NCBI RefSeq assembly: GCF_001447785.1
Contig: NW_015173122.1
Span: forward strand, 755,541 to 819,540
Origin: Gekko japonicus
Taxonomy: Eukaryota
Reading direction: 5' to 3'
Length of the DNA stretch: 64,000 nucleotides
Numbering within the stretch: the stretch's first letter is position 1; each line of letters starts with the position of its first letter. Below are positions 1-64,000 of the stretch, one piece after another. The notes below the pieces were generated by a model that was not told the DNA's origin, did not search any database, and was given only the letters and a program-made list of their open reading frames with translations. The position numbers and the translations under genes are program-made.

Positions 1-813
1 CTGTCCAACTGGTCAAGCCATCCATGAAGGGGTGTGTGTGTGTGAACGTGCCACAGTCGCTAGCAGGGAAGACTTCCTTGGCCCTGTTTCTTAGAAGCAT
101 GCCCATTTTGCCTTGAAGGTTAAATCACCAAGAGGCAGAAGTTCGTGCCAAACTCCACAGTGTAACCTACAGGTGTGGCATCCCGGTTCTCGAAACTCCA
201 GCCCAGCCAAGGCAAACGAAAAGGCTGCACTCTCCCACACCGTGATCCGACTGCAAGAGTCACACACCCCCTCCTGCACTCCCCATCCTTCTCTGCATAC
301 TTCAGTTTGTTTGCTGGGCTCTGCATTTCACGCCACCCCGTTGGGGTCAGTTGCACTGTTCCCTCTAAGCTGTGCGCATGAGCGGCCGCTCATTGACACA
401 GGAAGCCCCGCTCAGCAGCAATCTGGAGTTGCACAGGGTCTTGCACTGCCCATTGCCCTTTTTAAGATTACAGCGGTTATATTCTCAGTAGGGGGGGGGG
501 AATTAGAGGGAACTGTTGGCAGTTGTCTGGCTCAACCCAGTGCTGGATGCTTGTGAGATGCATCCAACCATAACATCAGTAGTTCAACTCTGGTAGTGTT
601 CAGAACTCCATAGAGGACAACAGCAGCTCTGGGAAGGACTGGGGTCTCAGCACCCACGATAAGGTGCCGCCCTCCCCTACTGGCAGACATAATTTGGGGT
701 TGAAACCTGCCTTGTCCTGGATGGCCCAGGCTAGCCTGATCTCATCAGATCTTCAAAGCTAAGAAGGGTCAACCTATTACTTGGACGGGAGACCACCAAG
801 GAAGTTCAAGGTT

Positions 814-1025
814 GGGAGGGGCTGTGGCTCATTGGCAGAGCATCCGCTTGGCATGCAGAAGGTTCCAGGTTCAATCCCTAGTATCTCCAGTTAAAAGATC
901 TGGCCGTAGGTGATGTGAAAGACCTCTGCCTGAGACCCTGGAGAGCCGCTGCCAGTCCGTGTAGACAACACGGACCTTGATGGACCAAGGGTCTGATTCA
1001 GTAGAAGGCAGCTTCATGTGTTCAA
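814..1025 (+). mobile_element. tRNA-derived SINE with CR1-like tail (other copies 22300-22555 minus, 29589-29790, 35885-36085 minus, 47316-47530, 52215-52680 minus)
   Basis: Head ggggctgtggctcagtggcagagc..ggttcaatccc; tail gaccctggagagccgctgccagtc..ggtctgattcagta. Confidence 0.8.
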
Positions 1026-1162
1026 GATTGCAACTTAGAGGCAGGCAGTGATCAACTACCTCTGTTCAACCCTTGCCTTGAAAACCCTACAGGGTCACCG
1101 TAAGTCGGTTGCCACTTGATGACACTTCCCACCACAAATAGGGCTATGCCCTGACCTAGAAG

Positions 1163-1514
1163 GGAGCTGCGGTGGCTCAAGTGGTTAAGACGCTGAACTG
1201 CAGGCTGTGGAAGGTCGGTAGTTCAGCAGTTCGAGACCCAAGTGTGCCGCATGACGGAGTGAGCTCCCGTCTCTAGTTCCAGCTCCTGCCAACCCAGCAG
1301 TTCGAAAGCAAGACATTGCAAGTAGATAAATAGGTACCACTTAGGTGGGAAGGTAACAGCGTTCCGTGTGCCTTGGTGTTTAGTCATGCCGGCCACATGA
1401 CCATGGAAATGTCTTCGGACAGCGCTGGCTCTTCGGCTTGGAAATGGAGATGAGCACCGCAACCCTAGAGTCGGATTCAACTGGCTTTCGAGCAAGGGAA
1501 CCTTTACCTTTTAC
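1163..1514 (+). mobile_element. Sauria-type tRNA-derived SINE
   Basis: tRNA-like head with A/B boxes, (ACCTTT)n tail, TSD cctgacctaga. Inserted into a 5S-derived SINE head. Confidence 0.85.
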
Positions 1515-1728
1515 CTGACCTAGATAGCCCAGGCTATTCCAATATTCTCAGGTCTCGAAAGCTCATCAGGATCAGCCCTGGTTAGTACCTTGGTGGGAGA
1601 CCACCAAGGAAGTCCAGGGTTGCTATACAGTGGCAGGCAGTGGCAAAACGCCTCTGAAGATCTCTTGCCTTGAAAATCCTACGAGGTCAGCCTAAGTCGG
1701 CCGCAGCTTGACAGCACCTTCCACCACC
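1515..1728 (+). mobile_element. 5S rRNA-derived SINE (other copies near 712-1135, 7990-8190, 21600-21795, 23810-23965 minus, 31750-31905, 51505-51900, 55013-55180, 61819-62030)
   Basis: Head resembles the 5S internal region (gatctcggaagctaagcagggtcggccctggttagtacttggatgggagacc). All copies share the tail cttgccttgaaaaccc..gtaagtcagctg..gacttgacggca. Confidence 0.8.
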
Positions 1729-2196
1729 AACTGGGCTATCCTTTGCTCCTGGGCTTTTAGGAGCTGCTTGTTCTGCGGGAATCAAAGCTTTTCCAGACTC
1801 AGAACTAAAACTCAGCCCCTAATAGTCAAGGCACAAAAAAGGGCCAGGCTGCTTTTTTTCTTGGCCAGCTAGCAACCCTAGCAGTTTTGCTTTTTGTTTT
1901 TCAGCCGTGAAGAGCGGGAAACTCCTACCCCCCCTCTCCTCTGGCACTCCAAAGAGTTCAATTTGTGTACTTTGCCCCCACGGCATCTGCAAGCTAGGGA
2001 GAAAACTCTGCAGACAGGCCATATAACTGGCGGGGAGATAGCTGATGCAGGGACTAATGCCCGAACTCGCAACCTCGTGCTTATCAGAGATGGCTTGCCT
2101 GCTTCTGTACCACCTGCTGCTGGGCTGCACCCATCCAAAGTGCCGTGCGCCCACTTCCGCCCCATGCCCAGCAAAAGCCCAGTTCCCAGGACTCAC

Positions 2197-2411
2197 CTGC
2201 CCAGCAGCCGCAGCTTCCGGGGGCCATATTTGTCCATGACGATGCCCAGAGGCAAAGTGAANNNNNNNNNNNNNNNNNNNNNNNNNNNNNNNNNNNNNNN
2301 NNNNNNNNNGGTCCTTGCAGGTGAGCCAGCCGTTCACACGCACCGGCTCCTCGTGTACCGTCGTCACATTGCCGGTGGAGAGGCTGGCGTTGGCTGGGAT
2401 GGTCACGTTCT
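2197..2411 (-). CDS. SLC43A2: SLC43A2 (LAT4 amino acid transporter) second coding exon, with an internal N-gap
   Basis: Acceptor ttcctccag|AG, donor CAG|gtgagt. Reads (E)NVTIPANASLSTGNVTTVHEEPVRVNGWLTCKD..gap..TLPLGIVMDKYGPRKLRLLG, matching LAT4 as recalled. Phase 1 joins the exon at 17548. Confidence 0.93.
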
Positions 2412-2495
2412 CTGGAGGAAGAGGAGGAAGAGAAGAAGCAGGTTAGCCCCAAGCAGGGCTTGCTCATATATGGGGCAGTGAAGAAGACTCATTTA

Positions 2496-2787
2496 TAGGG
2501 TTGCCAAGTACTTACTGCAATCCGGCGGGGGACACATGCTCCCCGGCCGGAACATTTCTCCTTGTAACGCACCATGCCGTCGCCAGGAAATGACACTGGG
2601 TGACGCTCTGGCAATGGGGCTGAAAACTCGATGGTACCATCAAGTTTCTGGCCTCATTGCCAGAGCGTCGCCCGGCGTCACTTCCTGGCGATGGCATGGT
2701 GCAGCACGTCTGTTGTCCCCGCAGGAATGATCCTGCAAAGACGTCTTCGTCCCCTGCCGAATCACGGCAAGTACTTGGGAAGACTGT
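2496..2787. mobile_element. Fold-back MITE (TAGGGTTGCCA-type end)
   Basis: Long palindrome centred on ggtacc at about 2635, with inner arms of about 65 bp. Confidence 0.75.
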
Positions 2788-4437
2788 CATAGAATCATAG
2801 AGTTGGAAGGGGCCCTACAGACCATCTAGTCCAACCCCCTGCCCGATGCAGGACCAGCCTAAAGCATCTCTGACAAATATTCGCCCAGCCTCTTCTTGAA
2901 AGCTTGGAAACCACTTTGGCCACAGCTCAAGCAATCATGCAAGAGCCCATTTCTATGACACGGTGCAGATCTGGGAGTCAAGCTCTCCGAGATTCCTTTT
3001 GTTAACCCTTAAAAGAGGCCAGGGATATCCATACTGGGTAAATGATCCGATTCACCCTTCCACCTCCCTTGCAGGTCTCATTATGGAGAGGGTGCAATTA
3101 ATCACAGGAAGGAGAAGAAACCCACACCTGCAGTCTGTTTGCACAGCACTACAGTACGGATCTCCCCTCCTTGTGCTTCCCCCCCACCAAAAAATGAACA
3201 GTGTCTGGTGGACAAGACTTCCAGCAACACAAAAGCACAAATGCAACCACAAGACCCAAACAGATGTCTGCACTGCCTCTAACAGACCCGTCCACATTCT
3301 TCTCTGGAAAAGCAAAAACCGACGAGAAGTCACCAAGACTTCCCAGTTGCCTCATCTCATCAGGCCCGTTCCGGGGCAGTAAGAACACTGCTGGACCGCA
3401 AGATCATCCACAAAATGTAATTTGCCATTTCCATACTCTAGAGGGGTGGCAGCCAATGTTCCCTCTAAGCTGTGAGCAAAATTTCTACTTTGTGAGCTGC
3501 TGGCATTAAAGTTGTGAGCAAATGATTTGGCTGCTGCATAAATTAGCTTGCTCTGGAGTCATCCTCCCTGAGCTAAGACAAAAATCTGTGAGCTGGAGGC
3601 TAAAATTCTGTGAGCTAGCTCACACTAACTCAGCTTAGAGGGAACACTGGTGGCTGCGTTAAATCTCTTGCGGCCCAAATAAAAACAAAAATCTCAGGGC
3701 ACCCGAAAGACATTTATGGCGGCAGGATTTTCCACGGATCAGAGTCCATCAGATGCCCAAAGCAGGACCTCAGTTGGCAAATACCAACAAAGCCCTCCCC
3801 CACACCAACTTGGCACGGAGAAAAGAGACAGCAGATGATGAGCCCAAAACACAAAAGAAGCACACAACCAAGCGAGGATATTTCTGGGCAACGCTTGATT
3901 GTATACAAAAGGAGGACGGGGCCAGAATAAGAGGGACCCTCCTGGAGCCTCCAGAGTTTTGCTAAGCTAAGTTAACACCAGTGGAGGCATAAGCCTTAAC
4001 TCAGTGGTTGCTCTTATAACAACACACATACATCTGCCAATGGGGACAATAAAAGTCCTATGCGCCAGCCAAAGGAAAAACGGACCTCGGCTTCAATTTG
4101 CCATTTGATCTGGCTGTCAAAGGAGCCGAGGAATCAAATTTTAATTTCCCTCCTTGGCACCTTCAGCTCCCTGTCCTAAGTGAAACAGCTCGATTCGAGT
4201 CCAGCACCTTCAAGACCAACAAGATGTTCAGGGTATCAGCTTTCGAGAGTCAAAGGTGCGTCTGACAAAAGGCACTTTGGCTCTCGAAAGCCTATACCCT
4301 GAAAATCTTAGTTGGTCTCGAAGGTCGACATCAGCCTGAGCACTGAACGACGCAAAGAAGCAGTACAAGATCTGAAAACGTGGAGAGAGCTGGCCCATAG
4401 AATCGCCAAGAGTCGGACACAACCGAATGGCTAACAA

Positions 4438-4847
4438 CAGGGGTCATTTCCTGCAGGAGCGCACAGGAGCGGAGCTCCGGCAGTAAAGAGCCCGGGGGGG
4501 CACATGCAACAAGCCCCACCCCCCTGCTCCCAGCAGCCCTCAGTCAGAGCAAGAAGCAGCCAGGTAAGTTGCAGAGCCGGCTCCCCAGTCCAAAACAGTC
4601 CAGTGGCATCTTTAAAGACTAAGTTTTATTCAGGTACAAGCTCTCCCTTCGCTGCAAGGACAGATCTGCACATTCCCCCCCCCCCCAATAGCTAGCAATC
4701 CAAAAGAGTCCAGTGGAGCCTGAGCAGTGGGTGTTGCCTTCTGACACACTTCCGGTGATGTCAGGGGGTGTGGCATATGCAAATAAGTTATGCTAATGAG
4801 TTATGCTAATGAGCTCCTGTACCTCTTTTTCTACAAAATGACCCCTG
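4438..4847. mobile_element. About 410-bp hAT-type MITE, TIR CAGGGGTCATTT
   Basis: TSD gctaacaa/gctaacag; opposite orientation to the other three copies. Confidence 0.9.
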
Positions 4848-5036
4848 GCTAACAGCAACAACAACACAACAAAGGTGCAACTGGACTCAAATCGAAGTGA
4901 TCTACTGCAGACCGACACAGCTCCCCTCTGAAATGATCCTAAGGGAGGAGCCAAAATCAGGCATGGAGGGAGAACTTTAAGCCTGCACCCAAACTCTGGC
5001 TAGGTGGAAAGAAAACTCCACAGGCTGCAGAAGACT

Positions 5037-5551
5037 CATAGAATAATAGAATGTTAGAGTTGGAAGGGACCTGGCAGGTCATCCAGTCCAACCCCCTGCA
5101 CTCTGCAGGAGCATAGCCGAAAGATAGCCCTACAACGTACCCAAAAGATGGCCGTCCAGATTCCGCTTGAAAACGTCCAGCGAAGGAGCATCCACCACCT
5201 CCCGAGGCAGTCTGTCCCACTGCTCAACCACTCTTACAGTTAGGAAGTCTCTCCTGATATTTAGCCGGTATTGACTCCCTTGTAATTTCCACCCATTAGA
5301 TCTAGTCTTGCAATCCGGAGCAAGAGAGAATAGATCTGCGCCATCTTCTACATGACAGCCCTTCAAATACTTGGAGACTGCAATCATGTCCCCTCTAAGC
5401 TTTCTCTTTCCCAGGCTAAACTTACCCAACTCTTCCAGCCTTTCCTCATAAGACTTGGATTCCAACCCTCTCACCATCCTGGTTGCCCTCTTATGGACAC
5501 GCTCGAGCTTGTCAACATCTTTCTTAAAATGTGGTGCCCGAAGCTGGACAC
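5037..5551 (-). mobile_element. CR1 LINE 3' fragment
   Basis: ORF2 C-terminus MVRGLESKSYEERLEELGKFSLGKRKLRGDMIAVSKYLKG..FLTVRVVEQW; (ATTCT)n-type tail. Confidence 0.92.
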
Positions 5552-5962
5552 AGTTTTGTAACTGTTAGCCTGCCTTTGAGTCAAGAGACTGATCTCAAAG
5601 GCAAGCCAGGCTGCTCTGTCCTAGACCCATACCCAGGAGAGGAATGCAGAGACTCAGTTGTAAGTACGGGGTTGGCTAGCAAGATAGCTTTTCATATTTT
5701 CTTTCTCCATTCTGCCTAACTAACCTGTCTACTGATTGTTCTCCATCATCAGTGCTTTCTAGGCTTTATGTGTAGTTATTTAAAAAGTGCACTCGATTCA
5801 CCATCTTTTGAGCGTGAACCAACCGCGTAGAATATCGCCCGCGTTAGCCGGCGACTCTGCTTCACGCTGGCTGAGTGCTGAATAAGGACAGCGATGATGG
5901 AATACAGATGGAGAGAAAGAAAAAGGTCTCTGGTTTCTCTCTTGCACCCTGCCCCCCCCCCC

Positions 5963-6860
5963 CCCCCCAAACTCCTGGCAGCCAAGAGCACCAGAGGAAA
6001 GTATGACAGGAGAGAATTCTCTCAACATTGGCAGTTTCTACTTGGGAAAGGGACTTTCTAGCAAGGGGAGATTGGAAAGTAATAGGTGTCAAAACACAAC
6101 CAGTTTCCTGGGCTCTTGGCAAACCTAGGAGTGGGGGGGCTGGGAACAAGGATGCCAGCCTCCAGGTGGGACCTGGGGACCCCCAGAATGACAGCTCATC
6201 TCCAGACTACAGAGATCTCCCCTGGAGAAAACGGATGCTCTGGAGGGTGGAATCTATGGCACTGTGCCCCACTGAGGTCCACATGCTCCCCCAAAATCCG
6301 GACGTTTCCCAGCCTGGATCTGGCTATCCTACCCCCCATCCCCTGCCACTATCCAGCAGGGACCCGGCAACCCTAACTGGAGACCTTCTGCATGCAAAGC
6401 AGATGTTCTACCGCTGAGAAGAAGAAGAAGAGATTGGATTTATACCCCGCCCTTCACTTGGAGTCTCAGAGCGGCTTACAAACTCCTTTCCCTCCCCCTC
6501 CTCACAACAGACACCCTGTGAGGTGGGTGGGGCTGAGAGAGCTCTGCCCCCCAAACTCCTGGCGGCCAAGAGAACCAGAGGAAAGTATGACAGGAGAGAA
6601 TTCTCTCAACATTGGCAGTTTCTACTTGGGAAAGGGACTTTCTAGCAAGGGGAGATTGGAAAGTAATAGGTGTCAAAACACAACCAGTTTCCTGGGCTCT
6701 TGGCAAACCTAGGAGTGGGGGGGCTGGGAACAAGGATGCCAGCCTCCAGGTGGGACCTGGGGACCCCCAGAATGACAGCTCATCTCCAGACTACAGAGAT
6801 CTCCCCTGGAGAAAACGGATGCTCTGGAGGGTGGATTCTATGGCACTGTGCCCCACTGAG
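5963..6860. repeat. Local direct duplication (about 310 bp, offset 584)
   Basis: 5963-6276 is nearly identical to 6547-6860. Confidence 0.9.
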
Positions 6861-8259
6861 TTCCATGTCCTGCTCAGTCTCCATCCCCAAAGCTCCAGGA
6901 CTTTCCCAACCCAGATCTGACAACCCTACCCGTGCCATCCGCCCACAGGTGGCCAGGAGGGACCTGGGAACCAAGTCCTGACATGCATGTTTATGAATTG
7001 TGAAGAGAAGTGGCTGAGCCCGGGCAGCTGGCATTTTATAACCCCACGTGTTGATCACTTTTCTTCTCCTGTGTAGACATACTTACCAACTCAAGACACC
7101 CTTTGAGCTCTTAGTGCTCAGGACACAACAACCGTGTTGGTCTCTTGGGTGTCACAAGACTGTTGTTCTAAGTCACTGTGTATGCACAAAGAGCTGCAAG
7201 CTATTGCAAAACTTTGGGAAGAGGATCCAATGGCAGGACGGGTGGGTCCCCCTCCCGGTCCCCCTCCCCCTCGTCTACAAGCCTCCCGTTGCCACATTCC
7301 ATACCCAAGGCAGCCAGCTCTCTGTCTGCTCCCCACACCCCTCTCCACAGCCATAGCAGATGCCCAGTGGGATGAAGTTAAGCAAGAGAGGCTTTTCCTG
7401 ACACAGAGAGGAAGGAACGCGGAAAGCATTGCCTCTTCCCGTGTGGTGTCATGGTTAGTGTGTCGGACTAGGAACTGGGAGACCCCGGTTCAAATCCCTC
7501 CTCTGCCACGGGAAGCTCACGGTGGGACCTTAACCTAGTCACACATACTCAGTGCAGCCTACCTCACAGGGTTGTTGTGAGGATAAAATGGAGGAGAACG
7601 ATGTAAGCCACTTTGGGTTTCCCACTGGGGAGAAAGGCAGGGTACAGATGAAGCAAGGAAAATATATATATAGTATTCAATACATGAAATACAAGAAATA
7701 CGATTCCTTCATCAGGACTGCAAATGGGAACGGCCAAAAAGGCACAGCCACAGGAACTTCACAGCCAGTAATGCCTCCAAACTGTCTTTATTGTACAGCA
7801 ATGTCTCAAAACGGCTTGATTTTCCTTTATTCACGATGGATACATATAGCCAGACTCTGTAGGTGCTTTTCCATCTAAATGAATGTCCTACCATTGGATC
7901 CTCTTCCCAAAGTTTTGCACCTACTATTGAATGTTTAAGAAATATTTGGATGTTAAGTCATACACGATCCAAAAAGAAAGGTGGCAGCCCTGACCTGGAT
8001 CGCCCAGGCAAGCCCGATCTCGTCAGCTCTCGGAAGCTGAGCAGGGCCGACCCTGGCAGGTACTTGGATGGGAGACCTCCAAAGAATACCAGGGCCAGGA
8101 GGCAGAGGCAGGCGGATCAAGCCATTTCTCTGAACGTCCCCCATGCCCCAGTAGGAGTTACCAGAGGTCACCATGACTTCCAGGCATGGGCGCACACACA
8201 CACACACACTTCAAAAAGGATGTGGACAGAATGGAGCTGGCGCAGAGGAGAGCGACAAG

Positions 8260-8860
8260 GCTGAGGGAAGGCTGAGGGACTTGGGGATGTTCAGTCTGGA
8301 GAAGAGGGGGTTGGGGGGGGACATGACTGCTCTCTTGAAGTATTTGAAGGGCTGCCAGTGTTCCCTCTAAGGTGTGGAGTCTTGCAAGCAAAAATTCTAC
8401 TTTGTGAGCTACTGGCATTAAAGTTGTGAGCGAGCGATTTGGTTGCTGCATCAATTAGTTTGCTCTGGAGCCCTCCTCCCTGAGCTAAGACAAAAATGTG
8501 TGAGCCGGAGGCTAAAAAACTGTGAGCTAGCTCACACTAACTCAGCTTAGAGGGAACACTGGCAGTCACTTAGAGGAGGGCAGGGAGCTGTTCCTGTGGG
8601 CAGCAGAGGAGAGGACTCGCAATCGTGGGTTGAAATTAAGGGCGGGAAGGGACCGGCTGGATCTTAGGAAGAACTTCTTTACAGTCAGAGTTGTGCAGCA
8701 GGGGAATCGGCTGCCTAAGGAGGTGGTGAGTTCCCCCTCGCTGGCAGTCTTTAAGCAGCGCCTGGACAAACACTTGTCAGGGATGCTAGGCCGATCCTGC
8801 ACTGAGCAGGGGGTTGGACTGGAGGGCCTGTCTGGCCCCTTCTGACTCTGTGATTCCGTG
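8260..8860 (+). mobile_element. CR1 LINE 3' fragment with nested MITE (8356-8561)
   Basis: RLRDLGMFSLEKRGLGGDMTALLKYLKG..RLDLRKNFFTVRVVQQ. Confidence 0.9.
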
Positions 8861-8985
8861 AAATGCAAAAATACAAAAAAGGGGGGGGGGAGACGGCAGA
8901 GAGGGGTGTGTCGGCTCACTCTTACCCCAGGCTCCAACAGCAGGTTTGTGAGTCTTCGACATTCCCATGACATAAACTCCCACCA

Positions 8986-9410
8986 AGGTGGCGCAGGCAG
9001 TACGACGCCTGCGGTTAACATCAATAGCGAACAGCCACAATGGCTGTTCGAATCCCCACCGCGGCCGGGTTGAGCCCCCGTCCCAGCTCCCGCCAACCCA
9101 GTGGCTCTAGTAACAAGAGGAATGGGTACCTGCCCAGTGGAGGCGGAGCCGGAGCTGGAGCGACATGGTGACGTGGGACGCAGCACGGCAGGAGCCGACG
9201 GGACGTTTGCCGGAAGCTGCGCCCGAAAGCAGCGGCGCTCCGAAGGAGAAAAAATCGTCAAGAGCCTGCTCGGACTTGGTCGCCAGCCATCCGGATCGCC
9301 AAAAGGAACAACGAGGCCGCCAGAGAGGAAGAAGGACTATGCCGCATGGGTGCTGGTAGGATATCCCCTCCCCAAGAGAATTGTGGCCCTAGCTAGGTAT
9401 TAACTACGCA
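8986..9410 (+). mobile_element. Divergent CpG-rich SINE-like element
   Basis: A-box-like tggcgcaggcag, B-box gttcgaatcc at 9046-9055, and cccagctcccgccaacccag similar to the Sauria SINE body. The 3' half is unrelated. Confidence 0.5.
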
Positions 9411-10440
9411 GTAGTTCATTGTAAACCGCTCTGAGACCCATTAGGGGTCATGGGCGGTATATAAATCCCATGTAAATATTTTTTTTAAAAAAATGGCCTT
9501 TGAACCCCCAGGTGCAGCTGTTGAAGGCCCAAAATTATTGTGCCTGGGGAGCAGGATACAGAGCAAAAGCAGCAACCGTTACCAACCTTGGTTCACGTTC
9601 AAGCTCAGGGGCAGGAGTCCGTGGCCAGAACCCTACTCAGATATGGAAATCATCTCTCCTGCAGGTTGCTCTGTGCAAATATTAACTCTACCCACACAAG
9701 CTCCCTTGCACATCAACAGAGAGAGACAGACAACAGGTAAAGTGTGTGTTTTCTAAAGGGGCGGGCTCGGGGGCTCTTGAAGGAAGGAGGCGGCAGGAAA
9801 CAGATGGAGGGGAAACCGTTAGACAAAACAACGGTGAACGCGAACTGACGCCGTCAGCACTTGGGTAAGGGGTGTTCCGGGAGGGGACGGTGCTCGGTGC
9901 CCTGAGATTCCTTCTGCAGGGGTTGACACCAAACGACATAGCAGCTTGCTCTCGAGAGCAGGGGTGGCTTTGGAAACAAGGCAGCTGGGACACCACCACA
10001 AACATCCCAGTGTTTATGGTGCAAACAGGCCCCAGAAGGTGACCCTCCCTGCCCTTGAAAGCCAGGTGCAGGCCTTCACCTTTCCGGGCTGCCATGACAG
10101 GCCTCACGCGGGTCTCGGGAGGAGGCCGCAGTCACACCTCGGAGGAGCCAAGTGGTAATCAGCCCAATTTTGACTGTGTTCCACCTGCCAGTGTGGCACA
10201 GGGTCTAAATGAGACTGGGGTGCAAAAAAACCCTTGGCCATGAGCTGAGACCTGGGATAGGGATGCCAGCCTTCAGGTGGGGCCTGCAGATCTCCTGGGA
10301 TGACAGCTGCTAGACTACAAAGATCAGTTCCCCTGGATAAAATGGCTGCTTTGGAGGGCAGACTCTGTCCACTGAAGCCCCACCCCAAACCTTGCTCTCC
10401 CCCCAAGAACAAAATCTCCAGGGATTTCCCAACCTAACCC

Positions 10441-10854
10441 CAGGGGTCATTTCGCAGAAAAAGAGGTGCAGGAGCTCATTAGCATACCCCATTAGCATAA
10501 CTTATTTGCATATGCCACACCCCCTGACATCACCGGAAGTGTGTCAGAAGGCAACACCCACCGCTCAGGCTCCACTGGACTGTTTTGGAATGCTAGCTAT
10601 TGGGGGGGGGGGTGGAATGTGCATATCTGTCCTTGCAGAGGAGGGAGAGCTTGTACCTGAATAAAACTTGGTCTTAAAGGTGCCACTGGACTGTTTTGGA
10701 CCGGGGGGGGAGCTCTGCAACTTACCTGGCTGCTTCCTGCTCTGACTGAGGGCTGCTGGGAGCAGGGGGTAGGGCTTGTTGCATGTGCCCGCCCCCTGGG
10801 CTCTTTACTGCTGGAGCTCTGCTCCTGTGTGCTCCTGCAGGAAATGACCCCCTG
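10441..10854. mobile_element. About 410-bp hAT-type MITE, TIR CAGGGGTCATTT
   Basis: Perfect 8-bp TSD cctaaccc. Confidence 0.92.
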
Positions 10855-12339
10855 CCTAACCCTAACCTGGGGCCAGTCACTCTCACTCAGCTTCGTCTTC
10901 ACACAGGGTTGGCAAAACTCGGGGCTGGGAAATACCTGGAGATTTTGGAGATGGAGCCAGGGGAGGGACCTCAGCAGGGTACAATGCCATAGGGTCCACC
11001 CTCCACAGCAGTCATTTTCTCCAGGGGAACTGACCTCGGTCTTCTGGAGATCAACAGTAATAGCCTGAGATCTCCAGGTGCCACCTGGAGACTGGCAACC
11101 CTGTGACTTCACAGGGACGTTGCCTAGATAAAACCGAGAAGGGGGGGAGAACAACGTACGCTGCCCCGCAGCTCCTCAGATAGGGTGAAAACGTGACAGA
11201 TCAAAATTCACGCAAAAAGCTACATGAAAGGGATCAGTCAGCAGACTAGATTAGCAAAGACCTCCCAATTCTCCCTGGGCGGGTCCAGCCTAGAAAAACC
11301 TTGTGGAAAAGTGAATGCCTGCTTCCTAGAGAGGCAGTGCCGGGAGGTTAACAGAGGCACAGGAGATCAGGTTCTCGCTGGCACACAAGGCAGCTGCTTG
11401 TTGCCTCTCCGAGTAAGGACCCAGGACCAGCCCAAAAGGTCATTCCAGTTCAGCATTCTGTTTCCCCAACAGCTGCAAGGCAAGACGCCCGCGGGAAACT
11501 CACAACCAAGGGCAAAGGCAACGGCAACACACACACACACCCCGAACACAAACAGCACCCCCCAGCATACTGCTTCTGAACTGGAAGGCTGCAATCCTGG
11601 CTTGTGGTTGCCATCAGATCAATCCGCCATGAGCCTATCCTGCGTCAGCCAACGGTCAGCGCTACATCATCGGAAAGAAATTGCGCAAGCTGATTACACA
11701 CCGTGTTAAAAATACTAATTTTTCCATCAAAAATTGACTGCTCTAGCTCTAGTATAAGGAAGCTACCCACTTCCTTCATGCCACTCATAATGTTGATCAT
11801 GCCACCCCTGGGCCTTTCCCCCCCTAAAAGGAAATGTCCCTTGGGTGCCCTTTCCTGCACTGTTCTAGCACCTCTATATCCTTCTTGAAATGGCACAGCT
11901 AAAGCTGAACACATGTGTTGCTGCACCAACAATAAAATGCAAGGGTTTTAAAATAAGTTATTTTTGATTCCTTTCTAATAATTTCCTTGACCGATTCACC
12001 AGAACCTTGCTATTTCTTTTCTGGTGAGTCACTATTTCCCATTTGTTGCATATGTGGAGCAAGCATCCTACCCAATTAATGCTGAATCACTGTTGCCCAT
12101 TCAGAGATTCTTTTCGAGTTCCTCTGAGCCTGCTTGGACTTTCATTCTCCTGAATAATCTTGGACTCCTGCACAACCTTGCCTACATCAGAGCAAGTTAA
12201 GTAGCATCAGACCCCACTGCAATTCCTTGGGGAATCCTAATTCCCATCTTTGCAAAAAACATGCATTTGCCAATATACCCTGTTCTCTATTTAGTTAACA
12301 GACAAGAGGGCCTGCCTTCTTCACCAGCTACCAGTTAGC

Positions 12340-12710
12340 CACTTTCACACACACTAAATAATGCACTTTCAATCCATTTCCAGGGCACTTTGCAACTGGA
12401 TTTTACTGTGTGAAACAGTAAAGCCCACTTTCAAATAATCTCTAAAGTGCACTGAAAGTGGACAGAAAGTGCATTATTCCGTATGTGTGAATCACTAAAG
12501 TGCATCAAAAGTGGATTGAAAGTGCATTATTCAGTGTGTGTGGCTCACTAAAGTGCATTGAAAGTGGATTGAAAACACAACATTCAGTGTTCATGAATCA
12601 CTAAAGTGCATCGAAAGTGGATTGAAAGTGCATTATTCAGTGTGTGTGGCTCACTAAAGTGCATCGAAAGTAGACTGAAAGCACATCATTCAGTGTGTGT
12701 TAAAGCACCG
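12340..12710. repeat. Palindromic element whose right arm is expanded into about 5 tandem 53-bp units
   Basis: cactaaagtgcat..gaaagtgcattattcagtgtgtg near 12440, 12493, 12546, 12599 and 12652. The left arm cacactaaataatgcactttcaatcca is its reverse complement. Confidence 0.85.
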
Positions 12711-13082
12711 CAACACACTTACTTCGCTAAGGGGTGAGGCTTGAGTGAGGCTGCAAAGAGATAAAAATCTGGTCCTCATTTCCATAATTGCTGCTGCTGG
12801 ATAAGTTAAAGCCAAATGGCAGGATCAAGTGCCAACACATTAAGTTTCAAGGAAGCTACAGCTCATAACGTATGCACAGCAGCGTTGCCATCCCCTGATT
12901 TGCTTAGCAGTCGAGCATACGCTTCGCCCGCAGAAGGCCCCCAGTCTGATCTTCAGCAATGCTGTTTAAGGATCTCAGAAGCAAGGCCAGGGAAGCCTCT
13001 CTGTCCAAGACTGGGGGCAGCTGCAACCTCGGTCAGCTCACGAGAAGGCAGCCTCTGAGGTTTCAACCCACATTGCCCCACA

Positions 13083-13360
13083 GAGCCAGTTTGGTGTAGT
13101 GGTTAAGTGCGTGGACTCTAATCTGGGAGATCCGGATTTGATTCCCCACTCCTCCACTTGCACCTGCTGGATGATCTTGGGCAAGCCATAGTTCTGACAA
13201 GAGCTGTCCTTGAAACAAGAGCAGTTTCTGTCAGAGCTCTCTCAGCCCCCCCCCCACCTCACAGGGTGTCTGTTGTGGGGGCAGGGGAAGGGAAAGGAGT
13301 TTGTAAGCCGCTCTGAGACTCTGAGTGAAGGGCGGGGTATAAATCCAATCTCTTCTTCTC
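13083..13360 (+). mobile_element. Second tRNA-derived SINE family (other copies 18290-18568 minus, 25551-25820, 26790-27027 minus, 39605-40096 minus, 42620-42883 minus, 52319-52592, 62177-62450)
   Basis: Head tggtgtagtggttaagtgcgcggactctaatctgggaga..gtttgattcccc; tail gggtataaatccaatctc(ttc)n. Confidence 0.8.
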
Positions 13361-16313
13361 TGAGCACAGGGGGCAGAACTCAGCATCCCTCCGACGGGGC
13401 CCACAAGCCCCAGCCAGTCGCGCTGCAGCTACTGCTTCCTCTCTCAGCAAAGCAAGAAGCAGGGGATGGTTTTTTCCCCAGCCAAGAGGCACCGGCGTTG
13501 ACAGGACTGACAAGGCGGCTTCTTCCTCGCCTCTCCCCCCCCCCTCTTCAGCTGCTTACGCCACCCTGGAAGGAAAGCCCGTCAGCAACCCTGAGCTCAG
13601 AGTCACGGGCGCAGATAAGGAGAGCTGAGTCAGCGTGTCAGGAGACAGAAGATGCTGAATCAACAGGTTGCTGCCATGGCCAGGAACAACAGCTCGATGA
13701 AGACTGGCGCAAAGGGGCATCCACTGGATGCCATGCTGGGGGGGGGGGGGGGGGGAGGGGGGCTACCAGCTCAGGGATCTCCTGCATGGAGAGGGGCCAC
13801 CCCTTTTGGGACAGGAGCCTCTTCCCCACCGAGGGGCTCGGAGGCACCCGAGCGGGGCACAGAGGGAGAAAAACAAGCCGGCGCCCACTTAAAGGGCTCC
13901 TTTATGAGCGGGGAGGGGGCAAGGTCCACCTCTATCTTGCCTCCTCGGTCTCTAGGTGTCAAAAGGAGACTAGATTTTTGCTGATCTGGGGACAGAGGGG
14001 AGAGCCGGATGAACCTCTGGCAGCAACAGGTAACAAAGGAATTCCCCTCTTGGGCAACGGGGCCAGGCCTGGGAGAAGCTGCCCTCCCCCACAAGGGAGT
14101 AGCCCCCCACAGCCTCCTCCTCCCCAGGCCTTTTTGCGCCGACCTGGGCTGCCCTGTGATGCCTCAGGCCTGGGGTAGGAGCCTTTTGTTTCTCTTCTGC
14201 TGACAAAAAGAGCCCGGAGCAGAAGTAGCAGCAAGGGAAACCACAAACCACCATCAGGCCACTGCCGCCAGGTCTCACGGTGAAGGAGGAGCGGGGAATC
14301 AAACCCGGCTCCCCAGATTAGAGTCCACCACTCTTAACCACCACACCAAGCTGGCTCCTGGAGGAGAAGCTGTTCCACAGAACCTATCTTTAACCAATGG
14401 AACTCCTTGCCACAAGATGTGACAGTCACTGGCAGTGTTCCCTCAAAGCTGAGTTAGTGTGAGCTAGCTCACAGCTTCCTAGCCTCTGGCTCACACATTT
14501 TTGTCTCCGCTCAGGAAGGATGCCTCCAGGGCAAACTGATTTATGCAGTAGCCAAGTCGCTCACTCACAACGTTTATGCCAGTAGCCCACAAAGTAGAAT
14601 TTTGGCTCACAAAACTCCACAGTTTAGACGGAACATGGGAAGTGAGTTAGACACATCCCTAATGGAAAGGTGACTACAAGACCCAAATGAAACCTCCACG
14701 TTCAGCTGCAGTATTGCTGGTGCTGAAGAGCAGGGCAGGGTCCATGATACGACTGGAATGCCCCTGAAGGTTCTGGCTGAGTCCGTTGAGCTACAGTGGT
14801 CTGATTCAGTCTAGGCATTCCTTCAATGCGTCAACAGCTAAATGGGACCTCCCTGGGCAGAAGGAACTCTTCCCCCCTCCCTGCCCCAAGGGCACCACAT
14901 GGTGTACCAGAGAGACCTCTGTCTCATCCACTTGGCATCTGCTCTCCCGCGTAGGTCAGGCCGCTTTTTGCTAAATCCAGGTCAAGACCGAAAGTTTCCT
15001 CTTGGTTTGAGCAGAGAATCCCCACAGATCCAGTGAAAAATTTACTTGGTGTCCAAAGTTCAGGCTTGATAATGCCAGAGGAAGTGACCAAGAACCAGGG
15101 CAAGGAAGGGCGGGAGAGGCGGTCTTGCCTGGTCAGCTATCCTGCCAGCATCAAAGTGATCACTTCATTCTCAACGGCTACAGCTTATCAGGAGAGAATC
15201 TAGGGGTTATCAGACCGAGTTATCACAGCCTCTCCACCCCCCCCCAGGAGTCACAAGTTACGCACTCCCTACAAAACCCACCCTATTATCTCAGAACAAA
15301 GCCCCTCTCCAGGACAAAAAAGAAGCCCCTGATCTCAAGAGGCATTATTGTCACAAGAGAGCTACGTTTGTTCTGGATAAGAGCTGCAGAGGATCCTGCT
15401 GGATTTCACATCCTCCACCCATTCCAGCTTGAGAAAGCCCACATTGCAAGCCCACCTCCTTTTCAGAAACTGAACCCATTAACACTTTTTGCATCTCTTT
15501 GGGTTTCCCAGCACTGAGATCTCCCCCAATTAATTTACACAATTTTCGTGCATCAAATGCCTACAGGCATGGTGCAAAAGAAGCATGTGAGCCAGAGAAG
15601 ACAAGCAACAAACAGAGGCAAGAAGGTCACAAGGGCCAGCTACAAAGACAAGAAGAGACCAAAAGTGCAGATTTGTACATGCCGTCCTGAGAAGCATCAG
15701 TCAGGCCGCTCTTCAAAACAAGCTGCTCCTGGATTTGCATTAGAAAACCACACGGAGGAGGCTGTTCTGGCCTCCAGAGGGCCATTAGCTGCCTAGTGGC
15801 CAACATTAATGACCCGGATGACACCAGTCATTTCTGTCTCTGAACAAGCAAGTCTTCCTTCTAAGAAGCCTATTTATACAGCCCTTTGGGGGAGACTCTT
15901 CTCCATGAAGACAGGTGGGGATCCATGTTGGTCTGAAGCCGCAGAACAAAGCTTGAGTCCAGTGGCACCGCTAAGACCAACAAAGGTTAAGAGTAAGACC
16001 AGAAAAAGTTTAGTTCTGAATATAGGCTTTCATGTGCATACACACTTCTTCAGAAAAAGTGTGTAAGCACACGAAAGCTTATGCCCAGAATTAAACTCCA
16101 TTGGTCTTAAAGGTGCCTCTGGAGTCAAACACTGTCCCGCCCTTCTCCACGTCACCCTCTGAACAACCCTGTATGGTCGATTAGGCCAAAAGAGTTTGAC
16201 CAGCCCAAGGTGACCCAGAGAGCTTGATGGAAATTTGAACCCAGATCTCCAAAGCCGTTGCAGGGCTGCAATTTTTGATGAATCAGACCCCCCCCCACAC
16301 ACACACTCCTACT

Positions 16314-16726
16314 CAGGGGTCATTTCGTAGAAAAAGAGGTGCAGGAGCTCATTAGCATAACTCATTGGCATAACTTCTTTGCATATGCCACACCCCATGA
16401 CATCACCGGAAGTGTGTCAGAAGGCAACACCCACCACTCAGGCTCCACTGGGCTGTTCTGGATTGCTAGCTATTGGGAGGGGGGGAGCGTGCAGGTCTGT
16501 CCTTGCAGAGGAGGGAGAGCTTGTGCCTGAATAAAACTTGGTCTTAAAGGTGCCACTGGACTATTTTGGACCGGGGGGGGGGGGGGTCTGCAACTTACCT
16601 GGCTGCTTCTTGCTCTGACTGAGGGCTGCTGGGAGCAGGGGGTGGGGCTTGTTGCATGTGCCTGCCCCCTGGGCTCTTTACTGCCGGAGCTCTGCTCCTG
16701 TGCACTCCTGCAGGAAATGACCCCTG
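16314..16726. mobile_element. About 410-bp hAT-type MITE, TIR CAGGGGTCATTT
   Basis: Perfect 8-bp TSD ctcctact. Confidence 0.92.
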
Positions 16727-17084
16727 CTCCTACTCCTAGAAAGGTAAGAAGCCTGCCACCCTCTCCCTGGGGGCTGATGGTTGTCCCGTCACCATCCCCA
16801 TGATGTCTAATCATCACTGGCACTTTGCACAGAGGCAGAGGGGAGACAAGAAGAGGGAAACCGCAACTCCCCCAAAGTTCCGGAGCCAGATTACAGCCCG
16901 AGTCTTTCAAATAAATAGATAATAAGCAATTTAGGTAGTCTGTAAATCTGTTGTAACTCAAGGAGGCCTCCAGGCCACACCTGGAGGTTGGCAACCCTAC
17001 CTAAGATGCAGTCAGCCATTGTGCTGCTTTTTTGCCATCTCTCAGTTTGCATAGTCACTTTGGGTGAGGGGAACGGGGGGAAAC

Positions 17085-17480
17085 ATAAGAACATAAGAGA
17101 CAGCAATGTTGGATCAGGCCAGTGGCCCATCTAGTCCAACACTGTCACACAGTGGCCAAAAATACCAGGAGCCATCAGGAGGTCCAGCAGTGGGGCCAGG
17201 ACACTAGAAGCCCTCCCACGGTTGCCCCCCCCCAAGCACCAAGAAGACAGAGCATCACTTGCCCCAGCCTGAGAGTTCCTATCTATCCCATGTGGCTAAT
17301 AGCCACTGATGGACCTCTGCTCCATATGCTTATCCAATTCCCTCTCGAAGCCGTCCATGCTTGTAGCCCCCACCACCTCCTGTGGCAGTGAATTCCATGT
17401 GTTAATCACTCTTTGGGCGAAGAAGGGCTTCCTTTTATCCGTTCTAACCTGACTGCTCAGCAATTCCATTGAGTGCCCAC
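17085..17480 (-). mobile_element. CR1 LINE 3' fragment
   Basis: RTDKRKPFFAQRVINTWNSLPQEVV; (TCTTATGT)n tail. Confidence 0.9.
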
Positions 17481-17547
17481 GGGACAAAAGGGCCCCAAAT
17501 CCAGCCCAGTGGCCCTTTGGCAGGGAGCCAGCACAGGTTTGCCTTAC

Positions 17548-17707
17548 CTGGTGGGTGACACAGGTAGGAGTAGAAGCCTTCTGACTGGAGCATGAGGAGG
17601 AGCGAGGCCCAGCCCAGGAGAACGGCAGAGAAGAAGAGGTTCTCCACCACGGCTGTGCAGGCCATCCACCAGCGGCGCCGGTGGGCAGTGGCGAGCGTGG
17701 GGGCCAT
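17548..17707 (-). CDS. SLC43A2: SLC43A2 first coding exon (160 nt CDS; exon starts at 17743 with 5' UTR)
   Basis: [53 protein letters not shown] is the LAT4 N-terminus. Donor CAG|gtaagg at 17548/17547; acceptor ctag|GTG at 17744/17743. Confidence 0.96.
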
Positions 17708-20299
17708 GATGACGGATTGGTTGTACGGGGAGGCCTTTTTCACCTAGACTCCTTCAGACAGAAGAGAACAAAAAGATATCTCTGAAGCAGCTTCTTCTCC
17801 ACAGGGGAGCCCAGCCACACCCACCCCACACAATGCAAGGGTTTAACTGCAATAGGAATGCCAAGAGTGGCGAGAGTTGTATCTCTCTCACCACCTCTGA
17901 TGTGCATGCACACAAACACACACAGAGTCCAGATTTTGAATGCCAAATCGGACCCACCTATCATGAACAGTATGTCTACGCATGCACGGAATGCGGTTGT
18001 ATACATTACAACGCCATGACACTGGAAGCCACCACATTGAAAAGCAAACAGAAAAAGTCACACAACTTGAATTCAGGGCATCTTGTCGTGCCGGCTCCCT
18101 TGTTATACATTGTCCCGCCCAGAACAATACCGAGAGGCAACGTGAGGACAGCGAGAAGTGATGTCTGGGCACACCACAAGTACAATATCAGAACATGAAC
18201 ACAGCTGGAAGAGGAAGGGCTGCCCCTTTATCCCCACCCCTCATTCCCTTCTGAGCCTGGTGAGGGAAAGTACCATCAATTCAAGACAAGAAGAAGAGAT
18301 TGGATTTATACCCCACCCTTCACTACCCAAAGAAGTCTCAGAGCGGCTTACAAACTCCTTTCCCTTCCCCTCCCCACAGCAGACACCCTGTGAGGTGGGT
18401 GGGGCTGAGAGAGCTCTGACAGAAACTGCTCTTTTTCAAGAACAGCTCTTATCAGAACTATGGCTTGCCCAAAGTCATCCAGCATGTGCAAGTGGAGGAG
18501 TGGGGAATCAAACCCGGTTCTCCCAGATCAGAGTCCGCGCACTTAACCACTACACCAATCTGGCTCTCAGCCCTGTATGGTTTTCAAGGCAAGAGACAAA
18601 TGGAGGTTTCCCACTGCCTGCCTCTGTATAGTGACCCCAGAGTTCCCTGGGGGTCTGGTCTCCCATCCAGGTACTTAATGGAGCCAATCCCACTCAGCTT
18701 CCGTCCCCACAAAACCAAGCCACAGGGCCTGCAAGAGACACCTACTGCAGGGCAATGGAAACCTCGGATTTCAAGCCAACTTCACTTCGTCCTCCTGTCC
18801 CAAACCCTTGGGCAAAGGAAAAACAGAAGCTGCAGTCTGCACTCAGCTCTGGGGTGAAACATGCCAGCACAGCCAGGTCCGACCCCCAAGAAACAAAGTC
18901 CCAAACACAGTCTGTAGCAAGCAATGCACCAGTCTCATCTTTCCTGGCCACAACAACCCATGCAGCTCATGTTTACCCAGCTCATCTCTGAGAACCTTTG
19001 CCAGATTAAGGGGAACATTTTAGACCTAGTAAACAAGACACCAAAAGAGTCAACAGGGGCCACCCAGCCAGCAAAGAACTCAAACAGGAGGCTGCTGAAC
19101 TTTCCACGAAAATCTGATACACTAAACTATGTTGCCTTCCCAGAAGACTGGGCAATAACAACTGTAACAGCCTTTTCTTTTTTTTTAAAGTAAGCTGGGG
19201 ATAGACAGAGCTGTCCACAGTCCCAAGGGAATGGCAGAAAACATAATGAAAGCTCACCTGGAAAAACACATAGAGGGACAAGCCCTGCAAAGGAAAAGGT
19301 AGCTTGGCTTCAGCCGAGGAAATCCTGCCTGAGATCCTCTGGATTTGTCTGCAGGTCATCACAGCCAATCCAGTATAGATAATATAAACCCAGGTTTCCA
19401 AAAGAGAGCTTATGCTAAAGTCCCTCCAAAAAAAGACTCTTAAGGAAACACAGAAGAAGGTGGCTTGTTGATGGGTTAAGAAACAGGAAGCAGAGAAAAA
19501 TATTTTCCCTAAGGAAGGGAACTGGGTTCCAGTGAGGGCCCACAACGACCACACTCACACAAGAAACCACCATCATTCGGGATCATGACAGAGATGTGTA
19601 CTGATCTGGTGGTGACTCCCCAGAAAGAAACTCCAGGCTTTTGGTAGTCAGCACAAAAGAAACAAGGAGGGGTGGTGAGAGGACAGAATTCCATGCAAGA
19701 GGTTCTAAGGAAAGGGAATTAAAAGAGAGCAGTGGTATGGGCCACTTGTGCACTCACCTCAAAAAACAGGAAAAGATGCAAAAGTTGGCAGGCCCTCCCT
19801 ACAGAGAAAGATTACAAAATCTGGGGCTCTTCAGTTTAAGGGTGGGGAAGTATGAAAAGGAGTAGCATGACAGACATTTACAACACTGTGACTATCATAT
19901 AGAGGAAGTGGGCAGCTTGTTTTGCTTCCTTGCACTAGAACTTGGGCTGTCATTCAGGACCAAAAAAAGCAAGTTATTTCTTCATGCAGCGCTTAATTAA
20001 CTTGCAGAATTGACTTCCCGAGATGTAGTCATGGCCACTGGCGTGGGCAAAACAGATTAGCAGAGAGGACTGATCTAACATTAAGGGTGAGCCAGGACCG
20101 CTTAAACAGAGCCTCCCCATTCAGAGGCAGTATACCTCAGTTGCCAGGGAAAGGCCTCCCGATTTTGCCGGCCAGCTTGCTGAAAGAATTGCGGGGAGGG
20201 GGGCAACAAGACAGACCACCTTGGCCTGATCCTGCGAGGTTAAGGCAAGAAGAAAGCAGCCGCTACTCCCTCTCCCTGTAGCCCCACTGCTCCGCCGGA

Positions 20300-21160
20300 A
20301 TGCCCCCACTGTGGACCGGCAGAGTCCGAAGCGACCCCCAAATCGTTCCCCCTCCCCAGGTTTGTCTTCCTAGAAGTCCCGATCTCCGGCTGCCTCCGCC
20401 TGGGAGCAAGCCTGCGCTACGGCCCTCGAATGCAGAAAGGCGGGAAGCGGAGCGAGCGCAGCAAAAGCCCCCACCCCGTCCCGGGAAGGCCCGATCGGAC
20501 GCCCCCGGGCAACAGCCCCGGCTTGCCAGCCGTGCTCGGGGAAGCCTTGCTGGAAGGGAACGAAGGGACGGTGCTTGAGGCCGGCGCGCCCCCACCCTCC
20601 AGCCCGCTGCAGGCGCGTCCCCACAGCCGCAGAGCGCGAAGGACAGCCGCGCACCGGCTTCACCTGGCTCCACTCGGCTCTCCCGGCCCCAGCAGTACCG
20701 CCACCGCCAGCCCGAGCTTCTCCCGGCGGCCGGCCGCGGCGCCTCCTTTATTCGGCTGGAGGGAGCCAAGAGGCGGGGCCGCTGATTGGTCCCCGGTCTG
20801 TTTCCAGCCCCGCCGCGGCCAATCAGAGCGCGCCCAGCATCTGCCGGCCTGGGCAAGGGATGGAGGTGCTGCCCGAGCTCGCGGGGCGGCCCGGGCCCGG
20901 AAGCGGCTCTCCAGGCATTGACCCGGGGGAGCGGCTTCTGAGCATGCACAAAGCGCCCCTGCCCGCTAGGCGGGGATGGCTGGCTTGGAGGCCTGCAGAA
21001 AAACGGCTCCCCTTCAGCGCGCGAAAGGGGGAAAGGGCCTTCCCGGAAGGCTGCGGGGCGTCCGCTTGCAAAGCCCGCCTTTGTTTTGCCCAAAGGGGGA
21101 CCAACGTGGTCACCTCCAGTCCAATGGCACCTCCAGTGAGACCAATCGGCGGCGCCCAGA
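20300..21160 (-). promoter_or_regulatory. CpG island / SLC43A2 promoter
   Basis: High GC and CpG density. GC boxes at 20772-20777 and 20808-20814; CCAAT boxes at 20785-20789, 20819-20823, 21121 and 21142; TATA-like element at 20747-20752. Confidence 0.8.
20664..20720 (-). other. SLC43A2: Probable non-coding first exon of SLC43A2 (5' end approximate)
   Basis: Lies inside the CpG island. Donor CCAG|gtgaag at 20664/20663; TATA-like AATAAA on the minus strand at 20747-20752. Confidence 0.6.
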
Positions 21161-24100
21161 TTGCGGTAAACACTCCAAATGCCCACAAGGTTCTTTGGGG
21201 GGGGGGGGGGGGGATTGAGGTGCTGCCAGGTGCTCCCCTCCCCCCGCACCTTTCCTGGGTGCCAAGTTTGCCAACTGCATTATCTTCCCAAGTTTTTGAT
21301 CTGCCCCTTTTGCTAGGGGGTGTTTTACCAATGCGTGTGCTGCGGCTCATCTCACAGCCCTGGCCCACAATCGGGGCCCCTTTCGCCCGACACGGCAGAG
21401 TGCAGGATCTGGCTGCAGTCCAACTGCCCTGCTCTCGAAGGGTTAAACACTTTCCCAGATGAAATCTCAGAGGGGCACCCGTGTTGCACTGTGGCAACCT
21501 AAACAACAGAGGCTTCTGGTATCTTGAGAGACTAATTTATTGGGGCTGGTGCTTTTGTAGGACCCAGCTACGTGATGAAAGCCCTAACCTAAATGAGCTA
21601 GGCTGGCCTGATGTCATCCGATTTCAAAAGCTAAGCAGGGTTGGTCCTGGTGAGTTCTCGGATGGGGGACAAAAGTCCAGGTCCTGATGCAGAGGCACGC
21701 CATCGCAAACCACCTCTGTTAGTCTCTTGCCTTGAAGACCCTGCAGGGTTGCCGTAGAAGACAGCTGCAGCTTGACGGCACTTCCCTCCACCACCTGATG
21801 AAAACCTTTGTGTACCTGAAAAGCCTGCTTGCAGACCCCCAAGAGGGTTGCCAACTCCAGGCTGGGAAATTCCTGGAGGTTTTGGGGTGCAGCATAGGAA
21901 GAGTAATGGGAGGGTATACTGCATACAGTCCAGCTGCCAAAGCATCAGTTGCAGTTCCAAGATCTCCAGTCCTCAGCTGGAGGCTGGCAGCTCTAGCCCC
22001 AATGGATCCTCCTCATTTACTTGCTTTCTCGGGCTTCAGTAAGCGGGGAGGACTTCTCCAAGGCTCTTGCTGTGCCAGGTTGCTGCCCAGGCCAGCAAGA
22101 TGCAGGAGGGCAGAGGCTCAGAAGCCAGCTGAGGAGTTGGCCGCCTTTGGGTGAACGGAGGGACACAGAAGCCACTCCCTTGGAAACAACAGGGCGAGAC
22201 CAGTTTAGTCAAGCTGTAGCTGGTGCCAGTCAGCGGGCGCCCCAACACTTGGGCACCAGTGCCACCTACAGGACAAAGGCTTCCAGCAAGCAGACACAGA
22301 CACATGAACACACGAAGCTGCCTTAGACTGAACCAGACCTTTGGTCCATCCTTCTACTGAATCAGACCATTGGTCCAACACGCTCAGACTGGCAGCAGCA
22401 CTCAGGGTCTCAGACTGGCAGCAGCACTCCAGGGTCTCAGGCTGAGGTCTTTCCCGTTATCTGCTGCCTGGTCCTTTTAACTGGAGATGCCCAGGGATTG
22501 AACCTGGGACCTTTAGCGTGCCAAGCAGATGCTCTGCTGCTGAGCCACAGCCCCTCTTTAACCAGTACCCAGGCTCCTCCGGAAAGGCAGAGCTGCCTGG
22601 TGGCTGGAAAAGGACAGGTGTTCATGGATACTCCTGGGCTGAACCACCCTGTGGCGGTGGTTGAAGGCCTCCATCCCTGGCCTGGTGCTTCGATTGAAAA
22701 CTGAAGGAGGCCCGGCCTGCTCACCAGGCCCATGGCCTTGGACTCTTTTCCCCTATAGGTACACAGACTGGCTGAGGCCTTGAAGTGATGTGGAAAATGC
22801 ACTCAGTCTGTATATACTTGGCTGGAGGCAGGCCGGTAGCCAGGAAATTTTCGGTGGGGGTCACGACACTTCCTACATCACATGCCCAAGTCACTGGCGG
22901 TGCAGGCCAGTTTGGGGCCAGCACTTAGAGACTGGTCTCTTGGGGCCAGCACTCTTTAAGTGCCTGCTCCAAGCCCCACGGCCCTGCACAGCCATGTTTC
23001 TTTAAATACTGGGGTGTGCCACCACTGTGGGCTGGCACAGGAAGAGCTGGCAAGGTTGTGGCAGGTGGGGGTGGGTGGGTCTGGCATCCTCCCAGGGTGG
23101 GGCGGGGCTCATCCGTGGGGGGAATTGCCCCCAAAATGCCCCACCATACACTACTGGTGTCCCCATAACCCAAAGTGGGACAGCTGCCAAGGCCCAGACC
23201 TTCTAGCAAGGCATACTGCCACTGTCCCCCTTGCCCATGTGGCCACCATGCCCACTGGCTGAGCATGCTACCCAGCACCACAGGGAAAAGGCCTGCAGGT
23301 GTTGCATGTGGCTGGGAGCACAGGTAGCAGGAGAGAAGAACGCACAGCAGGACAGTGGTGGAGTCTTGTGAGCAAAAATCCTAACTTTGTGAGCTCCTGG
23401 CATTAAAGGTGGGAGCGAGCAATTTGGCTGCTGCATAAATCAGTTTGCTCTGGAGCCATCCTTCCTGAGCGAAGACAGAAAGGTGTGCACCAGAGGCTAA
23501 AAAACTGTGAGCCAGTGCTCACTAACTCAGCTTAGAGGGAACACTGGTGGAGAGCCAGAGAGGCAAATGAGCAGGTGCATGGGAAGAGGTGCAGTTGGGG
23601 TAGCAGTAAGCACAGGGTCACATTCTCACTTCCTGGGTCCCAGAGCAGAGTGCCTTCTTTGCTACAGCACCTGACACCTCCCCTGCCCAGTAATAATTAT
23701 GATCATATGGCATTGTGTGTTTTATAGCCAGGAGAATCCTAAGATTGTCTGGCCGCCAGAGGTTCTACCTCTTTTAGTGTTATGTACCACTAGGTGATGA
23801 GCTAGACTTGTTTTTAAGGCAAGAGACGTTTCAGAGGTGGCTTGCCGTTGCCTGCCTCCGCATCACAGCCCTGGTATTCCTTGGAGGTCGACCTTCCAAA
23901 TACTAGCCAAACCTGACCCTGCTTAGCTTCCAAGATCTGACGGGATCGGGCTATCCTGGGTCATCCCCTGCACAAATGGCTCAGATCACCTCTGACTGGA
24001 CCTTTACAGCGAGCAAAACTATTTCGGATGCGTTGGTTCCCTCAGGGGTCCTCTGTGTAGCTCCCAGAGGGGTGTTACAGCGCAACAAAGCATACAGGCT

Positions 24101-24165
24101 GATTTACCTCAGTGAACACAAGACGCTCTGAGTGGCAGGACAGATAAAAGGCATTCCCTGTTTCG

Positions 24166-24171
24166 TTTATT
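24166..24171 (-). terminator. Candidate SCARF1 polyadenylation signal (AATAAA)
   Basis: tttatt on the plus strand in non-repeat sequence about 1.7 kb past the stop codon. Motif only, no transcript evidence. Confidence 0.3.
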
Positions 24172-24653
24172 TGAACTTGGAAGAGAGTACAGTGAACTTC
24201 GGCAAGGCCATTTTGAGAAGAGGCCGCAGATGGGAGAGCCCCTGGCTGGGAGTTGTTGCGAGAGAAGAACAGGTGTTACTTAAGGAACTAAAAATGTCGC
24301 CCCAAAGGTCTTGTTGCCACTGGAAGGGGGTAAGAGTCTCCAGCTGCTAGACACCATTGTTGCCGGGAAAGCCACTGAAGAGGATAAGAATGGGAGATGC
24401 AGGGGGGGGGCCTCTTATCTAGCACGTCTCCCCAAGAGCAGAGGGCACCAGCACAATATTAATTCTGGAGCATGGAGCTTGGACTCCCCTACCCCAAAAC
24501 GTGAAGAAGAAATGCCCCTGAATCCCCAAAGGGATGCTGGATTCTAGCACATCAACTGAGAAGGCAACGGTTCTTTAACTTGTTCAGCTTGTGTGAGGTC
24601 TAAAAAGACCAAGGTGGGATGACTAGCACTGTTTGCGCACCTGTCCCTGCTGC

Positions 24654-24987
24654 TGGTTAAGACGCTGAACTGCAGGCTGTGGATGGTCAGTAGTTCAGCA
24701 GTTCGAGACCTGAGTGTGCCACATGATGGAGTGAGCTGCCATCTCTAGTTCCAGCTCCTGCCAACCTAGCAGTTCGAAAGCAAGAAAATGCAAGTAGATA
24801 AATAGGTACCACTTCGATGGGAAGGTAACAGCGTTCCGTGCACCTTGGTGTTTAGTCATGCCGGCCACATGACCACGGAAACGTCTTTGGACAGCGCTGG
24901 CTCTTCAGCTTTGAAACGGAGATGAGCACCGCAACCCTAGAGTTGGATTCGACTGGCTTTTGAGCAAGGGAACCTTTACCTTTTACC
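24654..24987 (+). mobile_element. Sauria-type SINE (5' truncated)
   Basis: Same family as 1163-1514; ACCTTT tail. Confidence 0.85.
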
Positions 24988-25863
24988 CTGTTGCTGCAGC
25001 AACCCAGCCAGCTGATAGGGTGAGGAGGGAGTAGGGATGCCAGCCTCCAGGTGGGACCTGGGGATCCCCCGGAATTGCAGCTGACCTCCAGACTACAGAA
25101 ATCAGTTCCCCTGGAGGAAATGGGTATTGTCTCCTAGGTCCCTGGCCTCCCCAGGCTCTGTCCCCAAATCTCCAGGACTTTCACAACCTGGATCTGGCAA
25201 CCCCACCCCCTATCCCCTGCCAGTGGCCAGGCAGGATCTAAGGACTTAGGGTGGGGTAGGGAAGCAATGCGCTGAGGGCAACCTCTTTCTTCGGCCTCTT
25301 CTGCTGCAGTCCGGTCTCTGGCCTCAAGCACACGAAGGGGTCTGCATCGGAGTTGCCACGGCTGGCCTAAGCCTTCGGCAGCAGGGCTCTGTTTTGCCCA
25401 CTCCGCTGCTCCTGAAGGACTGCCTCTTGTCGGGAGTAAAAGGTGAAGGTGCCAGAGGATGAGAGAGATGGCCGGGTTCCTCCAGGACAGTCTAGCTATC
25501 AGAACATCCAGCTTCCAGGACAGGCTGTTCCCCAGGCCATCTCTGCTTCTCCGTTTGGTGTAGTGGTTAAGTGCGCGGACTCTAATCTGGGAGAACCGGG
25601 TTTGATTCCCCACTCCTCTACTTGCACCTGCTGGATGACCTTGGGCAAGCCATAGTCCTGTCAGAGCTGTTCTCTCAAGGACAGTTCTCTCAGAGCTCTC
25701 TCAGCCCCACCTACCTTACAGGGTGTCTGTTGTGGGGAGGAGAAGGGAAAGGAGTTTGTAAGCCGCTCTGAGACTCCTTTGGGTAGTGAAGGGTGGGGTA
25801 TAAATCCAATCTCTTCTCTTTGTCATCTTCTTCCGTGGCTGTCCTAAAGTCGGGATGAAGGGT

Positions 25864-26684
25864 TTAGGTAGCTATGGGGAGATGAATCAACCCAGAGACG
25901 TTCTCATACTTCGGCTCCCGGGACTCCTCCATGGAAGCATCTCCTCCAGCTTCCGCCTCTGGCTGGCCGTGGCTTTGGCCGTGACGCTGATTCTGTCCAG
26001 CCTCCTCGCAGGTAGGAGCCGGCAGGCTTCCCAGAAGGCCCTGGGCCTCAGGGGACTTGGATTCTAGGTCAGGCTTGCCTTGGGAGGGCTGCCCCTTAGT
26101 ACTTTGGTCTGAGTCTGAGGTCCTCTTGGGGGGCACCTGGAGGCCCTCCGTGCCCCGCCCGAGCTTGGGCCCCTCCCTCGGCAGGCTCCCCGGCTGTTGC
26201 TCTGGCCCTCTGCCCCTCCCGTCCCCTTTGCCCACCGTCACATAAATGGTAGTGAGACCTGGCTCTTTGCCCTGAGCAGACAGAGCTGCCTCCAGAGCTT
26301 CCACCCGCTGGGCCACGTGCCGGGAGCCGGAGACCCGTTTCCTGGGGCCGCCTGGGGTGCTCCGCGGAGAGGGCTTGTGGCCCTCCTCCGTCCACGAGCC
26401 GGCCTCCACGTTCTCATAACAGCACTCTGGCGGAGGGTCCTTTTCACCACCCTGGTGAAGCAAGGGAACTTGGGGGAAGCCCCAGGCCGCCTTTGGCTTC
26501 TGGGCGAGGTGGACGGTTTCTGCAGAGCCTCGGAGACTCTGAGGGACGAAGCAGGTGCCTTCGGCAAAGGACACGGAGGGTCGCTTGGCCTTGGCAATGC
26601 TGGACGTGCGAGGGATGGCAAAGGGTTCCAGGTTCAAGGCTGACACTTCGGGGAGGACGCCCGGCTGTGCCCCAGAGTCTGGAA
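25864..26684 (-). CDS. SCARF1: SCARF1 exon 11 (terminal coding exon, cytoplasmic tail)
   Basis: Acceptor tttctttcag|. Reads ..LEPFAIPRTSSIAKAKRPSVSFAEGT..VAQRVEALE..LTTIYVTVG..EPKYENVSGLIHLPIAT-stop (TAA at 25864-25866). Confidence 0.93.
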
Positions 26685-29600
26685 CTGAAAGAAAAGGGAG
26701 GGGTGGTCAGGAAGTGAAGATGAAGGAGACAAAGAAGAAGAAGACAATGAAGACGACGATGAAGAAGACGACGACTAAGAAAAAGCGGAAGGGATTGGAT
26801 TTATACCTCACCCTTCACTCGGAGTCTCAGAGGGGCTTACAGTCTCCTTCCCTTCCTCTGCCCACAACAGACACCCTGTGAGGTAGGTGAGACGCCCTGA
26901 GAGAGGTCTGAGAGAACTGTGACTGACCCAAGGCCACCCAGCTGGCTGCATGTGGAGGAGTGGGGAATCAGACCCGGTTCTCCAGATTAGAGTCCGCCGC
27001 TCCTAACCACCACACCAAACTGGCTCTTCCCTGGGGTTTAGAACCTGCAGTTAGGCAGTGGTTGGGTGGAACTGTGAGGCATGCTGCCATCTGGGACCCC
27101 AAAGACTTTGGATACTTTGGCGGGGGAAGAGGCAGAAGGCAGAAAGCTGAAGCAAGGCCTTGGCACCTTTCTGCATCACACAAGGAGCCAGTTACAATGT
27201 GAGCCCAGCAGAGGTAAAGGTATAGGTTTCCCTTGTTCAAAAGCCAGTCAAATCCGACTCTAGGGATCCGGTGCTCATCTCCGTTTCCAAGCCAAAGAGC
27301 CAGCGCTGTCCAAAGACGTTTCCGTGGTCATGTGGCCGGCATGACTAGATGCCGAGGTGCACAGAACGCTGTTACCTTCCCACCGAAGGTGATACCTAGT
27401 TATCTACTTGCAATTTCTTGCTTTTGAAGGCTAGGTTGGCAGGAGCTGGAACTAGAGATGGGAGCTCACTCCGTCATGCGGCACTCGGGTCTCGAACTGC
27501 TGATCTACCAACCTTCCAGTCTGCAGTTCAGCATCTTGACCACTTGAGCCACTGCACCCCCTGAGCCCAGCAGAGGGAAGGTACCAAATTTCAGGTGGCA
27601 CCTGGACATCTCCCAATATTACAGTTGACCTCCAAATGGCAGAGATCAGTTCCACTGGAGAAAATGGCTGGATCCAAGGCATTACCTCTGCTGAAGTCCA
27701 TTCCTTCCCCAGACCCTGCCCTCCCAAGGCTCCACCCCCAAAATTTCCAGGTACTTCCCAACCCAGAGCTGACAACTCTAGCAGAGGGAAATGACCCTTA
27801 CACACAATGGAAAACAAATCAGCCAGTATCATAATGCCCCTGTATGAATCGATGGTGCGACTTCATTTGGAATACTGTGTGCAATTCTGGTCACCACACC
27901 TCAGAAAGGATATTATAGCATTGGGAATAAGTGCAGAAAAGGGCAACTAGAATGATAAAAGGGTTGGAACCAGTGTTCCCTCTAAGCTGAGTTAGTGTGA
28001 GCTGGCTCACAGGTTTTTAGCCTCCAGCTCACAGATTTTTGTCTTAGCTCAGGAAGGACGGCTCCAGAGCAAACTAATGTATGCAGTAGTCAAATCGTCT
28101 GCTCACAACTTTAATGCGAGTAGCTCACAAAATAGCCTTTTTGCTCACAAGGCTCTGCAGCTTAGAGGGAACATTGGTTGGAACACTTTCCCTATGAAGA
28201 AAGGTTGAAGCGCTTGGGGCTCTTTAGCTTGGAGAAACGACGGCTGAGGGGTGACATGATCAAGGTTTATAAGATTATGTGTGGGATAGAGCAGGTCGAG
28301 AAAGAAGTCCTTTTCTCCCTTTCTCACAATACAAGAACTCGTGGGCACTCAATGAAATTGCTGAGCGGTCGGGTTGGAACAGATAAAAGGAAGTACTTCT
28401 GCACCCAAAGAGTGATTAACACATGGAATTCACTGCCACAGGAGGGGGCTGCAGCTACAAGCATGGACAGCTTCAAGAGGGAATTGGATAAACATCTGGA
28501 GCAGAGATCCATCAGTGGCTATTAGCCACAAGGTATAGATAGGAGCTCTCAATCTGGAGCAGGTGATGCTCTGTATTCTTGGTGCTTGGGGGGGGGAGCA
28601 ACAGTGGGAGGGCTTCCGGCCCCACTCCTGGACCTCCTGATGGCACCTGGTATTTTTGGCCACTGTGTGACAGAGTGTTGGACTGGACGGGCCATTGGCC
28701 TGATCCAACATTTGGCTTCTCTTATGTTCTTATGTACCTGCATCGGTAGGGAGGTGGCAGGCCGGTGCTTCATCCTCATCTGTGTCGGAGAAGGAGCTGT
28801 CCATGGGCCAGGCAGCGGAAGGGGGCTCCAGGAAGCTGGGGGTGAAGGGGATCTCTGCATCGTGGTGGGAGACTGCCCGGGTGGGAAGGAGAGAGGCAAA
28901 GAAGAAAAGGGAGAGTGAGCACAGTCGGGTCAGAAGGCCCTTTCCCTGCAGCTCCCCAAGCGTGGGCAGCTTCTCCTGCCCACTCCACTTCAGATCTTGC
29001 CAGCCAAGGAGGAGGCCGCCAGTCATGTCTTGCCTGTGGAATGTGCCCTGTCAGCTTGTGGGACCTCCAGGGAAGGTCAGACTTGTTTGTGCTGGGGAAC
29101 AGCCACAAGTGCCAGCTCTGCAGGTGCAAGATTCAGTTTCCTGATCGGCCAGGGAAAGGGTGGGGTGGGGGGTAAAGTATGCTTTGCTCCTGCTCCTAAG
29201 TAGCCAGAGTAAAATAAATTACACAACGTAAGCAGAAATATATCGATTTGCTTATGATGAGCCGGTGCGTGGGTCACAAATGGGATCATGGTTCAGATCT
29301 CTTCTCAGCGCAGATTGCTGTGAGAATAGAAAGAAAGGACCCACTCAGGTGTCAAATGAATCAATGAAACTGTCTAACACTGAACCGGGCCATCAGGACC
29401 AGGTATGAATAAATATTCTAATCTGATCTGGTAAGAAGAAGCAGGGGAAGAAGAGAGAAAGGGGAGAGGAGGAAGAAAAAAGGCGAAGGAAAAAGGAAGA
29501 CATGTACGAAGTTGAGCCAAAACCTGCAGTTTTCTGCAAGGAAATCTGTTTATTCGATTTCCACTTTGCCCTTTCTGAAAGGGTCTTAGGGAGGGGCCGT

Positions 29601-32600
29601 GGTTCAGTGGTAGAGCGTCTCCCTTGAACGCAGAAGGTCCCAGGTTCAATCCCCAGCATCCCCAATTAAAAAGGATCAGGCAGCTGGTGATGAGGAAAAC
29701 CTCAGCCAGAGACCCTGGAGAGCCACTGCCAGTCTGAGTAGGCAAGACTGACCTTGACGGGACCAATGGTCTGATTCAGTGTAAAGCAGAACAAAGTGTG
29801 AGTCCGGTGGCACCTTTAAGACCAACAAAGTTTTATTCAAGGCTCATGAAAGCTCATACCTTGAATACAACTCTGTTGGTCTTAAAAGATGCCACTGGAC
29901 TCAAACTTTGTTCTACTGCTTCAGACCAACAGGGCTGCCCACCGGAATCAGTATAGGCCGTTTTCATGTGTGTTCATGTGACCTACTTGGCTGGGGCCCA
30001 ATCCGGTTGGGTCACTGGAGCACAGCGCCTGATGCTGCCCTGGCCCAGAGCGCCACCTGCTGGTCCACCTCTCTCAAGATTCTCAGGCTCATCTCAGCTC
30101 TTGCAGGGCCAGGGCTTCTGTCCTTATCAGGCCAGCCACAATCGATGCCCCAAGACACGCCGACTTTTCCACACAGTTTTAGAGGCTGTGAATATGCGCT
30201 TGACCTTTCTCACATGTATGTTTACAACGAATACTGAGTTCGGTTACTCAGCCCAGGCCTGGCCACAGGAGACACTGGACTCCAGACTCTCTTCTCACCT
30301 GTCACCCGTGGAAGCTTGTAGCCCCCCAAAGAGAAGCAGGGGAAGGTGGAGTGGAGGTTAGCCAGCGCCCCCTGCACATGGTGCTTCACCTGGGAGACTG
30401 GGTCCCCATCTGCAGCGGCCACCCTAGGAGAGGAAATTAACAGACATGGATTTCACACCAACAGTGCACCAGGAATACAGGAGGTAACATAACTCTTTCT
30501 GCCGCTCCAATGCTTTTCTGCCACAGGGAACCAGAACAGGTGGTATGGGCCCAATTTTACCCCCCCCATCCTCCCTGAATGTACAGGGGTGTGGATATGA
30601 TTGACTACTCCTCTGTTCAAAAATTCTTTCACGTAGAAATCTAGCCTGCTTCTTGGCATGCTGCTTTTCCACAGGCAGGGAATTTTGTGCATGGAGAGAC
30701 ATTCCATCCTCCATTTTAAAATCCTTTCATGTAGAAATCTAGCCTGCTTTTTGGCGTGCTGCTTTCCCACAGACAGGGAATTTTGTGCATGGAGAGACAT
30801 TCCATTCTCCGTTTAAAAATCCTTTCATGTAGAAATCTAGCTTGCTTTTGGCGGGCCACCTTTCCACATGCAGGGAATTTTGTGCATGGAGAAACATTCC
30901 ATTCTCCATTTAAAAATCCTTTCATATAGAAACCTAGCCTGCTTTTTGGCATGCTACGTTTCCACATGCAGGGGATTTTGTGCATGGAGAAACATTCCAT
31001 CTGTTTAAAAATCCTTTCATGTAGAAAACTAGCCTGCTTTTTGGCATGCTGCTTTTCCACATGCAGGGAATTTTACACACGGTGACACATTCCATCCTGC
31101 CTGGTCTCTTTCTGAACTCAGGCCAGGCACCTGAGCACCTCCATTGTTGCCCCTACCCACCTGGCTACCTGTCCAGTTTGCTGACAGAGGTGTTTTCTAC
31201 ATGCCAAAGGTTCTATACACCAAAGCTTCTGAAACTGCCAGTTCAATGCAGTGGCAATATGGCTTCCATGTGCCCCACATTTCCCCTGCCCCAGACCTCT
31301 ATGTCAGCCTCTCCCTGCCAGCAGCACCACTGGGTGTCTTTTTTTAAAAAACTGGTTAACTGTCAAGTCTCTATAGCTTTTTAACACTATAGCAATTTGC
31401 CAACTCCAAGTCAAGAGCTGGGTAACAGCACAGCATGTGACAAGGGGGGGGGGTGGATCCCATTACACTTCCCCGCCCCTACTCTCAGAGGAAATGGCCC
31501 CAATGTGGATGGGACAGGGAAGGATCTAGCTTTTCTCATCCACCCGGCTTTGCTGAGTTCTTTTTGAAAAGATCGTAGTAAAGCAGGTTTAAGAGAGCAG
31601 AAAAACTGGAAAGTGCTTGAAAGTACCATGATGCCATGTGGAAGTGGGAATGAACCCATTTCCTGTTAGCACTGGAGGCAGAACAAATGCTCAGTGTAGA
31701 AGTGAGGACAGACAGCAACCTATGAGCTGACAAGGGGCACTGGCCACTGGAAGCTAAGCAGCGTCAGCCCTGGTCAATATTTGGATGGGAGAGCACTGCA
31801 GAAGTCCAGGGTTGTGAGGCAGAGGCAGGCCATGGCAAACTTCCTCTGTTAGTTCCTAGCCTTGAAAACCCTACAGATTCACCATAAGTCAGCTGCGACT
31901 TGACAGCAAAACAAAACAAAACAACAGTAGCCCAAATCTGGCGCCTAGTGATGCACCACTTAATCCATAAATTGCCACCTAATCTCCCCCCCCCCCCCCC
32001 CCCCCCAATTCCTCCTGTCTGTAGAGAAAAATACGGTAGGAGGACAAAGGTATGGGAAAAGATGTTGGATATTGTAATTCTGCATGCAAGAGGATCTGGC
32101 CGCACTGGTGGACCTCTTGAGGGACCCTGGTTTTTGGCTACTGCGTGACACAGAGTGTTGGACTGGACGGGCCATTAGCCTGATGCAACATGGCTTCTCT
32201 TCTGTTCTTATGTTCTATGGTTACACTTGGCAGTTGACCCCAACCTCTCATCAGTTAGATGCTTAGCCTCTTTGGCCATGGATTGCCTTCTGTTTTTCAT
32301 CTTATATGAGACCTTCTCTCTCTTAACTGGGATTGGAGCTGTAGCAAGTTAACCTTTTTTACAGTTAATCTGTTCACAATAAGTTAAATGTACCTACATG
32401 AACATGTCATGTAAGATGTGCTTCTATATTTGTAAGTAAAATTTCTTTCTCTTGTTACCATTGGAGTCAGATCATCTTTGTAATTTGTTTGAACAGCATT
32501 TCCCCCTTCACTGGGAAACGTGGAGGATCGGGGATACTGCGTAAAGCTTCGGTGCTTCTAAAGCAAATGATTTATTTATTTTTACATTTAACCCAATAGA

Positions 32601-35600
32601 AGAAGGGGAGGATCTGTGGTGCTCCCTTTTGACTGCTGTCTCCACTGTAATTTAGCCCCTCTAAGTGTTTTAGATAAGGGCTTCACACAGCACCTGGCGC
32701 AGTTGGTGGCTCGATGCAAGTACCTGTCATTGGTGGCCATTGGAGCTGATCGGCAGCAGAAGCAGCAGCAGATGCAGAGCAGGAGGAGCAGCAGCAGTGG
32801 GGTCAGGATGCCCGCTAGAAGGACTTCTTGCCTCTTGCCTCCTGGAGGAAGAACGGAAGTCAGACAGAGCAGGGAACATAACCCCCAGCGATGTGGCTGG
32901 TCCAGGATCCCAGGAGGCACTAGCCACCTCCACACTGCAAATTCAAACCAGGGACAGCCCCAGGTCCCACGAGAGACAAAAGGTCACTTACTCCACTGGC
33001 AGGCCCCAGAAGATGGGTGGCACAGGCCCCCAGGGCAATGGCAGACCTCGGAGCAGTTAGGCCCATAAAACCCATCCGGGCAGGTCTGGTTGCAGCTGCA
33101 AGGAGACAGAATGACATGGCAAGTTCCCAGTTGCAGCCAAGCAGCCTGGGCAATGGCACTGCCCCACCCACCTCCATACACCCCTTTTACCTAGTGCCCC
33201 GGTACCCGGGCTGGCACACACACGCCCCAGACACTGGATCACAGCTCCCGTTGAAGCAGCTTGGACAGACAAGGAGGCAGCCTTTCCCAAACAAGCCGGG
33301 GGGACAGGGCAAGTCACACCTGTGGGGAGAGAGAGGGGGCGGGAGAGAGTCTTGTTCCTCAAAGTGACTGGACTATGTTGCTACTACTCTACTATGTTCT
33401 GGGGTGGGGGGGGAGCCCTTGTTGGAGGGCCACACCAAACAGCTGAACCTGCACCTCCATCCCATCACACCCTCCCTGGCCTCTGCCCTGCCTCCTTGTG
33501 AGACCGTGCATGCATAGAGTTGCCTCCAGCTATCGTATAGGTGGGGCGGGGCCTAGGCCCCCATTTTTAGGGGCAAACTGGGTCCCTACCTGGCACCTCA
33601 GAAGCCTGGTCCAGTTCCGGCCTAGGCCCCCATTTTTAGGGGCAAACTGGGTCCCTACCTGGCACCTCAGAAGCCTGGTCCAGTTCCGGCCTAGGCCCCC
33701 ATTTTTAGGGGCAAACTGGGTCCCTACCTGGCACCTCAGAAGCCTGGTCCAGTTCCGGCCTAGGCCCCCATTTTTAGGGGCAAACTGGGTCCCTACCTGG
33801 CACCTCAGAAGCCTGGTCCAGTTCCGGCCTAGGCCCCCATTTTTAGGGGCAAACTGGGTCCCTACCTGGCACCTCAGAAGCCTGGTCCAGTTCCGGCCTA
33901 GGCCCCCATTTTTAGGGGCAAACTGGGTCCCTACCTGGCACCTCAGAAGCCTGGTCCAGTTCCGGCCTAGGCCCCCATTTTTAGGGGCAAACTGGGTCCC
34001 TACCTGGCGCCTCGGAAGCCTCATCCAATGTTCCAGCCTAGGCCCCCATTTTGAGAGGCAAACTGGGTCCCTACCTGGCGCCTCGGAAGCCTCATCCAAT
34101 GTTCCAGCCTAGGCCCCCATTTTGAGAGGCAAACTGAGTCCCTACCTGGCGTCTCTGAAGCCTAGTTCACAGTTCCGGCCTGGGCCCCCATTTTGAGAGG
34201 CAAACTGGGTCCCTACCTGGCGTCTCGGAAGCCTAGTTCAGTTCCGGCCTAGGCCACCATTTTGAGGGGCGAACGGGGTCCCTACCTGCTGCCTCGGAAG
34301 CCTGGTACACAGTTCCGGCCTAGGCCACCATTTTGAGGGGCGAACGGGGTCCCTACCTGCTGCCTCGGAAGCCTGGTACACAGTTCCGGCCTAGGCCACC
34401 ATTTTGAGGGGCGAACGGGGTCCCTACCTGCTGCCTCGGAAGCCTGGTACACAGTTCCGGCCTAGGCCACCATTTTGAGGGGCGAACGGGGTCCCTACCT
34501 GCTGCCTCGGAAGCCTGGTACACAGTTCCGGCCTAGGCCACCATTTTGAGGGGCGAACGGGGTCCCTACCTGCTGCCTCGGAAGCCTGGTACACAGTTCC
34601 GGCCTAGGCCACCATTTTGAGGGGCGAACGGGGTCCCTACCTGCTGCCTCGGAAGCCTGGTACACAGTTCCGGCCTAGGCCACCATTTTGAGGGGCGAAC
34701 GGGGTCCCTACCTGCTGCCTCGGAAGCCTGGTACACAGTTCCGGCCTAGGCCACCATTTTGAGGGGCGAACGGGGTCCCTACCTGCTGCCTCGGAAGCCT
34801 GGTACACAGTTCCGGCCTAGGCCACCATTTTGAGGGGCGAACGGGGTCCCTACCTGCTGCCTCGGAAGCCTGGTACACAGTTCCGGCCTAGGCCACCATT
34901 TTGAGGGAAGAACGGGGTCCCTACCTGGCGCCTCGGAAGCCTGGTTCACAGTTCCGGCATTCCCCCGTTTGGGGGTGACAAGCCTCCCCTTGGTAGCAGC
35001 GGGGGCAGAGCTCTGCACAGTTATCCCCATAGCGCCCCAGGAGGCAGAGTTGATTGCAGCGGGTCCCATTCCAGCCAGCATCACAGGCCAAGCAGAATCC
35101 ATCTACCGGAGAGCAAGGCTGTCTCTGCTTGCAGTGGCCGCAGCTGTGTGGGTAGAGAGGAAGAGTGGTCAGCCAACCCCCCCAGGCACTGGTGTGGGAT
35201 GGGGGGTAGGGTTGCCAGATCCAGGTTGAGAAACTCCTGGAGATTTGGGGGATGGAGCCTGGGGAGGACCAAGACCTCAGTGGGGCCCAGTGCCATAGAG
35301 TCCATCCTCCAAAGCATCCATTTTCTCCAGGGGAACTGATCTCTGTGCTCTGGAGATGAGGTATAATTCTGGGGGATCTCCAGGTTCCACCTAGAAGCTG
35401 GCATCCCTAGCCTCGCAGCTTCAGCGGGATCAGTGCCACAAATGACATCTGCTGGGCCAAGGTGTGCTTTAAAAACAGGGCGATCTCGGAAGCTAAGCAG
35501 GGCTGACCCTGGCAAGTAATTGGAAGGGAGACCTCCCACTGCTGGACCTCCTGATGGCACTGGTATTTCTGGCGACTCTGTGACACAGAATGTTGGACTG

Positions 35601-38600
35601 GATGGGCCTTTGGCCTGATCCAACATTGGCGTCTCTTATGTTCTTATATTCAAGGAATACCAGGGCCAGGACGCAGAGGCAGGCAACCAAGCCACCTCTC
35701 TGAAACGTTTAAAAACTCCACTAGGGGTCGCCATGACTTCCAGACATGCAAGCACATACATACACACACACACAAACCGCCCCCCCCAAAAAGAGGGCAA
35801 GCTTTCTAGTGCCTTCCTCAGGGAACATGAGTAGAGAATTGCTGTGTATGCTGCTGCTTCACAAGACTTCCCGTTCTGTAATCGGACACATGAAGCTGCC
35901 TTATACTGAATCAGACTCACCCCTGGACCATCAAGGTTAGTATTGTCTACTCAGACTGGCAGCGGCTCTCCAGGGTCTCAGGTGGAGGTCTGTCACTTCC
36001 TACTTTGTCCTTTTAACTGGAGATGCTGGGTACTGAACCAACTGGAGACCTTCTGCGTGCAAAGAGCCATGGCCCCTCCCCAGATCTAAGAATCCTCGTC
36101 ATGCAGTCTCGTCCCATTCAGACCAATGGGCATTCTGCATCTATTTTTGCAACTGGATCGCCATGCCTCTTTGCCTCTGCAGAGGGGCCAGCCCAGGGTC
36201 ACCAGTTCTGTGTCTGGGGGTCGAAACAGAGTGTCTTTTTCTGGCCACTCACCTGTATCTGCACTGCAGCCCAAAGGTCCCAGCAGGACAGGGGTCCGTA
36301 CACCTCTGGCCCTGGTAGCCGGCATCACATGTGCACTGTCCGTCTTGGGGGCTGCAGGTCCCATGCAAGCACTGGCACTGCTGCTGGCAGGATGGCCCCC
36401 ACGTCCCTGCCCTGCACTCACATCGGCCAGTCTCCTGGGCACAGGGTGAATGGTTGCAGTGGCAGGGAGAGGAGCACTTCCTGCCCCACCATCCAGGGTC
36501 GCAGAGGCAGCGACCAGTCGCTGGGTCACAACGAGAGCCGGCCAGGTTGCACTGGCACTGCTTCTTGCAGTCCGGCGCCCACCAGCCTTGCTTGCAGTGG
36601 CAGGTTCCAGTGAGGGGGTTGCAGTGGCCATGGGGGCCACACTGGCAGGCAAACTGGCACAGCGCCCCCCAGCGGCCGGGGTGACAGGTGCACTCTCCAC
36701 TGGCTGGATCACACTTCCCGTAGGGATAGCAAAGGCAGCGCTCTTTGCAGTCGGGGGCCCAGTATTCATCAGGGCAACCTGCACGGGAATGGAGATTGTG
36801 AGAAGGAACCACGGGGAGGGTCCTGCAGTCCTCGACTCCACCGAATGGCAGCCTCCAAACTGGAAGCCAGAATAGAAGGAATTTTATTTTTTTTATTTCA
36901 CTTTTACCCCGCCCTCCCTGCCAGGCGGGCTCAGGGCGGCTTCCAAAAACTGATAAGCAGTATACATTTTGCAGTAATAGAATAAAATACATCATTTAAA
37001 AACATAGACAAGTCAATATAAAACATTCATTCGATGGCGATAAAAATAAAGTGCAGTTCAGGGACACATTCAGCGGTGCCACCGCATTAGGTCATGTTGG
37101 ATCGGAGTTCACACAGGGCACTGCTGGTAGGACGTCGCTCCTAGCGGAACGCCTGCCTAAAAAGTTCTGTTTTCACGGCCCTGCGGAACTGTGACAAGGA
37201 AGGACCAAAGAAAGATGACGGGTATCAGTCTGCCTATTGGGGTATCTATACCCCATTTTTCTCCCCAGTGGGAACCCAAAGCAGCGTACAACATCCGGCT
37301 TGCCTCCTTCATTTTATCCTCACAACAATTTTACATAAGAACATCAGAAGAGCCCTGCTGGATCAGACCAGTGGTCCATCTAGTCCAGCATCCTGTCTCA
37401 CACAGTGGCCAACCAATTTCTCTGGAGGGACAACAACAGGGCACTGAGGCTGAGACGTTCCCCTGATGTTACCTCCTGGCCAGTGTTCCCTCTAAGCTGA
37501 GTTAGTGTGAGCTAGCTCACAGTTTTTTAGCCTCCGGCTCACACATTTTTGTCTTAGTTCAGGAAGGAATTTATGCAGTAGCCAAATCACTTGCTCAAAA
37601 CTTTAATGCCAGTAGCTCACAAAAGTAGAATTTTTGCTCACTCCACAGCTTAGAGCAGGGGTGTCGAACTCATTTGTTATGAGGGCCAGATCTGGCATAA
37701 ATGACACCTTGTTGGGCAGCGCCATGTGTGTCATAAAATGTAATGCCAGGTAGCGGAGATATAAACTTTATAAAGAACACAAACACAAAGGAGATTTTTT
37801 AAAATTTAAAATAAAAACACACTTAAAACATTAGCACTCCTGCAATATTTTGTTTATTTAACAATGTCTGATAACTGACTGAATTATTGCATCAAAATGT
37901 CTGTGCTGTTGCAATCTTGCTGTTCAGGTGTGTATCCGTAAGCTGCAAACCTACAATGACGCAGCAGCAGCAGAACTGGAAGAAGAAGCAGAAGACAGCC
38001 AGTTCCACTGGGCCTCATAGAAGCCCTCCGGGGGCCTGATCCGGCCCCCAGGCCGCATGTTTGACACCCCTGGCTTAGAGGGAGCATTGCTCTTGGCCCT
38101 GGGATACAGAGGTTTAATACCTCTGAATGTAGAGGTTCCCCTCAGTCACCAAGGCTAGTAGCCATTGATAGACTTATCCTCCATGAATCTACCTAATCCC
38201 CTTTTAAAGCTGTTTATTCCTGTGGCCATCACTACAATTTTAAAATAAATTTTATTGGTTTTCACTTTATTTATAGCCCACTTTTCTCACTGAGACTTAT
38301 GGTGGGTGACACACAATGTTCCCTCTAAGCTGTGGAGTCTTGTGAGCAAAAATTCTACTTTGTGAGCTCCTGGTATTAAAGTGTGCGATATGGCTACCGC
38401 ATAAATTAGTTTGCTCTGGAGGCATCCAAAAATCTGTGAGCCGGAGGCTTAAAAACTGTGAGCTAGCTCACACTAACTCAGCTTAGAGGGAACACTGGAC
38501 CAGAATCTTCCATGTTGGAACCAGGGGTTTCCCAGGCCCTACTCCTGTCAAGCTCAGGCCACACTCAAGTTAACTTTTGTTTCTTTAGGTCTCGCTTTTC

Positions 38601-41600
38601 TCCTTTCCCTTCGCTTGTCATGATGAATTCCTGAGGAGGTGGTCTGTTGTGGGACTGCATGGGGGTAGTAGCCATAACCGTTTCTTAAGCTGTGCCCCAG
38701 GAGTTGGTTCTCATGAGATCAACCTTGGAGACTCTTTTGCCTAGCTGGGTTACATAGGGCACCATATATCTGTTTGTGTTGCCATATAAATGCCCGGGGG
38801 GGGGGGGAGGTGTGACATATGCGTGTGTGGGGTTTTGTGCTTTTACCTATAACCTGTGATTTCCCGCGGTTTTCTTCAGTCCTAACAAAAGCTCTTGCAC
38901 CTACAGCAAGCATATCTCTAATAAAGCATTTCACTGCCAATAGTGTGTGTGGAGAGTGTCTTAGCTGGGGACCTGACAACTCCAGGGGTCCCCAAGAGTC
39001 CTAAACCCTTCCATCTTGTCAAATCCAGCCTTGAATTCCTACTTTGCCACAGACGCTTGCTGGGTGACCCAGGGCCAGTCACACACTGCCAGTTTAACCC
39101 ACCTCACAGGGTTATTATGAGGATGCAATGGAGGAGAGGAGAACAATGTGAGCCCCTTAGCAGTGTTCCCTCTAAGCTGAGCTCACAGTTTTTTAGCCTC
39201 CAGCTCACAGATTTTTGTCTTAGCTCAGGAAGGATGGCTCCAGAACAAGCCAATTTATGTAGCAGCCAAATTGCTGGCTCACAACTTTCATGCCAGTGGC
39301 TCACAAAGTAGAATTTTTGCTCACAAGATTCCATAGCTTAGAGGGAACGTTGGGTCTCCACCTGGGGAGAAAGGTGGGGTGTATGAACTACCCTCCTCCT
39401 CAGGCAGGAGGACAGCACTGAGCAGGCCTGTTCCACAGCTGGACCCTCCATCTTATTGGGATATTTGGGGAGTATGGCAGAGTTTTGCCCAGTCACAGAA
39501 GCGTGATCCTGCGTGCAGTCAATAAAGCTCCCAAGAAGTATATTGCAAAAAAGGTAAATTTACACTTATTCAAGTAGATTCAGTTCACATTCAGGTTGCA
39601 GGTGGAAGAAGAAGAAAAAGAAGGAAGAGGAGATTGGATGTATACCCCATGGCCCTTCACTACCCGAAGGAGTCTCAGAGTGGCTTACAATCGTCTTTCC
39701 CTCCCCCTCCCCACAACAGACACCCTGTGAGCAGTGTTCCCTCTAAGCTGAGTTAGTGTGAGCTAGCTCACAGTTTTTTAGCCTCCGGCTCACAGATTTT
39801 TGTCTTCGCTCAGGAAGGAGGGCTCCAGAGCAAACTCATTTATGCAGGAGCCAAACCGCTCGCTCACAATTTTAATGCCAGGAGCTCACAAAGGAGAATT
39901 TTTGCTCACAAGACTCCGCAGCTTAGAGGGAACATTGCAGGCTGTGAGGTGGGTGGGGCTGAGAGAGCTCTCCCGAGAACTGCCCTTGAGAGAACAGCCC
40001 TGAGAGAACTTGTGACCAACCCAAGGTCACACCAGCGGCGGCATGTGGAGGAGTGGGGAATCAAACCCGGTTCTCACAGCTTATAGAGTCTGCGCCCCTA
40101 ACCACTACACCAAACTGAAAGAGAAGCCTAATCCAAAGAGTACTTTCCCTTTCACAAATGGCCAGCTAATCCAGCATCATGTGCGTGGACGTAGGAGGGA
40201 ACTGTAACCGCGGGAGAGACCTGCAGAGACATGTGTCCCCAGGGAAGGCCATGTGCTGAAGTGAGAGGACAAAAACAGCAAGCGTCAGAGAGCAGTTCCC
40301 AGGTTAAGACAAAGAGGCATCCCATTCAAGGAGATAAGACCAGTACATGCTTAGAGTAATGTAGCACCCCCCACAATGTCCAGGCGTGCTGAATCGCTCA
40401 CTCCAACACATTCTCAGCGACCACAGCCTTCAGCCACATGGGGACCCCTGGGACCCCAAAACTGCAGGCCCTGGCAAGAAATGCGTGGGGGGGAATGCGG
40501 CAGATTTCACAGCTGCATGGGACTTTCAGTCCATAAATAACCAACTTCCTGCTTTGCATACTCCCCCTCCCTCAAGTGAAACTCACGTGTAATACAGTTG
40601 GCCCCAAAGAAGCCAGGCTTGCAACGGCAAAGACCAGGTCCCACGCATACTTCCTCTTCTTGGCACGCAGAGTCTCCTTCGCAAACGGCTGGCAAGGGCA
40701 CAAGAAGACGCGTGGAGGTGTCAGGGCTCTGGTCATGTTGGCATGAAGAGCCCAGCCACGACTGGGCCCTGTGCACCGATTTCCTCATTTGCCCAGGCCA
40801 GCAGCTGGCTAGAGTCTAGGGCTGCCAATTCCCAGGTGGGGCCTGGGGCTCTCCCAGCATTACAACTGATAAAAAAGGAAGTAGTTCTTCACCCAAAGAG
40901 CGATTAACACATGGAATTCACTGTCACAGGAGGTGGCGGCGGCTACAAGCATGGATGGCTTCAAGAGGGAACTGGATAAACATATGGAGCAGAGGTCCAT
41001 CAGTGGCTGTTAGCCACAAGGTATAGATAGGAACGCTCAGTCTGGGGCAAGGGATGCTCTGTATTCTTGGTGCTTGGGGGGGGGGGCAACAGGGGGAGGG
41101 CTCCTAGTGTCCTGGCCCCACTTCTGGACCTCCTGATGGCACCTGGTATTTTGGGCCACCGTGTGACAGAGTGTTGGACTAGATGGGCCATTGGCCTGAT
41201 CCAACACTGGCTTCTCTTATGTTAACTGCTGACCAGGCTGGAGAGATCGCTTCACCCTTGAGAAAAATGACTGCTTTGGAGGGTGGGCTTCATCTGGTTC
41301 CTCCCATTGCCCTCTCCAGGCTCCACCCCCAAATCTCCAAGAATTTCCCAACTGCTCTATCCCACTAGAATCCGGCTTCTCCCACCATCCCTCAGGAACC
41401 ACCTTTTCAAGCCTGGCTTAGGCTGAATGCGAGGCAGAGGAGAGGAAAGTGGGGGGGGGGAGACAATAGAAAAGAGAGATGGACAGAGGGGGACCAAAGC
41501 CCCCACACTCACCCACTGTGCACTCTCGGCCTTCTTGCTTCCAGCCAGAGCAACAGGTGAGAACGTGGGTGTGGCTGGCAAGGACAAGAGAGAGGGGGGG

Positions 41601-43358
41601 AGTCACAAACCCCCTCTTTATTCTAGCCCCACAACTGCTGCTTGGAGGAGAACCACCAACATGGCACTTTGCCAGCTCCAGGTGTTTGATGACCACACTC
41701 GCCCCCCCCCCCCCATGCTCACTCAAGAAACCGCAATTCCTATTCCAGGGGCTCTGCCGGTTGGTGCCTTCTTCCTGATTATTAGGGCTGCCAACCTCCA
41801 GGTGGTGGCTGGAGATCTCCCGCGATTACAACTCATCTCCGGGCGACAGAGATCAGTTCCGTCGGAGGAAATGGCGGCTTTGGAAGGTGGACTCTATGGC
41901 ATTAGACCCCACTGAAGCCCCTCCCCTCCCCGAACCCTGCCCTCCTCAGGCTCCACCACCGAAATCTACAGTTATTCCCCCTCCCCCAGAGCCGGCAGCC
42001 CTACTGTTTATTGCGGAAGGTCCCAAACATTTCATTTCTCGCTTGTGCTCTTGAAAAAAGTGACCGCAAAGTCCCGCAAAGCAGGAGAACTTTGATAAGA
42101 GCCGAGGTGTCAGTTCAAAGCGAAACATCACGCTCAGCTCTTTGGTAAGGTCACAAAAAAAAAACACTAGTAGAAAAGGGTTTTATATGCTTTTTGGAAC
42201 TTTGAAACGGAGCATACCTGGACTGACACAGACCGGTAGGAAACGCAGCACAAAAGGAAGCACAGAAAATGAAGTTTGGGGACCCCACCACCAAACAGGC
42301 AGCACAGCATCACACACAACCCCAGACCTCCCCCAAAGCTCCCCCTGCTTGTCCTCCAGAGTAGGCGATTCACCACCCAGGCTGTGCCTAGGGCAGGAGC
42401 TGCCCAGTGATCTCCCAGAATTACAATCTGTAATTCTGTAGGGTTGCCAGATCTGGGTCGGGAAATCCCTGGAGATTTGGGAGAGAGGGTCTGGGGAGGA
42501 TAGGGACTTCGGGGGGGGGNNNNNNNNNNNNNNNNNNNNNNNNNNNNNNNNNNNNNNNNNNNNNNNNNNNNNNNNNNNNNGAGGAGGAGGAGGAGGAGGA
42601 GGAGGAGGAGGAGGAGGAGAAGATTGGATTTATACCCCGCCCTTCACTACCCAAAGGAGTCTCAGAGCGACTTACAAACTCCTTTCCCTTCCCCTCCCCA
42701 CAACAGACACCCTGTGAGGTGGGCGGGGCTGAGAGAGCTCTGACACAAACTGCTCTTTTTCAAGGACAGCTGTGCCAGAGCTTGTGACTGACCCAAGGTC
42801 ACATCAGCAGGTGCAAGTGGAGGAGTGGGGAATCAAACCCGGTACTCCCATATTAGAGTCCGCACACTTAACCACGACACCAAAGCAGCCATGTTCTCCT
42901 GGGGAACTGATCTCTTTCCCCGGGAGATCAACTGCACTCCCAGACCTCCAGCCACCACCTTGAGATGGGCAACCAGAATTACAACCGATCTCCAGACTAC
43001 AGAGACGCGTTCCCTTGGAGGAAATGGCCCCTTTGGAGGGTGGGCTCTGCGTCATTCTACCCTGCGGAGGTCCCTCCCCTCCCCAAATCCTGCCCTCCCC
43101 TGGCTTTTCACTGCCATATTTCCAGGAATTTCCCAGCCTGGAGTTGGCCGCCATAGCCTGTGCCTCCCCCCCACCCCCAGGGACCAGGCAGCTCAACTCT
43201 GTTCTCAGCCCAGGGTCATCCTAATGCGACTGCCGCCACCGGGCCTACCTGCCTTACCCGCAGACATGTTTCCCATTGGGGTCCAGCTCAGAGGCATACG
43301 TCCCAGTCCTTGGGCCCTGGACTTGCAAGAAGAGAACCAAGAAGAGCAGCGACTCCAT
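25864..43358 (-). CDS. SCARF1: SCARF1 (scavenger receptor class F member 1, SREC-I), complete 11-exon gene model, 2442 nt / 813 aa
   Basis: Exons 43258-43358, 41513-41574, 40587-40688, 36253-36778, 34925-35143, 33191-33319, 32992-33095, 32724-32841, 30299-30423, 28738-28872, 25864-26684. All introns are GT-AG with consistent phases. Signal peptide, EGF-like repeats, one TM helix, tail with AIPRTSSIAKAKRPSVSFAEGT and C-terminal YENV. Flanked by SLC43A2 and RILP. Confidence 0.95.
27214..27561 (-). mobile_element. Sauria-type SINE
   Basis: Reverse-complement copy; TSD tgagcccagcagagg on both sides. Confidence 0.85.
27809..28735 (+). mobile_element. CR1 LINE 3' fragment with nested MITE (27971-28176)
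   Basis: [61 protein letters not shown]; tcttatgttcttatgt tail. Confidence 0.93.
27971..28176. mobile_element. About 200-bp hAT-type MITE, TIR CAGTGTTCCCTCTAAGCTG (other copies 3454-3649, 8356-8561, 14433-14637, 23360-23546, 37481-38089, 38314-38497, 39161-39352, 39732-39937, 47785-47991, 51602-51807)
   Basis: TIRs with 8-bp TSDs: gttggaac here, cccaccac at 47785, gttgcgat/gtcgcgat at 51602. Confidence 0.9.
28738..28872 (-). CDS. SCARF1: SCARF1 exon 10
   Basis: VSHHDAEIPFTPSFLEPPSAAWPMDSSFSDTDEDEAPACHLPTDA; 135 nt; donor CAG|gtacat abuts a CR1 tail. Confidence 0.88.
30299..30423 (-). CDS. SCARF1: SCARF1 exon 9
   Basis: VAAADGDPVSQVKHHVQGALANLHSTFPCFSLGGYKLPRVT; 125 nt; ctag| and |gtgaga. 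Confidence 0.92.
30620..31097. repeat. Tandem repeat, about 5 units of 95-98 bp
   Basis: aaaatcctttcatgtagaaatctagcctgc...ttttgtgcatggagagacattcc recurs near 30620, 30718, 30816, 30913 and 31008. Confidence 0.92.
32724..32841 (-). CDS. SCARF1: SCARF1 exon 8 (transmembrane helix, Cys-rich juxtamembrane segment)
   Basis: GKRQEVLLAGILTPLLLLLLCICCCFCCRSAPMATND; 118 nt; donor AG|gtactt. Confidence 0.9.
32992..33095 (-). CDS. SCARF1: SCARF1 exon 7
   Basis: CNQTCPDGFYGPNCSEVCHCPGGLCHPSSGACQW; 104 nt; donor |gtaagt. Confidence 0.93.
33191..33319 (-). CDS. SCARF1: SCARF1 exon 6
   Basis: CDLPCPPGLFGKGCLLVCPSCFNGSCDPVSGACVCQPGYRGT; 129 nt. Confidence 0.93.
33552..34957. repeat. Minisatellite, 20 units of 69/71 bp, made of the SCARF1 exon-5 3' end, its splice donor and the intron start
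   Basis: Unit starts (cctagg) at 33552, 33621 ... 33966 (69 bp), 34037, 34108, 34179, then 34248 ... 34887 (71 bp). Every unit contains ccctacctg. Confidence 0.97.
34925..35143 (-). CDS. SCARF1: SCARF1 exon 5 (EGF-like)
   Basis: CGHCKQRQPCSPVDGFCLACDAGWNGTRC...CHPQTGECRNCEPGFRGA; 219 nt; acag| and |gtaggg. Confidence 0.93.
36253..36778 (-). CDS. SCARF1: SCARF1 exon 4 (EGF-like repeats)
   Basis: RCPDEYWAPDCKERCLCYPYGKCDPASGEC...PAGTFGLQCRY; 526 nt; gcag| and |gtgagt. Confidence 0.95.
36875..37190 (-). mobile_element. L2-like LINE 3' end (related remnant at 62545-63240)
   Basis: Both sites share ggccctgcggaactg and tgagggcggctt..tttatt termini. Family assignment is from recalled similarity. 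Confidence 0.5.
37656..38072. mobile_element. hAT (Charlie-like) non-autonomous element, TIR CAGGGGTGTC(G/A)AAC
   Basis: 8-bp TSD gcttagag; nested in the 37481 MITE. Confidence 0.9.
38546..38978 (+). mobile_element. Solo LTR
   Basis: TGTCA...TGACA ends, 5-bp TSD actcc, TATAAA at 38785-38790, AATAAA at 38920-38925. Confidence 0.85.
40587..40688 (-). CDS. SCARF1: SCARF1 exon 3 (EGF-like)
   Basis: AVCEGDSACQEEEVCVGPGLCRCKPGFFGANCIT; 102 nt; ccag| and |gtgagt. Confidence 0.94.
40870..41222 (+). mobile_element. CR1 LINE 3' fragment
   Basis: Same subfamily as 28380-28735. Confidence 0.88.
41513..41574 (-). CDS. SCARF1: SCARF1 exon 2
   Basis: HTHVLTCCSGWKQEGRECTV; 62 nt; ccag| and |gtgagt. Confidence 0.92.
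43258..43358 (-). CDS. SCARF1: SCARF1 exon 1 (signal peptide)
   Basis: MESLLFLVLFLQVQGPRTGTYASELDPNGKHVC; 101 nt; donor GG|gtaagg. Confidence 0.92.
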
Positions 43359-44249
43359 CGTCTTGGTGGGGCCCCCCGAACAGGACTCCCTGCTCGCCGC
43401 AGCAGCCTCCCTCTCGAGCTGTGCCTCTCCCTCCCATTTCCTCCTGGGTTTTTCCTGAGGAAGTCAACTGGGAACTTGGGGGGAGACAGGATGTACACTC
43501 TGGGCCCTCGGCTATTCTTAGGCGAGGCACTAGCAGAGACTCATGGCCCCTGGCTATGAGGTAAAACTGCGGCTTCTGTGGATAGTCTCTTGGGGATAAG
43601 ATCAGGAGGCTGAGACCGGGTTGTGGAGGCCCTGGCTTCCTTAACTCCCCGGGGGCCACCTCCATAATCCTATCTCGTTCCCGCCAGCGAGTGAGGAAAG
43701 CTCCTTGCCCCAGTGGACCTCCCCTTCACTATCAATGCCAGTCATGGAGACATGAGGAAAGCACTTTGGTCATGCTCAGAGGCCCTTCCTTAATGATTAT
43801 GACAAATGCTTCACGCCCTCCTGCAACTTCAGATGGTGAGCATAGATAGGTGTGGCACTCCTCACTCTTCAAGGAGCCATGCAGTGCCACAAGGGGCGGC
43901 TGGGCATTCCGGGCAGATTTTTCCTGCTCTCTTCCTTTTCAAATGCTCCACCAAAACAAATTTCACAGGAAACACCTTTTTCCTGCTCCAAGGGATGCTT
44001 CATTCAAAGGGGGGGCTGCTGGTCAGAACTGAAGCAGGGGCCCCTCCTACAAACCTCAGGCATTTCTGCACTGCAGCCTTGAACAATTGGAGTGATAATT
44101 TGCTTTGCACAGGAAACGCTGTGAATTGTGGTTCTGTGAAAGTGTAACACAGAATTCATAGATCCCCTTGGAAGGGGAGCTCCACACACCTTCCACAATG
44201 GCCCCCAAGCACCAGTGCACCTTGGGAAATCTGCAGCCCAGCACTCTAT

Positions 44250-44920
44250 GGGTGCGTTCAGACGGGGCGTTTCAGCCGGCATAAACTGTACCAGTTGGAA
44301 CCGGTGCTGTTTATGCCGGCTGAAACGCGATCACACTCACCTCCTGTCTGCGGAGCCCATTGCTGTATGCCCATCCACACGCTGCAGGCATCAGCGTTTG
44401 TTTTTTAAAACTTAGTTTGAGCATGCGCATAGGCAGCCATCCACAGAATAGCAATCTTTGCGCATGCGCAAAAAACCCCGTCTGACATTTAAACTTTAAA
44501 GGTAAGGACTTACCTTTAAAGTTTAAAGAGTAAAGTAGCCTCCCTGAGGTCCCGGACTCCTCCGAAACGCTAAACTAAGGCCCTTTTCTTTTTTAAAAAA
44601 AACAAACGCCAGGGCGAAGCTTCGCCCAAGCGCATATCGCCAACCTTTTTTTAAAAAATGGCGGGCGAAAATCAGAAGCCTCAGGCTTCCGAACGGAAGT
44701 GGCTAGACACCAGTGGAGAGTGATCAGACGGGGGGTAAAGCGATTACAACCGTTGTACTCAGGATACCACCACTTGGGGACCTAGTGGCAGAGTACAACG
44801 GTTTAAAGGGCTTTGCAACGGTTAGGGACGGAAGGCAGATGTTCTACATGTGGACGCCGGTAAGTACACCGATTGCAACCCGCACCTATACCGTAGCAAA
44901 CGCCCCGTCTGAACGCACCC
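44250..44920. mobile_element. PIF/Harbinger-like non-autonomous element
   Basis: Perfect 23-bp TIR GGGTGCGTTCAGACGGGGCGTTT; 3-bp TSD tat; CpG-rich. Confidence 0.85.
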
Positions 44921-44929
44921 TATGAATAG

Positions 44930-45570
44930 TAGAAAAGAGCCAGAGTCCAGTAGCACCTTAAAAGACTAAGAAAATTTGTAGCAGGGTCGGAGCTTGTGTG
45001 AGTCACTGCTCACTTCTTCAGATAACAGCAAGAACGTGAGTCCACCTGTCCTATATATTGGAAAGTGGAGTGATTTCAGATGACAAATGACATTAGCAGG
45101 CAACTGACAATAGAAGGCGTGATTGGATTAGGTGATATGCAGAGGGACAGCAGGCCTGGAGAAATCAGACAGGAAACCTAGGACTGGATTTCAGTCCAGG
45201 TGGATACATTGTACTGAGCTTCATTATCAGTTGCCATTCTGCAACTGATAAATCCAGACAAATCCAGACCTTAAATCCAGACCTAGGTTTCCTGTCTCAT
45301 TACGGATGCTGATTTCTCCACGCCTACTACTCCTCTGCATATCACACCTAATCCGATCACCCCTCTGCATGTCGCATCTAATCCAATCACGCCTGCTATT
45401 GCCATTTGTCTGCTAATGTCATTTGCCATCCAATATACAGGACAGATGGACTCACACTGTAGTTGTATCTGAAGAAGTGAGCAGTGACTCACGAAGCTCA
45501 TCCCCTGCCACAAATTTGGACCCTTGCTCTTTTTTACTGCTACAGACAGACTAACACAGCTACCCATCTT
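44930..45570. mobile_element. Penelope-like retroelement remnant, inverted (fold-back) arrangement
   Basis: Arms gagtcactgctcacttcttcagata / tatctgaagaagtgagcagtgactcac with a CTGAAGAAG..CGAA hammerhead-like core. Shorter relatives at 4195-4325, 15925-16130, 29790-29940 and 51360-51500. Confidence 0.65.
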
Positions 45571-46212
45571 GATCTAACTCTTTGAATAGTTCAGATAAGA
45601 AGGTGTGTGCCACGGGACCATATTTACTTATACCCCACTTTTCTCCTGAAGTGACTTGCATCTTTTTATCCTCAGAACAACCCTGTGAGGCAGATTAGGC
45701 TGAAAGAGAGTGACTGACCCCAGGTCAATCAGCAAGATTCCACAGCAGAGTCGGAATTCGAACCTGGGTTTCTCAGATCCTAGATTAGAGTCTGCACTCT
45801 TAGCCACTACACCAAATTCCTATGCTCCCTAAACCCTGCCCTCTTCAGGTTCCACCCCCAAAACCTCCAGGCAACATTATGGTGACTACTGACTACTAGC
45901 CAAACCTCAGTGGTGCCAACTGTCTTCCAGAATCAGGCTCCATGGAGAAGACCCAACAGCCAGGTAGACACAGTTGCAATGAAGGAGGGCAAGTCTCGAC
46001 TCAGGGGCTACGCCCCGTGCCCCAATAAATGCATCCTTCCATGTGGGGGGGGGGGAGCCCAGGAGGTGAAGGTTGGAGAGCAAGGATTGCTGGGAGGAAT
46101 GGGAGTGGGTGGCAGTCACAGTGCTACTGGGAAATAGAGATGGGGGGTCGCTGGTCAGAATGACTAGTGTGTGGGATGACAAACGAAGGACCCAAGTATG
46201 AAGGGAGACACA

Positions 46213-46943
46213 GGGTGCGGTCAGACAGGCCGTTTAGTCTGCTTTCGGCACGCTTCAGTAACGGATTTTATATCCACGTTCACACACCCAACATCTGCGC
46301 ACCGTCCCCAGCCGTCGCTTTCCGGCTCAAACCCCCTTTAGAACGGAGTATTTTGTTACCAGGTCCCCAAGTGGTGTTTTCATGATTATCCGGTTCTAGC
46401 CACACTTTTCTGACATCTGATCGCTCCTGCGGCGTTGAGCCGGTTTAAATCCCCTCCCTGCTCGAAAGCTGCCCGAGGCTTCCGCTTTTCGCCCGCCATT
46501 TTTTTTAATGCGTTGGCGGTGCGCACATAGGCGGAGCGCCGCCACCGCGTTTAGAAAACCGACATTTAAACGGTCACTTGGTTTAGCGTTTAGATGAGTT
46601 CGGGATCTCATGGAGGCCATTTTTGGGGTCAAACATTTAAAGGGGAGTCTTTTGTTGGAGGGGTTGGATTGATTCGCCCTGGTGGCTCTGCGCATGTGCC
46701 ATGGTAGTTTCCCCCCCTCTATGGAGGGGCGCCTATGCGCATGCGCAAACTGAGGGAAAAAATGTTTTAAATCTGCCAACACACGCTCCCGCACGTCAGT
46801 AGTATAGACGCCAGGGAGCGACGTGACTGCGCGGTGAGGAGGGATAAGGGAGGTAAGTGCGATCGCGATTATCCAGATCAAATATAATCCGGTTAGAACC
46901 GGAGCGGTTTAACCCGCTCTCAGCACGCCGTTTGACTGCACCC
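46213..46943. mobile_element. PIF/Harbinger-like non-autonomous element (related, opposite orientation)
   Basis: TIR GGGTGCGGTCAGAC / gtttgactgcaccc; 3-bp TSD aca. Confidence 0.8.
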
Positions 46944-48583
46944 ACAGTGAAAGCAGAGAAGTATTGAATAAATCCAACTGACACCCACAAAATAAAAATT
47001 GAGAATATAGTGAAAATTGAACAGAAATATCACATTACAGCCAGTATCTCACTATTCAGACAACGTATCAACATGAAAAACATGCATCAAAGAAGACAGG
47101 CATCTATGGACCTCTACAATAAGACCATACGTAGAAGAGATTGGAACAAATATGGGATAAAATAACATTTGCTAGCAAGTTGTTTTGACATACAGTCTTC
47201 CTCAGACCCAAAATACGTTCCTCTCTTGTCTCATTGTAACCAACCCACGTGTTGAAAGACCCTTATAATGAGACCACCTGGAAATACAAGAGACTGAATA
47301 TTCAACTCCACACTTGGGGAGGGCTGTGGCTCAGTGGCAGAGCATCTGCTTGGCAGGCAGAAGATCCCAAGTTCATTTCCCAGCATCTCCAGTTAAAAGG
47401 ACCAGGCAGCAGATAATGGGAAAGACCTCAGCCTGAGACCCTGGAGTGCTGCTGCCAGTCTGAGTAGACAATACTGAGCGTGTTGGACCAATGGTCTGAT
47501 TCAGCAGTAGGCCGCTTCATGTATGTGTTCATGAGCTGCCTTGCTGCACAGTCTTCTTGCCCTCCTCTGTTCAGCTGGGGATGGACTCTATGGCATTATA
47601 CCCTGCAGTCCCCCCCCCTTAGGCTCCACATCTAAATCTCAAGGAATTTCCCAAACCAGAGGTGGCAAGCCTAACAACCTATGGTCTGGCAGAGCCGTGT
47701 TGTGCGGCCCACAGCCCCTCCTATGAGGCTGGGGGAGGGAGGCACCATGTGTCAATGTCTTGACCCTCCCTCAGCCCCCACCACCAGTGTTCCCTCTAAG
47801 CTGAGTTAGTGTGAGCCAGCTCACAGTTTTTTTAGCCCCCGGCTCACACATTTTTGTCTCAGCTCAGGAAGGATGGCTCCAGAACACACTAATTTATGCA
47901 GCAGCCAAATCACCTGCTCACAACTTTAATGCTGGTAGCTCACAAAGTAGAATTTTTGCTCACAGGACTCTACAGCTTAGAGGGAACATTGCCCACCACC
48001 CTGCACCTCCCCCCCCACATACACACTGTGCAAGGTGGCAAGTAATTACCTCTTCCATCTCAGGTGTTCTCTGGGCCGAGACCATGTTCTGACCACCCTC
48101 CTGGAATTCCCCCATTGCATCCCAGGTGGTCTGCAATAGAAAAAAGGGAAATAACTTGGGGGAGGTGGGGTTAAAAGGCTGCCTCTCAGCCCAGAGAACA
48201 GCCCTGGAACAGTTCTGGGTCATCATGCAGCCAGGTACCCTTAGGGTTGCCAACTCCAGGTAGAGAAATACCTGGAGATCTTGGTGGCAGTTCCTGTGGA
48301 GGACAGACTTTGGGAAAGGCAGGACCTCAGCACGGTACAAGACCATAAAGTCCACCCTCCAAAGCAGCCGTGTTCTCCAGGGCAACTGATCTCTGTAGTC
48401 TGGAGATCAGTTTTAATTCTGGGAGATCTCCAGGCCCCACCTGGAGGTTGGCAACATTACGCCAGGATGCCCTGGCAAGCTAGCTCCTGCCAAGGCCTGG
48501 TATGGCCCCTGGAACTGCCTGAGTGGCAGTCCCCTGCCCTGTCCTGGACTCTTTGGTTTGTGCTGTAGGTTGCCACTCTAAGG

Positions 48584-49342
48584 CAGGGGTGTCAAACATG
48601 CGGCCCGGGGATCGGATCAGGCCCCCGGAGGGTTCCCATCAGGCCCACAGTGGAACTGGCCATCTCCTGCTTCCAGTTCTGCTGCTGCTGCTGCTGCATC
48701 ATAGTGTGCTTCGCCGGATTCTCTTAATCACTCAGCCATTTCATGTTGTAACCTGGGTCCTAGACTCAGAACTCTGAGCATGAGATTTCTGCGGTGAATG
48801 TCAATAAATCAAAAGTAGGTTTGCAGCTTACAGAGCTAATGTTTTAAGCAGGGCTATTTTTGGGCAGGAACGCACAGGAACGGAGTTCCGGCTGGCTCCT
48901 GAGTTGGCCACGCCCAACAGGAACTCATTAGCATAATAGGCCACACCCAACAGCAGAAACTCATTAGGATTGGCTACATTAGGGGTGTGTGGCCTAACAT
49001 GCAAAGGGCCTTTTGCTACAAAAAAGGCCCTGGGTTTTGACAACAAACAAGGTAAACAGAACAACAAGCAAAAGGTGGGTGTGGCTGGATATGCTAATGA
49101 GTTTCTGCTGTTGGGTGTGGCCTATTATGATAATGAGTTCCTGCTGGGCTTTTTCTTCAAAAAGAGCCCTGGTTAAGCATGTTTTTATTTTAAGTTAAAA
49201 AAACCCACTTTGTGTTTGTGTCCTTTATAAAGTTTATATCTCCGCTACCTGGCATTACATTTTATGACACACATGGCCCGGCCCAACAAGGTCTCATTTA
49301 TGTCAGATCCGGCCCTCATAATAAATGAGTTCGACACCCCTG
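48584..49342. mobile_element. hAT (Charlie-like) element with nested CAGGGCT element (48849-49171)
   Basis: 8-bp TSD ctctaagg; reverse-orientation relative of 37656-38072. Confidence 0.9.
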
Positions 49343-50084
49343 CTCTAAGGTGTTCAGACTTCAGAGGCAAAGCTTAGGGGGAGGGCAAAATGAAAGCAAA
49401 GCCCAGGGGCACCATAAAGACCAACAGTCATATGAGTGTTGCTAAGCAACAGCGCACTTGACTCATGAAAGCTTGCACTGGGATCAATGTGTCCTTAAGG
49501 CGCCCCTGGGCCTTGGTTTTCTTTTGGCCCCCTTGGCAACAGGTGCAGTTATGGAATGCTTGTTCCATTCCTTGTAGCGGGAGAGGGCAGGAATAAGGGT
49601 TGCCAACCTCCAGGTGAGAACATGTCATGAAGACGGACGAGATGCATTTTGCTAAACACTTTATCGGACACATTGCACAAGTGCTGTTGTGCTATTGAAG
49701 CCTTCTGAATATTGCTCTTGGTATCTATGGAATGATGTTACTGCTCCTGTTATGTAAGGGACATTAAACTTAATGAGATATTGTTACGTCTCAATATACT
49801 TCTCGCTAAATGTAATCACTGGGTTTTGCTTTGCTTTACTATTTTCACTTCCGTGAGTCTCTTTTTGCCTTAACCTCCAGGTGAGGCCTGGAGATCTCCT
49901 GGAATTGCAACTGATCTCTGGGCAAAAGAGAGCAGTTTCCCTGGAGAAAATAGCAGTTTAGTGGGCAAAATCTATAGTATTCTAGGTGAAATCCCTCCCC
50001 AAATCACCTCCTCTACGGGCAACACCCCCCAGATCTCCAGGAATTTTCCAGGCTGGAGTTGGCAACGCTGGCAGGAACACATAG

Positions 50085-50258
50085 TATTATGGGGGGGCGG
50101 GCGAAAGTCAGTTCGGAGAGGAAAGAAGAGAAGTGAAAGTCGCCCTTTGCCACCGTTTCCCGCTCCCCAAAGCTCCGGCCTCTCCTCTTCGCCGAGCCTC
50201 TGATTCGGAGCCAGCCGGGGCGGAGCCGCCTGAGCTGGGCTGACGCAGCGGCCGGGCC
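50085..50258 (+). promoter_or_regulatory. RILP GC-rich promoter / 5' UTR
   Basis: CpG-rich. GC boxes near 50095 and 50218; TGACGCA at 50241-50247; AGAAGTGAAAGT at 50129-50140. Confidence 0.65.
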
Positions 50259-50336
50259 ATGGAAGAGCCGGGGACAAAGCCGCCGAGCGCTCCTCGCCAG
50301 CTGGCCCTGGAGAAGGTGTACCGGCTGGCCGGGGCG
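50259..50336 (+). CDS. RILP: RILP exon 1 (visible part; the rest is in the N-gap 50337-50879)
   Basis: Kozak context gccATGG; MEEPGTKPPSAPRQLALEKVYRLAGA resembles the RILP RH1 start (VYHLAGA in human, as recalled). Confidence 0.85.
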
Positions 50337-53300
50337 NNNNNNNNNNNNNNNNNNNNNNNNNNNNNNNNNNNNNNNNNNNNNNNNNNNNNNNNNNNNNNNN
50401 NNNNNNNNNNNNNNNNNNNNNNNNNNNNNNNNNNNNNNNNNNNNNNNNNNNNNNNNNNNNNNNNNNNNNNNNNNNNNNNNNNNNNNNNNNNNNNNNNNNN
50501 NNNNNNNNNNNNNNNNNNNNNNNNNNNNNNNNNNNNNNNNNNNNNNNNNNNNNNNNNNNNNNNNNNNNNNNNNNNNNNNNNNNNNNNNNNNNNNNNNNNN
50601 NNNNNNNNNNNNNNNNNNNNNNNNNNNNNNNNNNNNNNNNNNNNNNNNNNNNNNNNNNNNNNNNNNNNNNNNNNNNNNNNNNNNNNNNNNNNNNNNNNNN
50701 NNNNNNNNNNNNNNNNNNNNNNNNNNNNNNNNNNNNNNNNNNNNNNNNNNNNNNNNNNNNNNNNNNNNNNNNNNNNNNNNNNNNNNNNNNNNNNNNNNNN
50801 NNNNNNNNNNNNNNNNNNNNNNNNNNNNNNNNNNNNNNNNNNNNNNNNNNNNNNNNNNNNNNNNNNNNNNNNNNNNNNNCCCGTCCCGTCTAGGGGCCAC
50901 TCACACCGTGTAGGCCTCCTCGATCGAGGTGGGCAGCCGCGTTAGTCTGTCTGTAGCGGCAGTTAGTCTGTCTGTAGTTAGTCTGTCTGTAGTTAGTCTG
51001 TCTGGAGCTGCGGTGGCTCAAGTGGTTCAGACGCTGAACTGGAGGCTGTGGAAGGTTGGTAGTTCAGCAGTTCGAGACCCGGGTGCCGCATGACGGAGTG
51101 AGCTCCCGTCTCTAGTTCCAGCTCCTGCGAACCTAGCAGTTCAAAAGCAAGAAATTGCAAGTAGATAAATAGGCACCACTTCGGTGGGAAGGTAACAGCG
51201 TTCCGTGCGCCTTGGTGTTTAGTCATGCCGGCCACATGACCACGGAAACGTCTTCGGACAGTACTGGATCTTCGGCTTGGAAACGGAGATGAGCACCGCA
51301 ACCCTAGAGTCGGATTCGACTGGCTTTTGAGCAAGGGAACCTTTACCTTTACCGGCAGAGAAAAGCAAGAGTCCAGGAGCGCCCTAAAGACTTACAGAAT
51401 ATTGTGGCAGTATGAAGCAGTGACTAACGGAAGCTCGTACCCTACCACTGATTTGGTTAGTCTTTAAGGTGCTACTGGACTCTTTCTCTTTTTCTACTGT
51501 GTAGGCCTGACCTGGATAACCCAGGGTAGGCCAAAGCTAAGCTGGGACAGCCATGGTTAGTATTTTGATGGGCGATCACCAAGGGTGTCCAGGGTTGCGA
51601 TCAATGTTCCCTCTAAGCTGAGTTTGTGTGAGCTAGCTCATAGTTTTTTAGCCTCCGGCTCACACATTTTTGTCTTAGCTCAGGAAGGAGGGCTCCAGAG
51701 CCAACTCATTTATGCAGCAGCCAAATCCCTTGCTCACAACTTTAACACCTGTAGCTCACAAAGCAGAATTTTTGTTCACAAGACTCCACAGCTTAGAGGG
51801 AACATTGGTCGCGATGCCAGATATCTCTGAACGTCTCTTGCCCCCAAAACCCTACAGGGTCGCCATCAGCCAGCTGCAGATTGATGGCCCTTTCCACCAC
51901 ACTGTGTAACTCCTCCAGCCTGGGAATGTCTCTCTTCACCTCTCCATCAAATGGGTGTGTGTGTCTTCCAACATGCATTGTCATGTGATATGGGGAAGGT
52001 AGTGCACGCATCGATGCATGTATCTCTGGAAGGTGTCATGTGCCCCTCAATAGAATGGAGAGGGGGTGCATGTATGACGCTATGCACTTGGTAGGGCAGC
52101 GCAGTGGAGTGCTGGGACAGGCAGTTTTTCCAAGGCTTCTGCTGGCCGGATTCCCAGGGAAAGGACTTTGTGCCTATTTAATTCCCCTCTCCCCCCAACC
52201 CCAACCCCCAAATAGACATGAACCTGCCTTATACTGAATCAGACTGTGGGTCCATCCAAGTCAGTATTGTCTGTTCAGACTGGCAGTAGCTCTCCAGGGT
52301 CTCAGGCGCAGGTCTTTGAGAGCCAGTTTGGTGTAGCGGTTAAGTGTGCGGACTCTAATCTGGGAGAACGGGGTTTGATTCCCCACTTCTCCACATGCAG
52401 CTGCCGGTGTGACCTTGGGTCAGTCACAAGTTCTCTCAGCTGTTCTCTCACGAGGAGTTCTCAAAAGAGCTCTCTCAGCCCCACCTACCTCACAGGGTCT
52501 GTGTTGTGGGGAAGGGAAAGGAGATTGTAAGCCGCTCTGAGACTCCTTCGGGTAGCGAAGGGCGGGGCATAAACCCAATCTCCTCTTCTTCTTTGACATC
52601 ACCTGTTACCCAGTCCTTTTAACTGAGTGTGCTGGCGGGATTGAATTGCACGCAGATGCTCTACCACGGAGCCACTGGCCCCTCCAAGACTTGACTTGGC
52701 CCATCAGCTGCTTCTGCTGTCCTCCTCTGCCCTGTCAACTTGATGCCCCTGCTGTGAAAAGCGAAGGCCTGGCTGGAGGGGAATGCGCAGGACCACTCTG
52801 ACCTCGTTGCTTCCTCTTCCCGCAGGATGGGGAGCAGACCCTCTCGGAAGGCCAGAAGAGAGAGCACCTGATGCAGGTGCGCCTGGCCCAGGTGGAAGAG
52901 GAGAACCAGAAGCTCTTGGCCCAGCTGGCTGGTGGACAGTCCCAGGCAGGTGAGAGAGGCTGGGCTGATTTCTTGAGGAAATGTGCATGCCCACCCTAGA
53001 ACCAGGACTGTAGCTAGGCAGGGGCAATGCCCCCTCCTGAATTTGTGATGCCCCCACCTTGGAAGTATGGCAGACCCACTCACACACACACACCCCGGGC
53101 AGCCACCTTCTTCTCCAGTGGCCCGCCTGGTCCCTTGGAACAACACTGCTTGACCGTTCATGCTGGTAGGAACGTCCTGTTCATGGCAAATGCCCAGTTT
53201 TTAATTAAAAAAAAAAGGAAAACAAGCCCCAAAGGCGAGGAGGGGTATGTGTGTTCACGGGAGGGCGCTCAGTATTTCCCCACCTGCTGTTATTCCCCCT

Positions 53301-56300
53301 CGGAGGACCTTTCTCCTTCCTCGTCCTGGTCTTCTGATACTCACGACAGCCCCCTGCATGGGGCCCTTTCTCCAGTTCTTCTATTTTTATTTATTTTATT
53401 AACCTTGTGACCTCAGAAGTGATGTCATTCCCCCCACTGAAAATCGTCCAGCTACGGGGCTACTAGACCTTTTCAGGGTGGCCCATCAGGTGAAAATATA
53501 CGGTGTTGGTCTGTAGTGTGAGAACTGGATCCGTGGTTGGTAGTCAGATTCCTTTTGAACCACTTGTGCGGTGGTTGGGCCCCCTTTTGAGGCATCTCTT
53601 AGAGGAAGAGGCCATTCCATCCCAAAATGCCAAGTCTGCGTTGCATGGCCTTCTGTTGGGTGTTACAAGTTAAAACACTTTTCAGTATTTACTGGGTTAA
53701 TGATGTTTGTTAAGTCACATGTTTGTTTGTATCCAATCTGTTTTGGACAGTTAGAAAGCCCGGGAAGTTCAGATCTAGTTTGTTGTTCTGATTGGAGACC
53801 AAAGTGCCAAGTATGAGCATTTTATGGCTTCTCTTCCCGTCTTGTGGTTCTTTGTTCTGACCAAGAAGAAGAAGCCTCTCCTTCTGCCATTTTCAGTCTA
53901 GCTGTAAGGATGTAGGCATATAAGCACTTTGTTATTTTACATCCCATGTACCTTTTCCCCATGCTAAGTTGTAGTAAACTTTTATTCTTTTAAACACACC
54001 ATGGACTCTGCCTCTTTAATACTCTGCTGATTTACTTTAAAATTAAGAATACCTAACACCTTCGGAGCTGCGGTGGCTCAAGTGGTTAAGACGCTGAACT
54101 GCAGGCTATGGAAGGTCAGTAGTTCAGGAGTTCGAGACCCGGGTGCCACACGACGGAGTGAGCTCCCGTCTCTAGTTCCAGCTCCTGCCAACCTAGCAGT
54201 TCGAAAGCAAGAAATTGCAAGTAGATAAATAGGGACCACTTCGTTGGGAAGGTAACAGCGTTCCGTGTGCCTTGGTGTTTAGTCATGCCGGCCACATGAC
54301 CACGGAAACGTCTTCGGACAGCGCTGGCTCTTCAGCTTTGAAACGGGGATGAGCACCGCAACCCTAGAGTCGGATTCGACTGGCTTTCGAGCAAGGGAAC
54401 CTTTACCTTTTAACACCTTCCAGGGGAGGTCTCCTTGGCTTTTGCTCATAAACTATCTTGTCGGGGAAAAGAGGAACCAGACTGGAAGGGGGTCTTCTCT
54501 GGCTGGGAAATGTGACTTCATCATTGTGCGGACTGTGGTTGCACAAATGTTGCTGTTGGGTAGTGCCCGTTGACCACCCTGGGAAGCCACGGCGTGTGTC
54601 TCTTGCATGCCGTTTTCAGAGTCCCTTTTGTGCGGCTTCTCCTTTGGTGCAGCGTATGTGCTGGGTTTTTGCTGTGCTTTTGCAGGCCCTAAAATGGTGA
54701 GAAGTCGTAACGCACCAGCAGGGCTGTCTCACCCTTGCCCCAGGGCCTGTCAGTCTTGCGAGCTGCGTTTTTGCTTCGTCGCTACTGGAGCGCCATGTCT
54801 CGCGCCTTGATCTTTTAAAGAAGGAAATTGGTTGGCTCAGTGACAGGTAGTTCTTGTTGTTCAGCACACAGGCACACGTGGGGTGCCAGTAAAGTGACTT
54901 TCTTGACTAGGTGTGGGCAGCAGGCAGCAGGTCTTCTAGGGCAACCTGTTCCCACAGGCAAAATGTCCTGATGTCATCATCTGAAATTTAATTAGCACGT
55001 CGACATGCATGTTCTGACCTGGATGGCCCACGCTGGTCTGATACGGTCAGATCTCGGAAACTAAGCAGGGTTGGCCCTGGTTAGTCCTTGGATGGGAGAC
55101 CTCCCAGGAAGTCCAGGGCTGTTATGCAGAGGCGGGCCATAGCAACCGACCCCTGTTCGTCTCAGCTGCAACTTGATAACGCTCTCCATCACCCTCCTGG
55201 CACAGACTGAAGTCATTATTCGGACAGTTAGGTTGAGTGTAGCAGACAAAAATACAGCAAATGACTTATTACACAGTGTATCAGTAAGCAATTAAAGGCA
55301 TAATACTTACCTATAAAACGAAAGTAATGTATACGGCAGCCTACTGAACTGGCATGTCTACTGTCACTGATCATATGACACAAGTGAATATTACATGAAA
55401 AGCCACTGGGCCAAACGCGTTTCTGCCCCAAGGGCCTTCTTCGGTGGCCTCAAACCGTGTGGTGCGCACGTGAAACATAAAATATCGTTTAAGGGCCAGG
55501 CAGGTTTGGACTGAATCCTGAAAAAAGTAAAGAGTTGTTTGGACAGCGCCAAGGGGGAAAGTGGCTGAAGAGAACAGGAGGAGCCCGCGATGGGGGCAAG
55601 GGGGCGGGTGACGGAGGGCCCCCGTGGAGCTGCTGGAATCATAGAATCATAGCGTTCGAAGGGGCCATACAGACCATCTAGTCCAACCCGCTGCCCAGTG
55701 CAGGACCAGCCCAAAGCATCTCAGACAAATATTCGTCCGGCGGCTTCTTGAAAGCTGCCAGTGAAGGGGAGCCAACCACCTCCCTAGGCAGCTGATTCCA
55801 CCTTTGAGCCACTCTGGCCGTGAAAAAGTTTCTCCTAATATCCAGCCGATACCTTTCTGCATGTAATTTAAACCCGTTGCTTCGGGTCCTGTCCTCTGCT
55901 GCCGACTGGAACGGCTCCTTGCCCTCCTCCAAATGACAGCCTTTCAGATATTTAAAGAGAACAATCATGTCAGCCCCGTAGCTAGGGAATATTGGGGGAG
56001 GGGGCTTCAGGGGGGGGCCCTGTCCGCTAATTAAATGGAAGTACAGTGCAGGTGGTAAGTTGGAGCACTTTGGAGGCAGCCCGGGAGGGAGGAAGCCCAG
56101 AAGAAACAATAGGGGGCCAGGCCCCATGGGCCCCATGTTAGCTACGGGCCAGAATCAAGTCCTGGCTTGAGGCCGGGGGCTGCTTGTGCGAGGCTCTCCC
56201 CCGTTTGGTTTCAGACAGGACCACGCGCCAAGAGAGGGAGGTGATGCTGCGACTCAAGGAGGTGGTGGACCAACAGCGGGACGAGATCCGCGCTCAGGCC

Positions 56301-59300
56301 CACGAGATCCTCAGCAAGAGCCGTGACGTGGAGGCGGTGAGGCGGTGCGGGGGTGGCCGGCGGGGGGTGGGGGGGGATGGCTGTGGCCCAGGCGGCCTGC
56401 GCGTGGTACTGAGTGTGGGGCTTTGGGCCTGGCTTCTTAGTTGCAGGAGCAGCTCAGCCGCTTCATGGCTGTGAACGAGGAGCTGCGTCACAAGCTGGCC
56501 ATTGTTCAGGCGCAGTTGAAGAAGGCCCTGGAGGAGAAGGAGGGCCTGGAGAATGCCCTCTTGGAGACCAGCCGGGAAGGCAACAGGCTGAACAAGGTTC
56601 GAGGGGGAAGAGAGCCCTCCAGACCAGGCACGGTAAGGTGTCCACCCCTTCCTTTCTTTCAGTTTCCCTCGAGGGGTGGACCGTCTCTGTGCCATCACAG
56701 GTGCTCTGTGGCACAAAGATTCCAAGCGTTCGGTGGCTACAATCTGGGGCTTTAGCACTTGGCACACTAAATGTCTTGTGCTGGGCATACAGTTCCTGGA
56801 CTTTATGGCTGCAAGTGACATGGCAGCGCCCGGCAGGATCTCACACGCAAGTGGGCTTCTTTGTTGGGTCGGAGGTGGGAGGTGTTTGGGAACGCTGCTG
56901 CAGCGGGCCTCTTCCCTCCTTTCGCAAAAACAATTTGCATCTGTGCAATTCAGAGCTCGCCTGAAGCCTTCAGTGGCCCAGGCCTGGATGTCTGCAGAGG
57001 CCTCGTGTGAGGCTGGGCTGGCAGTGTGAGCCACCTTGGATCTCTTCTCTCCCCATCTTTCCCAGGACCAGGGTGTAGCAGCAGCAGCAGCAGCCCCACC
57101 TAGTGAGGAGCCCCCTTGCAGACACCAAGGAGGGAGATGCTTCTCCAAGGAAGAGCTTCAGCAGATCCTTCAAGAGCGCAATGAGCTCAAGACCAGCCTG
57201 TTCTTGGTGCGAGAGGAGCTGGCCTATTACCAGCGGTCAGTCAGGACAGAGAAAGGCAGTAGTGAGCAGTGGGTATGTGGGGCGGGGCATGATCTAGTTG
57301 GGATCCCTATACCTGGCTGTGACTCGCAGGTGGATTTCAGAGGAGACTGATGGAGCAGGCCTTCGGATCTAAAACGTCTTGGGGGGGCAGCTAGGGCCGT
57401 TCTCCTCACAAATCCCTTGGATTCTAGGCCATTCCAGGGATGCAGAGCAGGGCTGTATTGGTTCTATGGGAGAAAGGGGAAATAACATAAACAAATGTGA
57501 GTCCCGTGGCACCTTTAAGACCTTCAAAGTGTAATTCTGGGTATAAGCTTTTGTGTGCATGCACACATCTCCTGAAGTGTTTAAGAACATAAGAGATGCA
57601 GGGCTCTTTTTGTAGAAAAAGCCTAGCAGGAATTCATTAGCATAATAGGCCACACCCCTGATTGCACCACTCATTAGCATATTAGGCCACACACCCCACA
57701 TTACCCGAAGTGTGCTCATTCAGCCATACCGACCTTTTGCTTCTTATTCTGTTTACCTTGTTTGTTGTCAACACCTGGGGCTTTTTTTGTAGCAGGAACT
57801 CCTTTTCGTGTTAGGCCACACACCCCTAACGTAGCCAATCCTAATGAGTTTCTACTGCTGGGTGTGGCCTGTTATGCTAATGAGTTCCTGCTGGGTGTGG
57901 CCAACTTGGGAGCCAGCCGGAACTCCGTCCCTGTGCGTTCCTGCCCAAAAATAGCCCTGGAGATGCCAATGTTGGGTCAGGCCAAAGGCCCGTCCAGTCC
58001 AACACCCTGTGTCACACAGTGGCCAGAAATACCAGGTGCCATCAGGAGGTCCACCAGTGGGGCCAGGACATTAGAAGCCCTCCCACTGTTGACCCCCCCC
58101 CCCAAGCATCAAGAAGACAGACCATCACTTGCCCCAGAGTTCCTATCTATACCTTGTGGCTAATAGCCACTGATGGACCTCTGCTCCAGATGCTTATCTA
58201 ATTCCCTCTTGAAGCCGTCCATGCTTGTAGCCACCACCACTTCCTGTGGCAGTGAATTCCATGTGCTAATCACTCTTTGGGTGAAGAAGTACTTCCTTTT
58301 ATCCGTTCTAACCCGACTGCTCCGCAATTTCATTGAGTGCCCACGAGTTCTTAAGATATGTGCATGCGCACGAAAGCTTATGCCCAGAATTACACTTTGT
58401 TGGTCTTAAAGGTGCCACGGGACTCAATTCCCCCCCCCCCCCCTGTTGCCTCAGACCCACCTGAATAAATAAATATGCCCCTGTTGGAACTATTCAAGGG
58501 TCAATCAAGCGCCCTCTCTGGCCTTCAGCCAAACCAGGAACGCCAAAATTTCCTCTGCCCAAACTCTCTTCAGACAAAACGGATTGTGGAAGTGTGCTCC
58601 ACTTTAGAGAAAGACCTTTGTCCCCGTCTTTGCCAAACAGGAGACTTGCCCATCCAGCTATTGCCAGGATGCAACTTGACCCACCGGTTCAAGGTGGGGT
58701 TTCAGTTTCCTTTTACAATCCTTATTTGCCGACAAGCCCGCTGGGTCAAAAGTCCTTTTCAGCAGGTGTCTCCCTGCCTCGGATAAAGGCGTGGATGGTT
58801 AGGCAGTCAGAACCAGAACCAGTGAATTCTGGGAGCCTCCTTGAGTAAGTAGCTTGCCAGTACGGGGACCACTGGACCAAAGGTATTAAAAACCAAGAGG
58901 GGGCTGGTTGGAATACTTCTCTCCGGCTGCAGGGTGGTTCTCTCCAGGGGTCATTTCGTAGAAAAAGAGGTGCAGGAGCTCATTAGCATAACTCATTAGC
59001 ATAACGTATTTGCATATGCCACCCCCCCTGACATCACCGGAAGTGTGTCAGAAGGCAACACCCACCGCTCAGGCTCCACTGGACTGTTTTGGATTGCTAG
59101 CTATTGGGGGGGGGGACTTGCAGATCTGTCCTCGCAGAGGGGGGAGAGCTTGTACCTGAATAAAACTTGGTCTTAAAGGTGCCACTGGACTGTTTTGGAC
59201 CGGGGGGGCCTCTGCAATTTACCTGGCTGCTTCTTGCTCTGACTGAGGGCTGCTGGGAGCAGGGGGTGGGGCTTGTTGCATGTGCCTGTGCCCTGGGCTC

Positions 59301-61324
59301 TTTACTGCCGGAGCCCCACTCCTGTGCGCTCCTGCAGGAAATGACCCCTAGTTCTCTCACCTGGCATTGAGATTTCAGGTGGGGTTTCCAAGGTGTTTGC
59401 AGGGTAGGGAGGACTCTCCTCCTGGGCAGGGCTGGCTCAGTTCTTGCCCCCTTTCCATTCAGGGTCCCTCTGCTACATGCTCCTCCTGTTTCCCCAGGGA
59501 CATTTGCCTTCTCTCCTTGGTCTGGTGTCTCCACCTTAGAACCTAAAGTTCCCTTCTGGATCAGGCTAACAGTCCAGCATCCTCTTCCCAGCAGTGGCCA
59601 TCCAGATGTTTTTGGAAAGCTCTCAAGCAGTTCGTGAAGGTGATGGCCATCCCCTACCTTGTCCCTGGATTCCGGGGATGAGTTAGACTGCCTCCGAATG
59701 GGGGTAGCTCTACTTGGCTCGTAACCGTTGACGCTTCCCATAAACTTGACTAAAGCTGCCTAAGCCAACAGCCATTGCTGCATCATGTGGCAGTGAGTTC
59801 CCTGGTCTGTCCCAGACTTCTTTCTCCCCGTTTCAGCTGGTGATGGGTGCATGCAAGAGATACTGGGCTGTCGCTCTTCTGAAACAGGGGAGGGGGCAGA
59901 GTGGAAAGAACGAGCAAGATTCCTTTCCCCCAACTCACCTTGGGAATGTCCTCTCCCTCCCAGGGAGCTGCTTAACAACGAGCGAATCCCCAGCCTCCTC
60001 CTGGCTGCCATGAAATCGGCCATCCGGAAGCAGCAGAAGAAGGTCCGTGCCAAGATGCTGGGGACGCCAGAGGAGTCGGGGAGTGGGTGAGTCTGGCCTG
60101 CCTTCCCCTGCTGCGGCGAAGGACCCCGTGGGGGCTGACTTAGAAACAGAAGAAGACTCATAATAGAATCATAGAGTCGGAAGGGGCTATACAGACCATC
60201 TAGTTCAACCCCCTGCCCAATGCAGGACCAGCCTAAAGCATCTCTGACAAATATTCATCCAGCCTCTTATTGAAAGCTGCCAGCGATGGGGAGCCAACCA
60301 CCTCCCTAGGCAGCTGATTCCATCTTGAGCCACTCTGGCCGTGAAAAAGTTTTCCCTAATATCCAGATGACACCTTTCTGCATGTAATTTAAGCCCGTTG
60401 CTTTGGGTCCTGTCTTCTGCTGCCCAGGGGTCGTTTCGTAGAAAAAGAGCTAGGGGAACTAATTAGCATAACTCATTAGCATATACCACACCCCCTGACA
60501 TCAGGGGCCCGGCGGTGGACCTGCAAGGCCGGCAGGAGTGCGAGGAAGCCCCGCCAAGGACCTCCCTGGCCCCAGGCAGGAAGGGGTGGGGAGAGGCAGG
60601 GAGGAAGCAACTTACCCTCCCTCTTCTCCTGCCTCCTCCTGGCTGAATGAGGGCCGGAAGCGGGGCGGCCGGAAGTGGGAGGCGGGGCTTCGTCGTGTGC
60701 CCTGCCCCCTGCACCTCACCCGGGGGAACTGCGATCCCCCGCGATCACCCCCGAATCGACCTCTGCTGCTGCCAACTGGAACGGCTCCTTGCCCTCCTCC
60801 AAATGATAGCCTTTCAGATATTTAAGGAGAGCAACCATGTCCTGGCTTGGGGGGGGGGGCTGCTTGTGCGAGGCTCTTCCCCCGTTTGGTTTAAGACAGG
60901 ACCATGCGCCAAGAGAGGGAGGTGATGCTGCGACTCAAGGAGGTGGTGGACAAACAGCGGGACGAGATCCGCACTCAGGCCCACAAGACCCCAGTAACAG
61001 AGATCAGAGAAACAGAGCAGGAAGGTACCCCCAAGGGTCATCTAGTCCAACCCCCTTCACAATGCAGGAAATTCGCAGCCACCTCCCCCCCACTTCCCCA
61101 GTGACTTCTCCTGAGCCCAACAATGTGCGGCACACAGCTGGGTAGCATGAGCTATGGGGGGGTTTGCTCCTCTCCCTCCGCCATCTTTCCCATGCCTCTC
61201 TTTGACGGTCTTTCTTTCTGGCCTCGTATTTCAGTGAGGAAGAGGAGGAAGAAGGGGTGTGGCTGGCTGCACCGGACTCAGACACAGTGGATGGCCCCGT
61301 GGCCCCATCCAGGATCAAGAGCTT
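50259..61324 (+). CDS. RILP: RILP (Rab-interacting lysosomal protein), exons 1-7; terminal exon not found in the window
   Basis: Exons 50259-(gap), 52826-52949, 56215-56336, 56441-56632, 57066-57235, 59964-60086, 61235-61324. Phases are consistent from exon 2 onward. RH1 start VYRLAGA, coiled coils, RH2 motif CFSKEELQQILQERNELKTSLFLVREELAYYQ, and KKVRAKMLGTPEE. Confidence 0.93.
50337..50879. other. Assembly gap (other gaps 2262-2309 and 42520-42580)
   Basis: Runs of N, two of them next to GC-rich or low-complexity sequence. Confidence 0.99.
51004..51352 (+). mobile_element. Sauria-type SINE
   Basis: Full-length copy with ACCTTT tail. Confidence 0.85.
52826..52949 (+). CDS. RILP: RILP exon 2
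   Basis: Polypyrimidine tract plus cgcag|; DGEQTLSEGQKREHLMQVRLAQVEEENQKLLAQLAGGQSQA; |gtgaga; 124 nt. Confidence 0.87.
53406..54058 (+). mobile_element. Possible solo LTR
   Basis: TGTGA...TAACA ends, TATAA near 53919, AGTAAA near 53973; TSD only imperfect (cctt). Confidence 0.45.
54064..54410 (+). mobile_element. Sauria-type SINE
   Basis: Full-length copy; TSD taacaccttc. Confidence 0.85.
55637..55970 (-). mobile_element. CR1 LINE 3' fragment
   Basis: DMIVLFKYLKGCHLEEG..RYRLDIRRNFFTARV; (ATTCTATG)n tail. Confidence 0.9.
55971..56152. mobile_element. Short TIR element (hAT-like)
   Basis: Ends cagccccgtagct / agctacgggccag; TSD aatcatgt/aatcaagt; absent from the duplicated segment at 60840. 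Confidence 0.8.
56215..56336 (+). CDS. RILP: RILP exon 3
   Basis: DRTTRQEREVMLRLKEVVDQQRDEIRAQAHEILSKSRDVEA; tttcag| and |gtgagg. Confidence 0.93.
56441..56632 (+). CDS. RILP: RILP exon 4
   Basis: LQEQLSRFMAVNEELRHKLAIVQAQLKKALEEKEGLENALLETSREGNRLNKVRGGREPSRPGT; ttag| and |gtaagg. Confidence 0.9.
57066..57235 (+). CDS. RILP: RILP exon 5 (RH2, Rab7-binding)
   Basis: DQGVAAAAAAPPSEEPPCRHQGGRCFSKEELQQILQERNELKTSLFLVREELAYYQ; cccag| and |gtcagt. Confidence 0.94.
57583..58350 (-). mobile_element. CR1 LINE 3' fragment with nested TIR element (57599-57959)
   Basis: Same subfamily as 17085-17480. Confidence 0.88.
58945..59350. mobile_element. About 410-bp hAT-type MITE, TIR CAGGGGTCATTT
   Basis: Perfect 8-bp TSD gttctctc. 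Confidence 0.92.
59964..60086 (+). CDS. RILP: RILP exon 6
   Basis: ELLNNERIPSLLLAAMKSAIRKQQKKVRAKMLGTPEESGS; 123 nt; |gtgagt. Confidence 0.93.
60160..60840 (-). mobile_element. CR1 3' fragment (duplicate of 55637-55970) with nested TIR element 60425-60765
   Basis: Same 5' truncation point and same downstream flank as the 55637 copy. Confidence 0.88.
60839..60990 (+). pseudogene. Partial duplicate of the RILP intron-2 end and exon 3, inside intron 6
   Basis: Near-identical to 56159-56310. Reads DRTMRQEREVMLRLKEVVDKQRDEIRTQAH. Acceptor changed from tttcag to tttaag; 3' third of the exon and its donor are missing. Confidence 0.85.
61235..61324 (+). CDS. RILP: RILP exon 7
   Basis: EEEEEEGVWLAAPDSDTVDGPVAPSRIKS; tttcag| and |gtaagt; 90 nt. 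Confidence 0.88.
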
Positions 61325-61818
61325 GTAAGTCTCGACCTGGGAGCAGCCTACTGGTGTGGGGGGGAAGCAGGGTGTCAGAGAAGAGAACTTTTTTTTTTTG
61401 CCTGTGGCAGATTTATAAAATTTCCTTTCATGTTGGTATTCTCAGGAAAGGGAACCCTAAAAATAACCTAATACACTGCATCGAACAATAGAGCAGGTGG
61501 CTGCATCGGAGCAAAGCAAAATCCAAAAATAAAAGCCATGTCATACCTTTGATGAGGTCTCACCATAGTAACACGAGCTTTCGAGTTCTCTGCTTAATAC
61601 TGGTGAGACATTTGATCAGTTACCAGCCCTGGAGGCTGCGTCTTCCCCTACCTGGAATCCAAAAGTACAACCTGGCAACAGTTCCATCCGGCACCACTTC
61701 ATTTGTTCAAGTCCGCCTGGCAGGTGGGTGCCGAAAACATCTTCCCACCCACCCTTTTTATCGTTCAGCTCGAAGGTTTGCTTGCTGTGTTTTGGTTGGT
61801 GCTCACACACGGTCTTAC

Positions 61819-62030
61819 CCTGACCTGGATAGCCCAGGATAGCCTGATCTCATCAGATCTCAGAAGCTAAGCAGCGTCGGCCCTGGCTGGTGTTTGGATG
61901 GGAGACCTCCAAGGAATGCCAGAGCCATGGCATGGAGGCAGGCAATGGCCAACCACCTCTGGACGTCTCTTGCCTTGAGAACCCCACCAGGGGTCGCCGT
62001 AAGTCAGCTGTGACTTGACGGCAAAAAAAC
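61819..62030 (+). mobile_element. 5S rRNA-derived SINE
   Basis: Well-preserved copy: cctgatctcatcagatctcagaagctaagcag..ttggatgggagacc. Confidence 0.8.
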
Positions 62031-62644
62031 CAACAACAGCAAATACAAGGTCTTTGGTGTTCTGGATTTCACATCGATAATAAAACCAGCACCAAACCGA
62101 CAAGCAATAGGCGTGGGGGCAGTAGAAGAAAGGGTTGCTAGGAGTCCTTGAGAGTGAGACCCACCCCCACCTCTCTGAGCCAGGTTGGTGTAGTGGTTAA
62201 GTGCGCGGACTCTAATCTGGGAGACCTGGGTTTGATTCCCCACTCCTCCACTTGCACCTGCTGGATGACCTTGGGCAAGCCATCGTTCTGACAAGAGCTA
62301 TTCTTGGAAAAGGGCAGTTTCTGCCAAGAGCTCTCCCAGCCCCACCAACCTCACAGGGTGTCTGTTGTGGGGAGCAGAAGGGAAAGGAGTTTGTAAGCTG
62401 CTCTGAGACACCTTTGGGTAGTGAAGGGCAGGGTATAAATCCAATCTCTCCTCCTCCTCCTCCTCCCCCTCCTCCTCCTGCTGCTGCTGCTGCTAATTCT
62501 TTCTGCACCCACTACCCTCTGAGTAGCTGGAAAACTCCCGTCCATCATATTTATTAAATTTTTAGCCCACCCTCCCCACCATAGCAAGCTGAGGGCGGCT
62601 TACAGAACATACATGTAAATGTACACATTAAAACTCCAAAATAT

Positions 62645-62995
62645 GGAGCTGCGGTGGCTCAAGTGGTTAAGACGCTGAACTGCAGGCTGTGGAAGGTCGG
62701 TAGTTCAGCAGTTCGAGACCCGAGTGTGCCGCATGATGGAGTGAGCTTCCGTCTCTAGTGCCAGCTCCAGCCAACCTAGCAGTTTGAAAGCAAGAAATTA
62801 CATGTAGATAAATAGGTACCACTTCACTGGGAAGGTAACAGCGTTCCGTGCGCCTTGGGGTTTAGTCATGCCGGCCACATGACCACGGAAACGTCTTCGG
62901 ACAGCGCTGGCTCTTCGGCTTTGAAACGGAGATGAGCACCGCAACCCTAGAGTCGGATTCGACTGGCTTTCAAGCAAGGGAACCTTTACCTTTAC
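62645..62995 (+). mobile_element. Sauria-type SINE
   Basis: Full-length copy inserted into an L2-like 3' remnant. Confidence 0.85.
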
Positions 62996-64000
62996 TCAGG
63001 ACATAGATGTAATAAAATATGGCGGCTTTATCTCAGCATTTCAATGGTCGCCTACCCCTTGGTCCAGGCTCCTGCCAGGCTGTTGGTCGTCAGGTTGGTG
63101 ATGACATTGATGTTTGGGCCAGGGCCATGATGTTAAAGGTGGCACCCTAATCGAAGGCCTGTTGGAAGAGCTCCATTTTTCAGGCCCTGCGGAACTGCAA
63201 AAGGTCCCGCAGGGCCCTGATGTCGTCCAGGAGCTCATATGGATGACCAAATCTTTCCTGGGCTTAGCGGTTTTGTACCATATCGGCTGTCGTGGCTTCC
63301 CTATGAGAATCCTGATGTTTGTAATTTGGGGAGAAAGTTAGACTCCTCTGACTGGCTGCCTCCCACCCTGAATGGTTATTATGTAAGTATTGCTCTACAG
63401 AAGTCATTCACAGCAACTGGATTGTCCTGTGTAGACAAGGCACTTCATTCCCATGATTGCTACATTATAATAATGTGTAGTTTCCAACAAGCCTTAGAGC
63501 TTCAGAAGTATAGTTCCTGGCAGTTACTGCTCAACAAGTATGTCATATTGTTAGGCACAGGGTCTGTTTTTCCAAGGAGACTTTTACCTGTAGGGCTGGC
63601 TGTTTGTTTTTTCTTTCTGGAATTCTACTGAACACATTGGCTTTTATACATAAAAGATTCAAAATACCTAGAGTAAACAATCGTAGATTTAGAATTACAT
63701 AATTGCGGTGTTGAACTTTAAAATATAGTTTAGAATTGGATTGTTACCCGGAGCGGAAAGCTACGCACCATTATCGTTGTTCATCAGAAGGAGGATTATC
63801 ATAAACCCGAATTAACAACAACTGGATAGCCCTTTAAGGGCTGCTGAAAGAAATTTGGCAACTGCCCAAATAGGGTGCCTGTTGCTTCGAGAAAAAAAGA
63901 TTAAAGACCTGGAATGAGGCAGGAGATGTTACTAGGAAAGAAATCACTGACAAAATTGCTGTAAAGTTTGCACAAGGGCAGAGAATGCGTTAAAAGTTCA

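Follow-up and report, generated by a model that had tools for sequence, protein, structure and literature searches.

The window, a stretch of 64,000 nucleotides of Gekko japonicus DNA, hosts on its minus strand the SCARF1 gene. The coding span (25864..43358) is split into 11 exons and encodes 813 amino acids; the exon model coincides at 813/813 residues with protein P0001, named 'scavenger receptor class F member 1 [Gekko japonicus]'. A search with exon 4 finds the human SCARF1 structure 8hna (E 1.9e-51). The model features an EGF-repeat ectodomain, a transmembrane (TM) segment encoded by exon 8, and a long tail, and its best matches are SCARF1 proteins; judging from these matches, the gene carrying the array described below is the SCARF1 orthologue. 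Exon 5 (34925..35143, minus strand, 219 nt, phase 2-2) can be skipped in frame. Exon 6 (33191..33319, minus strand, 129 nt, phase 2-2) supplies Cys338; its acceptor lies at 33319, where the original prediction had placed it, in both the gene model and an RNA contig joint. In 101 of 112 homologues, no gap interrupts the alignment at the junction of exons 5 and 6. A limited literature search found no paper on gecko SCARF1. Two segments are missing from P0003, a Gekko kuhli model: residues 264-336, corresponding to exon 5, and residues 380-453, in the exon 7-8 region that includes the TM segment. The model was set aside as evidence of exon skipping, being an automated record labelled UNVERIFIED_CONTAM and possibly a prediction error.

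The junction between exon 5 and intron 5 is reiterated by a minisatellite located at 33553..34958 on the minus strand, made of 20 head-to-tail units of 69-71 bp (61.7% GC). TRF reports it at 33550-34958, with period 71, 20.0 copies, 96% matches and a score of 2062, by far the highest among the 23 rows obtained for the window. The motif CAG/GTAGGGAC is present in 20/20 units. Unit 1 (34888..34958) comprises the last 34 nt of exon 5 (which ends at 34925 with the authentic donor) together with 37 nt of intron, and is the only one coding for the native RNCEPGFRGAR peptide. It is followed on the transcript by nine identical 71-bp copies (units 2-10, 34249..34887), which differ from unit 1 at 5 positions, by four distinct transitional units of 69, 71, 71 and 71 bp (units 11-14, 33967..34248), and by six identical 69-bp copies (units 15-20, 33553..33966), which carry a 2-nt deletion in the exon-derived part. 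Splitting the array into units thus agrees with the original prediction of a real exon end at 34925 followed by 19 more intact donors, and comparing the units one by one bears out the two homogenised blocks, of 71 and 69 bp, with transitional units in between. The unit had also been correctly described as spanning the donor, but its parts measure 34 nt of exon (32 in the 69-bp type) and 37 nt of intron, rather than about 33 and 38. A search of the genome with one array unit gave at least 20 matches, all falling inside this array.

The possibility that the array is coding was discarded, as stops interrupt all six frames over its length. Two stop-free frames that show no sign of translation, at 33447-34112 (plus strand, 221 amino acids) and 33530-34108 (minus strand, 192 amino acids), extend through the 69-bp block, whose unit length, being divisible by 3, preserves the frame. 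A second minisatellite, with five units of 98 bp, is found at 30611-31098 within SCARF1 intron 8, clear of splice sites, and a tandem repeat of five 53-bp units lies at 12437-12700.

The assembly is fragmented (191,500 contigs), and the array could in principle be a product of misassembly. In a DNA sequencing run from the same species (X1), however, contig depths add up to 942-1561 at the listed unit positions, against 87 in the flank, a ratio of about 11-18 that is inflated by contig overlaps. Several contigs of this run consist of units, and one of 1042 nt has its first 61 letters on a unit. An array is therefore present in the species, and the suspicion of an artefact, raised with the original prediction, is largely refuted as to the existence of the repeat; since an array is found in a related species as well, an artefact is extremely improbable. 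The exact make-up of 20 units is a different matter. It was not reproduced by X1, the one same-species DNA run examined, which could be seen as a sign of misassembly. The window allele was put through a de Bruijn simulation for comparison with the X1 contigs. It predicts a flank contig that stops at 34878, and a second contig of 101 nt, nine times as deep (about 780), in exact agreement with 34907-34846. The observed flank contig ends instead at 34929, and depth is 100 at 34846-34858, so that the nine-copy block is not found at the expected depth. Similarly, depth is 116 for the letter at 34895, which is carried by ten window units, and an X1 contig of depth 89 has three letters absent from all 20 window units. 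X1 probably represents a different allele, although its contigs are filtered and simplified, which could contribute to the discrepancy. The array appears to vary between individuals, and the exact count of 20 may be specific to the allele or to the assembly.

The comparison of intron 5 with that of another species, suggested earlier as a check, revealed an array of the same kind. Organism B (run X16), whose exon 5 (219 nt) differs from that of the window by 8 substitutions, features a contig of 101 nt (71+30), as expected for a perfect cycle of 71 bp. The depth of this contig is 70, against 8.12 in the flank, and corresponds to about 8.6 copies, or roughly nine. Because organism B carries a 71-bp array, the repeat likely predates the split of the two species, and is still turning over.

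Reading past the first donor leads directly to an in-frame TAG (34921..34923, minus strand; intron positions +2 to +4), the translation ending ...GAR before the stop. The stop is where the original prediction had located it, but it is not a special feature of this intron. Half of the SCARF1 introns (5/10) are in phase 2, and phase-2 introns starting with GTAA, GTAG or GTGA spell a stop by themselves; a stop at +2 to +4 is accordingly found in four of the five (introns 1, 4, 5 and 6). Since all 19 decoy donors lie behind the same stop, their use would yield one and the same product of 337 amino acids, identical to that of intron retention. Nonsense-mediated decay (NMD) is commonly triggered by stops located more than 50-55 nt upstream of an exon junction. 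Between the stop and any junction formed by a decoy lie at least 67 nt, and five more junctions follow downstream; by this rule decoy transcripts are predicted NMD targets. Of the two outcomes envisaged for decoy usage, a premature stop upstream of the TM exon in NMD-prone transcripts is thus borne out by the gene model, whereas a secreted ectodomain is unlikely. The 337-residue chain would terminate one residue before Cys338 and include 57 cysteines, one of which would be unpaired, which makes its efficient secretion doubtful.

The 20 donors are hardly distinguishable by sequence. Positions -3 to +8 of the authentic site are identical in 19/19 decoys, and the predicted energy of the duplex with U1 is -11.2 kcal/mol, a mid-to-strong match within the range of the ten SCARF1 donors (-5.8 to -13.3). 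Silencing of decoys by RNA structure was considered and ruled out, as the authentic donor is predicted to be equally buried: the probability that positions +1 to +6 are unpaired is 0.003 for the authentic site and about 0.004 for units 2-10. With identical sequence and similarly low predicted accessibility, what separates the donors is their position. Exon 5 measures 219 nt when spliced at the first donor, and would measure 290-1554 nt when spliced at the decoys.

When the units are read in the exon frame, signs of coding constraint appear limited to unit 1, since missense changes, stops or frameshifts are found in every other type. Units 2-10 feature E-to-V and A-to-S replacements and unit 12 two missense changes; stops are found in units 11, 13 and 14, and frameshifts in units 11 and 15-20. 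The donor 11-mer (-3 to +8) is the longest invariant block among the seven unit types, in which 20 of 71 columns vary. The probability of such invariance is 0.04 when computed for a 9-mer, 0.10 leaving out CpG columns, and 0.14 when clustered changes are counted once. Together with the persistence of the array in two species, the invariance of the donor could be at most a hint of selection.

Each unit begins after CTAG or CCAG and contains CAG/GT, and could therefore be seen as a micro-exon bounded by AG and GT, or as a recursive (AG/GT) splice point. This is hardly credible. The pyrimidine fraction at -20 to -4 is 0.41-0.53 for both types of AG, but 0.71-0.94 for the ten real SCARF1 acceptors; in addition, the spacers would be only 37 nt long, and the inclusion of pieces of 32 or 34 nt would shift the frame. 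Both options were discarded because of the poor pyrimidine content upstream of the unit AGs.

Seven of the 24 sequencing runs, the DNA runs X1 and X16 among them, were compared with the stretches on either side of the array interior (33646-34845). Runs X3 and X4, belonging to different studies, are guessed to be RNA, and the splice joints found in them support this assignment. In X4, a minus-strand contig of 384 nt at depth 3.99 aligns in two parts, letters 1-303 with 35225-34923 and letters 307-384 with 33314-33237; the two placements are taken as one contig record because length, depth and strand are the same. Letter 301 corresponds to 34925 and letter 302 to 33319, the GT at letters 302-303 fitting either side of the joint, and no space is left for a 71-nt extension. 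In X3, a contig of 154 nt reaches 34923 on the window and continues for 84 letters beyond, and a second contig shows the joint between exons 4 and 5. The first donor, 34925, is thus used in RNA, as documented by one crossing contig at depth about 4 and a partial one.

The same X4 contig lacks intron 5 and retains the 3' end of intron 4 (35144-35225), either because intron 5 is spliced first or because intron 4 is retained. Another X4 contig (151 nt, depth 2.3) is unspliced over the intron 5/exon 6 border, and may derive from pre-mRNA, intron retention or DNA.

Usage of the decoys, postulated in the original prediction, found no support in these data: the sole crossing contig takes 34925, the contig of the second study breaks off there too, and no contig extends into the array, though at low depth. 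RNA contig depth was 0 on 34846-34910 in both X3 and X4, where coverage is low and contigs drop rare forms; similarly, no RNA contig covered 33436-33645, which at such depth is no proof of absence. No alternative donor was seen in the X3 and X4 contigs, at a depth (about 4) and in a setting in which NMD would hide the products. Three raw RNA runs (X21-X23, of 16.8, 16.3 and 14.4 million reads) gave 2, 0 and 2 reads, respectively, on 32700-33645, the reads falling on exons 6-8; none of the reads listed spanned intron 5, the counts being too low for power.

The SCARF1 array belongs to a known class of minisatellites that span an exon-intron junction and reiterate its donor, represented by F7, CBS, LMNB2 and the amphioxus 'mirages'. 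Intron 7 of human F7 hosts a polymorphic 37-bp VNTR whose first monomer straddles the exon-intron border; according to the available portion of PMC1557585, only the most upstream donor is used, constructs of 1-6 and of 8-12 monomers behave alike, and donors farther away compete less well. The gecko array shares with F7 the border-spanning first monomer, the identical downstream pseudo-donors and, in the one contig that crosses the intron, the choice of the most upstream site. It differs in unit length (69-71 bp versus 37 bp), in its 20 copies, and in the exon-derived part of the unit, 34 nt rather than 4 nt. In addition, the SCARF1 decoys are all located behind one stop, which two of the F7 pseudo-sites avoid, as far as described in that text (PMC1557585).

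The same source, in its available part, mentions additional human arrays of the same architecture. The authentic donor alone is used in LMNB2 (10-15 units of 100 bp) and PDGFA intron 4 (16-18 units of 81 bp), the closest to SCARF1 in unit size and copy number (both via PMC1557585). In contrast, two nearby pseudo-sites are used as well in CBS intron 13 (15-20 monomers) and in the interferon-inducible gene 6-16, which hosts 25 pseudo-sites (via PMC1557585), while none was seen to be used in the low-depth SCARF1 RNA contigs. In the amphioxus 'mirage' minisatellites, copies of exon-intron borders are arranged in tandem and homogenised in blocks, and splicing is undisturbed (PMC3087553, available text). 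Tandem border copies and concerted evolution in blocks are found in SCARF1 as well; mirages vary in copy number between haplotypes, and the array described here is distinguished by its squamate host and by its presence in a related species too.

It was originally suggested that differences in copy number could tune the output of the receptor, the share of splicing taken by decoys growing with the number of units and feeding either NMD or a soluble 337-residue ectodomain. In favour of the hypothesis, 19 decoys are intact, with the same -3 to +8 sequence and the same U1 energy (-11.2 kcal/mol) as the authentic donor, and alleles appear to differ, as seen by comparing X1 with the window. Precedents can be found in the accessible sections of three papers: CBS and 6-16 make use of pseudo-sites close by (PMC1557585), heat shock activates latent donors lying behind stop codons (PMC3510495), and soluble splice forms similar to SR-F1(20-353) exist in humans (PMC7137648). 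It is nonetheless improbable. No RNA contig was found inside the array, and the crossing one, though of low depth, takes 34925. As reported in the available parts of PMC1557585 and PMC5954066, donor choice in F7 and one-unit retention in ABCA7 are both independent of copy number, and distant F7 donors are less competitive (PMC1557585). The 337-residue product itself has an odd number of cysteines, and its transcript is a predicted NMD target. One product from all decoys, and the lack of effect of F7 and ABCA7 repeat length on decoy use (PMC1557585, PMC5954066, in the text available), both speak against tuning by copy number.

ABCA7 suggests a different way in which length could matter. Intron 18 of this human gene hosts a 25-bp VNTR for which, in the available parts of PMC5954066 and PMC13747324, retention of one unit is NMD-sensitive and independent of repeat length, while skipping of exon 19 rises with length. 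As in SCARF1, the ABCA7 units carry a donor, and retention of one unit leads to an NMD-sensitive premature stop; unlike in SCARF1, the ABCA7 repeat contains no exonic sequence and attains lengths of kilobases, and length affects exon 19 skipping rather than decoys, as far as the same texts report. By analogy, array length in the gecko could alter the in-frame skipping of exon 5 or exon 6, with loss of 73 or 43 codons, respectively, resulting in a shorter membrane receptor. Each of the two exons is in phase 2-2, with a length divisible by 3, and in ABCA7 it is exon skipping that rises with length (PMC5954066). This is unlikely all the same, as the array lies 234 nt from the exon 6 acceptor, whose pyrimidine tract (0.94) is joint-best in SCARF1. 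Moreover, joints between exons 4 and 5 (X3) and between exons 5 and 6 (X4) have been observed, while no skip joint has, and only a loose contig end could show one in the stretches examined, neither of which included both exons of a skip. It is conceivable, yet scarcely probable, that the array was kept, its U1 site intact, through speciation at the level of Gekko as a stress- or temperature-sensitive sink. In an ectotherm, heat-induced latent splicing to the nearest decoys, or length-dependent skipping of exons 5 or 6, would lower or reshape SCARF1, and the make-up of the allele would set the gain.

The array, a donor-reiterating intronic minisatellite, is likely tolerated as a near-neutral repeat, in which the first donor is used and the 19 extra ones are almost silent, as the predicted choice of the spliceosome is the first donor, which the X4 contig indeed uses. 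A 71-bp segment across the end of exon 5 would have been duplicated first, probably helped by a GCC shared by the start of the unit and the 3' flank, a microhomology that fits a slippage-type event. Slippage or unequal exchange may subsequently have amplified the units and homogenised the blocks. Exon definition from the exon 5 acceptor would favour the donor producing the 219-nt exon, as the F7 precedent suggests. Any leak would most likely involve unit 2, and the resulting transcripts, keeping the TAG at +2, would be removed by NMD.

The locus brings a reptile into a documented class of repeats, with signs of differing alleles and persistence in a related species as modest extras. With 20 identical donors behind one stop, the array could also serve as a natural minigene, in which the choice of the first donor by exon definition could be weighed against the stop-dependent suppression of latent donors described in the available part of PMC3510495, a purpose already served by F7. 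It would gain greater weight only if allele length proved to change receptor levels or isoforms.

A search of Pfam with 36 other ORFs of the window gave no matches. At 52841-61017 (plus strand), exons arranged head-to-head with SCARF1 are matched in tblastn searches by the N-terminal parts of the fused squamate models P0007, P0025 and P0029. These models carry the domain PF11461, which we take to be RILP. One query segment matches twice, at 56214-56336 and 60895-61017, and a gap of Ns (50337-50879) separates SCARF1 from these exons. As the fused models imply that the two genes lie in the same-strand order in other squamates, and the gap falls between them, the head-to-head arrangement reflects either a misorientation in the scaffold or a real inversion.
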